A stretch of DNA of 64,000 nt from Macrostomum lignano (lineage: Eukaryota). Location: positions 124,001-188,000 of the forward strand of contig NIVC01002241.1 in assembly GCA_002269645.1 (NCBI GenBank), read 5' to 3'. Both the position numbers and the translations under genes were made by a program. Below are positions 1-64,000 of the stretch, in pieces; positions within the stretch are counted from its first letter, which is position 1; every line of letters begins with the position of its first letter. Under the pieces are notes generated by a model, which ran no database searches, was not told the origin of the DNA, and saw nothing but the letters and a program-made list of their open reading frames with translations.

Positions 1-54
1 GTCAATCGAAATCAACGGGCCGCTTCGCCGACTGTATATGTTAAAATTATTATA

Positions 55-1808
55 CGAGGGATGTTCCATAAGTACTTATACTTTTGCATGCTGCTCAGGA
101 ACTACGCAACCAATCATTGTAAGTTTTATGTCGCTGGAAAGCGGCTTTACTCATCTTTAATCTGTCGCCAAAATCATTTCGTTCTGTCAACTATGTCAAA
201 AGTTACAACAAATAACGTAGTCAAAGGTCACCCATAGACTTACAAGAAATTTAAAGAGCAACAACTACAATGGCAAGCATGAAAACAGAGGCGCGTTGTT
301 GATGACAGAAAGTTTGACTTCTTTGTCACTCATCCTCAGTCGGTACCGACACCTTCTCAACGTAGTTTCCACCGGAGTTGATGCACTTGGTCCACCTGTT
401 AAACATGCTTTTGATGGCTTCTGCGTACAGCTGTCGGGGGATGACATACAGCAGAATTCTGCGGACTTCCTCCTCGATCTGGTTCCTGGTCTCGTACACG
501 CGTCCTTTCAGATGGCGCTTCAACTCTGGAAATAAAGCAAAGTCTGCTGGTGCCAGGTCTGGAGAGTAAGGAGGGTGAGGTAGAAGATGGAGCTTCAGCT
601 TGCTGATTGCCTCGACTGTCTTTTGTGCTGTATGAGGCCTTGCATTGTCATGATGAAGAATGAAAGGTCTGGGATTTTCACGACGCTTGTTCTGGATGTC
701 ATGATGCAGCTTTGTTAGCGTTTCAACGTAGCGCTCAGAGTTTATTGTAGTGTTTGGCTCCAAAAACTCGACAGTTAGAGGACCATTGCAGTCGAAAAAC
801 AGAGACAGCATGATCTTCTTTCCATGTGCGTCCCTTTGAGCTTTTACCGGAGGATCAGAGCCCTTCAGCATCCAGACCTGGGAATCACGTTTCGTTGGTG
901 GATCAAAATGGGGAATCCAGGTTTCATCTCCAGTGACTATCATTCGATGGAAGAGATCCCAACCACCGTATTCTTCCATCATCCGAATATTGGCCTGACA
1001 AATCTGCTGCCTCTGCAGTCTCAAGTCCGAGGTGAGTAGGCGTGGCACCCAACGAGCAGTCAGCTTGACAAAGTCCATGCGCGACAAGCAGCGATGCACA
1101 GTTGTGCTCGGCGTGTCCAGTCTATCTGCAATCTGTCGAATCGTTAGCCGACAATCTTCGTCCAGCAGATCAAGAATTCGATCGGTGAGAGCATCAGAGC
1201 CTGATGTGCAGGGGCGGCCCGACCTCGGCAAATCAGCAACATTGGTCCTTCCTGCTTCGAACTGCTCAACCCAGTTGTAGACGGTCATCCTGCTCACCGC
1301 ATTAGCTCCATGAATGTTGCATAAATCCGCATAAATCTCTGATCGCTTTTTTCCGAGTTTCCAGAGGGTAAAAATTGCAGCGCGCTGTCCTTCCCTTGAG
1401 TTCACATCCATGGTGATGCAGCAGCAGCCAAGGTGGTGAAACTTTACAAGATTAAGATGCTGTGATCTTAAGATTAAGATGCTGTGAAAGCTTAGGCCAG
1501 TATTTTCCATAGACGAAAAGGGTGTGGCATTCGCTTATGAAGCAAAAAAGAATGCATTATGTAGAATCCAAAATAACTCTGCGTGCTGAACTTTGAAGTT
1601 TTGATTTTGAAAATTTCTTGTAAGTCTATGGGTGACCTTTGACTACGTTTTTTGTTGTAACTTTTGACATAGTTGACAGAACGAAATGATTTTGGCGACA
1701 GATTAAAGATGAGTAAAGCCGCTTTCCAGCGACATAAAACTTACAATGATTGGTTGCGTAGTTCCTGAGCAGCATGCAAAAGTATAAGTACTTATGGAAC
1801 ATCCCTCG
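55..1808 (-). mobile_element. Full-length mariner (DD34D) DNA transposon with 198-bp terminal inverted repeats
   Basis: TIRs at 55-252 and 1611-1808 compared base by base: 197/198 identical, starting CGAGGGATG. TA is present at 53-54, but the right flank is GC rather than TA. The TIRs enclose an intact transposase ORF. Confidence 0.95.
326..1411 (-). CDS. Mariner transposase, intact, about 361 aa from MDVNSRE (ORF track extends upstream to 1510)
   Basis: Motifs WVPRLL, IVTGDETW, HHDNARPH and YSPDLAPADF. Exactly 34 residues lie between the 2nd and 3rd catalytic Asp. N-terminal HTH-like region; no stops or frameshifts. Confidence 0.92.
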   Translation of the reverse strand: MDVNSREGQRAAIFTLWKLGKKRSEIYADLCNIHGANAVSRMTVYNWVEQFEAGRTNVADLPRSGRPCTSGSDALTDRILDLLDEDCRLTIRQIADRLDTPSTTVHRCLSRMDFVKLTARWVPRLLTSDLRLQRQQICQANIRMMEEYGGWDLFHRMIVTGDETWIPHFDPPTKRDSQVWMLKGSDPPVKAQRDAHGKKIMLSLFFDCNGPLTVEFLEPNTTINSERYVETLTKLHHDIQNKRRENPRPFILHHDNARPHTAQKTVEAISKLKLHLLPHPPYSPDLAPADFALFPELKRHLKGRVYETRNQIEEEVRRILLYVIPRQLYAEAIKSMFNRWTKCINSGGNYVEKVSVPTEDE

Positions 1809-1994
1809 GCTTTATAAGCTAGGTTTATAGCAAACTGTACGTTTTAACCCAATATTCAAGAATAATCCCTTCCCTGACTTCTTGAGGGGTATTACACGTA
1901 CCAAATACACACATTTGATGATGAAACAGCATTTTTAAGTTGTAAAAATTATGGTTTCTACTGAATGAAGTGATTCATTTTGTTCAATAAAGTC

Positions 1995-2425
1995 AGCATT
2001 TTAACGTTAAAAAGAGTTAAAACTGTAAAAATTGACCTTTTTAAAACGAAAATGTGCAATTTCTAGTAATTTAGCTTTCAATGAAAATGCCTTGGGTGGA
2101 ATTCCAACTTGGGGCGGGGTGTGCATATGGAGATCAGTGTGTGACTCATTCCTGCTCGAAAGCTGTCTCTTGCCAACTTTGAAATCAGCATTTGGACAAA
2201 TTAGCGGTTGAAATTATGGTTTTTGGGATGAAACTACTAAGTTTGATCAATTCGCATTTAGCATTTTAACGTTAGAAAATAATAAAACTGTGAAAATTGG
2301 CCTTTATTAAACGAAAGAATGAGAAATTCTAAGAATTAGCTTTAAAAAAAATCATGGTTTTAGTGGAAATTGGACTGGCTCGGGTAATCCGTGTGCGATT
2401 ATAATTCCTGCTCAAAGCTGTCTCA
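1995..2425. repeat. Diverged direct duplication, period about 265 bp
   Basis: AGCATTTTAACGTTA at 1995 and 2260, both followed by colinear similarity ending in ATTCCTGCTC(G/A)AAAGCTGTCTC. Confidence 0.55.
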
Positions 2426-2518
2426 GAGTTCCAGAAGTAGCATTTGTGATAATTTTGTGTTAAAATTGTGAAGGCCTGAAGGCCACCTGGTGGGGTGGGT
2501 TTTGGGGTTTTGAGCTCA

Positions 2519-2651
2519 GCCAATCAGAGACGACCTGACTGCCCCCGGTCGTCCAATCAGAAAATTTGGCGCATTTTAACAAAAGCTCTCAGCCAATCAG
2601 AAAATTCGGCGCGCGTTATAACAAATCGGCCGCATGAGAGCTATAAAAAGG
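2519..2651 (+). promoter_or_regulatory. Cluster of three CCAATCAG boxes followed by TATAAAAAGG (core-promoter-like, possibly LTR U3)
   Basis: CCAATCAG near 2520, 2553 and 2593; TATAAAA at 2642. No ORF follows, and function is untested. Confidence 0.35.
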
Positions 2652-3957
2652 CGGCAATTCGACCCGCGCTCGAAAGAACTCGGGGCCTGATACTGCCTTC
2701 AGGCTCTTCTCCCTTCGGGTCCTGCCGACCTGATCCCACTTCCCCCGGCAGTTTCGGCTTCAACAGCTAAGTTCCCCCTGAGAAGCATTATCAATATCTC
2801 CCGGCAGTGATCTAAGAGCAGCAACGACAACCGGAAAGTGAAGAGTACCGGCGGCACTCGTCAGCTAAGATCAGCAGCAGCATCCCATCCGAGCGCTTCG
2901 GTCTCTGCGGATCCCTTGGCTACCGGCAGTTAGGTCCTCTGATTGGTTTGGTGAAAGGCTTTCTTGACCTGCTTAACTGGGTGCGCCCTTTGTCTGACCC
3001 CTTCCTAGGTAGTCTGATAGGATTTGCACTTTTGCTTACTTTCTTTTTGTGTGCCAAACTCGAGGCAGAAGTGTCAGTTAATACTAAAAGTAGCTATTTG
3101 CTCTGACTCAATGTAAGGCGTTTAGGATTGCGGATTAAGTAAGAAAGTTAAATCTGGAAGTTAGACTTAGCGTTTTCTTTCTTTTTCGCAATGCCAGCTG
3201 AGATGAGTGGCTAGATCTAGGAGCAGAGGTCACAGTGGACCGGAACCGGCACAGTCCCCAGTCAATCAGTCGATCTCGGAAATCATGATAAGCATGCAAC
3301 CTAAGTGCCAGACTTGTGCTTTCGCGCAGTCTCAGGCAGCTAAGCGGCTGAAACGAGTTAAATGTTAGTCTAGAGATCTCCAAAGGCGGCAATACACCTA
3401 CATCATCGCTATCTGTCGACGCGTTAACACATTTAGTGCCAAAAGTGTGCAGTTACATGTACTTGTACATGTACTTATGGGAATTGGTAATGAAGTAGTA
3501 CATTTAGTATAGTGTATGAAGGCTCGCCAGCGCAAGAACATCCTGCAAAAGTCCTCTCTGTCCCTGCATGGCCAATGTGATCTTAGTCCCAGCAGCGTCC
3601 CTTCTATTCGGCTATGACTTCGAGATTGACAGCTAAAAGACACTAGGTGGCAGGTAAGTGCAATGCCCCTCTAGTCGGAAGTCCGATTTCGATAGCTCCG
3701 GTTTGGTGAGCTGGGGCGCACGGACTGGTGGCAGCGGGTTAGTTAATCTGCGGATTAGCTAATCTCTACCTTTCAAATTCTCCCTGCTTGTCTCTCGCTG
3801 TCTTCTCCTAGCTATAGGACCTTGCTGCTCGCCCACAATCTTGCTACCACGGGGCTGACCATCTGACAGGAGTGAGAGGCCGGAGCTTTAAGTGATTAAT
3901 TTCTGAGTTCCGAGGCCCGAAGCTACAGCCTACAGGCTTAAAAAGGCCGAAACCCAT

Positions 3958-4283
3958 CATATTATTTTAGGACGAAATACAATTTGTCCTAACGGGCAGA
4001 TGTGAAACCGACAGCTCAGCCGCATTTACATGTACGCTCGTATATTACGCGGCGTATCTGAAGGCTGCTGTTCAGTCGAGGGACTTGGGGGTCGCCACAC
4101 ACACCCTCAATTACCCCAGCTAATGCTGGCACCAATTTTACAGCTGGGTGAACTGAAGCAATGCAGATCGTCGTCTTGCTGAAGGACACAAATTGATCTA
4201 CTAGTTGAATCTCGGGATTGGGAATCAAACCCTCGACCTTCACGTTGTGAGTCAGACGCTCTAACCACTAGGCTACAACCCCC
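3958..4283 (-). mobile_element. tRNA-derived SINE-like element
   Basis: On the minus strand: head GGGGGTTGTAGCCTAGTGG (A box) ... GGTTTGATTCC (B box, one mismatch) at 4211-4283. Body TGTGTCCTTCAGCAAGAC...TTCACCCAGCTGTAAAATTGGTGCC resembles central domains of widespread metazoan SINEs. 3' hairpin TAGGAC...GTCCTA (3968-3991) and short AAT tail. Confidence 0.6.
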
Positions 4284-4868
4284 TTTAGTACACGAACATG
4301 CACTACAAAGACAGTTACAACAAAGGGTACGTACATGTGTAATAACAAGTTTAAGGATTTTGGGGTTAGGGATCAGGAGCTTAGAATGACTGAATTGTTT
4401 GACGCTTACCCTGGATCACAACATTTCAAGGGGTAAAGTTATAAGCATTCGCAAATTTTTTTCCAATTTCTAAAGGTTTCGACGAATACATGTATTATTA
4501 GTTATTTCAGCTGCCATAATTTTTATATTCGGACGTGCAGCTCTTTCGGAGAAAGATATACACTGATAATTGAGCGAAAATCGAGATTAGATTAAAAAGA
4601 ACCATAAAGACTAAACACGCCGATACGGATAAGAATAGCGTTGGAAATAGACCATAAGTCACAGAGCCGAGTAGAGAGCTGCAGCTCTCGTGCCAGGCAT
4701 TGGAGCAGTTAACAAAGATAAGCCCTCCATAGCATTTCCAACCTCTCTGCATTGCCCCTCCTCGACGCCTGTGCATAAAAGTGTAGGCGAAGCCTCGCTC
4801 TAAATCTTTAAAAAATAGAATTCTCAAACTTCTTTGAGCCAACAAGCAATAGCCGAGAAAGCCGTGCC

Positions 4869-5423
4869 ATGACCCGGCGCATTCTTATCGCTGTGGACGG
4901 CAGCGACCACAGCCATCGGGCCGTGGCCTTTTACGCCGACAACATGAACAAGTCGTCCGATGTTCTCATCTTCACGTACGCCATCGAGCCGCCGGCGCTG
5001 CCGCGGGGCACCGGCGCCAGCCTGATGGCCAACTCCGAAGTGTACGCCAACATGATGAAGGACGCAATGAAAGCCGGCAGCCAGATTGGCAAAGCGGTGC
5101 GGGAGCGCTGCCGCCAGCTGGGCGTCAGTAACGAGACCAAATTCGTGGAACGAGTGACCAACAATCCCGGCCAGTCAATTGTCGAGGTGGCCAAAGAGGA
5201 GAACGTCAGCATCATCATCATGGGCAACCGCGGAATGGGCACTCTGCGCCGTACATTCCTTGGCAGCGTGTCCGACTACGTGCTGCACCACGCCCACCGG
5301 CCCGTGCTGATCATTCCGCCAGAGAAGCCGGCCAGCAGGAAGTCCTCTGTGGACAATCGCAAGTCGTCTGCTGACGCTCGCAAGGCTTCGACAGACAAGA
5401 AGCCGACCGGGGCCGGGGTCTGA
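4869..5423 (+). CDS. Universal stress protein A (UspA-like), intronless, 184 aa
   Basis: N-terminal RRILIAVDGS; ATP-binding signature G-2x-G-9x-GS (GNRGMGTLRRTFLGSVS); C-terminal VLHHAHRPVLIIPP. Confidence 0.92.
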   Translation: MTRRILIAVDGSDHSHRAVAFYADNMNKSSDVLIFTYAIEPPALPRGTGASLMANSEVYANMMKDAMKAGSQIGKAVRERCRQLGVSNETKFVERVTNNPGQSIVEVAKEENVSIIIMGNRGMGTLRRTFLGSVSDYVLHHAHRPVLIIPPEKPASRKSSVDNRKSSADARKASTDKKPTGAGV

Positions 5424-6434
5424 TGCCATCGTATTAACGGAGTTGCTAACTCCTATTTTAGACACCCACAGACTACTTATAATAAGTAATATTATTAATA
5501 GTTAGAAGAAACGTATCAGACCACATGACAAAGCCGCTACTGCTGGACAAAGCAAACATAATAAGCAATATTGGTTGGTTCTCGCCTCGGTTTTGTCTTC
5601 TTTGTTGTTTTAATTTTTTTATAAATGCAAACTGAAACTGGATCAGAGAAACCCTGAAAACTGGAATGCACAGCCTACGGTGTTTATCAGCGGATAAATG
5701 TGCAATGCTTTCACTGGTTTTTAATCTGCATTGCTTATGCTAGAAACTTGAGCAAGCATGAAAGAAATCTCTATAGCGTTTGATAAACCAAACCGGTTTA
5801 GATAAAATTACACTGCTGGCTAAACTGTAAAGCAGTAAAGCAGAAAAATCTTGGATTGATTTGAAGCAAAACAGAGAGTAAAAAACGCACCAGAACCTTT
5901 TGGGCTAGGAGAAACTCGATTTGTTTTAATCAGATATCTTTTATTTCTTTTCAGCTAGACAAAACAATAAGTAAAAGCTTAGTTAGACGAGTCCGCAATC
6001 AAAAGTATATTAAGAGGGCATGTATCGCCCCAGAATCGTTTACAGGTAACACAGATAAAATAGGAGAGAAGTGACTCTAGAAGATTATAAAACGACGAAA
6101 TGTCACGACTTTGGAACCGCAGAGCCGTGTCTGAAACGTGCTAGAGTCGCTGTAGAACCACTGAGTTGCGTCTAAAGCGTCTATAACTCTATTGAGTCTT
6201 TTATAGTTTTTAGTATATTCAAGTATTTAGTAGAAACTTAAGCGCCAACACCAACGAACTTTTGGACGACTCAGGGTCCCGTTGAAGTGATTGTGAAGTC
6301 TCTCACGCGGAAATACATAACTAAATCTATACTGAAACAATGCATTGAAACAATAATAATTCCTATATTACTGACAACCAATTGCAATCCGATTTAAATA
6401 TAGCAGGGAATCTTTACATCTCATTTCAAATATA

Positions 6435-6590
<156 letters not shown>

Positions 6591-6975
6591 CAAGACGCCA
6601 TGGTGCGAGCGGTCTGAATGAATGGACATGAAGCTATGCGAACACAAAGACACAGTCTTACCCCTAGTAATAAAAATGATATGATTTATGCCAATAATCT
6701 ACCGAATGAAAGCCGACCAATTGAAGTTAAATAATACGCTCAATGCAAAACTGTGGCAAAACAGTCTGGGAAGTCAGAAAAGGCCAGGTAACATCCCGAA
6801 TGTTAATTATAACAATATTAGTAGGAGCGCAAGGCCGGCAGTATATCAATACGTTACTAAGGGGATGGTTTTTAGGTAGCTATTAAATAGATTCAACAGA
6901 ACCTAACATGGTAAAAATGAACAGCAGCAACAGACTCGAACTAACCAGGAAATAAAATCTTTGCTTTTCTATTTG

Positions 6976-6989
6976 TTTATTTGTTTATT
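6976..6989 (-). terminator. Two AATAAA polyadenylation signals downstream of the CNBP-like stop codon
   Basis: TTTATT on the plus strand at 6976-6981 and 6984-6989, 12-25 nt after the TGA at 7001-7003. Confidence 0.6.
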
Positions 6990-7000
6990 GTTTTGTTGTC

Positions 7001-7079
7001 TCATTCGCTGACTGGGATGCCCTGCTCAGCGTCCGCCTTGTCTGGGCACTCTTTGGATACATGGCCTGGCTTCTGGCAG
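7001..7079 (-). CDS. CNBP: CNBP-like CCHC zinc-knuckle protein, coding exon 3 (completes knuckle 7, stop)
   Basis: Acceptor ttcactaacAG at 7080. The phase-2 join gives CYNCQKPGHVSKEC, then PDKADAEQGIPVSE*. Confidence 0.9.
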
Positions 7080-7140
7080 CTGTTAGTGAAGATTGACATT
7101 TTGCTTTCGAGTATATGCAAATATGCTGCGAGCTGGGTGA

Positions 7141-8188
7141 CTGAGGTTCTGGGAGGCTGGCCCAGCAACTGGGGATCTGGGAGGCTGGCCCAGCAACTGA
7201 GGATCTGGGAGGCTGGCCCAGCAACTGACACTCTGGGAGGCTGGCCCAGCAACTGGGGATCTGGGAGACTGGCCCAGCAACTGGGGATCTGGGAGGCTGG
7301 CCCAGCAACTGAGGATCTGGGAGGCTGGCCCAGCAACTGACACTCTGGGAGGCTGGCCCAGCAACTGGGGATCTGGGAGACTGGCCCAGCAACTGGGGAT
7401 CTGGGAGGCTGGCCCAGCAACTGAGGATCTGGGAGGCTGGCCCAGCAACTGGGGATCTGGGAGGCTGGCCCAGCAACTGACACTCTGGGAGGCTGGCCCA
7501 GCAACTGTGGATCTGGGAGGCTGGCCCAGCAACTGGGGATCTGGGAGGCTGGCCCAGCAACTGACACTCTGGGAGGCTGGCCCAACAACTGAGGATCTGG
7601 GAGGCTGGCCCAGCAACTGACACTCTGGGAGGCTGGCCCAGCAACTGTGGATCTGGGAGGCTGGCCCAGCAACTGGGGATCTGGGAGGCTGGCCCAGCAA
7701 CTGTGGATCTGGGAGGCTGGCCCAGCAACTGACACTCTGGGAGGCTGGCCCAGCAACTGGGGATCTGGGAGGCTGGCCCAGCAACTGGGGATCTGGGAGG
7801 CTGGCCCAACAACTGAGGATCTGGGAGGCTGGCCCAGCAACTGACACTCTGGGAGGCTGGCCCAGCAACTGACACTCTGGGAGGCTGGCCCAGCAACTGG
7901 CCCAGCAACTCTGGGAGGCTGGCCCAGCAACTGGGGATCTGGGAGGCTGGCCCAGCAACTGTGGATCTGGGAGGCTGGCCCAGCAACTGGGGATCTGGGA
8001 GGCTGGCCCAGCAACTGGGGATCTGGGAGGCTGGACCAGCAACTGACACTCTGGGAGGCTGGCCCAACAACTGAGGATCTGGGAGGCTGGCCCAGCAACT
8101 GGGGATCTGGGAGACTGGCCCAGCAACTGGGGATCTGGGAGACTGGCCCAGCAACTGGGGATCTGGGAGACTGGCCCAGCAACTGGGG
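7141..8188. repeat. 28-bp minisatellite, about 37 copies, filling CNBP intron 2
   Basis: Unit CTGGGAGGCTGGCCCAGCAACTGGGGAT with variant ends CTGAGGAT, CTGACACT and CTGTGGAT. Confidence 0.97.
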
Positions 8189-8216
8189 AGCTCCAAGCGC
8201 ACAGGGCTACACTTAC

Positions 8217-8354
8217 TTATAGCAGATTGGCTGTCCAGTTTTAGCCTGCGTGCACTCGCGGCTCAGATGGCCGACTTGGCCGCAGTTGTAGCAAGACCGA
8301 TCCTCCGCTGCGCTATTCGGGCAATCTTTGGCCAGGTGAGTTTTGTCTCCGCAT
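8217..8354 (-). CDS. CNBP: CNBP-like coding exon 2 (138 nt, phase 2-2; absent from the ORF track)
   Basis: Acceptor gaaacAG at 8355 and donor GTAAGT at 8216. Encodes (R)CGDKTHLAKDCPNSAAEDRSCYNCGQVGHLSRECTQAKTGQPICY(N). Confidence 0.92.
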
Positions 8355-8647
8355 CTGTTTCAGGCAAATTGGGCATAAGAATGGATGACAAAATCCTAAT
8401 AGTGCTACTCAAGACAGTAAGCGATTGAAATAATCTGTTTTCTTGTAGCCTACTAGACTAGCTCTCGTTTGCTTGTAAACTCAATTATAGGCTTGCAGAG
8501 CAAATAACTAAAGAGCTGATGGATTTTATAGCACATTCCCTGTTGATGCAGTCGTATTGGCGACAAAAAAGTATGGCCACGAATCCTTAAATAATCAGGA
8601 TTAATTAAGTCTCAGTGGAGGACGGTTGATACATGATCGGTAGAATA

Positions 8648-11101
8648 GGGAGGCAGAGAAGGGGAGGCAGATAAAGGGAAGGCAGAGAAAGGGAGGCAGA
8701 GAAAGAGGCAGAGAAAGGGAGGCAGAGAAAGGGAGGCAGAGAAAGGGAGGCAGAGAAAGAGGCAGAGAAAGAGGCAGAGAAAGGGAGGCAGAGAAAGGGA
8801 GGCAGAGAAAGGGAGGCAGAGAAAGAGAGGCAGAGAAAGGGAGGCAGAGAAGGGGAGGCAGAGAAAGAGGCAGAGAAAGAGGCAGAGAAAGGGAGGCAGA
8901 GAAAGGGAGGCAGAGAAAGAGGCAGAGAAAGGGAGGCAGAGAAAGAGGCAGAGAAAGGGAGGCAGAGAAAGGGAGGCAGAGAAAGAGGCAGAGAAAGGGA
9001 GGCAGAGAAAGGGAGGCAGAGAAAGGGAGGCAGAGAAGGGGAGGCAGAGAAAGGGAGGCAGAGAAGGGGAGGCAGAGAAAGGGAGGCAGAGAAGGGGAGG
9101 CAGAGAAAGAGGCAGAGAAAGGGAGGCAGAGAAAGGGAGGCAGAGAAAGAGGCAGAGAAAGAGGCAGAGAAAGGGAGGCAGAGAAAGGGAGGCAGAGAAA
9201 GAGGCAGAGAAAGAGGCAGAGAAAGGGAGGCAGAGAAAGAGGCAGAGAAAGGGAGGCAGAGAAAGGGAGGCAGAGAAAGGGAGGCAGAGAAAGGGAGGCA
9301 GAGAAAGGGAGGCAGAGAAAGGGGAGGCAGAGAAAGGGAGGCAGAGAATGAGACAGAGAAAGAGAGGCAGAGAAAGAGGCAGAGAAAGGGAGGCAGAGAA
9401 AGGGAGGCAGAGAAAGGGGAGGCAGAGAAAGGGAGGCAGAGAACGAGGCAGAGAAAGGGAGGCAGAGAAAGAGGCAGAGAAAGGGAGGCAGAGAAAGGGA
9501 GGCAGAGAAAGGGAGGCAGAGAAAGAGAGGCAGAGAAAGGGAGGCAGAGAAAGAGGCAGAGAAAGGGACAGAGAAAGGGAGGCAGAGAAAGAGGCAGAGA
9601 AAGGGAGGCAGAGAAAGAGAGGCAGAGAAAGAGAGGCAGAGAAAGGGAGGCAGAGAAAGGGAGGCAGAGAAAGGGAGGCAGAGAAGCAGAGAAAGAGAGG
9701 CAGAGAAAGGGAGGCAGAGAAAGAGAGGCAGAGAAAGGGAGGCAGAGAAGGGGAGGCAGAGAAAGAGGCAGAGAAAGGGAGGCAGAGAAAGGGAGGCAGA
9801 GAAAGAGGCAGAGAAAGAGGCAGAGAAAGGGAGGCAGAGAAAGGGAGGCAGAGAAAGAGGCAGAGAAAGAGGCAGAGAAAGGGAGGCAGAGAAAGAGGCA
9901 GAGAAAGGGAGGCAGAGAAAGGGAGGCAGAGAAAGGGAGGCAGAGAAAGGGAGGCAGAGAAAGGGAGGCAGAGAAAGGGGAGGCAGAGAAAGGGAGGCAG
10001 AGAATGAGACAGAGAAAGAGAGGCAGAGAAAGAGGCAGAGAAAGGGAGGCAGAGAAAGGGAGGCAGAGAAAGGGGAGGCAGAGAAAGGGAGGCAGAGAAA
10101 GAGGCAGAGAAAGAGGCAGAGAAAGGGAGGCAGAGAAAGAGAGGCAGAGAAAGAGAGGCAGAGGAAGGGAGGCAGAGGAAGGGAGGCAGAGAAGGGGAGG
10201 CAGATAAATGGAGGCAGAGAAAGGGAGGCAGAGAAAGGGAGGCAGAGAAGCAGAGAAAGAGAGGCAGAGAAAGGGAGGCAGAGAAAGAGAGGCAGAGAAA
10301 GGGAGGCAGAGAAAGAGGCAGAGAAAGGGGAGGCAGAGAAAGGGAGGCAGAGAAAGAGGCAGAGAAAGGGAGGCAGAGAAAGAGGCAGAGAAAGGGAGAC
10401 AGAGAAAGGGAGGCAGAGGAAGGGAGGCAGAGAAAGAGGCAGAGAAAGGGGAGGCAGAGAAAGGGAGGCAGAGAAAGAGGCAGAGAAAGGGAGGCAGAGA
10501 AAGAGGCAGAGAAAGAGGCATAGAAAGGGAGGCAGAGAAAGAGAGGCAGAGAAAGAGAGGCAGAGAAAGGGAGGCAGAGGAAGGGAGGCAGAGAAAGGGG
10601 AGGCAGAAAAAGGGAGGCAGAGAAAGAGGCAGAGAAAGGGAGGCAGAGAAAGAGGCAGAGAAAGAGAGGCAGAGAAAGAGAGGCAGAGAAAGGGGAGGCA
10701 GAGGAAGGGAGGCAGAGAAGGGGAGGCAGAGAAAGGGAGGCAGAGAAAGGGAGGCAGAGAAAGGGAGGCAGAGAAAGGGAGGCAGAGAAAGGGAGGCAGA
10801 GAAAGAGAGGCAGAGAAAGGGAGGCAGAGAAAGAGAGGCAGAGAAAGGGAGGCAGAGAAAGAGGCAGAGGAAGGGAGGCAGAGAAAGGGAGGCAGAGAAA
10901 GGGAGGCAGAGAAAGGGAGGCAGAGAAAGAGGCAGAGAAAGGGAAGCAGAGAAAGAGGCAGAGAAAGGGAGGCAGAGAAAGGGAGGCAGAGAAAGGGAGG
11001 CAGAGAAAGGGAGGCAGAGAAAGGGAGGCAGAGAAAGGGAGGCAGAGAAAGGGAGGCAGAGAAAGAGGCAGAGAAAGGGAGGCAGAGAAAGAGGCAGAGA
11101 A
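8648..11101. repeat. Purine-rich 12-15-bp tandem repeat (GAGGCAGAGAAAG[G][G]), about 2.45 kb, filling CNBP intron 1
   Basis: Continuous array with length-variant units; source of the spurious 858-1008-aa ORFs. Confidence 0.98.
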
Positions 11102-11190
11102 GTGAGCGTGAGGGAATATAGCGCATGATATGATCGTAAAACGTACAACATTTTCCCCAAGGCAAACAATGCAAGGAACAAAATGCAAAC

Positions 11191-11609
11191 CTGTAGCAAG
11201 ATTTCACCAAAGGATCCGGACAGTCGCGCTGAATGTGCTCAGACGAGCCGCAGTTGTAGCAGGCCCCGGCAACAATATCTCGCTGGCATTGACTGGCCAC
11301 ATGGCCAAGGCAGTTGCACTTGTAGCAGCGGGTCAGGCCGCCCCGGTAGCAGTTGCGGGCCAGGTGGCCGGATCGGTTGCACTTGAAGCACACCGGCACG
11401 CCGTTATTGTCAACAATACCGCCGCCGTCGCTGCCTCCATCTTGCCGGTTGGCTCGTCGACTGCGACCGCGACTGCGACCTCGCCCGCCGCCGCCACCGC
11501 CTCGGCCGGTTTTTCTTTGTTGGCCAGCAGCGCCAGCACCGTCGCCTCGTTCATTGGGACAGTCGCGGGCAAAGTGGCCAACCTCTCCGCAGTTGTAGCA
11601 GCTGGACAT
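11191..11609 (-). CDS. CNBP: CNBP-like coding exon 1; full protein 211 aa with 7 CCHC knuckles and an RGG linker after knuckle 1
   Basis: ATG at 11609 (MSSCYNCGEVGHFARDC), RG-rich linker, knuckles 2-4, donor AG|GTTTGC at 11190. Exons sum to 419+138+79=636 nt, in frame. Architecture matches CNBP. Confidence 0.92.
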
Positions 11610-12150
11610 TGCTTCAAAAATGTTCACTTTTAGACTTGGCTATTTTATCTTAGCAGACGACTGCTTTAGTTGCTGACACCTAGCAGCAACTGGAATTTGC
11701 ATTGGATTATAAACTTGCTATTAAAAGCTTGAAAACAAAAAAGGATATTTTTCTTAAATATTTAGATAATAAACTGTACTGATTCTTAAACTATTTAAAT
11801 ATATCTTATTTAGATGATTTATAGGAAGGCTGCCTATACATAGTACTAAACTTTTAACCAATCAATATATAATTTTGGGGATACAAAAGAAAGTAAACAA
11901 AGTTTATATCACATAAAAGTAAACTAGAGTATAATATTTTGATATAGCAAAGATAGTGTACTAAAATAAATAATGAAATAATAAAATATACATTGAGCTA
12001 AAAGGGAAAACATAACCAGGCATAAAAATAGAATACTATTTCAATAGCCCTTTTTAGATAATTATAATATGAGCTACAAAAAATTATTTATAGCTATGGC
12101 CTAGGCCATGGTTAGGTGTAGGCCCCTATAGGTAGAATTTTTGAAGGATA

Positions 12151-13132
12151 CGAGGGGTGTCTTAAAAGTCGGTGCACTTTCTTTACAACAGCCTTTTCTG
12201 ACCGATCAGAAATATTTATTTTGTAGCAGTTAACAAGAGAATTATCTGCCCGTTAAAATGACTTTCTATTTATTTCTGTATCTGCTGGCATTATATAGAT
12301 ATGAGCAATTTTATGCCCCACCACCTGTGCTACTTCTACAAATTACCATAGACCAAAGCTTTGTACCTGATGCACGAAACAATCAACGAATCAATAAAAC
12401 ATCCGCAGCATGAAAGCTGAGGAAAGAACAGTCAAAAGTTAATCATCAAAATTGTCCTGAGGCTTCTCCACATAGTCACCACTGCGCTGCACACTTCTGC
12501 TATCAGCTGTGCATGTCGTCAAGGGCATCAGCAATATCTGAGCGCGGCATACCATGAAGGAGAACTTGGCGAGTCAATGCTTCCCTAGGCTCCCACAACA
12601 AGCAAAGATTCGTCCATGCAGCAGCTTCTTTATCTTTAAAAAGATGGAAAAGTCAGCTGTCAACAAATTCGGAGAGAAGGCGTTGGTGTGAGAGCAGCTC
12701 AAAATTTGCCTGCTCGATCGTCTCCTCCGTATTCTTGGCCGTGTGGGGACTTGCATTGTCATGGTGCAGAAGGTGCGGAGCCACGGTAATTAGTGGGCCG
12801 AGATCTTTGACAGTTCCAACTCCGCAGTCATGGTGCGGTATGGAACAGTGAACTTTGGACTGCGGATTTCATGCTGCGGATGTTTTGTTGATTCGTTAAA
12901 TGTTTCGTTGTTTCGTGCATTAGGTACAAAGCTTTGGTCTATGGCAATTTGTAGAGTAGTAGCACAGGGGTGGGGCATAAAATTGCTCATATCTATAGAA
13001 TGCCAGCAGATACAGAAATGAATAGAAAGTCATTTTAACGGGCAGATAATTCTCTGTTAACTGCTACAAAATAAATATTTCTGATCGGTCAGAAAAGGCT
13101 GTTGTAAAGAAAGTGCACCGACTTTTGGGACA
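12151..13132 (-). mobile_element. Internally deleted long-TIR mariner (second family), non-autonomous
   Basis: About 265-bp imperfect TIRs (12151-12415 and 12867-13132); left end TA|CGAGGGGTGT. Interior minus-strand remnant LHHDNASPHTAKNT.../SPNLLTADFSIF..KKLLHGRIF.../SGDYVEK matches the mariner C-terminus, with frameshifts. Confidence 0.88.
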
Positions 13133-13194
13133 TTTGGGACAGTTATTTTTGAAAGCAGAATAAATTATTTCCATAGTTGATATCTATATCATAC

Positions 13195-13380
13195 TTTGGT
13201 AGTGCAAACTCCCACTTGAAGTTCTATTATTTTAAATTTTCTAATAACATATTATGGACTAACGGTAGACTTTCCCATTTTTCCGTTGCCCTGTTTGTGG
13301 CCCTATCTGCCTACCCTATGGCGCAGTTCTATGCCATATTTTTCGGTCCACATTCTGGCCTACCTTACCCCTTTTCTGGC
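13195..13380 (+). mobile_element. Truncated, diverged copy of the 5' part of the Gypsy LTR
   Basis: TTTGGTAGTGCAAACTCCCACT ... GCCCTGTTTGTGGCCCTATCTGCCTACC aligns with LTR start TGTGGTAGTTGCGGACTCCCACT ... GCCCCATTTCTGGCCCTACCTGTCTACC. Confidence 0.6.
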
Positions 13381-13384
13381 CTTG

Positions 13385-13902
13385 TGTGGTAGTTGCGGAC
13401 TCCCACTAACAATTTTTTTTAATTTCATAATAATATTTTACGGACTCTCCCATTTGCCGCCGCCCCATTTCTGGCCCTACCTGTCTACCCCCCCCCGGCG
13501 AAATCTATGACGTGTTTTGTCCCTCTTTCTGGTATAACTGCTCTGAGACTTCAACGTTCCGTAATACAAAATTACGGTGGTGGCAGCGCTACTTTACTGG
13601 AAGTAATCAGTCAAGCATTCGAGGTACATCAATTTGGTGTCTGAGGACCCTATCTGAACGCTCGCGCCTAACAAAGACTGCTCGTCTACGACCAAACTAC
13701 CCTCCCCCCGGAATTGAGGACCCCGGCAGCCGGAGTAACAGGAGAAATTTCGTTGAGATTTGTCTGCGCAATATTTCCAGATTTAATTCGTGCAAATTCA
13801 ACGTCGGCGGCAATTCAAAATAAAACCGCCCCACCTCATTGGTGTCAGCAAACCCTGCCAAATTTACCGCCAAATATATTTTCATTCTCAGCCCCCACCT
13901 CA
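13385..13902 (+). repeat. 5' LTR (TG...CA, 518 bp)
   Basis: Starts TGTGGTAG and ends CCCCCACCTCA; colinear with 21797-23398 and followed by a PBS-like sequence. Confidence 0.75.
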
Positions 13903-13903
13903 C

Positions 13904-13924
13904 TGGTGGTCAGCTAAGTGGGAT
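13904..13924 (+). promoter_or_regulatory. Primer-binding site, tRNA-Leu-like with 3 extra bases
   Basis: TGGTGgTCAGctAAGTGGGAT versus the tRNA-Leu complement TGGTGTCAGAAGTGGGAT (from memory); lies 1 nt after the LTR CA. Confidence 0.55.
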
Positions 13925-13970
13925 ATCGAAACGCCACAACCCATTCGACGAGTCGTTCAGAATCTACGCT

Positions 13971-15381
13971 ATGGCTTCAACTAATAATTCAACGGCCGCG
14001 GAGGCAACAGCTGACGCCGCAGGCCCCGACAATTCAGCAACGAGACCGACCTACGACGAGATGATTCGGGCGGTGACCGACGAGGTGCGACGGCGTTTGG
14101 AGCAGACCAGCCTGGGCCAGCCGCAGCACCATCACCATGTGTCCATGTGTACCAGCAGCCCCAGCAGCAGGATCGAGCTCCGGCACCAAAACCGGTCAAG
14201 ATTGAGCGGTACACCCAAAACCAGGAATTCGACGTCTGGATCCAGGCTCTCGAGGAGCGTTATGAGCTCAACGGGATCACAGACGACAGACGAAAGAAGG
14301 CGGAGGTCCTAGTGAATTTGGACATCGCCACAACCTATCCCGCAGTCGTCAGGATGGAGCTGCCAGACAACCTAACGTTTGGTGAGTTCAAACAGCGATT
14401 GTCTGAACGCTTTACCCATGTAGCCGACACGCTGGAGTACCGGGAGCAGTTTTGGAGCTGCCAGCAAGGCAAGAATGAGAGCGTTGACGACTACGGCGAT
14501 CGATTAATTGCTCTGGCCGATCGAGCGTTTCCGCACTTTACCCAGTTCAGAAGCAGGCTGAACTGGTGGATCAGTTCACGGTTGGAGTGCGAATCGCCCA
14601 GTCGGCCCGAGAACAGCTAATCCTGGTGAGACCGCAGAATCTGACTGCCGCGAGAAGGGATGTGCTACGCCTGGAGACAGCAGCTAGCCTGGCTCAGCGA
14701 GTAGCACCGCCGCCAGCAGCGAGACATGTACGGGTTCTCGAGAATGACGACAGTCAGACGCCCACTGCGGTGCAACACGACGCCAAGTCATCTCGGCCCG
14801 AGGAAAACTGGTTGCGTGAGGTGATGGAACAACAAGCGGAAACTCTGCAAGAGCAGCGACGAATTCTGGAAACCTTAAGCAACGAAATGCGAGAGTTCTA
14901 CTCTCGGGGATCGCGCGATAACGACGCCCCGGAGCCATGGGAACCAGCTCGCCATCAGCCGCGGGACTCGTGGGGCCAACGCTCCAGATGTTTGGCACCC
15001 CCAACTCCTCGCCGCAGCGCCGACGGAAGCGCCCAATTTACGACACCCGGCACACGTAATGTGCAGCATCAACAGTTCCATCAGCTTCAGCAACCGCGAG
15101 ACGGCAGCAACCCGCCGCCGAGGACACCGCCAGCAGGAGGTCAACGTCGACAACATCAGCAGCCGCAGCAGTCGCAGCAACAGACGAGTTTGCGCCCGCC
15201 GCCCTATCAGCTGCGGCGGCAGAACGCAATGTGCTACAGGTGCAATCGTGAGCATCGCAGCGATGAAAGCCCGCATCGACGGTTGGCCAGCACTGTGCCC
15301 CAGCAAAACGGCAGCTCGGGAAACGGGACGGCTGGACGCGCCATCGGGGGCAGCGCCATCCAGCAGCCGAGCCAGCACTAA
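13971..15381 (+). pseudogene. Gypsy gag, frameshifted
   Basis: ATG at 13971; capsid-like ERYTQNQEFDVWIQALEERYELNG; degenerate knuckle CYRCNREHRSDES. Split over three ORF-track frames. Confidence 0.8.
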
Positions 15382-18300
15382 AGTCCCCGCCGAGGACTTT
15401 AGTCGCTCAGCAGGCCACTGCTGAGACCGCCTCCGCTGCAGCTGTACAGAACTCTGCACCCAAGCGACCTCGAAGGATCCGTTTCTAACTGGTGAGATTC
15501 AGGGCCGCTATTTTGCTTTTCTGCTTGACACCGGCTCCAAGTGTGAAGTCCTAGGATTCGGCACCTGGAACCGGCTATGTACTGATGACCCAACCCTGCG
15601 TGGCCAAATTGAGCCCTGCCTGCAACGCATCGTGACCTACAATGGCGAACCAATCCAGATGGCAGGCCAACTAACTATTAAAGTTAAAATAGGAAATTCT
15701 GAGCCAACAGTCAAGTTTCTACTAGCGAAAGGGTCGCATGACAACATCCTGGGCTTCGAGTTTCTAGAGAACTACAGCACCTCACTGGATCTCGCCGCCG
15801 GGATGCTGTTCTTCAAGGACGGCGCAGCCGCACCACCTCGCTACACGGGAACCGAAGCTACCGAATTTATACAGCCGAAAGCACTACTGTGATACCATTA
15901 TCATCAGCCCGAATCAAAATCAAATTAGCAAAAGGACGAGAAGAAAACCTCGTAGGGGCCACACGATCTCGGCCGAACTCACCTGGTCACCCACAACATC
16001 GTGCTGAAGGACAAGGATCCGGTACACCTGCCGACGCAAAGGATTCCGCCGCATCTGTTACCGAAGGTGGATCAGCTGCTAGACGACCTACTAGCCAAAG
16101 GTGTGATTAGACCGAGCTTCTCCAGCTACAACACCCTGCTGGTGATCATCCCGAAGAAGGACGGCAGCCTGAGAATTGTGCAAGATTTTCGGAGTCTGAA
16201 CCAGAAATGTGAGTACTTTCCGTACCCGATTCCTAACATTCAAAAAGCATTCGCCAGCCTCGAAGGAAGCCAGCTGTTTAGTACATTCGATTTAAACAGT
16301 GGCTACTATCAGATTCCTCTGCGTCCAGAAGATAAAGATCTGACTGCCTTTGCCACGCTGCACCGCGGACAATTCGCCTATAATGTTATGCCTATGGGAT
16401 TGAGCTCGGCGCCAGCCAGCTTCATGCGCCTCATGAACGCTGTGCTTAACGGGATCGCCTACATAAGTGCAATAGCCTATTTAGATGATGTCATCGTTTA
16501 TTCCAAGAAGTTCGAAGACCATCTGCAGCATATGGAAGAAGTTTTCAAACGAGTTTAAGAAGCCAATCTAAAATTTAAAGGCAAGAAGTGCCATTTATTT
16601 CGGGCAAGCCTAAACTATTTGGGACACCTAGTAACTAAAGACGGCATCAAAACCGACCCGGCGAAAATTGAAGCAATTCAGACCTGGCCAAGACCACGAA
16701 CAGCGCGACAACTGAAAAGTTTTGTCTGCACGTGCGCTTATTATGCTAAATTCGTACCTGGCTACGCAGAACTTGCAGCTCCGCTCCATGATTTAATCAA
16801 GGAAAAGAAGATTCGGAATTTCAATTGTCTATGGGGAAAAGCCCAGCAAGACGCGTTCGACCAGCTCAAGGCAGCTATGACTTCGACATCAGTGCTCGCG
16901 TATCCGCAGTTCAGTGAGGATCCTGAAGTAATGTTTATCTTGGACACGGATGCTTCTGCGACCAGGATCGGAGCCTGCCTGAGCCAACGCCAAGCTGATG
17001 AGATTGAGCGCCCAATCGGCTATTTCTCCCGGCGACTCAAGCCAGCCGAAGCCAGATACCCGATTACTAAACAGGAACTCTTGGCAGTCGTAGATGGGAT
17101 GCAACACTTCCGCTTCTACCTGCTGGCCAAGAAGTTCATCTGCCGAACCGATAATGCCGCGTTGACCTGGATCCTAAGGCGAACTCAGCAAGTAGGCATC
17201 TTTGGACGATGGCTACAGAGACTCAGCGAATTTGAGTTCGAAATCCAGCACCGCAAATCAAGTCAGCATCAAAATGCCGACGGTCTCTCGAAACGGCCCG
17301 AGGAAGACGCCGAATGCTTGGAGGAGACTTAGCGCGAGGAAGCTGACAAGGACCAAAGTAAGCAGCCAGCCGCGATAACTGGCGCAGCGGCGCCAAAGGT
17401 CCACGACAGCAGCTACCCTAGCCCTCCACCGAGCAAGAAGCCATCGACCCGCCGAAATCGACGGAGGCCGCCGACCTAACCGAAAGAGTCCAACGGCGAG
17501 GCTACGCCGCCAGCAACACCGCCAGCCGACAGCAAGCCGCTGACAGAGCTGCAACCGCCGGCGACGAAGCTGAGGCCAGCTGCCAGTCGTTATCGGGACT
17601 CACGGAGGTCGCCCACCAGTTTTAGCAGTAGCACGACATGTTGCCCTAATAGGAGCCGCTGACTACTAGCTGAAGGTGACGAGGACAGCGACCACAGTGC
17701 AGCCAGAGATGACCGCTGCCAACCCGCTCGCTGCCCTAAGTTCAAGAAGGTGAGGTTCAGCAGCGACGCCGACAGCTCCGCTGACTCATCATCATCTGCT
17801 GACAAACCCAAATCTGACAACAGTGACGCCGAAGTAACCGACAAGGATCGGCCCTTAAAATCATCAACAGCCCGGCAACCGGTTAGAGTAGCGATCATGC
17901 GGAGGGAGCTCCAGACCCCGAACCATGCCGCCACAGCCGATGCCTCGCCAGCAAATCCTACGGACAGACGCCGAACTCTGAACTTGACAGATCATATCCC
18001 GAGGCCAGTCACTCGTGAGGAGCTCCAGACCCATCAGCGAGCTGACTCCGCCATCGCCATGGTGATCAATCTATTGGAAACCCGACAACCGAAGCTGCCG
18101 ATGAATCAACGTCTGAACATGACTAGAGACGAACGAAACATGTTAGCATTTTACGAACAGCTCGAAGTCCGAGACGATGGACTATTAGTAATACATCTCG
18201 AAGATGTTGGCGAAGAAGATAAAGCCAAGACTGCCAAGAAGTCTCGATGCCACCGTGTTTGCCGAACTGCATGATTCGCCCTACTGCGGACACATGGGCC

Positions 18301-19532
18301 GAGACCTCACCATCGCTAAAGTGCGCGAAAAATTCTGGCGACCTGCCCTGGCCAAGGCAGTGTCCGACCATGTCGCTTCCTGCCAGACCTGCACTTTAAG
18401 CAAAGGACGGCGACGAATTCCGGCGCATGTACAGTCGTTCCCGGTCTACGAAATCTATGGGCGATGCGCTATCGACATATTCTGGGCACCACTGGAGACC
18501 CGACAGATCGAGAAAATGAGTACATCCTGACCTACGTCGACACCACGTCGAAATACCCCTTCGCCTTCGCCATGAAGAACCAGCGCGCCAAAACAATAAT
18601 CACGCTCCTGCAAGAGCAAGTCTTTCCGATCACCGGAATCCCCGCTTGGATTCATTCGGATCAAGGCAAGCAATTCACAGGGCATGAGTTCCGACACTTC
18701 TGCGAAGTCTACGGCATCAGGCAGACGACGCCGCCATATTCGCCCTGGGCTAATGGACAAGCCGAATCATGCAATAAGAATATTAAGAAGGTGCTCACCT
18801 GTCTCCTAGAAGATCATCTGATCAACAGTGGGACAAGATGCTGCCAGCCGCTTTGACTGCACTAAGATCCGCCGTCAATCGTGCTACTGGTTTCTCGCCG
18901 CACTATGTTGTCTACGGAGTGCCCACCCTATCGACAACACCCTAGACCGCCTGGATGTATCGGCTGACCTCCCAGAGTACATTGCCAAGCATCAGCGCAG
19001 ACTGGCCGAGACCGAGCGTATTGTGCGACAGCGACTGAGAGCAGAGATCCAGCGCCGAGAAGAGTATTATGAGAACCGGCCGAGGCCAGCAGAACAGCAG
19101 CCAGGAGACCTGGTCTGCCTGGCCAACCCGAAGCTCGAGTTGGGAGAGTTGCCCAAGTTTCACCGGCCGTATAAGAGCATGTATAAGGTTGTTAAGAAAG
19201 TCGGAGAAGTCGCCTACTGGATCAAACCTGCCACCGCACGACGAGGACGCCCAGCCGAAGTGCTTGTACACCGGAACAACATCATCAAGGTGCCGCAAAT
19301 GATGGCCAAACGACCGCAGGAGCCGCAGCAACAAACTGAACGGCCAATTTTGCCCTACGAGTCGAGCGAGGAAAGCGAAGAGGACTCAGCTGATCAGCCC
19401 GCACCGGAACAGCAGGCCGCAGCTCAGCCTGATCTGCGAGGCACCCAACTATTCGAGCCGAGCCTGTGCCATCCTGAAGTGCTAGAAGACGATCCTGACC
19501 TGCCAGACATCGGAATGGAGGTCGAAATTTAA
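15324..19532 (+). pseudogene. Gypsy pol (protease, RT, RNase H, integrase) with premature stops and frameshifts
   Basis: FLLDTGS (about 15520); RT YLDDV; RNase H LDTDAS, KQELLA, TDN, NADGLS; integrase HHCC (LHDSPYCGH...CQTC), VDTTSKY, HSDQGKQF, NGQAES, GPY/F-like region. Stops at 16556 and 17330. Confidence 0.93.
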
Positions 19533-19680
19533 GGTAATTAACTGCGAAATTAACTAAGTGTGCTTTCTGCGAATTTGTATTTGCACACTACTGCCAGTAG
19601 TCTTATTTGCATCTGCGCTTGATTTATTCTGCCACTGTAAACCTTCTCTGCAGCTGCTAATGTGCTGAAGGTTAATTTAA

Positions 19681-19874
19681 AATTTTCTCTATTGTAAACT
19701 TTATGCTTGAGGGTAAAAGCAATTTTCTCTATTGTAAACCTTATGCTTGAGGGTAAAAGCAATTTTCTCTATTGTAAACCTTATGCTTGAGGGTAAAAGC
19801 AATTTTCTCTATTGTAAACCTTATGCTTGAGGGTAAAAGCAATTTCTCTTGTAATTATGCTTGAGGGTAAAAGC
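19681..19874. repeat. 40-bp tandem repeat (4 full plus 1 partial) in the retrotransposon 3' region
   Basis: Unit AATTTTCTCTATTGTAAACCTTATGCTTGAGGGTAAAAGC. Confidence 0.95.
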
Positions 19875-21796
19875 AGATTCTTTTAATGTAACCTTTTGCT
19901 TCTAACAAAAGCAATTTTATACTTTTCTCCTTAAGCTTTCCGGATAAAAGCTGCAATCTATTTATTTCTATGTGCTTATGCTTATACAATGCATTACAAT
20001 AAGCTGCACCCTTGCGCTCATATTTAGCCTTAGGCTTTCTGGTAAAAGCCTGCACAAATGTGTTCATATTTTTCCACATGCGATACATTATTTGTTGTGA
20101 ATATCCCTTTTTCTGTTCTACGAAATTTTGCCGTAAATTTCTCTGCGCATGCCCAGAGTGCTGAAAGTTTTATGCTCATCTCTGTAACATAACACTTGTC
20201 ATTTTCATTTTTTTGTAAACCCTCTTAGCTCCTTGTTCAAAGCTGAAGGAAATTTTTGTTCCACCTGCCAGTTTTTTGACTGCCCTGCCGCACCTGGGTC
20301 AGGCCCTCTTGTTCGAGGCTCTGTTCCTAGTGGGGGCATCTAAGGTGACTAGTGGCTCCTGATCTCTGTCTAGATTAAGCCTAGCCTGGGAAAATTCTTT
20401 TCCAGTGCCTTTTTCTCCTTTTGTTTGTAAAGCTCCTTATGGAGACCTGTTTGCTATTTTGGTTAGTATCTTAGCTATTCAGCTATTCCTATTATTAATG
20501 CTGGTTAGGAACCTCATTTTGCTATCTTATAGTCATTTGTCAAATTCTAACTTATGCTTGCAACTCTTTGTATTTTCCCATGCGACCCCCTTTTTGTGCG
20601 AGCCATTTGGGACCTTCTCAATTCATCGATTCGGTGTTCAGCCTAAAATGCACCCCTAACTTGTGGTTTACCATTTTATTGCCCCTTGATTTTCTCTCCA
20701 CTCCAATCTCCGGGCACGACCCTACTGGAGTGCATGAAGGGGGGTGTTTTTGTGTTTGGCTGTTTTCTGGCCCCTTTGTTTATTATCTGGCCTGCATAGA
20801 AGTATATAAGCATTTAATTTCACTGGGTTAATTTTCTGAATTTTTGTTTCTCTGGCCATCCAGCTAATAATCTGACACCCGATTTGTCCAGCTATATCAT
20901 TTGACAGTTAGTTTATTTTGCCTGACACACTTTGCTCCAGATTGCAAACAGCACCAAACATGTACAGCGACCCTATGTAGAATGGCGCATTAGCGCCTTG
21001 CCGAACTGGTTGCTAACTGTACTCGGTCAATTTGGACGAACTGCGACCCAAACCACTGGAGGCTGCTTATAGCCCAGGACTTGAGATCAATGGCTTCATG
21101 GAGGCAGTGTACAGAATGCCTGTGGCACCTGAGCCAGATCTAGTGCGGCTGCTTGAGCCAGACCACCATGAGACGCCCCCACCTCTACCATTGGCCTGGA
21201 CTAGCGAATCTAGTGACAGCCCTCGCGGAGCTCCAACAGCTGCCCCGCTGGTGACCCTGCGGCCCCTGCAGAAGCTCGGGCATAACATTTGGTGGAGCTA
21301 CTGCTCCTGGAAGCTGAAGGGGCCTCTGCCCAGCGACAAGCCAGCGATGGCCGGAATTGGACCCTATATGCCTAGCACTTCACCCCAGCTGACGTGACCT
21401 TGGTGCTCGATATGGTTGCTGCCGCTACCGCGGCCCGGCTTGGCGATGAAACCGAGGGGCAGCAAATTGGCCCGTGCTGCACGCTGGTGGTGCTAGCCAT
21501 CAATAACACTGCCACCCGCCACTGAGGGCTACCCCTGTCGCTTGAGCAACTTTGCTATGGTACCTATGTAGCCAGCGTGGCCCAAGCCTGCGGTCGCCCA
21601 AACCCAGCCACTACGACTAGCAGCTTAGAGACTAATGGTCAGGAGCCCGCCGCCTAACCTGCCACTTGGACACCAAACAGCTTGGTTGGTGGCACCTGCC
21701 TGGCCAACCAAGGTGGCCGAGCCATAGCTAACCGCGGTCGCTACCCTTAGACTAGAAGGTCTAATCATTCATCTCATGCCACGGCCTGCCGGCACA

Positions 21797-23398
21797 TGTG
21801 GTAGTTGTGGACTCCCACTAACAAATTTTTTAATATCATAGTAACATTTTTCAGACTCTCTCATTTGCCATTGCCCTGTTTCTGGCCCTATCTGTCTACT
21901 CCCTAGCAAAATCTATGATGTGTTTTGTCCCTCTTTCTGGAATAACTGCCCTTTTCTGGTTTTTTATGCCCTTCTCTAGTTTTTTATACCCTTTTTCTGT
22001 TCTGTTTGTTTTTCTTTGTGTATCTCTGTGGAACTTTTTGCTTGCCAAGTTCTGGGCCTTGATGTCCATGCCCTGTCCCCATTCTCTGGACCACTTTGCC
22101 TACCTTCTGCTCCTTTTTTGTTATTTAACTAGGCCTCTTTTTGCCCGTCTTTAAAAGCTCCCACCTCACTTGCTTGTCCCTTTTTTGTTTTTGTTCTTTT
22201 CCCTCTGTATTTTCTACAGAAACTTTTGCTTGCCAAGTTCTAGACCTCAGTGTCCATGTCTTGTCCCCATTCTCTGAGCCACTTTGCCCACCTTCTGCCC
22301 CCCTTTTTGTATTTATTTGGCCTCATTTGGCCTGATTCTGTAAAGCTCTTTTTTTTTCTTCTTGCTCTCCTCTACTATTAATTGCAGCTAGCTAATTTCT
22401 TTGCTTAGACTCATCTGATCTTTAATGTAAAGACTCATACCGCAGCTCCCCTGGCATCATTTATTGTCAAGTCAACCTAAACATTAATACTTTGCCAGCC
22501 TGCTAATAATAATAAAATGAACATCAACCTACTCAATATTTTTTGCTTAATACTTAATTGAGAGCACTAGCCTATCTTAAGTTATTTGCCTATGGAACGT
22601 AAAATAACCAAGTTCTTAACTCAAAGAGAGCCCTAAGAATTCAACGTTCCATAATATGTAAATTATGGTGGCAGCACTATTTTACTGATAGTAATAAGTC
22701 AAGCATATAAGGTCCATTAATTTCAGTGTCTAAGGACCCACTCTGAGCACTTGTGCCTATTGAAGACTGCTCATCTACAACTAAAACTACCCTCTCCCTA
22801 GAATTGAGAACCCCAGCAACCGGAGTATTCAAGACAAATTTTATTGATTTGTCTGGCATATTGCGAAGGTTTTCTGTGTACGCTGGACACATTTTTATTG
22901 AATTTTTAATTGTACGCCAATAGATTTTAAATGTAGGCCAACTTAAACAATGGTAAAAAAATCAACAAATATTTAAATTTAAATTTAAACTCCAAAAAAT
23001 TGATAACAACATGAGGATTATTGTGACAATTCCAATAATTAAAATGATTGGTAAATGAGAAAATAGTAGCAGAAAAAAATGGTTTTTGAAATAACTTGAC
23101 ACAGAAAAAGCACAAAAAAATCTTTATATTAACTTCTACGCCAGTTGCCATACACCAAACTGTATGCCACACTGTACACAGCCAAGAAATGTATGCTGGT
23201 ATACGCCACAGAAATCAAGTGTACGCTAGAATTTTCTGGCACACACTCCACCATCTGCAAAATGGTTTGTTTGTGCAATTTTCTAGATTTAATTTATGCA
23301 AACTCAATGCTGGCAATAATTCAAAAGTCAGAACCACCCCAATTTGGTGTCGAACCAAGCAACCTTAGACAAATTTTCATTTCTTCACCCCTACTTCA
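21797..23398 (+). repeat. Diverged 3' LTR-like copy carrying two extra segments (about 21950-22631 and 22856-23269)
   Basis: Starts TGTGGTAG, ends CCCCTACTTCA. Three blocks align in order to the 5' LTR, with many CG>TG/CA changes. Confidence 0.75.
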
Positions 23399-24075
23399 AT
23401 ATACTAGAAAAATAGACTTCAAAAAATTTGGTTATTTATAGAAAGGATATATCTTATCCCCCATGTCCCTAGCTTAGCTGGCTATAGTCTATTAAAGGCC
23501 TTTGCAATCTAGAAAAAATATAAGCTTTTTTTCATTGCAAAAAATAGAATTTTTTTACTTTTACATTTGTATATTAAAAAACCTAAATATAACCAATATC
23601 TAATAAAAAATAACTTGAAATATATGCTTTTTAGAGACCTTATTAGACCTAGTAAAAGAATGCATCAACTTATTATACATTAAAATATTATCAATTTTCC
23701 TATCAACTTAGCCTATAGCTTGCCTTAGCTTAGCCTTAGCTTAGGCCTATGATTAATTTTCAATCATGCCTTTCTCTTGCATAAATCTATGCTAGGCCTA
23801 GATAACTAGGAAAATCAAATGTCTTAGAGGGCCTATTTTAATTTTCAAAGTTAAATTTATACTAAATAAATAATAAATGGCTAAATGATTTTGTTTTAAT
23901 TATTCAATTTATGTAACTTCTATTCAAACAAGTAAACTATGACACTATGTATGTTTGCGTTTGGTTTAATTTACGCAAGCAAGTCCGCCTCGAGCCCAGC
24001 ACCACAGAACTGGACGAATGCCACCGAATTTGTCTATTCTTGCGTACAAGTGGATGCACGCAAATTCGTGACGAG

Positions 24076-24503
24076 ATTCACCATGGACAAATTCGCCATT
24101 CGGCGAAAGCAAATTCGGCGACAAGTCTTTGACTTTTTTATAGCTGTCTTTGAGTTAAAGAAAATTACATGTAATAAAGGCTTTCTTAAAATGCACGTGA
24201 AAGTTCTATTCACTCCGAAATTTCGATTTTACACTAAAGCCTATATGATTTTTGATAGAAGGAATGCTACCGACCGAAATAATTGAATAGAATGAAAAAC
24301 TTCTTGGAAAGCACATTTGAAAAGAAGAGGATAAAGATTGGATAAAACAAAGTCAATTTAAAAGGAGAAGTTAATGTGCATTAACGAATACTGTGCATTG
24401 ACGATTATTGAATAAGATTATACAGTTTTTTTCTTTATTGACGTCGAATGTTAGGCAGAGTTTGTCACCGAAAGTGCTTTCGCTGAATTTGTCTATGGTG
24501 AAT
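24076..24503. mobile_element. Degenerate inverted-repeat (MITE-like) element; outer limits uncertain
   Basis: ATTCACCATGGACAAATTC...CGGCGACAAGTCT (24076-24128) is inverted at 24457-24503. Related (T)CGGCGAA/CGGTGAA motifs flank it. Confidence 0.45.
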
Positions 24504-27500
24504 GGTGTCGGTGAATCGAATCCGGGCCAAGGGGCAAGGCCTCCTCACCTCAAGTAGTAAGACCTCAACTACTTGGGGAGTCCTTCGGTGAATCAATGTC
24601 GCTGATTTTGTTTGTCGCCGAAATGGTTAGGCCCTAGCTGAAATGACAGATATTCACCCAAGCCTTCCGGATAGGTCAAGGACTACTAAAATAAAAGGAG
24701 GAAACGAAAGGACAAAAAACTTATTTTTAACTTTTTTGCTAGTGGCTCATATTTCACATAAAGCTCTTTGTTTCTAAAATTAGGATTCCATGGTAATATA
24801 ATTTTATTTTATGAGTTATGACTATGTGTATTCCTGTACTTAAAATTCTGTTGTCATTGAATTTGCTTAGGCCTACACTATATTGTATTATTAATTTTTG
24901 TTATTAAGACTATTATTAATTTTTGTTATCAATAGTATCAAAACACATGCAAATATACAACTTTGGCCATAAACTTTACTATTTAATTTTCTATAAACTT
25001 TCCCATCAATTTTTCCATTTACTTTTCCTTTTGTAAGGAAATGCTTGGGTCGTTCTCAAAGCTAGGTCACAACTTTTTGTTATTGCAAAAAAAGTTTATA
25101 CATCGACCAATAATCGTACGTACAAAAAAAATTATTTCGACAATTTCTGTAAGAAGCTGCTACTAAAACCACAAGAAAACTTGAAATTGAGAAGAAATCA
25201 AGGCTATTTGTTATTCTTTGTTGCGGAAAATAAACGACAAAAATATTAAAGAGAAAATAAAATTTCTTCTATTTTTATTTTAAATATGCAGTTAAATTTC
25301 TTTTGCAAAAATAAAAGAACAAGAAATTGACAAAGGAAATGTTTTTGAGCACAGCATTTTGTTACTCTGCTCTAAATCCCAGACATTTAAAATTATCGTG
25401 TGCGAAAAAGTGCGAAATTATTATAAAAGCACATTGTGGATTTAATATCAACTGCATGTTCCTTAATAAAGGAATTCGGATTCTAGTATATATTTGATTA
25501 TTTGTAGCATAATTTCTGAAAACTATAACTTGCTTGATTTTACTTTAAGTACTTATTACATTAATACTTATACCAAAGCTGCATGTACTTAAAATAAAAA
25601 ATTATAGTTACTTATTAGACATTTTACTCCAATTAACTTAAAATAATTCAAATTTATTTTAATCAATTCATTTTTTGAAACTTTTTGGAAAATAGACAAA
25701 ATTGAATTATTTAATTACCAAAAACCTACTAGCTTAACTAAAATAGCAGTTAGTCTTTAAAAAAGATTTCACTTGTTAATTGAGAAAAATGAGGGTGTGC
25801 GAGGTGTAAAAATGCGAAAGAGCATGCAGGAAACAGAGACAAACAAAAATGTAGGTAAAAGACACTGCACATGCACATAATATGATAACCAGACATAATG
25901 CGCACACTGAAACACCAGTAGCAATGACGCCCAAGCTTTTGATGATCACAAGCGAAAAGGCAAAACCCAGCCATCAATCAAAGAAGTAGACTATAGCACG
26001 CATCTTGAGTGCATCACGCATTTTTTGCAGAGAAGCTCGAAAATTAACATTGTATTCTGTGCACAACCACCAACTGCGACAGGGTCTGCCGGGGGATTTG
26101 TGGGCACGCGGTCGCGGATACAAATCGGAGGAGTCGCTGACCATTCTGAAATTACTAGCTAGTACATGTAATTTTGTGTATTAATATATTTAGCCCGCTT
26201 TATTTCTATGCTCTCGTCCGCCTCTCGTTAATGCATCCCCAGACTCATGGAATAATCAAACTTATGATCGAACTATGCATGGCTTCCGTCCCTCGCTTTG
26301 AATCTCTCACCTCCCCATAGTTCCATCAACCTTACCGTAGTGGCTTCCTATGCAAAAATCATCCCTCCGCATCTTACACAGGCTACTTCAGGCTGTAGAC
26401 TGTACTACACTATTAATTAGTTGCGCTAAGGAATCTACATGTATTTTGCTCGCAGCGCAACGCGCTGCTCAAAGAAGTTTAGATCTATCTAGATATTCTA
26501 GTAATTTCAGGTTTGTCCATAGACTAGAGCTCATGAGATGAGAATTCCATTAACTAGTACATTTAATATGAATGAACTGCGTGTGTGTGTGCTGTGCATA
26601 CATATGTATAATATACGAGTAGTTTATGGGCCAAATTATTGTGTGGCACAATTCTTGGCATCACTCAGCAGGCACAAGATGCAGTTAAGCAGCGCACGAA
26701 AATTCTACAAAAGAAATTGAGCCTGGTTGAGGTGATGCGAGGAGGCAGATCCACACAATCTCAGTGAATACACCAGACTGCACCAGATACGAGTCCAGTC
26801 GAATGTGCGCACTGGTCTAAGCAGCACACGCATGTCCTTCTGACAATGACGGCACCTAGCTTCGTCCAAGCCTTTGCCAGCGTCACTGACAGCGTCAATA
26901 CTACCATGCAGTGCCACCTGCAGCACCGACAACGGCAATTCCTCCAGTTAGCCCACAACAGTGGCTAAACTGAGGGACATGGAACCTACCCGCAGAAGAC
27001 ACACACATACACACACAGCACCGGCAGCAGCACTCTGACAGCATAACCTAAAGCTCCATGAGCTCAGTTTTCAAGCATTGAAGAAGCAGAAGCAGTCATC
27101 TTGAATCCAGGGATCAGGAAGAGTGTTGCATGTCCGACATGTGCTGTTTCCGTGGCAAAAGGTGATGGAGCAAATTAATCAACACTTACTATCTAGCTCG
27201 TATTAAGACTAAAAAACTGAGGCAAGCTGGGATTAAACCAAAGAAAATTTTTTACTATACTTTTTTACCATGTACTTTTACTATACTTCTATAGTATAGT
27301 AGAGAGGTACTCTATTTAAATGCAGTAAGAAGTGAAACAAATTTATATATTTAATTATTAAAATTAAATTAATTCAAGGTAAATAACTAATTTAACCAAT
27401 TTATTAGAAGTATTTAATATTTTAATAAATTGATTTTTATACCTTACACGAAATAAGCTCTACATTCATTTCTTAGCTTGGGGCCCATCTGTATAAGGTC

Positions 27501-28613
27501 AGTTTCTTCAAAATGCTGATTAATTAATTAAGGCCTGTTGTCTTTACTTAAATTTATAAGGGCATCTTAGAAGTTAATATTACTATATAATACATGTATA
27601 ATATTATTACTATATTATAATAATATAGTTGCAATTTTAATGACTATTGAATAAGTCTAAATGCTTCCCCTATTGACTCTAAATATATGGTATCTTTACC
27701 TTCAGAAAAAATTAGCATAGAATGACTTGATGAAAACAAAAAAAATCATTTCGAGATACACATTTGCTGATCATTCAGGTCAAATTTCAAGGTCCAGTTT
27801 TGCACATGTTTCTCTGTAGCTTGGTTACAAGGATTTTAATAAAAATATAATAAATATGTCCAATGTACTAACTGATACATAGCCAAATTGAAGTATTTTC
27901 AAAAACAAAAAAAATCATTTGCTCAGTTTACTTTACTGGATATCTGTGTAAAATTTCAGCTCAAAAGGTGCTCCATGGAGAATGCTAGTGTGGTTACAGG
28001 ATATTTATTTTGTGCTTCAAAGTAGGAGTTTATTGCGATGCATGGTTGCTTTTAATTATTTTTATCAACAATAGTGCTCTATTTCATAACAATTTTTTAC
28101 AAAAAGATAAAAAGACATGTTTTTCTAATTATCTGCATCAAAATGTATCATTTTAAGCGCACATTCTAGACGTCAGCTGAAAAAATACATTTTGTGAGAC
28201 GCAAAGAGGCTATCCCACCGGAAATGCTAGGCGTACAGTTAAGCGTCTATAAAATCATTTATAGTGCAGTTTATTGAGCTTTAAAAAAATCTTAAATTAA
28301 ATTTATATAAGCTTTAATTTTAAATGTAATATAGCAAGGTTTCAACACAACAACAACTTTTTTTTAGCTACAGACATCTTGTAGTACCAAAAATTAACAT
28401 CGGTGAAATGATTGAATTTGAATTTTTTCATCGCTAATTATCGCTTAATACCGCCAGATGATTAAAAAACACTTTTGCATGATAAAGTTTAACCCAAAAA
28501 TTATCTTTATTCACAGATAAAAGTGTCCTATTATTTTCAATATGGCAGTAACAATAGTAAATGTTCGGAAAATTGTTAAAATTTTTGCTCCTCCTAGAAT
28601 TTGCGAACGACCC

Positions 28614-29175
28614 GCTTATCCCCACGGTCCCGTGCCGATAATTCCAATTTTATCCACACGGATCCGTATCGATAATTTCTAGCTTATCCTCGGCAGCTAA
28701 TTGAAATAAAGAATCTTAAATGAATCTGTTCAAACATTGTCTTTTTGTTTTCACTGTTTTTAAATCAGTGTCGAGTACTTTGTTAAAACTTTTCGTCATT
28801 AAAGGGTTTATTTTAAATATTTGCTTAGCTGCCGGCTTTACTTAGAACAACCAAAAACGACCCAAAGATCGAGGCGAATGAGACTTGCAAAATTCAACTT
28901 TCAATATATAATAATTATAATGACAATATCGATTTAACGTCAGTACACAAAACTAAACACAAACAACTGCATAATCTTAGCCGTGGGGATAAACTGAAAA
29001 TTATTGACACGGATCCGTGTGGATAAAATTGAAATTATTGACACGGCCTAAATAGACTTAAATGGTGGCAGCTATTTCAATAACTTGAATAAGCTGTTGT
29101 GAGGATAAGCTAGAAATTATTGACACGGATCCGTGTGGATAAAATTGGAATTGAAATTGGACCGTGGGGATAAGC
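28614..29175. mobile_element. MITE with about 90-bp imperfect TIRs and an internal extra TIR copy
   Basis: GCTTATCCCCACGGTCC...TTTTATCCACACGGATCCGT...CTAGCTTATCCTC inverted at 29100-29175; partial copy at 28980-29047. Confidence 0.7.
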
Positions 29176-29707
29176 ACTTCCTTTTTGTAAACTTTTTTGG
29201 TAAGTTGGATAGGCCTACAAAACTTTAGGCCTACCTATCAACTATTCTATCAATTATTTTATTAACTTTAAGTTTAGGGGGCCTATTATCAAATATTCTG
29301 TTTCTATAGACTATTTCTAGGATTCTGTGTATCCTAGAGGATAAACCCATGGGAGGAGGGTAGAAAGGATTGCTCTTGGCAAAATTGGCTTGGTCTTCAG
29401 CCTTTGATTTTTGAAATGGCATGTCTATAAAGTCTAACATAACATGATATGACATGTATACTAAATTAAAAAAATATATTTACAATTTTTTATGCCTTCT
29501 ATATATACATACTTACCATTTTAATCTTATTGCTATTAATTTTTTAGGTATATTGCATTTGTTTTTCTCTTACATTGAAATTGTTAAATGAAATAATTTT
29601 TGCACTTTGTATATTTGCAAAAATAAGCTAAGTATAGGCCCCTATATTTTTCTTATTTAACTGACCATGTGTTAATTTTTTCAGGTCACTATCTACTGCC
29701 TCTCGCG

Positions 29708-29759
29708 CATGCTTGGGTGCAACCTAGGGACTTACCTGGCCATTTCTATTGGCAACACA
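29708..29759 (-). mobile_element. Terminal fragment of the CATG-flanked palindromic MITE family
   Basis: CATGCTTGGGTGCAACCTAGGGA...GGCCATTTCTATTGGCAACACA is the reverse complement of the 3' end of the copies at 48174 and 61393. Confidence 0.7.
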
Positions 29760-29768
29760 ATATATGTA

Positions 29769-30458
29769 CCCTGTATAACTTTTGCCGACACATTTTCAGA
29801 CAGATCTTTAGACACTTTATGACACTTAAAATGTTGCAAAAAGTGTTGGAAAAAGTGTTGTAACAGTTAACTTTTGCCGACACATTTTCAGACAGATCTT
29901 CCGACACTTTTTACTGACACTTAAAATGTTGCAAAAAGTGTCAAAAAAATGTTCTAACAGCTAACATTTGCCGACACTTCAATTAATGCTGCAAAAAGTG
30001 TCTGAAAAGTGTTGTATGGTTAACTTCTGCCGACACATCTTTAGACACTTAAAATGTCGCTTCTTAGAGCTAGGTAATGTACATGTAGCTTATACTATTC
30101 ATGTAAGCTTACATGTATGTTTGTTAAGTATGCACTATGCAGCAGCCTGCAATGCACGTTTCAATTGTGTTGCGTGTCATTTAATTACATTAATTGATAT
30201 ACATATGTACATGTAAAAGTTGGCATTTTATTTTGACTATAAACAATATGTATTGTAAATGAAAGGCATATTTTCAGTGTTAAATTTATTTGCAGTCAAA
30301 TTAATACAAAATGCTATAAATTACTATGTACATGAAAGATTCATTCAAATAATCTTCTTCATAAGGACGCACTATTTTTGACACTTTTTGCAACATTTTA
30401 AGTGTCGGTTAAGTGTCGGAAGATCTGTCTGAAAATGTGTTGGCAAAAGTTATATAGG
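29769..30458. mobile_element. MITE with about 85-bp TIR, repeated internally in tandem
   Basis: CCTGTATAACTTTTGCCGACACATTTTCAGACAGATCT...TTAAAATGTTGCAAAAAGTG occurs 2-3 times directly (29769-30060) and inverted at 30375-30458. Confidence 0.7.
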
Positions 30459-30882
30459 TCATGATACTCTGTCAATTAGTCTACACTGACTCTTTAGGCT
30501 GGACTAATTTCTAAAATGTTATTTAGGTTCTAAGAAGGGTCATCTAAGAAATTTTTAATATAAAGCTTATAGGTAGAGTTGCCATATTGCAATTCCAAAA
30601 AGCTGCCACCAAGTTGTAATAAGGGTATAGGTTATAATTATAGACTGAACTTAGTTTTCTTAGATTATCTCCTAAGGATATAACCAGAATAGGGTCTGGT
30701 TATTAGGCCTAGTCTGAGACCCTGAGTATCAGTAAATCTAAAAATAAGTCTAAGTATATATCTGAGTATGTACAGAATAAGACTAATGATAGCAGTCTTA
30801 TTCTATACTAGTCATTAGAGGCCATTGAATCAAAGCTTCTAATGATATTTTAAGCCTTTCAATCTCAGTTATTAAGTGGCCA

Positions 30883-31662
30883 ATATGGCTCATTCCATAT
30901 AAGCATGGTCGTAACATGACAGGTTATTTTTACTTATAAAATGAAATCTAATAATAGAATATACTAAACCAATATTTTAAATGAAAGATTATTTTGTCTA
31001 GAATATATTTATAGAGTTTCATATAGATATCATCATTAGTATAGATGCTATTAAACCTTAAATGACACTTATGGTTGTAACGACAGGATTTTTGACATAT
31101 AGAAACTAAAAGGTAAAAGTCTTATTTGATATTTTGCAATACATTTTTAAAATTTGACTAAGAACATCTTTAGAAATCATACTCTTTTATTAGAATATAT
31201 AAACTCAAAAGGCAACAAAGATACAAAAGAAAAGGCAGCCTTATGGTCGTAACATTATGGTCGTAACATATTTTTTTCTGTCAATTCAGTAACTTTGAGG
31301 TACTAATACATTAAAAATATAATAGATTATTTGGTCACCAATGCTTTTATCTGATGATGCAAGTACTATACTTTTATCTATAGTTTGTTTCAACCTTCAA
31401 AAGCTTTCTATTTGTTTTTAAAAGGTACAAAATCTTAATGATGTCTTTTGCTTCGAAAAATGTCCAAATTTTTACAAAAATGACTTTTTGCCAATTGATA
31501 ACATACTAATCCAACATTTTACCATTCCTTTATTCTTAGATTGTATATATTGCACAATATAAACATTTGGTAAAAAAATAGGCTAATAAGGCAATGGCAA
31601 GCAAAAATATTGACTTTTTTCTATTTTCCAAATATGTCCATCTTATATGGAATGAGCCATAT
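30883..31662. mobile_element. MITE with perfect 21-bp terminal inverted repeat
   Basis: ATATGGCTCATTCCATATAAG at 30883-30903 and its reverse complement at 31642-31662. Internal repeated ATGGTCGTAAC motif. Confidence 0.7.
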
Positions 31663-32295
31663 GACATTGGAACTAGATATCTGAATAGGGAAATATGTAT
31701 TCCATAGCCATATGATCTATCTATGTGTTCTATCTAAAAACCTATTAAATCTTTAACTTCCTATACTCAAATCAATAGCTACAATGAAATCTAGCAAAAC
31801 CTATAAAGATTCCAAATCAAATCCAAATCCAAATCAAAAGTGCACTTTAAGAAGCAACTTGTAAAAATGTAGAAATATACAACCTATAGTTTTTATGTAG
31901 TATTTTAATAGGATCTGAAAGTTTTGTTTTGTTTTTATAGAATACTATTAATGTATATTGCAATGTTTTAATTGCATGCATTTTAAATTAAAGATCTGGC
32001 ATACCACCAATTTGGTGGCTGTTTCAATTTGCTACTTTGTCCTTGGCCAATCAGTGACTTCATTCAATCTAGATATCAAGTCACTTTATAATTACAGTAA
32101 GTATACTTTTATTTTTGCAGTACTTATTTTTTCTTCAAGAATAGTAGTTAAAATTTAAATTGTGGTATTGCTTTAAATGAGGATAGATTATGTCAGTAAT
32201 AAATTTATTAAGCATTAGAATTTTTATAATTTAATTCTGTAAATTAGTAGTAAGAATAACAATGTTATAATTATAGGCAATATCTTACAAGGGGG

Positions 32296-32418
32296 CATCA
32301 CAAACCCGGAAAATTACATTCTCAAAAACTCTGATAAGCCCCATCATAAACCGACTGAATCCAAAATGTAGGCCACATCAGAGTTTTCAAGAATGTGATG
32401 TTTCGAGTTTATGATGAT
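32296..32418. repeat. Short degenerate fold-back element
   Basis: CATCACAAACCCGGAAAATTACATTCTCAAAAACTCTGAT is imperfectly inverted about 45 nt later. Confidence 0.5.
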
Positions 32419-32581
32419 GGGAGGTTCATTTCAAGGTTGTGTTTTTAGGGCTAGTGGTGGTGGCACCTTGTGTTGATATGTTAAACAAAAACCTAGGGAA
32501 AAATATAAGTGGATAAAAGAGAAAGAGGGTGAAAGTCTAACAAAAGTTGGTGGGTGAACACACAAAATAAGAAAAGACAGG

Positions 32582-32900
32582 TCAGAAAATCTTAAAGTAC
32601 ACTAGTGCCTCTGTTATATAGTTGGCTGTTGAGGGTAGGTTTAAGCTCTTTATGTACAATGCTTCTAAAGTTAGTAGCTTTCCACTGTATTGACTGTTGT
32701 CAATAATACTAAATTGGTAAATGTGCTTGCATTGGGTACAGTGGTTGCACATAAGAAGATGATCCTGTACAGCCGACACTTTTTTGAAATGTTCCTTGGC
32801 TCTTGTGCGTAAGTGACTCAATTTTGCACCTTACCTTAAACCAAAGTAAGAATCTTCAAATTTTGTCAAAAGTTGTTAAAAAAGTAATCAATTTTGCTAC
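32582..32900 (-). pseudogene. Penelope-like retroelement 3' fragment (GIY-YIG endonuclease C-terminus)
   Basis: HLRTRAKEHFKKVSAVQDHLLMC...FSII...LLTLEALYIKS, then after a frameshift KPTLNSQLY...KIF*, the typical PLE ending. Confidence 0.75.
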
Positions 32901-33090
32901 CTACCCTTGGTCTGCAACAATCTATGCTAGCCAGATCAGCTTGGTTGGCCTGGCAGTTGCGCATGTATGCTCTGAACAAAGAGACAGTCAGACGACGTGG
33001 ACCACTGCTTTTTCTCTTTCACTGGGATTTAGATTTTCAGCAAATCATAACTAACTGCAAACTAACTTGAATCCCATTGCCGCATCCCAG

Positions 33091-33384
33091 CGGTGCACCT
33101 GCTCCCCGATCGCAACTTGATTGCCGGCAGTCGCCTTACAATCAGCTGTGCAGTGAATTCAGATGCCGGCCTGTCATGGCTGCCCCTAATCTACGTTAGG
33201 CGTCTCAATCCGGAGGCTCTGTTTAATGCAACAATTGCACTAGATGGTCGATCGGCATTTGTTGTTATTGACAATGTCTCAGTGGCCGAGCATAATGGCA
33301 GCAATTATGATTGCGTCGGACAGGTTAGGACGAATGCCAGTCTGTACAAGGAGCTCAGCCTGCACAAGGAGCTGCTTGTTGGGT
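33091..33384 (+). CDS. gp130/Domeless-like receptor, Ig-like domain exon (signal-peptide exon not located)
   Basis: Acceptor catccCAG at 33090, donor GTAAGT at 33385, phase 1-1. Encodes LTISC...NYDC (Ig cysteine pair) ending LLVG. Confidence 0.75.
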
Positions 33385-33419
33385 GTAAGTTTTCTAAGGT
33401 CTTCTGGATTCTAATAATA

Positions 33420-33700
33420 GATTCGCAGGTTGGCTGTGTGATACGCAATTCTGCCCCTCTCTCCTCTCCCCTCCTCTCCCGTATGGTCTCCTGCTCTCCC
33501 AGCTTCACTCTCCCGCTCTCCCCTCCTCTGACCTCTCCACTCATCTCTCCACTCTCATCTTTCACCTTATCTCCCCGACCCCCTCTCACCTCTCCTCTCT
33601 CCTCTCCTCTTCCCTCTCCACTCTTATCTCTCCACTATCATCTTTCACCTCCTCTCACCTCTCCTCTCACCTGTCTCTCTCCCCTCCTCTTCCCTCCAGA
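33420..33700. repeat. C/T-rich low-complexity tract in receptor intron
   Basis: Degenerate CTCTCCTCTC/CTCTCACCT repeats. Confidence 0.8.
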
Positions 33701-33855
33701 TATTTGGTCCGTGAGTTAAAATGGTTTGCTGACCCCAGGTTTAGAGTTTAGGTTAAAACCATTTCCGCTTAGGATTTCTAGATTAAAAAGCCTTTCAAAT
33801 CATCAATACTATGATATTTTCGCAAATTCCCAAATGTCAACAATGGCCCTTGCAG

Positions 33856-34006
33856 ACAAGCCCGCAATGCCCGACTTCAAATTCTACTGGCTGGACCGCA
33901 AAGCTTTCACATCGGTAGCGGAGCCGCCGCTAGCCGAGGTGCAGCGCCGGGCCGGCCTGCCGCCTCCAGACGGTCGGCTGACGCTGCGGGTCTGGTATCG
34001 CGACTT
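33856..34006 (+). CDS. Receptor exon (start of first FN3-like module)
   Basis: Acceptor ccttgCAG at 33855, donor GTGAGT at 34007, phase 1-2. Splice gives G-YKPAMPDFKFYW. Confidence 0.72.
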
Positions 34007-34159
34007 GTGAGTGCAGATTGCTAGTCAGCTGAGTCAGCTTTTTAATATAGTCAGTGTAATTACTCAGTGTGTACAGCTGTTGCATCATTCCTATCTTCTC
34101 CACTTCATATGGAGTCAATTGCTAAGCTTGTCGAAGACATGAATTATGAGATGTAAGTG

Positions 34160-35210
34160 TCGGTGATATGAAGTGTCGAAGCTATGAAGTATCGAAGATA
34201 TGAGGTGTTGGAGATATGAAGTGTCGGAGATATGAAGTGTCGGAGATATGAAGTGTTGGAGATATGAAGTGTCGGAGATATGAAGTGTCGGAGATATGAA
34301 GTGTTGAAGGTATGAAATGTCGGAGATATGAAGTGTCGAAGCTATGAAGTATCGAAGATATGAGGTGTTGGAGATATGAAGTGTCGGAGATATGAACTGT
34401 CGGAGATATGAAGTGTCGGAGATATGAAGTGTCGGAGATATGAAGTGTCGGAGATATGAAGTGTCGGAGATATGAAGTGTCGGAGATATGAACTGTCGGA
34501 GATATGAACTGTCGGAGATATGAACTGTCGGAGATATGAAGTGTCGGAGATATGAAGTGTTGGAGATATGAAGTGTCGGAGATATGAAGTGTCGGAGATA
34601 TGAAGTGTTGGAGATATGAACTGTCGGAGATATGAAGTGTCGGAGATATGAAGCGTCGGAGATATGAAGTGTCGGAGATATGAAGCGTCGGAGATATGAA
34701 GTGTCGGAGATATGAAGTGTCGGAGATATGAAGTGTCGGAGATATGAACTGTCGGAGATATGAAGTGTTGGAGATATGAAGTGTCGGAGATATGAAGCGT
34801 CGGAGATATGAAGTGTCGGAGATATGAAGTGTCGGAGATATGAAGTGTCGGAGATATGAACTGTCGGAGATATGAAGTGTCGGAGATATGAAGTGTCGGA
34901 GATATGAAGTGTTGGAGATATGAAGTGTTGGAGATATGAACTGTCGGAGATATGAAGTGTCGGAGATGTGAAGTGTCGGAGATATGAACTGTCGGAGATG
35001 TGAAGTGTCGGAGATTTGAAATGTTGGAGATGTGAAGTGTCGGAGATATGAAGTGTCGGAGATTGATATGAACTGTCGGAGAAATGAAGTGTCGGAGATA
35101 TGAACTGTCGGAGATATGAAGTGTCGGAGATTGATATGAACTGTCGGAGAAATGAAGTGTCGGAGATATGAACTGTCGGAGATATGAAGTGTCGGGGATA
35201 TGAAATGTTA
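34160..35210. repeat. 16-bp minisatellite, about 65 copies, intronic
   Basis: Unit GAAGTGTCGGAGATAT with GAACT and GTTGG variants. Confidence 0.97.
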
Positions 35211-36306
35211 GAGAGATAGTGTCAGAGATCTCACACCTTTTGCTCGTATATATTGTATTTAGAGTTATTATTTATTTATTCTTGCTCAAATACTAAGTGC
35301 ACAATGTCTTCTTGTTTCAGTGCAAGCCATAAAATATCCTGCGATTCCGGGTGTCAAAAGTACATTGATGCACTTTTGAATTTTATTACCAAATTAATAA
35401 ATTTATAATTAAGATCTGCACTCGGCCATAGACGATGAAGCCAGTCAAGCGGACAGCTGGCAATTCCATAGCAAGTATTCTGACCGCAGAACTGATTCAC
35501 TTGATTGTCTATGGTGCCGAGTGCAGTTCTGTGGCAGTGGCTGCTGCTCCACTTGATCCGCCACTTTGCTGACAAAAAGCAGTAGTATATATCGCGTATC
35601 ATTAAGCAGTAGTTTTTGACCGCGTGATTCTGCTATAAGCAAATACGAATAGACGCTATAATTACTTGATCCACATGCTGAATGCATTTTACTTAAGTTT
35701 TTCTGTATGTTTGTGACATAGACACAGATTTTTACACAATTTTAAAGTAAGAGCCCATTTTTGAGTGACAATTTGTGGCTTATTTTTCAGTTTTGAGCAC
35801 AGATGCTAAAAAAACTAGATGGGCGACGCCACTCAGGCTTATATAGTTAATAAAACAGCTTTCTGCTTTCAGTTCAGTAGCAAAGAAGAATACATAAGCT
35901 ATTTTATAAAAATAAAGGCAGCTGAAATAACTTTGATAAGTTTAGAAGCCAAAGCTTGCAGACGTAAACAACTTGCTAATTGGTTCAGCAATAATGTACA
36001 TTAGCCAGTCCACTGAAATGTACATGGCAGCTTTAGGCTGGAATTCCAAGAAAGGCAATAAAAATTGGGGCGGGGCGGGGGGTAATGTGGACGGGCGCGG
36101 TTGGAGTGTTTAAGCTGGGGGTAAGACTAAGAGCTAATAAATGAGCCATGGCTTTATGAATATATTAAATGCTTCCATTTAACTTACTACTGAACTGAAA
36201 GTAGCATACACGCAAATGTGCTGAGTGGCCCATCTAGTTGTTCTAGTATTTGTGGTTGGCAGAAGCCAATAAAAACTCAGGCTTTGTTTTACTACCTTAG
36301 ATGGGT

Positions 36307-36375
36307 GGGCCGTAGCCCAGGGCTCCAGCGCGGCGCTCTGATGCGCCAGCGGCCCAGGCTCGATTCCAAGTGCAG
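36307..36375 (+). mobile_element. Second tRNA-like head (possible SINE) in receptor intron
   Basis: GGGCCGTAGCCCAGGG (A-box-like), stem GGCGC/GCGCC, GGCTCGATTCC (B-box-like). Acceptor stem not completed. Confidence 0.4.
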
Positions 36376-36671
36376 TCAGTCACATTAATTTGGAGCTATA
36401 TTGAAATATCGGCTTGGCTCTGCTTGTGAAATTAACGGCCTTGAGGGCCAACCCCCAAGGCACGGTGAAGTGTACATGCCTAGCGATAAATAAAGTCAGG
36501 GTCGTATCCGCGCGCCTGCTCAGGGGAGTCGGGGGGGGGGGGAATGAGCAGTAATGTCTGTCATAAAAAATACTAACGTAGACAAAAAACCTTTTTAAGC
36601 AGCGAAAATTTAAATGAAAAAGTTCAACTTTTGAACTATTTCTTTTCACTGCTAATGCTCATTATCCGCAG

Positions 36672-36913
36672 GTTCACGGGTCCCGAGGGTCGGAATTGTA
36701 CAAAAACAACAACCGCCACTATTGATATTAGTGGCCATAAAAGTTCTACTCCAGTCTGTAACGACAGCTGCGCTTGCAACAGCTTGGGCAACTGCGACTG
36801 GGGGAATAAGTGCCAGACGGGTCTTGAGGACGATATGGAAGTTTTTGCTGAGCTGTGCAACAATATTGGCTGGTGCACCAACGCCACTTGGAAATTTGAT
36901 CGGCGGGATAAAG
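36672..36913 (+). CDS. Receptor exon (Cys-rich end of first FN3/CBM module)
   Basis: Acceptor atccgCAG at 36671, donor GTTGGT at 36914, phase 2-1. MEVFAELCNNIGWCTNATWKFD resembles gp130 IEVWVEAENALG...INFD. Confidence 0.75.
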
Positions 36914-37094
36914 GTTGGTTTTTTGCTGGAAAAACTTATTTTATTATCGTTTTCTGTAAATTAATATGTGAAATAGCGCTCATAGCTATTTTGAAGCATA
37001 TCTTTTTAATTTATGCCAATAGACACTTTCTAAAAATCACACCTCTTTGTAGAGTAGTTATGGGATTATTATTGAAATAAAGCCACTGACTTAA

Positions 37095-38250
37095 TTGTAG
37101 CTTTGGGATATTTTAGGTGAAATCCCGTTCCATTGTAGCTTTGGGATATTTTAGGTGAAATCCCGTTCCATTGTAGCTTTGGGATATTTTAGGTGAAATC
37201 CCGTTCCATTGTAGTTTTGGGATATTTTAGGTGAAATCCCGTTGCATTGTAGTTTTGGGATATTTTAGGTGAAATCCCGTTGCATTGTAGTTTTGGGATA
37301 TTTTAGGAGAAATCCCGTTCCATTGTAGTTTTGGGATATTTTAGGTGAAATCCCGTTCCATTGTAGCTTTGGGATATTTTAGGAGAAATCCCGTTCCATT
37401 GTAGCTTTGGGATATTTTAGGAGAAATCCCGTTCCATTGTAGCTTTGGGATATTTTAGGTGAAATCCCGTTGCATTGTAGCTTTGGGATATTTTAGGAGA
37501 AATCCCGTTCCATTGTAGCTTTGGGATATTTTAGGAGAAATCCCGTTCCATTGTAGCTTTGGGATATTTTAGGAGAAATCCCGTTGCATTGTAGCTTTGG
37601 GATATTTTAGGTGAAATCCCGTTGCATTGTAGCTTTGGGATATTTTAGGAGAAATCCCGTTCCATTGTAGCTTTGGGATATTTTAGGAGAAATCCCGTTG
37701 CATTGTAGCTTTGGGATATTTTAGGAGAAATCCCGTTGCATTGTAGTTTTGGGATATTTTAGGAGAAATTCCATATCCATTGTAGTTTTGGGATATTTTA
37801 GGAGAAATCCCGTTGCATTGTAGCTTTGGGATATTTTAGGTGAAATCCCGTTGCATTGTAGCTTTGGGATATTTTAGGAGAAATCCCGTTCCATTGTAGC
37901 TTTGGGATATTTTAGGAGAAATCCCGTTGCATTGTAGCTTTGGGATATTTTAGGAGAAATCCCGTTCCATTGTAGCTTTGGGATATTTTAGGAGAAATCC
38001 CGTTCCATTGTAGCTTTGGGATATTTTAGGAGAAATCCCGTTGCATTGTAGCTTTGGGATATTTTAGGAGAAATCCCGTTGCATTGTAGCTTTGGGATAT
38101 TTTAGGAGAAATCCCGTTGCACTGTAGCTTTGGGATATTTTAGGAGAAGTCCCATCTCCATTGTAGTTTTGGGATATTTTAGGAGAAATTCCATATCCAT
38201 TGTAGTTTTGGGATATTGTTAGAGATCCGATCCCATAGTTATTTTGGGAT
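37095..38250. repeat. 38-bp minisatellite, about 30 copies, intronic
   Basis: Unit CTTTGGGATATTTTAGGAGAAATCCCGTTCCATTGTAG. Confidence 0.97.
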
Positions 38251-38322
38251 ATTGTTAGAAGTCCCATCCACACATACTGAGTTGTTTTCAACTTCCCTAA
38301 TCCTGTAATTCCCCACGCGCAG

Positions 38323-39686
38323 AGAAGCCGCTACCAGTTGGCGGCCTTCGCGCCAACTTTCAGTCCAACAGCCGCCTTGTGGTGAGCTGGGAGAGTCCGA
38401 CCGTTACAACATCGGATCAGAACTACACCTACAGGGTGGATATTTTGACATCCGCCCAGCAACTCGTTGCCACCCAGATTAGCAACCATACCAGCTTGGC
38501 ATTCAACAACACCTACAGCTTGCTGCGCCACGGTGAGCAGTTCAATATTCGAGCAGTTTGCCAGCCTCGCTACTATGCAGGCTACGACTCCGATCCCATT
38601 GTGGAATCATTCGTGTCTCCCGAATCGGCGCCGTGCGCGCCTCCGGCTCTGGTGCTGACGGCGCCAAGCGAGAATTCTATCGGCGCCGCTTTGCCACCGT
38701 TGCATTGTCGCAACGGTCGCATTCGCCAGTTTGTGGTTAGCGACACCGGCTGGGGGAGAAACAGCAGCGTTACTGTCGGCAAGCAGGTTGAGTTTGTTGC
38801 CTGGCAACCGGAGCGGCATCAGCTGGTTGCTGGTTTTGAGAAGCTGCGAGTCGCCGCGGCCACCAGCGTCGGTGTTGGGCCGCCAGCCGTTGGCGCCGTT
38901 GAAATCGCCTGGCTGCAGGACTGCGCTCTGCAACCGCAGTCAAGCAGTTCGCCTGCGCCAGCTGACGAACTGCTGGACATCACGGATCGCCTTGGCAGTC
39001 GGCGAGTCTTCGTCTGGTCTGGCAGCAGCGCCGACCGGCCCGAGATCGTCGCCTGCGAGAAGTCGGCATTGTCCGGCGACAGTCTGGCAGAGTGCCAGCG
39101 AGTCTGGCTGCTGAATGGGACATTGTTAGCGAGCTCGGACGGGCTGCCAGTGGACACTGTTGGGACCAATCTGACTGTCCGGTTGGCTCGCTACGGGGCC
39201 GGCCGGCCCGCTTGCCTGTGCCACCTGGTGGACGGCGGCTCCACTATGCAGCCGGAAATTTCCGTTATTGAAGAGAAGAATTCGCTGTTGACACTGGCGG
39301 AGACCAGCTGCCGCGGTCACTTGCATATTGAGTCCTATTGGATTCGGCCGGTGGGTGGTGGCTCCAACTCCAGCATCCGGTGCAGCAGAGACCGCGCCTT
39401 GCCCAGACGAATTCACTGCCGCCTGCCGCCGTTGTCTGACAGTTTCAATTATGGAACTTCCGGCCGCGCTGGCATTGTCGAGGCTCGGTCTGGGCGGCAT
39501 TTGATTTTTCGTTCGCAGAAGAGATGGCGATCAAACAGTTCAATGGAGTGGTCGATGACAATTTGGCTCATTTGCATCGGTCTGGCTGTTGTCCTGATTG
39601 CTAGTCTCTCTTTCGGTTGCTATCTATGCTGTCGTAACCGCGCTCCAATTCCGCCAGCCTTGGATGAGAAATATCCCCTCCCAGAG
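38323..39686 (+). CDS. Receptor large exon: FN3 modules, transmembrane helix and juxtamembrane region
   Basis: Acceptor cacgcgCAG at 38322. Encodes EKPLPVGGL..LVVSWESP, FNIRAVCQPRYYAGYDSD (WSxWS-position-like), NGRIRQF..VAAATSVGVGP, TM WSMTIWLICIGLAVVLIASLSFGCYLCC, then RNRAPIPP. Donor GAG|GTGGGC at 39687. Confidence 0.82.
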
Positions 39687-39873
39687 GTGGGCATTGTGTT
39701 TTTTATCTTTTTTTACCTGTTGCTTTATGCTTATGGAAACAACAAACAGTGAACAAATATCAAGACAGGGAATATCAAACTTATATTTGAGGCTGTTTAT
39801 TACTTATAGTAACGTGTTACAAATAGTATATAAGGATTATTTATTTATCACATTCTTCAATTTTCTTATCCAG

Positions 39874-39979
39874 ATGCCACTACTCAAAAACTCGCAGCGG
39901 CAGGCCGCCTCTAGCAATCCGGTCACTGACGATACTCGGCTCACGCCCAGTGCGGGTTCGGCCACACAAAACGGCCACG
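39874..39979 (+). CDS. Receptor cytoplasmic exon
   Basis: Acceptor ttttcttatcCAG at 39873, phase 0; donor GTCAGT at 39980 (or read-through to TGA at 39985-39987). Confidence 0.65.
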
Positions 39980-39994
39980 GTCAGTGAACTTGCT

Positions 39995-40640
39995 ACTTAT
40001 AGTAGGGTACACTAGTTATTGGTGGGGTGTTTCTATTTATAGTAGGTTGTTTCTACTTACTTATAGTAGGATGTACTATTCATAGTAGAATGTTACTACT
40101 TATAATAGGGTGCCCTACCTACAGTAGGTTGTTTCTACTTACTTATAGTAGGATGTACTATTTATAGTAGAATGTTACTACTTATAGTAGGGTGCCCTAC
40201 CTACAGTAGGTTGTTTCTACTTACTTATAGTAGGATGTACTATTCATAGTAGAATGTTACTACTTATAATAGGGTGCCCTACCTACAGTAGGTTGTTTCT
40301 ACTTACTTATAGTAGGATGTACTATTCATAGTAGAATGTTACTACTTATAATAGGGTGCCCTACCTACAGTAGGTTGTTTCTACTTACTTATAGTAGGAT
40401 GTACTATTCATAGTAGAATGTTACTACTTATAATAGGGTGCCCTACTTACAGTAGGGTCTTTCTATTTATAGTAGGGTGTTTCTACTTATAGTAGGGTGC
40501 ACTACGTACAGTAGGGTGTACTACTCATAGTAGAATGTTTTTAATAATAGTAGGGTTACTACTTATAGTAGCATGTTTTTAATCATAGTAAGGTGCGTTA
40601 CTTATTGTAGCCTGCACTACTTATAGTAAGATGGTCATAC
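39995..40640. repeat. Higher-order minisatellite (82-bp unit built from about 20-bp TAGTAGG monomers), intronic
   Basis: TAGTAGGATGTACTATT recurs at 40064 and 40146 (period 82) and onward; degenerate monomers at both ends. Confidence 0.88.
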
Positions 40641-40736
40641 ATTTAGTAAAGTGTACAACTTTTATTAGTGAGAGCTAAACTGTTTTAGACTTTCGTATTG
40701 CAAAATTTTTAATTGCAATTCAAAAAAACAATTCAG

Positions 40737-40834
40737 TTGATCACTGCTCGCCGATCTACACGGCCGGCTACAGCCCGAGAACGCCGCTGCAATCACCTAC
40801 AGCATCACACGAGAACTTACAGCATTCTGTATAG
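40737..40834 (+). CDS. Putative terminal receptor exon containing tyrosine motifs
   Basis: Acceptor aattCAG at 40736. The phase-1 join gives VDHCSPIYTAGYSPRTPLQSPTASHENLQHSV*. Confidence 0.5.
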
Positions 40835-43395
40835 GTGCGATACAAGCACCTGCTTTGGTGTTGGATCCTTTTCTTGGTGTACGTGGCTCGTAAAACCATG
40901 TTGATCATATTAAATGTTTTTTTACTATACCAGTTGTATTTGGTTTAAACTTGATTCTTAATCCACTGTAACAAGCAATATTTAATTTGATCTTATTGTA
41001 AAAAGCGCCATGTCTACTGCGCCACTTTCAAGTTAGTACAGTACGTAGCGCACATACGTAAGCTATGACCTAATTCGCCAACTGTCTATGGCCTGAACTG
41101 CGTCAGACAAGCTTTCTATCTCAGTGTTCGCTATGCACTACTTATATAAACCTCGCTTTCGGCCTAATATATTATTCTTTATTTTATTGAACCAGACGAG
41201 CATTCTATCTAAGACACGGCCAACCAGATTGTCTATGGCCGAAACCGTGTGTGAGGAGAGTGTTGAATTTCAGACATCGAGCAGTGGAATTCGGAACCAT
41301 TAGAAAAAGAGTGATAAAGTGAATTGGATTTTTGTAACTTCAACTGTTACTAAACTGTCAGACCACAGTGGGCTCAATAAGATGTTTTTACGGGCCAAGC
41401 AGTAGGGCATGAAGCGCAGTGTGTGAGCAAACCAGCTGCTGCACTCTTGGCGACACCCACGCCCCCCTGACTCCGCGATTCTCTGCCGCACCAAGGGAGC
41501 GCCAATCCTGTAGATTGATTTCCGTCTTGTGGCCTTTCCAGCTCCATTTGCACGGCGGGCATGACTTAGTTTTAACTGCTCTGTGTCTTAAATTCAAGCG
41601 TGCGTCTGTGCCATAGACGGTGTTTTGATGACCAAATTTAAAACGCAAATATATTCGAATACATGGATGAATTCATCGGCTTGCTATAAATATTAGCCAG
41701 TAGCCTCTATGTGATGATAATGTGAGTGACTTTATCTAGGTTATGTATGGATATCCAATATGTTATATGGATATGCATATTTCCTTTGATGCAGATAATA
41801 CTTTATTATCTTGAATAGAGCGCTTAGCGCAATGTTAAAACTTTGTTAACAAAGCCATTTTTATAACTATGGGTTACAACACACTCTAAAAATGCAATTT
41901 TAATCATCAGAATTATTCTCATTTTTACATTGAGCTTCTGTGCAGTTTAACTGTTTTGTCTTGTCCAATTTTTTTAACTGGTCAAGACGCCTTGATTATG
42001 GACAAAAAGCCTACAAGATTCCGGACTCATTGATTCAAAATTTGTTCTTTAAATGTGGTCAAAACTTGAATGACCAATAGTACTTGCTGGCTTCTTGATT
42101 GCGAGAGCAGGGAATTATTTATATACTACCGTAATGAATTACTGCACACATTTCGCCATATTGTATAGTCCAATTTTATACATTTCTCTACCTATTTAAC
42201 TATTTTTATTGGTGCACAAAAAGTTGTATTGTATAGTTTGATTTTCATAATTTTTGCACAATTTTCCCGCAATTGTGCTTTTGCATATATTATTTTACTG
42301 CAATCAAATTTTGTCACCACAAATTCGTGCTGGCAGATATAAACAATAATAGTGAGCTTTTCTTTTCATGCTGCACGCTATCACATGGCAAAAAAATGAA
42401 AAGAAGCACTTTTGTATTTTTATTTCTTTAGCATGCAATTCTACAGTACAACCTTAAATCTTTCCGTGCCGTGCATTTTAATGGTTTTTAGGCACGGGAC
42501 ATGTACAATTGTACGTAGCTAGAATAAAAATTAATATGCAATCCTAATTTTCTGAACGAAAGGCTTTTATGAATATCAATAGAATTATAAGAAAGGCACA
42601 ACATATCAAAAGATGAACGTTGGGTCTGCCTCTTATCAAAAGCAATAACACTTTTTGTTCTGAAAATAAAAAACGTAATATCTGCCATAGCGTGTATTTT
42701 TCGGCGAAAACCCAGCCTCCTTAACATTTTGTAAGATACGTAGTTTCCCGTACTTCTAGTTAAGTAGTCCTTCAAGCTTTTCACATTACTAATTCCAGAA
42801 CCAGTTCGGATCTTCCTAGAAAAAAAGCAGTAATACTATTTAACTTCGTTAAATGTTTGAATGCCTTAACAGCCTCACTTTTGCAATTTTTTTCATTTTC
42901 TTCTTAGCTATACCCATTCTGAATAGTTACAACTTTATAGCACGTATATCCCTCTATAGTTAAGGAGACAGAAAGTTATAATTTATAAAATTGGATCTGG
43001 TTCTAGAACCAGCTAACAAGCAATTTGTAAAGGCCCCTTGAAACAATAATGTTAAACAACGAAGTCCTGTGACGGTGTTCACTCTTATATTTTTAACAAA
43101 GAAGGTTGTATTATTTTTTAGTTGCATGGCATTTTTTTCTTGGTTCAAATCTTTTGACCAGACTTAACAAATACAGCTAATTACTCTTTACGGGGCAAAA
43201 AAAATAATGTGTATTTTATATCAAACAGCTTATTCAATATAATGCTTATGCTCATAATTTGCAAAGAGTTTGCATTTATTTATATATTTACGTGCAGGAC
43301 TCACAGAAGCAAGACAGGACAGCTGTGTGTAGCTGCTAGCTAACACATTGTTTTATTATAACCATACTTTGTATCTAATAAATAATAAATACACA

Positions 43396-43447
43396 ATGTC
43401 TGCTGAAAAATCCTTCGACTTTTTGGAAAATACTCCTTTAGCAAACC
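43396..43447 (+). CDS. YIPF4: YIPF4 exon 1 (absent from the ORF track)
   Basis: MSAEKSFDFLENTPLAN, donor GTGAGT at 43448. The phase-1 join to 46931 gives ...ANPGDMSGQM, and the total becomes 244 aa. Confidence 0.7.
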
Positions 43448-46400
43448 GTGAGTTCTTAATTATTTACTCGATTCACTGCTGACTGCTGTTTATCTTACGT
43501 GCTTATGTAAATTTAGATTTTGGTTTTTATCTGTACAGGAGGGTGCTTTTTAATGTAATTTATTGCATATATAGACAGTTTAAAGCAGGATAACTGTGAA
43601 AAAATTTATTGAGTATTCAAAATGTTTTTATAAATGCAAATGCATCAGATTTGAACTTTTTTGAGGGGCTACAGACACAGTCAGGATTATATTATGAATT
43701 TTGGTATAAAGCATGAACTATGTCTATATATAGTGTGGGCATTTCCACAAAAAGGGACGATGGGAAAATTAAGCTTAACAATTTTTTTAAATAAAAATTT
43801 CTTAAGCTATGTTAAGGTAGATGGTAATTAGTACTAAAATAATGCTTTAGAAAAAACCATAGAGGTTTTTACACAATAAAAGTATCACTCTGATTTAAAA
43901 AATATACGACAACAAACTCTAAGAGTCTTAAGTGCTTTAAAGTTGTGTAACCCAGCAATCTTATAGATGTCTGCCCTCAGGCCTCAGATTTTAACTTCAT
44001 AAGTTTAAGACATATCTTTAACTTTGAGGACATGATAAAGTATGTTTTTAACTGCATTTCATTCAGAAAAGCTTAAATTTTGTTATAATAACTAGTTATT
44101 TAAACTGCTTGCTTTTATTTGCATGCAGTTCATTATTATGGCTTCTAAATACACTTTCTTGAGCAAGTATGTTTTGCATTGTTTTCTGACTACATTTCTC
44201 TATTTCTCAAAGTTGAAATTGATTTTAAAGTTAAAGTTTATTTTAAACAAAAAACCACATTGTGGTTTTTTATGAATGTTTGTTTCTATATCTAAATCAT
44301 ATAATTAAAACATGAATTAATTTTTTATTGCCAAGTCAAACTAGGATAGGCTAGCATAATAACAAGTATCTGCAAAACCCTAAAGTACCCAACATATAGA
44401 ATATAGAGAGTCAATATTTTTTTTTACATTAATCTAGACACTCCAAGCTTTGTAATAGATGTTTAGTTGCTTTTCAAATATATTTCATTGCAGAGAAATT
44501 AATCAATTTGTAACTGAAACAACTATATCACAATTGACTATTTCTATGAAACCCTAGAGTATTCAACATACAATGTGTAGAGAACCAATTTTTTATTAAA
44601 TGAATCTACTCAGCCTGAACTTTCTAATAAGCCATTTGTTGCTTTTCAAGCATATTGCATTGCTGAGAAATTTTCCTGACAATAAACATCAAAGTCAATA
44701 ATATATCTAAGACAGTTTTCATATCAAAAAATGCTTAACAGTCACATAGACCTTTTTATACTTATTTGTCTTTTAAATTAATCAGTTTTTGTCAAAATTC
44801 ATGAAAAATCTAAATTACATATGCATTTGTAATTGTAAAAGTTTATCAAAGCCTATAATACTGCTACTGCCTTTGCAACACTTACTATAGATTATCGCAA
44901 AAATGAAAGTCAAAAAATGTATGAACATTTTAAATAGTTATATCAAATAAAGTGAGTAAACAAAAAGTAAAGGTAAAAAAGGTTTAATAAGAGAAAAGTA
45001 TTTGCAGTACTTTTATATTTTTTTCTTTATTTTAAGGTGGACACTTCTATGTTTTATTTTGGTGGAAATACCCGTGTATATACATTAATTCTGTACCTAT
45101 AAGAGCTATACCATGCCATTATTGTCATGGGCAACAGGAGTTTGCAGCAATGAATGGAAGCATATGCCCCCCCCCCTAGAAAATGAGCCCATGTGACACA
45201 ATGCATTGTGTGCCCCTGCAGTTTTAAGAATATGATATTTGAGTGCTTAGTAATAGCTAATATTAGTAATTTTGAATGCTTTTTTTTGGTTTTAAACCCT
45301 AATTAGCAGCTTATAAAGACACCTGTGCCCATGTCTAGTGCCCCACTAAAATATTAGACTCCACCACCTTGATTATTGTTTGTACTAAGCACAGAAATCA
45401 CATTTAAGTTATGAAAATTAAACTATTTAAAAAAATTAAAAAGAAAATTAATGTAGCATAAAGTTGTAAATACATAGTTTAAAAATTATATTGCAAATAT
45501 ATTGTAAATTTAAATATCAGACAGGATAATAGATTTATTAAAAATACATATTTCTTTAAATTTATGTTAGTGTTTGTGGCTAGATGCTATGAGATTTTAG
45601 ACTCAACATTGCTACAGTCAGTGCACTAATGCATTCTAGCACAACAAATCTTTTTGGGTAACATTTGGCTATTCAAACTATGGCCTAAGAGGGATATCCA
45701 CTTTTGTATCTTATTCCTTCATTGGGTCTTTAGTGCTGATTTTTGCTTAGATAGGCCTTCTTTTTTGAATTCCCCAGGCCTATTCCAAACTTGACTTACT
45801 TGACTTAGCTGCAGGGGGCTCCACGCGTCTGGAAACATCCGCGCGTCCGGCCTATTCCAAAAGTCTGCTTTAATACTTTCCTAAGTTTCCTTTAGTTTGT
45901 AGTAACTGTGTGTCTATAACTTTTTAACTAATTCAAGATTCAAAATCAAAATATTAAAGTTATCATTACTTGCTTATTTCAGCACCTGACCTAGTGACCT
46001 TGTAGACTGTTTAAGTATGTAGCCATTTTAATATAGGCTATAGGGCTGAGAGACAGGGAGAGCAATAATGAAAGTGGGATAAAGACTGCCTGATCCAGTA
46101 TAATTAGTTTTTTTGTCTATTTCAATCTTGATAAAATGATGATTATACCTATATATGAAAAGTAGTTGGCTTCTAATCTAGGCTAATGCTTAATTTTGTA
46201 TTTCTTATTAGTTTATTTCTTTATTTTATTGTAATTAGTTTGCTGGTTGATTTGGTTTTATTGCCACTAGGTTACTAGTGTTCCCTAATCCTAGTGTATA
46301 GATTTAAGGACAAAGATGATCCAAAATGTTTTATTCAAAAGCATATTAAAAGTTTGTATAATCTCTTCACTTCACTCTTGTCATTAAGTTTTTTGGCCTT

Positions 46401-46930
46401 AACTTCAGCTTTCTTTAGATTTTTCATTTCATTTATGTGTAAAGCATATCAGACTTTGCTGTACTCTTGCATAAATATTATATATTTTATTGTTTGTGTT
46501 GGATTGCAAGGTAATAGCTATTGTAATGATTACAAAGTTTAGTAAAATATAGATTAGACAGTTATCCATATTTGGAAGAGTTAATAGAAAAGGAAAATAT
46601 TGAGAAACGAATAATTAAGATAAAGGTGTAAAAGAGCAACTGCAAAGTAATCAAGTAACTGCAAAAAATCTGAAAGCGAAATTAAACTGTATGCAATACA
46701 GTAAAACTAATAAATATGTCTGATTTTCTTTGCCTCATAGTCACTAGGACTATGGTCAGGTCTGATGCAAGTATTTTTGGTCAAAGTCAAAGTTTTGGAC
46801 CTTTCCCCAGAAAGCTGCAAACCCATTCTTATCCAAACTACTAGCATACCCTGAGCCTTAACTACTACAAGTAGCGTAAAAGCAAATCTACTTAACAAAC
46901 TCGACATCCCCCCTATCACACTTAAAACAG

Positions 46931-47475
46931 CAGGCGACATGTCTGGCCAGATGAAAGCCGCCTACGACATGGGCGACCTTGGCGGCGATGCGGCATCTGC
47001 CGGCTACGGTGGCGGCGGCGGCGGCCGCGCCTCGGCCTACCTTCGCCGGCGCGGATTCGGCTGGCTAATGGAAGTTGAAGAAGACGATGAGCAGCAGAAA
47101 CCGCTGCTAGAAGAGCTGGACATTGATCCCACTGATATCTATTATAAGCTGCGCTGCGTACTGCTGCCACTGCCTTACTTCGGCTACGATAGGCAGGTTG
47201 TTCGCGACAGGCCGGACTTCTGGGGTCCGCTGTTTGTTGTGCTGCTGTTTGCTCTGGTTGCCATGGTTGGCCAGTTCCGGGTCGTGTCCTGGATACTCAC
47301 CATCTGGCTGGCCGGCTCCTGGTTTGTCTACGTGCTGGCCAGATCGCTCGGAGGCGAGGTCAGCTATTCCCAGAGTCTGGGCGTCATCGGCTATTCGGTG
47401 CTGCCGCTGCTGCTTGTTGGCCTGCTGCTGCCGCTCGCTGCTAAAGTGCACGGGCTGGTTGGCTTCGCCTGCAAG
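46931..47475 (+). CDS. YIPF4: YIPF4 (Yip1-domain Golgi/ER protein) exon 2
   Basis: GFGWLMEVEEDD..KPLLEELDID..DIYYKLRCVL..RQVVRD.PDFWGPL..GQFRVVSWILTIW..GGEVSYSQ.LGVIGYS; donor AAG|GTGAG at 47476. Confidence 0.95.
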
Positions 47476-47509
47476 GTGAGCGAGTGTTAACTGTGCTGGG
47501 CTGAGGCTG

Positions 47510-48065
47510 TAAACTGATGGAGGAGTGACTGATTCTGAAGGATAATGAGGCTATGAGTTGATGGAGAGGGGATGCTGGGGCTATATGTTGATTGAGAGAA
47601 GATGCTGGGGCTATGGGTTGATGTAGGGAAGATGCTGAGGCTATGGTTTCATGGAGAGGGGATGCTGGGGCTATGGGTTGATGGAGAGGAGATGCTGGGG
47701 CTATGGGTTGATGTAGGGAAGATGCTGAGGCTATGGTTTCATGGAGAGGGGATGCTGGGGCTATGGGTTGATGGAGAGGAGATGATGGGGCTATAGGTTG
47801 ATGGAAAGGAGATGCTGGGTCTATGGGTTGATGTAGGGAAGATGCTGAGGCTATGGTTTGATGGAGAGGGGATGCTGGGGCTATGGGTTGATGGAGAGAA
47901 TATACTGAGGCTAAGGGGTGAGTAAGAGGGTGATGCAAGTCAATGGGTTGATTGAGAGGGAGATGCTGCGGCTATAGATTGATGAAGAAGAGATGCTGAG
48001 GCTATGGGTTGAGAGAGGAGTTGCTGAGGCTGAGCGTTTATGGAGACGAGTTTCTGAGGCTGTGG
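47510..48065. repeat. 30-bp G-rich minisatellite with 90-bp higher-order structure, YIPF4 intron 2
   Basis: Unit GATGCTGGGGCTATGGGTTGATGGAGAGGA; degenerates toward both ends. Confidence 0.93.
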
Positions 48066-48173
48066 GTTGATGAAGAAGGTAGAATTAATGAAGAGATTAA
48101 AATTCCGAAAATTTTTGTTTTTCTTGCTTGGTTATTTGGCAGATTAGATCTGCCCTGTATATTAATAGTCATA

Positions 48174-48547
48174 CATGCGCAACCTTGGGAATCACCCGGC
48201 CATTTGCATAGGCAACACACACATGTAAGTCGCTATTGGCTGATAGTGGTCACGTGACTACTACGCTCGCACTCTGTCCAATAGCGACTTACACGTGTGT
48301 GTTGCCGAGTCTACGACGTTTGCCAGCCGCCAGCCGGGCATTTGTTAAGAATTATGCCCTCTCTAGGCTTACATGTACCTGCATTTGAACATCGGTTGCT
48401 TTGACACCTGTTACTAAACCTACCAAAAATATCAAGAAGACGAAGAGCGTTCTAGTGAGCAGTTAGTAGTTAGTAGCTGGCAAACGTCGCTGGCAAACGT
48501 TGCCAATAGAAACGGCCGGGTGAATCCCAAGGTTGCGCCCAAGCATG
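48174..48547. mobile_element. CATG-flanked palindromic MITE carrying a nested insertion of about 190 bp
   Basis: CATG|CGCAACCTTGGGA...TCCCAAGGTTGCG-CCCAAG|CATG. The insertion at 48307-48498 is bounded by GTTGCC direct repeats and has a 14-bp inverted repeat CGACGTTTGCCAGC. Confidence 0.8.
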
Positions 48548-48576
48548 TTAATAATCAAAGAGACTACTATCAGTAG

Positions 48577-48762
<186 letters not shown>

Positions 48763-49377
48763 CTGCTGGTTTAACACGTGTCGCCTGATCTTGTGATTGT
48801 GTTATTTTTCTCTTATTTTTACGGATAATAGTTGGTTTTTAAGCTTGGGATTGAAATTGCATTGTATCTCCGTCTGTGTCTTTTAATATCCAATAAGTTT
48901 CATTTATCGTTTGCACCGATTCTCTCAGTTTTCGTGTTCCACAATTTTTCTCTCTGCATCGCCACATGCAAACTGCTCTACTGTCAGTAGCGTATATGAG
49001 CTATCGGAAATTTGGATATGTGAACTGTGCAGTGTAGTTAATTAGTTGTGCGGTGCATCAAGAAACTAGAGTAGGTTGTCTGCCTGTTATGTATTGCCTA
49101 CTCTATACGAACGGCCTTTGGTTTATCCATCAGACGATTGCTGTAGATAGCTATGTATATCTTGTTTGCTTTGTCATTAGAGTCTATATTACATTATAAA
49201 ATCTTATATGACCGTTTTTAGGACTTCTGGATAGCAAACAATAGCTGTTACTTCTGGTTCACAGTTTTCGGTAAAAATGTCAAATACTTGTCTCTCTCAG
49301 ACAGTTTCTTTTACGTGATTTTTCACTATAAGGAGAAGGATGAGATTGGACAAAATGATCGTCCAGTGAAAAATTAT

Positions 49378-49878
49378 TGAACCGGTGTTACACACTGACA
49401 GCTCAGTAATGAACCGGTGTTATACACTGACTGCTCAGTAGTAAACCGGTGTTATATACTGACAGCTCAGTAATGAACCGGTGTTATACACTGACTGCTC
49501 AGTAGTAAACCGGTGTTACACACTGACAGCTCAGTCATGAACCGGTGTTATACACTGACAGCTCAGTAATGAACCGGTGTTACACACTGACAGCTCAGTA
49601 ATGAACCGGTGTTACACACTGACAGCTCAGTAATGAACCGGTGTTACACACTGACAGCTCAGTAGTGAACCGGTGTTACACACTGACAGCTCAGTAATGA
49701 ACCGGTGTTACACACTGACAGCTCAGTAATGAACTGGTGTTACACAATGACAGCTCAGTAATGACGTGTTACACAATGACAGCTCAGTAATGAACCGGTG
49801 TTACACAATGACAGCTCAGTAATGAACCGGTGTTACACAATGACAGCTCAGTAATGAACCGGTGTTACACAATGACAA
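49378..49878. repeat. 32-bp minisatellite, about 15 copies, downstream of YIPF4
   Basis: Unit AATGAACCGGTGTTACACACTGACAGCTCAGT, head to tail with no spacers. Confidence 0.97.
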
Positions 49879-50599
49879 CTTCGCTAAACTGAAAGCTCTA
49901 GTGTTCCAATCCAGCTTGGCAATTCAAGTGTTTCAATTTGAAGTGATGAGAATAGACAGTCGATGGCAGAGGAGATTTGCAAAGTAAGCCTATTACAGTG
50001 TAATTGAAGCCGATATTATTATCTACATGTATTTGGTGTCAAACGAACGAGCGTAGTCTGCCTGTACGCAGCTGTCCCGGATCTTGTGCGCCGGGGCAAG
50101 CAATCGCGACTTCAGGTTGAAGCTTACGTTCAGGCAGCAGTTGTTAGAGCAACTTACTTTAATTCCCTAGCCAACAGATGGTCGCGGCCCCCTATAATAC
50201 CCCATAGGCTTATAGACGCTTCCACTTTCGGGAATGAAATATTAACGCACTGATACTATTGATTGACGATTTGAGATCAATACAGTACTAATGTATATGC
50301 TTTAAGAACTGTACAGGCAGCTTACGCCACCGATTTTGTGCAATTTCTAATGCCGAAAAGGACAATTAAGACCAGTGGTGGGAGCGAGGAGTAGCCGTTT
50401 TTTTCGGGCCGCACTTATTTTAAAAAAGACTTGTAATTATCGATGCAAATTCTTTAATTTTCAAAAGTTTTGAAAATGAGTAATTGTATGGGAAAGTTTT
50501 TTGCCGGCTCAAAACTAAACAATATTTGAGTCTTAAACGCTTGCAGTCAATGGCACTGACAGTGTGCTAGCGTGCGATTACTGTATAGAGCACGATTAT

Positions 50600-50890
50600 C
50601 GCGACTTTCTTGGCTTCCAACTGGGTCTTCTTCAGATTCTCCTGGTGTTGTCTCAACTTTTCTAGCTCGCGATCTCTAGCGTCCTTGGCTTTGGCGTCTC
50701 CACAAAACAGTTGCTCTGCTTCAGCTTCCCCCTTATCTGCTCAGGTGTCCACTGAACTGACTTCTCCAAGTTGGTGCATTTCTTGCTGACTCTATTTTCA
50801 CTATAGAGATCTGATGTGACTCTTCTCCAGCTTCTCCCTCTTACGCTCTCTTCATTTTTCATCCTCCAGCTGCCAGCGGCATGCAGCATA
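50600..50890 (-). pseudogene. Possible degenerate C-terminal coiled-coil of a hAT-type transposase
   Basis: Stop-riddled frame CRWQLEDEK*RERKREKLEK...ADKGEAEAEQLF...DRELEKLRQ resembles hAT transposase tails. No catalytic motif seen. Confidence 0.3.
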
Positions 50891-51965
50891 GGCACTGGCG
50901 CACAAACTCTTGAGCCAATGAAAGCCAATAAAATCCAGAAAAAAAGCTTCCGTGCAGAATATTTCTAAATGAAATTAACAAAATAACACACAATTAAATA
51001 TGTACGGTTGGGACGAACGAAATTGTGCAAGGAATTTTTAATAATTTTGTTATCATGAGAGTTTGAATCCGCGTTTATTTTTGTCTTGGGTTTAGAATAA
51101 ACAAAAATTAGTTTAAACGCGCTAATTTTGATTACTATGAAGCAGTGAATTCAGTGAACTGCTTGCCGCTAAATAGATAGATAGCACTAACCTAGGCAAC
51201 CCGGAACAGCAGATAGAGAATGTGTGCTCAGCGCGTAGCTACCAGTTAAATTGAACACAAGGAAAACGGCTACTGAATAATGCACATTACTAATATATAA
51301 TTGTTAGCCACAGTACAACGATTAAGGTAGTAAAATTACAATTATGAAGCTACATCATATCTTTATACTCTGTACTTTTATTTTCTAGTTCATTGGTTGG
51401 ACTTCTTTATCAATAATAAAATCAATAATAGGCATTTTTTAAGAAATCCAAAACAATTTCAGTAAATTCTTAGATAGAGAATGGTGGATTGATTGATAAT
51501 GATAAACTGGCTATGCATTATTTTAATAGGAACAAACTTTGTCACCTCGATAATAGGATTCCAGGAAAAATGACAACATAACATAAAACATCAATAGGGC
51601 ATATTGACGCTATTAGCTCAGAATAAGAATTGCATGTTTTAATAAACAACAATAATAAATGATAATTATATTTTGTTATAATGCGCGACACTGCGAACTA
51701 CAAACAAAAAATTAGATCAAGCCATGAAATAAATAAATAATCAGGATAACATTATAGAATCGGATAGTAATGGGTATTTTAATTATAAAATTATATTACT
51801 CGGACAACACAGTGTAATGATAAATAATATAATAAAATATATGAATTGTGGGGGCGCCAGCGGGCGCATTATGCGATTACGGAGACGAAACACAAAGCAA
51901 AAACTGACACAAAACGCGAGACCGATTCACCCTCTTGCGCACAGTAACTAGATGATGATAAGTTT

Positions 51966-52216
51966 AAGCTTAGGCTGTGTGCAATGCTATCTTCTTTTTC
52001 CCATGGCTAGAATTCTAATTGGCTCATTTATCGATCGCTATCTAAACATTACCCCCGCCCCTCTACCCCATTTTATTGCCTTCCTCAGCCCTAAGCTTAG
52101 GCTGTGTGCAATACTGGATCTTCTCTTTCCCATGGCTAGAATTCTAATTGGCTCATTTATCGATCGCTATCTAACCACCCCGCCCCTCTACCTCGTTTTA
52201 TTGCCTTCCTCAGCCA
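51966..52216. repeat. 127-bp tandem duplication just 3' of the V-ATPase c gene
   Basis: AAGCTTAGGCTGTGTGCAAT...GCCTTCCTCAGCC at 51966 and 52093. Confidence 0.9.
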
Positions 52217-52473
52217 TGTACATTCCTAGCGGCGCTAGCCAATGTACATCTAGCTGATTTCCAACTCCATGCGCACTTGTATACCCAAAAATAGACTAAG
52301 TAGACTACGTGCATATTGCAAGCAAAATTTCCGAGCAGTAATTAAAACACTTCATCAAGCTGAAACTAAAATCCCACCAACAAAAACTCAAAAAGCCAAT
52401 TTAAATGTGCTCATTCTCTCTTTCGTCGACTCTCTCTTATCCGTTCTACTCAATCAAACTCTGGATAGAATGT

Positions 52474-52859
52474 TTAAACGGACAGAATGAGAGCCACAAT
52501 GAAGCCGTACAGGCCCAGCACCTCGGCAAAGATCAGGATGAGGATCATGCCGACGAACAGGCGCGGCTGCTGGGCGGTGCCGCGAACCCCGGCATCGCCA
52601 ACAATGCCGATGGCGTAGCCGGAGGCCAAACCACTGAGGCCGACGGCCAGGCCGGCGCCGAGGTGACGGAGCGACTTCTCAACGGTGTAATCAGGCGTCA
52701 TGTTCTGTGAGATGAGCACAGCAACTACTAAGCCATAGATGGCGATGATACCGGCCATGACAACTGGCACCACGGACTTCATGATGAGCTCGGGTCGGAG
52801 CACCGCCATGTTAGCGATGCCAGTGCCAGACTTGGCTGTGCCATAGGCGGCGCCCAGAG
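52474..52859 (-). CDS. ATP6V0C: V-type proton ATPase 16-kDa proteolipid subunit c, exon 2
   Basis: [12 protein letters not shown]...[23 protein letters not shown]...[35 protein letters not shown]; acceptor tgtgCAG at 52860. Confidence 0.97.
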
Positions 52860-54165
52860 CTGCACAACGTGCGAGTGTGGGGGATTGAGTGAGCAATGCA
52901 AGTCAGTTAGAAACGCATACCTGAGTTGGCTTAAAATGTGAAATTTTACTGTAACCTAATTGGATTAGATATAAATATTTTTTTGCAATTTATATTTGAT
53001 AATAAGCATCAATAATTTCAGATTTATTGGAATTCTTGAGTTTTCAAAACTTCTATGCCTAGCAATATAAAAGGCAGGGCAAAGATTTTGTTATTCCATT
53101 TGATTTAGATTTTTTTGACTGATGAAAGCTAGTATTCAAGCTCTCAATTTGGCATCCTACTCAGGCACTGTGATTCTGCAGCTTAAATAATGTGGCTTGT
53201 ATGTAACTTTTTACATCAGTGGTAAATAGTATGTTCTGATAGTCTGGTAATATTGATAAGCACTAAGGCATGACATATACATGTAGCATTTGGGAATCAA
53301 CTAATCATATAGAAATGACCAACTAAAAGAACTATCTGAAGTGAGCAACTTAAAAACCTATTAGGGTATCTAATTATAAGAAATAATTATCTATTCAACC
53401 ACAGAAATAATAAATAAAACTAAAGACAAAACAATATAACTGGCAAGGGGCCCAGCCAATGTAAGTCACAAAAATGCCCACCTAAAAATAGATATAAAAC
53501 TAATTAGATAACAAAACATTTAGCCTTAATAATATAGTCCCCTAGACAACCCACCTCACTTAACAACATATACAGGGTCTCCGCAACCTGGAAAAACCTG
53601 GAAATGCAAAGAAACCTGGAAAAACCTGGAAACGCCCCAAAACAGAAGAAAAAACCTGGAAATACACCAATGTGGGAGGGGAAACCTGGAATTTATCATT
53701 CTTCCTATGATCTGTGTAATGTGAAACTGGAAATAGACTATAATTTAGTAATGCATGCCATTATGCTATATGATGTGATAGAAACTTTGGTGTTAAAAAT
53801 GCTGCTACCATGTCATAGTATGTTACAAATACAACCTCTCCTGTATAGTTATATTCTTATTAAGTTGTATATTTATAGCAAAAGTCTTTTATTTTATACT
53901 TTTAATTTTGTTCTTCAGTTAGTATAATACAAGAAATAAATAATCTAGATTTAATCAATCTACAAGACTCTATAATTGTAATGTCTTGACATTTCTTCAG
54001 ATAGATGAATTTAGTAGAAGCAGTTCATATTATGTAATGAAGACAGTTTGTTTTATATAGTGTAGAGAATTGTATGAGGTTTACTTGAACCTGGTATTCT
54101 ACGATCTACTAGCTTTCCTGAATTTTTCTTCTAGCACTGAGCACTGCGCTATCACAGTCCCGATC

Positions 54166-57100
54166 ATGTCAAGGTTCTTGGATGCTTGGCTGAATGCCAT
54201 CTGTTTTCTACAATATGTAACCTTTTTAAAGAAGGCACCAGGGGATTCAGCTGCTGCTTTTTGTGCTGTCTGCAACAAAAAATTCAAGCTGAGCAACATG
54301 GGCAAAGCTGCAATTGATAGCCACATGCGCCAGTCAACACATGTAAAGAATGCCACTGCTGTGAGTTCCTAGTACAGTGTTTGTACAATGCTGTCATCAT
54401 CTCAGCAGCAGTCACAGAAGCCCAAGGATGGTATCAGCGACACTGTGGAACCATCTACAGCAACAGTTACGGTTCAAGAACAATTAGTAGCACTTCAGCA
54501 ACCACAGCAATCTACTGTCCTTAAGTTGAACTACTTCACTAGGGAGGCTGTCCTAAAGGCTGAAGTCACGTGGGCATTGTTTTGTGCTGAAAAAAAACTA
54601 CACCATGCGTTTGGCTAATGGGCTGCCAGAAACATTTCAAGATATGTTTCCTGATAGTGAAATTGCTAAGCACTTTTCATTGTGCCGAGACAAGGTATGT
54701 AATTGTTATGTATTTTGTGTAATCATTTTTAACCTAGTTAAAAATTAATGCAAAATTAAAGTTAAAAACCCTACTCTACATCCATTCCAACAGATTGGCT
54801 ACATGCTGAAATTTGGACTCACTCCATTCTTCAAGCAAGAGCTGCGCTAGAACCTGGCTGCCTATACCGACATCGTAGTTTGCTATGATGAGGCTCTAAA
54901 CAAGATTACACAAGAGTCAAATGGACATTCATGTTCGATTCTGGGATAACAAACGCCATCAGGTTCAATCCCAGTATCTTGGATCTGCTTTTTTAGGCTC
55001 AACCAAGGTGGAAAACCTGCTTGAAGCACTTGAGTCCATCTTAAAAAACCTGCCACTTTCATCCATACTACAAGTATCAATGGACAGTCCAAATGTAAAT
55101 TTAAAGACTCTACGACTGCTGAAAGGCAAAATTTCTGCTATTCCTGAAAGCCTGGTTCCTGTCAAAGCTGGGACATGCGGCTTGCATACCCTCAGCCAAG
55201 CTTTTCAGTGTGGCCATGCTTCAACTTCATGGGAGCTCAACAGATTTTTGCAAAGCTTATACCCGCTTCTTAAGGACTGTCCAACACGTCGAACTGAGTA
55301 CATTTCTCTCACGAAAGCTAACGACACCCAATTTCCACTGAAGCTTTGCCTTGTCTGCTGGCTAGAGAATTCTCCTATGGCTTCACGAGCAATTGCCATT
55401 CTGTCTAACCTTAAGATGTGGCTCCGGAAAGCAGCAGTGAGAAAAACATTTATTGTAATATCTTAATTATCTACAGTAGCCAAAACATATGTATGTTTAA
55501 ACAGAATTGGAGCTGTCAAAACGCTTTAAATTTAAGGTCAAAGGCGAAGGAAGTCAACTGATGGGCGAGATTTGCGATGCGTGCAAGGATCCGCTTCTTT
55601 CAACTAAGCTCCAATTCTTCCGCAGTGTTTTGCTGCTTCTTGAGCCATTCTTACTCGAATTTCAGACAAAGAAGCCAATGTTTGTCTTTCTCTATGAGAA
55701 GCTAAGCGTCATCGTTCTTACTGTTGGTCACTTTTTTTGAAGCCTGAGGTAAGTAGGTAATTCAATGCAGCCAACTGACTTCAACTGTAGTTCCATAGTA
55801 TATATATTGTCTTATTATTTTACACAACAGATTGTCACCAAGGCTTCCATGTTGGATCTGGCGAATTTGGAACTCGATAAGGCTGCTTTGCCAGCAAAGT
55901 TAATTGACATTAGATTCGCCACACAAAAAGAATTGGGTGTTGCTCTCGCTGAGAAGACAATTTCAGAGCAGGACAAACTGAAATTCCTTTTGGAATGCAA
56001 GCAGTTCTACTGCAAGTTGATTGAAAAACTTCTAGAGAAGTTGCCTCTTCGATATCCAATTGTTTGCGGAGCTAGCTCTCTCTCGCCAACACTCATTTGC
56101 AGCTCTCCAGAAGTCAGCCAACAGTGCTTTCGGATGCTACTTATGGACCTATGGACTGTTATGGACTGTTCAGAGAACAATGGCCGCATTAATGCCATGA
56201 GTGAGCAAGTAGACACGCTCTACTGGAACCTGCTTGCTGGTGCAGAAGCCACTGCAAGTGTGCTTCACGGCTTGCAGCTAGCAGCCAGGGATGCGCTCTG
56301 GAAGCCAATAAGCATGGCAATGCCATTATTGAAAGTGGATTTTCTGTGAACAAGGACTTGCTGGTGCCTAACCTCCTGCAGGATTCTTTGGTGTCCTGCG
56401 CCAAGTCCAGGATGCTATAACAGTAGCTGGTGGCCGCAAGAACATCTTACTCTCCAAAAATCTCCTATCTAGTGTCAGAATGGCCAGGCAGCGTTACCGT
56501 GATGCCTTGGAGAAAAAACGAGATGAGGAGAAATTGAACACAGTGGTCACCATATCCCAGAATAGAAAAGCGACTGACGAGATTTTCTGAATCAAACAGG
56601 AGCTTGAAGCTAAGCGACGTGCTCTTTGGCTGAAGAGACAGAGGCCAGTGTTGCCACTGAGCATTGTGACAAAAAAATGCTGACAGAAAAAAATAACACA
56701 GGGCTTAACACAATGATTAATAACAACAATAACAGTTGAAGACCAACCCCACCTAGAAATACCAAAGTGATAATTAACCAATAAAGAGACTGAATAACAA
56801 TTGGAATGACAACTCCTTTTCAATGTTCAATAGCGTAGCAGTCATAGTATGAGCGTAGTGAGTAGTCATTTTTTTTCTTTTTTGGAACATTCGGGAACGA
56901 ACAAGCAAAGCATGCTCTGCCTGTCCTTTCAATCTGGCAGCTTCCTCGGCTGTGCATTGGATGACATTGTCCATGGCACGCTGTTTGATTACCAGCCAAT
57001 CCTATGCAAATTGTGTCAGGTGCATGGCAATGTCCTGGTCTTTCCCTTGCGCCTTGCACAACCTCTCAATCGCTAGCTGAACTTCTCTTTTTACAGTCAG

Positions 57101-57250
57101 AATTATTCATTGAAAAAACATAGGAAAAAGGAATTCAGCAAATAAAAACACAAAATGCCAAAAAAACGCCAGTGTTAAAAAACGCCAAGAGTGGCAACAC
57201 TGACAGAGGCGCTTGCTTGTGTCGAGGAGTTGCACACAAGGCTCGCCTAA
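54166..57250 (+). pseudogene. Spliced hAT transposase pseudogene
   Basis: BED-like CAVC...SH...H, MFPDSEIA, YDEALN, SMDSPNVN, CGLH, (R>C)WLEN, HGNAIIESGFSVNK. Short GT-AG introns at 54361-54405, 54695-54793 and 55749-55830. Stops, frameshifts and a MITE in the last codons. Confidence 0.88.
56646..57202. mobile_element. 557-bp hAT-type MITE nested in the transposase C-terminus
   Basis: Perfect 13-bp TIR CAGTGTTGCCACT and perfect 8-bp TSD ACAGAGGC (56638-56645 and 57203-57210). Confidence 0.93.
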
Positions 57251-58290
57251 GTACATTTGGCAACTGACGACAGTTAGTTACAAGTACTTAAAAAGCTCAT
57301 AATTATTTGCTGAACATTGGCAGAGTGTTTACTGTCATGCATATTTTGCTTTATTTTCACTTCCATAAATGTCCCATTTTATGTTCTATTTTATGAGTTT
57401 CAGTTTCATTCAATGTTAGTCTTGTAGTTTTAATGGACGGCACGGTGCTACCATAGTCGGAAAATTGCTAAAAAAATTCACTGGAAAAGTTATTTGTCAC
57501 AATTGATACTTGAATTAGTAAGGATTCCTTAGAAGAAAAAATAAAAATCATAGTTGTTTGTTTTAGCTCAGAAAGTGCTTTTTTCAGTTTTTACTATAGA
57601 CGAATTAATAAAAAAGCGAAGTATCACCATACTGTTTAGAAATCAATTCGATTGAGTCCAGGATTAAAGGCAAGCATTAAAAAACATGTTACTGATATTC
57701 ATCAATGATTGGTTAATGCCTAAAAGCTACACATTTGACTTGGATAGGCCTACCACAAGAGAGTCTTAAGGCCCATTCACACCGCTTTCAAACGAGACCA
57801 AATTTCAAGTGATCACACGACATGTGCATAGTTTTTCATCCCTTTGTACGTAAGTCATGTGAGTTGGTTGCTTGTTTGATGGTGTTGTGAATGAGCCTTT
57901 ATACTCATACTCACTTTGTTCAGATGAGTCACTAGTTCAGATCTACCCAGCCCGCCCAGACCCAAAGCTTTACCCTCAGCCAATCCCTCCACCATTCTAC
58001 ATACGTAGGTAAGCACTTGTACACTGTGGCTTGCTCTCTCTCTTCCTGAGCTGTACATACAAAGTATGATATAGTACATTGGTATGCGCTCTTTGCACCA
58101 AGCACTCGCCGAACCACCCTCAGTCTTGTAATGCCATCGTGCTCATTTATGTTTTTCATCAATATAAACGTCAAACCTCAAACATAAGGAGGTCCCTTTT
58201 GAAGAGGTTTTGTTGTTCAACTCTGTTTAAAAGTGTTTCATCTAAACATTTAGTTGCAACGATTGTGCTTGCGTGTACACAGTTTTTATC

Positions 58291-60315
58291 ATGCCACTGT
58301 CACACAAAGATTGCCCCAATTGGATCTGCATTTTGTGCTTTTCGAAGGCAAAAGAGTTGTGATCCGTTACGCCCTGGATGCTGGCCATTATCAATTGGCA
58401 CAGTGGCTGGCTCTACGATCTGCACAATAATCGCGTTCCCAAGGCAATTTGTGGCACGTGCAGATTTGCTCTGCAGGGGCTGGAGAAGGGCCAACGGGCT
58501 GATGTGCCACCGATGTATGACTTCAGGGACGTGCAGCCACTGCTGGTGACTCGATCAGTGGGCCAAAATGGATGCAACTGTAAGATCTGCAGCACTACCA
58601 GATGCTGAGTTTATCCTCCAGAAGCCAACGTCCCAAAGCGGTCTGTTGGGCAGCTGAGTTTGACGGCGGACGAGGCTACAATGCCCAAGCCCAAAATGGT
58701 CAAGGTCTGCTCCTTCTGCATTAGTCCTATTGGCAGGGGCAAGCCGTACACATGCAACAGACCCACAAGACTGCAGAATGCGCATGCATTGTTGCAGGAA
58801 GCATCCCCGGAATTCCCAGAGCGGCTTGCCACAAAAATTGTGCAGCAGAAACTTATTACTTCAGGCTCCGGAGACACAGCCTTGGGCATCACCGTGCTGG
58901 CATCCAACGCTGGACCCTCAATGAGGCTGGCCGTGAATCCGCCACCTCTGAAGCCAACAGCGGTCTTCACGGTGGATAATATGCGTCATCTGCAAGGTGA
59001 GCTGGGCCTCAGTTCACGCAAAATGGAGGTTGTACTTCGAAATCTTTGGTCTTCGATTGGCGCCTCAGCTGTCCAGAGCAACATCCGGCAGACATTGAGG
59101 GAGATGGATCACGAACTAGATGACCTTTTCCAAGTGAAGCAGCTGGCGTTTATCCAAGAAGAGAGGGGAAGGCAGACTCCAGCTGAGCAGTGGGCTGTTG
59201 TCTGCACTGATGTGGTCGAGCTCCTGGGCCGCATGATTGCAAACCGCCGGCTGATGGATGTTGCTTCCACAGTCGTCAGAATTGGAATTGATGGTGGAGG
59301 TGGGTTCTTGAAGCTCTCGATATCCATTTATGACCTGTGCATGTGTGCTGGTGAGGAGCAACAGAAGGGGGCTGATTGCCGATTCCTTGACACTGGCGTG
59401 CATCGGGCTGTCATCCTTGGCATTGCTCCCAACATGCAGGAGAACCACAGGAACCTGGAGTGTCTCTGGGAGAGCTGCCGCCTGCAGCTTCTGTCGGTGA
59501 ACATCAGCATCGCATGCGACCTGAAGCTTGCCAACATCCTGCTCGGCTTGATGGCCCACAGCAGCTCGCATCCCTGCACCTGGTGCAACGTCAATAAAGG
59601 GAGCCTTGACAGCAGCGGCGAGCCAAGGACCTTTCGCAGCCTCATTGAGAAATACCAGGCCTACCTGGCTGCTGGTGGTGAATGCCAACTAGCTAAGCAC
59701 TTTGATAACGTCGTCCAGCCCAGCATCTTTTCCACTGGAGTTGAAGTCCCGGTGTTGCACATTGTCCCTCCCCCAGAGCTGCACCTGCTGACCGGTGCAG
59801 TCCATGTGCTATAAGAGGGTCTGCATGGTGTGTGGCCCAAGAGCGAAGCTTGGCTTACAGCTTGCAATGTCCAACGTGACAAGCATCACGGTGGCAGCTT
59901 TACTGGCAATGCGAGCCACAAGTTGCTGCGCAATGTGGACCTACTAGAAGCGATGTGCCTGATGGCAGCGCTGCCGTTTGTTGCCGCCCTTCGAGCGTTG
60001 AACTCAGTTGTGGTGTCATGCTTCGGGAGTGAGCTGCGTCCTAATTTCAAGCTGGCAATTCAGGAATTTCGCACCAGTTATGCCGATCTTGGCATTTCCA
60101 TCAGTCCAAAAATCCACGCAATTTTCCACCACGTCGGTGACTTCTGCCGCGCCAAGGACAAAACAGGCCTGGGGCCATGGAGCAAACAATGCATGGAGTC
60201 GATGCACAGGGACTTCCTCCTGCATTGGGAGAGATACAAGGTGGCGAGCACGCATCCTCTCTTCGCTGAAAGGCTCCTGGCAGCTGTGCGGTGTTACAAC
60301 AGTCACCATTTGTGA
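58291..60315 (+). pseudogene. Chapaev-type transposase, single 674-codon frame with three in-frame stops
   Basis: ORF-track pieces 58378, 58660 and 59830 share one frame with ATG 58291. Chapa-like H-x7-C-x2-C...D..P..IC-x2-C...CxCxxC; IGIDGGGGFLK; CDLKLANILLGL..HSSSHPCTWC; PPPELHL; GGSFTGN; PKIHAIFHH; GLGPWS(K)QCMESMH. Confidence 0.88.
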
Positions 60316-60556
60316 GCGTTTTGTGGAAAGTGCAAATCTGGAACTGCAACAGTTGAACTGCAATGCAAGTATTAGACAGTTATGAAGTCAGAAAATTTAG
60401 TAGCACAATTTTTCGACCCACTCAGTTATTGTAGTCAAAGCCTCCAGGAAAATCAACCCGCTAAATGTCCCCTTTGAAGTCTATATATTAAATTGCAGTT
60501 GTAACGATTCTAATTTGAATTGTAAGGTAATACAAAACCTTGTACGATAGGGGTGC

Positions 60557-60674
60557 TTTCACAAACCCAAAATTTCATAGCATCAAGAACATATTCACAT
60601 GGTTTGGGGTTAGATATTAAGGTGAAAGAATATAAAGAATAATTTTTATGTTGTACAATTTGGGGTTTGTGAAA
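60557..60674. repeat. Short inverted-repeat element within the Chapaev 3' region
   Basis: TTTCACAAACCCAAAATT and near-perfect inverse AATTTGGGGTTTGTGAAA. Confidence 0.5.
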
Positions 60675-61392
60675 CGCTGCTGCTTTGAGTTGTTTTGCTT
60701 CATGTAAGACAGTGTGCTAAGCTTCAAGTAGATTTAAAACGTGCATACAATACAATATTCATGGACTTGCTGAAAAAAATTGTGAATTTGTTTCGATTTA
60801 AATTGTAATAACTCTTCTTTAATACGCATATTGACAACAATTTGAAAGAATTCAATTACAATGCAATAAATTTCCAATATAATCTATGGTAAAAACAGAA
60901 AATTGTTTTTTTGAGCTAAAACAAACAAGTACAATTTAAATTTTTTCTTCCATGGAATCCTTAATAACTTGATTGTTGACTGTGACAAATAACTTTTCCG
61001 GTGAATTTTTTAAGCAATTTTCCGCCTATGGTAGCACTGTGACGGCTCATTGACAATAGACTATATATTTTACCCATTTTTTACTTTCCATTTCATTTTT
61101 CACGTTTTATTTTATAAAGCTTCACCAGGTAGCAACCTGGAGCTTTACTTATTTGAACCTGGAAAAACCTAGAAAAAACCTGCAAATTGATATTGAATTT
61201 TGCGTGGACACCCTGCATATAACAATATAGTTACTCCTGCTATTTTCCAAAAATCATGTTAATTTTGCTTAGGTTTCTTTAATAGGTAAGTTAAATTTGT
61301 TTGCTAGAGTTAATCAGGAGGGTTGTGTGATGTATATTTGTAACAATGCCTAAAACATTATGTAGCATATTAAAAGTTGTTTTTAAACCATA

Positions 61393-61562
61393 CATGCACA
61401 ACCTTGGGAATCACCTGGCCATTTCTATTGGCAACACACACATGTAAGTTGCTATTGGCTGAGAGCAGTCATGTGACTACTATTCTGTCCAATAGCAACT
61501 TACATGTATGTGTGTTGCCAATAGAAATGGCTGGTTGAATCCCTAGATTGCACCCAAGCATG
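61393..61562. mobile_element. 170-bp CATG-flanked palindromic MITE (same family as 48174)
   Basis: CATG|CACAACCTTGGGA...TCCCTAGATTGCA-CCCAAG|CATG; colinear with the 48174 copy minus its nested insertion. Confidence 0.8.
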
Positions 61563-62649
61563 TTTTAAACTAAGCACAACAAAGTGAATGCATTGAACAA
61601 AGTAAATACAATGATAATTTGTTAACATTTTAGGTATATTTTATGAATTAATAAAAATATTGGTTAAGAATTAAAAAATCTTATTTTATTGGCTTTGTAT
61701 TCTATGACTTATTATGTAGAAACTTATTATTTTTTGCAAGTGTCTGTTTTTTTTTCAAAAAAGCCATTTATATAAAAAATGGTATAGTTTATTACTATTT
61801 CAATGAAAACCAGATAAATATTTTAAAGTTTTTTGACAAAGTATTTTTTCTTTTCTAGCTTATATTTGCTTTTTATCTTGAATAAAATTCTATTTGTCTT
61901 AAGACAAGCACTGATCTTATTGGCATAGGTGCCACACAGAATGATAGACAACTCTATTTTCTTTTTTATCAGTATAATACTGATAAAAGTATAAAGTACT
62001 GATAAAGTATAAATTTTTATATAGTATAATACTGTATAATAGTTCTAATAGTTTACTTGTTTTTATGTTTCTAGAAAACTCTATTTTAAATCTGCATTAA
62101 TAACAATCTTTTATCCTTTGTTTAAATGTTGTGAGCTATAAAATTATTTTTTGTTTGAAATGATAAGAAATCTTATTATAAATAGGAGCCCAGAAGAGGC
62201 CAATAAAAATAAATTGTGATAACTTGTTTCCTTTGTGTTACAGTTCTGCGAGCTAAATAACTTGCTCTGAATATATTTGTTCCTATATTAAATCACTAGA
62301 TTGCAGTATTCAAAGGCCTTACTTATTTTCTAGAGTATTAAGCCCCTCATTAGGAGTATCAAAAACCACTAAAAGCGAGAATTGCCTTAGGGCAGGAAAA
62401 ATGCATAAGGCTATGACCATCTGATCAAGGGAACACCCAAGACTGAGAGAAAACTTATAGGAATAAATAGAGTAAACAGTGCCATTAGACCACTCAGGCC
62501 AAAGAATACAGTACATGTACAGATGCTACCAATAAGATAAGTAGACGCTACCGATATAGAAGTAGATAGAGAAGTAGTCATGCTACCTTTTGATAGGCCT
62601 AGGATTCATTTCAGCATAGGCATGCTATGATCCTGACTAGGGCCTATGG

Positions 62650-63393
62650 TAGTGATGGATTGAAATTATTTTTCAAATCGAAATTGAAATCAAAATTTTT
62701 GGTTCTTTAGAATCAAAATTGAAATTAAAATTGAAATTTTTGAGCTTAACAAATTTTTAATTTTTCACTAATCATGCAAAAAGGTTAATACCTTGCCTTT
62801 GCATGTATGAGCTTACATGTTTTATAAAAAGTATCTTTGATATGTTTAAACCAGAATACTTAAGATTTAACTTCTTTAAAAATATGAAATAGAAAATGCT
62901 GGTGTATTATGTATTATAGACTCGTACATAAAAATATAGTAGAAGTTGTATTATACTATAACACTGTTTAAGCTGAAGATCTAGATACGAGTAGGCCCCC
63001 TAGCCTATGGCTATATCCATTTCATTAAGGCTTTATAAGTCTTTAGCCAATTAAAATCCACGCCGATAGTTCAGCCAGTGGGCTTGTGGAGGTTGAAGTG
63101 GGTGTAGTAAAAGGCCTTGAACAGTATGTGCCCTGCACAATCTTTTCTTGTAGAAAATACAATTCTCACCTCCCCACTGAATCTTTGAACCGCACTTCCT
63201 TTTACTTCCTATAGATTTTCTTACTTGTGTAGCATGATCATCAATGTCTAAATTGTTAAAATATAACCAAAATTTCGAAATGATTTTTGATGAATGGTGT
63301 CAAAATTCGAAATTGAAATTGAAATTATTTTGATGCAAAATTAGTTTTGAAATTCGAATATCAAAATTGAAATTGAATTTTGATCCATCACTG
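62650..63393. mobile_element. Old hAT-like MITE in the V-ATPase c intron
   Basis: Ends TAGTGATGGAT / ATCCATCACTG; subterminal GAAATTGAAAT repeats; flanks GCCTATGG and GCCTAGGC match 6/8. Confidence 0.55.
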
Positions 63394-63710
63394 GCCTAGG
63401 CCTATGGCTTTTAACAACTAGAGTCAAAATTTTCACCAATTTTAAGTGTTTCTACAACTTAAAGTTTTTATGAAACTTATAATACTTACAATTTAGATTA
63501 CAAGTTGTATGTTTGAAAACAAACTAGGCCTAGGTAGGATAGCCTAATCAATGTATGCAAGTCTGAAATATATCTATAAATAAATAAATAAAACTCGTTA
63601 TTTATGTTTCTATTTATAAAATGATTATTAAGTTTACAAGGTTAAGTGTAAAAATACCTAATGATCAAATTATCATGTCTAACATTCGACAATTAAAGAT
63701 TGTGGCTTAC

Positions 63711-63783
63711 CACAGAAAACCATAGCAGCCGAGGCACCCATAACACCAAAGAACGGTGTGTACAAAGGATCGTTGATGGTCAT
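63711..63783 (-). CDS. ATP6V0C: V-ATPase subunit c exon 1 (absent from the ORF track)
   Basis: MTINDPLYTPFFGVMGASAAMVFC, donor G|GTAAGC at 63710. The phase-1 join to 52859 gives a 152-aa protein; intron is 10851 bp. Confidence 0.95.
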
Positions 63784-64000
63784 TTTAGCTTAGCGATCAA
63801 ATTTAATATAAATTGGTAATAAAAGCAAAACCCGTAGGTCTCTTCTGTGCAAACGGACGAGAAAAGTATATTAGAAACTAAGCTTTTTAAAATTTGGATG
63901 CGGACTGCGTGTAAAATTTAGCTGACGAATTCCGTTTTAAAAGTGTGCACAAATCCAACTGCTCGTGTCGTTACAAAAGCGTTACAAAAACATTTAGAAA

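Follow-up and report, generated by a model that had tools for sequence, protein, structure and literature searches.

Does the gene at 31976-40834 encode a cytokine receptor of the gp130/Domeless-like type, which has so far been undescribed in flatworms? A reading made from the sequence alone had proposed a candidate of this kind within the 64,000-nucleotide stretch of DNA analyzed here (the window). The extracellular part of the protein is related, distantly and with degenerate motifs, to the gp130/Domeless receptors. We infer that the window protein may take part in cytokine-type signaling.

Gene structure and protein layout

The window contains an intact seven-exon Macrostomum lignano gene, which encodes a glycosylated type I membrane protein of 791 aa. 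The six exons proposed between 33091 and 40834 on the + strand are borne out; all introns are GT-AG with pyrimidine-rich CAG acceptors, and the exon phases (1, 1, 2, 1, 0, 1) fit. The signal-peptide exon that the sequence-only reading had wished to see confirmed lies upstream of its range, at 31976-32096. This exon is also used in public models P0001 and P0003, there without the Met, and the paralogs likewise carry signal peptides at the N-terminus. One splice choice aside, the splice product is that of the public M. lignano predictions A0A1I8J4V3, A0A1I8GRC0 and A0A1I8FXI5, uncharacterized entries titled "Fibronectin type-III domain-containing protein". Because of this match, the earlier attribution to a probable flatworm is right. 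The features are as follows.

31976..32096, + strand: exon 1, ATG and signal peptide MHFKLKIWHTTNLVAVSICYFVLGQS...; phase 1 end; donor A/GTAAGT
33091..33384, + strand: exon 2, Ig-like D1, Cys60...Cys115; phase 1-1 exon
33856..34006, + strand: exon 3, N-terminal fold D2, first half; phase 1 in, 2 out
36672..36913, + strand: exon 4, D2 second half with C198, C230, Cys-rich insert and F-G strands MEVFAELCNNIGWC...KFDRRDK; phase 1 end
38323-39686, + strand: exon 5 (whole), D3 to juxtamembrane
38323..38630, + strand: exon 5 part 1, C-terminal fold D3; starts EKPLPVGGL, ends FNIRAVCQPRYYAGYDSDPIVES at 38541-38609
38631..38933, + strand: exon 5 part 2, FN3 domain D4; CRNGRIRQFVV ... ATSVGVGPP
38934..39560, + strand: exon 5 part 3, D5-D6; ~210 aa Cys-containing beta-rich ectodomain
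39561..39632, + strand: exon 5 part 4, TM helix IWLICIGLAVVLIASLSFGCYLCC, aa 683-706, from hydropathy
39633..39686, + strand: exon 5 part 5, juxtamembrane RNRAPIPPALDEKYPLPE, Box1-like; donor gag/GTGGGC
39588..39686, + strand: alternative intron of 99 nt in public gene models; donor gct/GTTGTC
39874..39979, + strand: exon 6, cytoplasmic tail, MPLLKNSQRQ...ATQNGH
40737..40834, + strand: exon 7, tail end with IYTAGYSPR at 40754-40780; stop TAG at 40832-40834

The order along the protein is signal peptide, Ig-like D1, the two-fold cytokine-receptor homology region (CHR) D2+D3, FN3 domain D4, a ~210-aa ectodomain, TM and tail. The layout read from the letters (Ig, FN3 folds, further ectodomain, TM, short tail) is present, with D2+D3 as the two-fold CHR followed by an FN3 domain. 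All 16 N-glycosylation sequons of the window protein fall in the ectodomain, and TM (aa 683-706) is its sole 19-residue hydropathy peak above 1.6. D5-D6 can be aligned with paralog P0009 and has no fold assignment. Additional exons for a kinase or phosphatase domain were looked for and none follows; the stop is in exon 7, the end motif recurs in the paralogs, and the neighbors are unrelated genes, the next one encoding a Yip1 protein. Transposons flank the locus, and the introns of the window gene are packed with satellites.

A paralog family with degenerate hallmarks

The window gene is a member of a small M. lignano family with three paralog groups, some of them tandemly duplicated. When 1.84 billion representatives are searched exhaustively with HMMER, the sole matches are M. 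lignano paralogs, P0004 (E 1e-23) and P0007/P0009 (E 7e-7), and no homologs are found outside this species, so that an ortholog relation to gp130 is undemonstrable. Several near-identical copies of the gene exist in M. lignano; those at other loci keep the frame and differ in few residues, mostly conservatively.

C198 and C230 are invariant among the three paralogs. The first cysteine pair, C-x11-C at the start of D2, is retained in P0009 alone among the paralog groups, and its positions in exon 3 of the window gene are F148 and T/S. At the WSXWS position the paralogs have WSDNS or WSEPS, as in RCRPRHFSGHWSDNS and SCRPKYF..GWSEPS, versus DSDPI in the window gene, which also has no CX9-10CXW...C motif. 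The window copy is the most eroded paralog, with the first disulfide and both WSXWS tryptophans lost. The strict signatures CX9-10CXWX26-32CX10-15C and WSXWS are found in no paralog and are furthest from the window gene. As a sole query the window protein matches no cytokine receptor, and its class I assignment is transitive because it rests on paralogs that retain the hallmarks better.

Probable homology of D2+D3 to the gp130 module

Profile and fold comparisons support remote homology between the D2+D3 region of this family and the module with which gp130-type class I receptors ('tall', Ig-CHD-FN3-TM) bind cytokines. Against the PDB, a three-paralog profile matches gp130 with E 3e-5 over a stretch that runs from the end of D2 through D3 into the start of D4, followed by IL-12p40, PRLR, EPOR, IL-13Ra2 and IL-4Ra. 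The parallel between KFD...KEKPLP and gp130 that had been noticed by eye is recovered by HMMER in identical register (consensus 'levtaelCnrlgWCstaayefDrRdkekPsPvrkL' against gp130 'IEVWVEAENALGKVTSDHINFDPVYKVKPNPPHNL'). GYDSD, assigned to the RC...GYWSDWS position, also aligns in the same register ('eysvevsCrPryfagywsdpsee' against gp130 'EYVFRIRCMKEDGKGYWSDWSEE'). Class I receptors are the best specific matches in both profile-sequence and profile-profile searches, the HHpred-type check against gp130 that had been called for.

In the leptin receptor a D3 profile matches each of the two WSXWS domains (E 1e-5), and about 38 of its 51 matches are class I receptors, including IL-12p40, EPOR and PRLR; the domain matched in these receptors is always the WSXWS-bearing one. 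In hhalign, D2+D3 aligns with gp130 D2+D3 end to end over 186 columns (prob 81 %, E 1.2e-5), and the invariant C198 and C230 fall on Cys3 and Cys4 of the gp130 CHR. The score is 41.4, versus 14.7 for the reversed sequence, 12.7±2.1 for column shuffles (n=40) and 10.9 for the protein's own D4-D6. D3 against gp130 D3 gives prob 71.5 % and E 3.6e-5, while D4 against gp130 D3 gives 0.2 %. The AlphaFold model is modest (mean pLDDT 52, with D1 and D4 below 45 and D3 at 73-85). The proposed Foldseek check with this model ranks gp130 D1-D3 first (5.6e-9). Cytokine receptors make up 43 of the top 50 hits, and the other seven are generic FN3 tandems with E within a factor of ~10-100.

A different reading takes the protein as a generic Ig/FN3 adhesion or recognition molecule without cytokine-type signaling, in which the likeness would be the usual similarity among FN3 domains, together with a WS..S-like turn that arose in two paralogs by chance or convergence. 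Several results speak for it. Robo2 is the top PDB match of the full profile, Robo2 and titin score about equal to gp130, and the D3 profile also matches titin, ROS1, neogenin and Tie2. When the last ~25 residues of D3 are removed, the cytokine-receptor preference is gone and the profile prefers titin FN3; the family-specific signal lies mainly in the WSXWS-type end of D3. D2 alone is an orphan, with no detectable relative in the search and E 0.056 against gp130 in hhalign. D1 is a generic Ig domain and is not recognizably gp130-type: its profile matches CD276, PirB, SYG-2 and PECAM in their Ig domains (best E 7e-6), and the sole Pfam hint is a sub-threshold LIF-R_Ig-like match. Pfam fn3 matches also occur only below threshold, and the strict signatures fail. 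Nevertheless, we consider this reading unlikely. The end-to-end alignment of D2+D3 scores much higher than shuffles do and higher than the other FN3-like domains of the same protein, its two aligned cysteines are invariant, the D3 matches in receptors with several FN3 domains always fall on the one with WSXWS (on both copies in the leptin receptor), gp130 comes first in Foldseek, and the domain order is that of the Dome/gp130 signature (PMC1963337). Among generic FN3-tandem surface proteins (Robo, contactin, LAR-type RPTPs, titin), D3-D4 aligns with Robo2 FN3 (E 2.3e-5) and matches titin FN3. D4 by itself can be aligned with Robo2 FN3 and with the first part of gp130 D4. However, these FN3-tandem proteins show no D2 alignment and no WSXWS-type end, and the flatworm protein is without phosphatase, kinase or long Ig array.

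The best explanation is probably a divergent cytokine-receptor-like family whose D2+D3 is remotely homologous to the gp130 module and which would work by a receptor mechanism. The description of the gene as a highly diverged class I member holds as far as profile, hhalign and Foldseek results go, but the window gene itself lacks the textbook signatures.

Comparison with known receptors

gp130 (IL6ST) and the 'tall' group (G-CSFR, LIFR, OSMR, IL-31RA, leptin receptor, IL-12Rb) have the same module order and an enzyme-free tail. The flatworm protein has in common with gp130 the D2-D3 junction, ...FD....KP.P(V/P).L, and the F strand 'v.C.P' followed by the WSXWS position. Cys3 and Cys4 are retained in the window gene, while the first disulfide is absent. 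The flatworm protein differs in an insert of 31 residues, rich in Cys, that separates Cys3 from Cys4, in D5-D6, which are unrecognizable as FN3, and in a tail of only 85 aa; the gp130 module is matched by D2-D3 and not by D4-D6. The D3 profile also matches the second fold of the prolactin, growth hormone and erythropoietin receptors, and VRCRPRHFSGHWSDNS of paralog P0008 resembles the F-G region of PRLR. These short class I receptors, in contrast, lack both the Ig domain and the FN3 stalk next to the membrane, and Box1 and Box2 are present in their tails.

Drosophila Domeless, a receptor from an invertebrate, shows the archetypal Ig-CHD-FBN-TM-Box1 topology, and the flatworm protein is likened to it by topology; Domeless is absent among the PDB matches. 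Its WSXWS motif is incomplete, and it shows small lineage-specific duplications, including a regulatory short chain (Latran/Eye transformer). Dome acts via Hop/STAT92E, whereas a JAK partner in flatworms is putative. The signature topology of Dome and gp130 has been given as 'Ig-CHD-FBN-TM-Box 1' (PMC1963337).

Membrane anchor, tail and possible signaling

The long splice form has, as first read, the TM with RAPIPP right behind it, and its 85-aa tail contains YTAG/YSPR. The designation of RAPIPP as a Box1-like Pro motif stands in part: the short motif does follow the TM, but PxP is unconserved in the paralogs and is lost in the public splice form. The juxtamembrane features common to the window gene and paralogs are a proline and ...D.(K/R)Y(P/I). 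The distal motif is GYSPR in the window gene and P0009 and GYVSR in P0008. YXXQ, YXXV and a recognizable Box2 are not found in the 85-aa tail.

If the protein signals, its ligand would be a secreted protein that docks at the D2/D3 elbow, perhaps also at D1, and ligand-driven dimerization would draw together two tails without catalytic domain. These may act via a cytoplasmic tyrosine kinase that is already associated with them through the conserved membrane-proximal Pro/...D.KY(P) motif, and the distal G-Y-x-x-R tyrosine could then be phosphorylated and become a docking site. Against the cytokine-receptor reading, JAK, STAT and IL6R-type receptors were undetected in Platyhelminthes in one survey, although its text is self-contradictory on JAK (PMC13203501); there is a report of a STAT homolog in planarians (PMC8797187).

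The window paralog could also be a cytokine-receptor homolog that does not itself signal but modulates signaling by the better-conserved paralogs, be it as a decoy, as a dominant-negative partner, or as an isoform that is soluble or weakly anchored. Comparable cases are Drosophila Latran/Eye transformer and soluble gp130, and in the fly pathway short negative-regulatory receptors are documented (PMC2914635, PMC4751595). The erosion of this copy, the strongest of the three (DSDPI, no first disulfide), fits such a role. So does the earlier donor gct/GTTGTC (intron from 39588), used in all three public gene models; with this 99-nt intron, RAPIPP and the latter half of the TM are deleted in frame. 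However, this donor is a poor splice site compared with gag/GTGGGC, and the paralog locus has TM, juxtamembrane motif and D4 all within one exon. The juxtamembrane ...D.KY(P) and the distal tyrosine motif recur in paralogs, and therefore the tail is arguably under constraint. We regard a non-signaling role as quite improbable. That the gene is a decaying, functionless duplicate, an incipient pseudogene in a genome that has undergone recent duplication, as its degenerate hallmarks, its near-identical copies and the transposons and satellites at the locus might suggest, is very hard to reconcile with a 791-codon frame intact over seven exons with canonical splice sites and with copies elsewhere that keep this frame with few, mostly conservative differences.

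Gene structure and the encoded protein

The host sequence is eukaryotic in composition, with AT-rich, repeat-laden DNA and GC-richer exons. On the forward strand, six exons join in a single way that keeps canonical sites and an open frame, so the six exons with mutually consistent phases that had been proposed from the sequence alone hold up. All introns are GT-AG and all acceptors are CAG. The signal-peptide exon upstream of these six is found at 31976-32096; it was located via P0001-P0003, three public Macrostomum lignano predictions of this gene.

Exons of the window gene
31976-32096, +, exon 1: ATG, signal-peptide-like MHFKLKIWHTTNLVAVSICYFVLGQS, donor A/GTAAGT, phase 1, joins 33091
33091-33384, +, exon 2
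33856-34006, +, exon 3
36672-36913, +, exon 4
38323-39686, +, exon 5
39874-39979, +, exon 6
40737-40834, +, exon 7, with the stop codon TAG at 40832-40834

The product is the same as P0001-P0003 (UniProt, M. lignano, 'Fibronectin type-III domain-containing protein') except for one splice choice. The organism is therefore a flatworm, which the sequence-only reading had given as probable. The sequence is already public but unnamed beyond being an FN3 protein, and the interpretation is what is new.

The full model has 791 aa, with one strong hydrophobic segment at aa 683-706 (hydropathy) and an 85-aa tail. All 16 N-glycosylation sequons (N-x-S/T) are N-terminal to the transmembrane segment (TM) and so extracellular. 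A signal peptide, one TM helix and a predicted glycosylated ectodomain are the features of a type I membrane protein. What the gene model establishes is a predicted receptor-like protein of the secretory pathway that spans the membrane once, is glycosylated and carries no enzymatic domain. The intron phases of the gene run signal -1- Ig -1- D2a -2- D2b -1- D3, and D3 through TM is free of introns. In class I/II receptor genes, phase-1 introns are described as separating the domains, and a phase-2 intron as splitting the first fold of the two-fold cytokine-receptor homology region (CHD). The window gene would fit this pattern.

A paralog family in M. lignano

Relatives of the window protein are found in M. 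lignano only, both by word-index search and when HMMER is run exhaustively over 1.84 billion representatives. With the paralog profile as query, the word index likewise gives none in other species. The relatives form two groups. P0005 and P0006, Ig-repeat proteins matched by D1, are set aside as unrelated Ig similarity.

Paralog groups of the window gene
P0004/P0008: PAA65088/PAA80294, ~610 aa, E 1e-23
P0007/P0009: PAA94799, 814 aa, E 7e-7

The three groups, window gene included, share about 28-30 % identity. Their alignment starts with the Ig domain and reaches a C-terminal tyrosine motif, which reads GYSPR in P0009 as in the window gene, and GYVSR in P0008. At the start of D2, P0009 has a C-x11-C pair and the window gene has F...T/S. 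By its predicted protein the window gene is the most eroded copy of the family, and the paralogs are less so. Two tandem receptor copies lie at a paralog locus on a stretch of NIVC01001685.1 (GCA_002269645.1), at positions 10001-13438 and 16892-21816 of that stretch; in the exon that covers D4 to TM they are about 80 % identical. PAA65088, the NCBI protein of the P0004/P0008 group, fuses exons from both tandem copies into one model.

Comparison with cytokine receptors

Dome and gp130 share the signature topology 'Ig-CHD-FBN-TM-Box 1' described by Liongue and Ward (PMC1963337). The window protein shows Ig - CHD - FN3 - TM, where D1 is Ig, D2+D3 is collinear with the gp130 CHD and D4 is FN3; D5-D6, between D4 and TM, are ectodomain without an assigned fold. 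The layout read from the sequence alone, an Ig domain followed by FN3 domains, further ectodomain, TM and a short tail, is confirmed by the domain and profile comparisons.

Searched alone, the window protein gives sub-threshold matches only against Pfam (fn3, E 0.009; LIF-R_Ig-like, E 0.011) and nothing useful against the PDB (integrin b4 and titin, sub-threshold). The D1 profile is an ordinary, generic Ig domain, and the hint that D1 is LIF-R_Ig-like is dropped. A profile of the three paralogs, from signal peptide through D4, matches Robo2 in the PDB at 2.3e-5, on D3-D4, and gp130 at 3e-5, from the last D2 strands through D3 into D4. After gp130 come IL-12p40, PRLR, EPOR, IL-13Ra2 and IL-4Ra. 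The motif register against gp130 that had been proposed from the sequence alone is the same in this match.

Most of this signal comes from D3. With a D3-only profile the best PDB match is the leptin receptor (1e-5), in which both WSXWS-bearing domains are matched, followed by titin, ROS1, IL-12p40, EPOR, IL-31RA, PRLR and gp130 D3. Class I receptors make up about 38 of the 51 matches, each time through the domain that bears WSXWS. Without the last ~25 residues of D3 (C.P...WS..S), the class I preference is gone and titin leads. A D2-only profile finds no match in the PDB.

Profile-profile comparison covered gp130 D1-D3, with small profiles built from gp130 fragments of ~200 aa. Flatworm D3 against gp130 D3 gives 71.5 % (E 3.6e-5), and flatworm D4 against gp130 D3 gives 0.2 %. 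The best gp130 partner is the cognate domain for each of D1, D2 and D3; taken singly, D1 and D2 do not reach significance. In hhalign, D2+D3 aligns end to end with the whole gp130 module over 186 columns (81 %, E 1.2e-5, score 41.4), and C198 and C230, invariant in the family, fall on the third and fourth gp130 cysteines. Against this score of 41.4, the reversed control gives 14.7, 40 column shuffles give 12.7±2.1 (maximum 17.4) and the protein's own D4-D6 gives 10.9. Statistical CHD homology to accepted members is seen at family-profile level, largely via the end of D3. Support for the proposed homology of the D2+D3 module with the gp130-type cytokine-binding module is fair but not overwhelming.

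Predicted structure

AlphaFold on P0001 as a single sequence gives a mean pLDDT of 33.6, too low to use. The later folding input was the stretch of P0001 that is identical to the spliced window model. With a five-sequence alignment the mean is 51.8; D3 reaches 73-85 and D2 50-70, and D1 and D4 are poorly modelled. Foldseek with this mediocre model (mean pLDDT 52) ranks gp130 D1-D3 first in the PDB at 5.6e-9, with TM-scores of 0.3-0.5, and 43 of the top 50 are cytokine receptors (40 class I and 3 class II). Generic FN3 tandems (contactin, fibronectin, titin, CD45, LAR) are 10-100-fold behind gp130. The fold check against gp130 that the sequence-only reading had suggested thus places D1-D3 of gp130 first, but with a model of low mean pLDDT and with FN3 tandems close behind.

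Textbook signatures

The textbook signature of the first fold is CX(9-10)CXWX(26-32)CX(10-15)C, and WSXWS closes the second fold (PMC1963337). By regular expression, the first has no match in the window protein or in either paralog. The window protein keeps only the equivalents of Cys3 and Cys4 (C198 and C230), 31 residues apart, and P0009 has the pattern C-x11-C...C-x17-C. WSXWS is likewise absent from the window gene and the paralogs. GYDSD had been proposed to occupy the GYWSDWS position; its register stands in the gp130 match, but the window gene reads YDSDPI there and WSXWS itself fails. The paralogs have SGHWSDNS and NSGWSEPS at this position (W-S-x-x-S only). Accepted members also break these rules, as GHR has a variable WSXWS and CLF-3 is without the cysteine motif (PMC1963337).

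Juxtamembrane region, tail and splice choice

The proline-rich RAPIPP, proposed earlier as Box1-like, is present and begins 3 residues after TM. Its PxP is not kept in the paralogs, which retain a proline and ...D.(K/R)Y(P/I) in the juxtamembrane stretch, and the public splice form drops the motif. Among these predicted proteins the Box1-like PxP is unique to the window paralog. Tyrosines of the tail lie in KYPLP, IYTAG and GYSPR, which include the YTAG and YSPR noticed from the sequence alone. Box2, YXXQ and YXXV are not found in the 85-aa tail. YXXQ is the STAT-docking tyrosine motif in gp130 and Dome, and Box1 is the JAK docking site. The alignments show that the predicted membrane-proximal Pro/...D.KY(P) motif and the distal tyrosine motif of the tail recur in the paralogs. 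Since the strict signatures are lacking in every paralog, YXXQ and Box2 are absent and the Box1-like PxP occurs only here, we call the window gene and its paralogs a divergent cytokine-receptor-like family and not a canonical member.

Exons adding a kinase or phosphatase domain, named earlier as evidence that would count against a cytokine receptor, are not found nearby. The tail ends at the stop in exon 7, the downstream ORFs are the unrelated Yip1 and V-ATPase c, and the paralogs also terminate at the short tyrosine motif. For lack of a catalytic exon, a reading as a receptor tyrosine phosphatase (RPTP) or receptor kinase is rejected.

The one difference from the public models is the stretch 39588-39686 (+), which is spliced out in all three with the weak donor gct/GTTGTC, the intron starting at 39588. 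That form loses 33 residues in frame, namely the second half of TM and RAPIPP...KYPLPE. We prefer the long form because its donor gag/GTGGGC is much nearer consensus, because the deleted juxtamembrane stretch has residues common to both paralog groups, and because TM and motif are uninterrupted in one exon with D4 at the paralog locus. The splicing of 39588-39686 reflects an error repeated across the annotations, or else a real short or soluble isoform.

Possible mechanism and phylogenetic context

Outside vertebrates and insects, cytokine receptors have proved very difficult to detect. A receptor of the Ig-CHD-FN3-TM type is not known from parasitic flatworms or planarians. Macrostomum is an early-branching flatworm. 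No class I cytokine receptor in flatworms is described in the literature searched, and a 2026 survey traces IL6R-type receptors to molluscs at furthest, with nothing for flatworms (PMC13203501). In the same survey JAK, STAT and IL6R are not detected in Platyhelminthes, and its text contradicts itself on JAK (PMC13203501). A planarian STAT homolog (stat5) is reported (PMC8797187). Mussels have yielded JAK, STAT and SOCS but no receptor, and in spiralians class I cytokine receptors are acknowledged to be elusive (PMC3308963). The supplementary data of two M. lignano papers have no JAK or STAT entries, and the literature on JAK/STAT in Macrostomum, planarians and schistosomes, including flatworm kinome papers, gives no clear or decisive statement.

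In the main reading, a divergent cytokine-receptor-like family, ligand would probably be bound at the D2/D3 elbow, dimerisation would bring the tails together, and a kinase on the membrane-proximal motif, which may or may not be a JAK, would signal, with the distal tyrosine as docking site. A further, tentative reading, possible but on balance somewhat doubtful, is that Macrostomum has kept the archetypal Ig-CHD-FN3-TM receptor and multiplied it locally, which would give the first platyhelminth class I cytokine receptors. These may couple to a kinase and STAT, or to a non-JAK kinase via the tail motifs ...D.KYP and G-Y-x-x-R, which are particular to this family. That the window copy is a modulatory or decoy chain is a live sub-hypothesis, because this copy is the most eroded paralog and the public models delete half of TM and the Box1-like motif.

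A gp130-related binding module in this family would bring Platyhelminthes within the range of the archetypal Dome/gp130 receptor, and would show how far the WSXWS, first-disulfide and YXXQ signatures can erode. The predicted protein is best seen as a known type of receptor with degenerate motifs, new to this phylum, and it involves no new mechanism; its interest is for comparative immunology and regeneration biology. M. lignano is amenable to RNAi and transgenesis, which gives a handle on cytokine-like signalling in stem-cell control and regeneration. If the tentative reading is true, cytokine-type control of neoblasts, regeneration or immunity would become open to direct test.

Surroundings in the window

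Tandem satellites take up most of three introns of the window gene, and ordinary genes and mobile elements surround it.

Other features of the window
329-1534, -, mariner/Tc1-type transposase ORF, 402 aa, HTH and DDE domains
4812-5420, +, universal stress protein domain, ordinary neighbour gene or exon
6988-8425, GC-rich periodic repeat adjoining the 1012-aa ORF, open in several frames on both strands
8604-11639, -, 1012-aa ORF, starts with CCHC zinc-knuckle-like motifs and crosses a long strand-skewed repeat
13800-19600, +, Ty3/gypsy-type retroelement, gag-like ORF, reading frames broken by stop codons or frameshifts; reverse transcriptase 15956-16555, RNase H 16559-17329, integrase 18320-18853
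33440-33700, CT-rich low-complexity tract in a fourth intron of the window gene
34155-35208, intronic satellite, 16 bp x65
37094-38222, intronic satellite, 38 bp x30
40025-40639, intronic satellite, 82 bp x5-6
46855-47487, +, Yip1 domain, next gene after the window gene
52477-52902, -, V-ATPase proteolipid subunit c, ordinary neighbour gene or exon
54061-56587 and 58609-60312, +, several long ORFs, up to 401 aa, without Pfam match

The ORFs at 54061-56587 and 58609-60312 may be transposon-derived or lineage-specific genes. On its forward strand, 8604-11639 is purine-rich with a GC skew of about +0.5, and 'GREREAEK...' is read in several frames.
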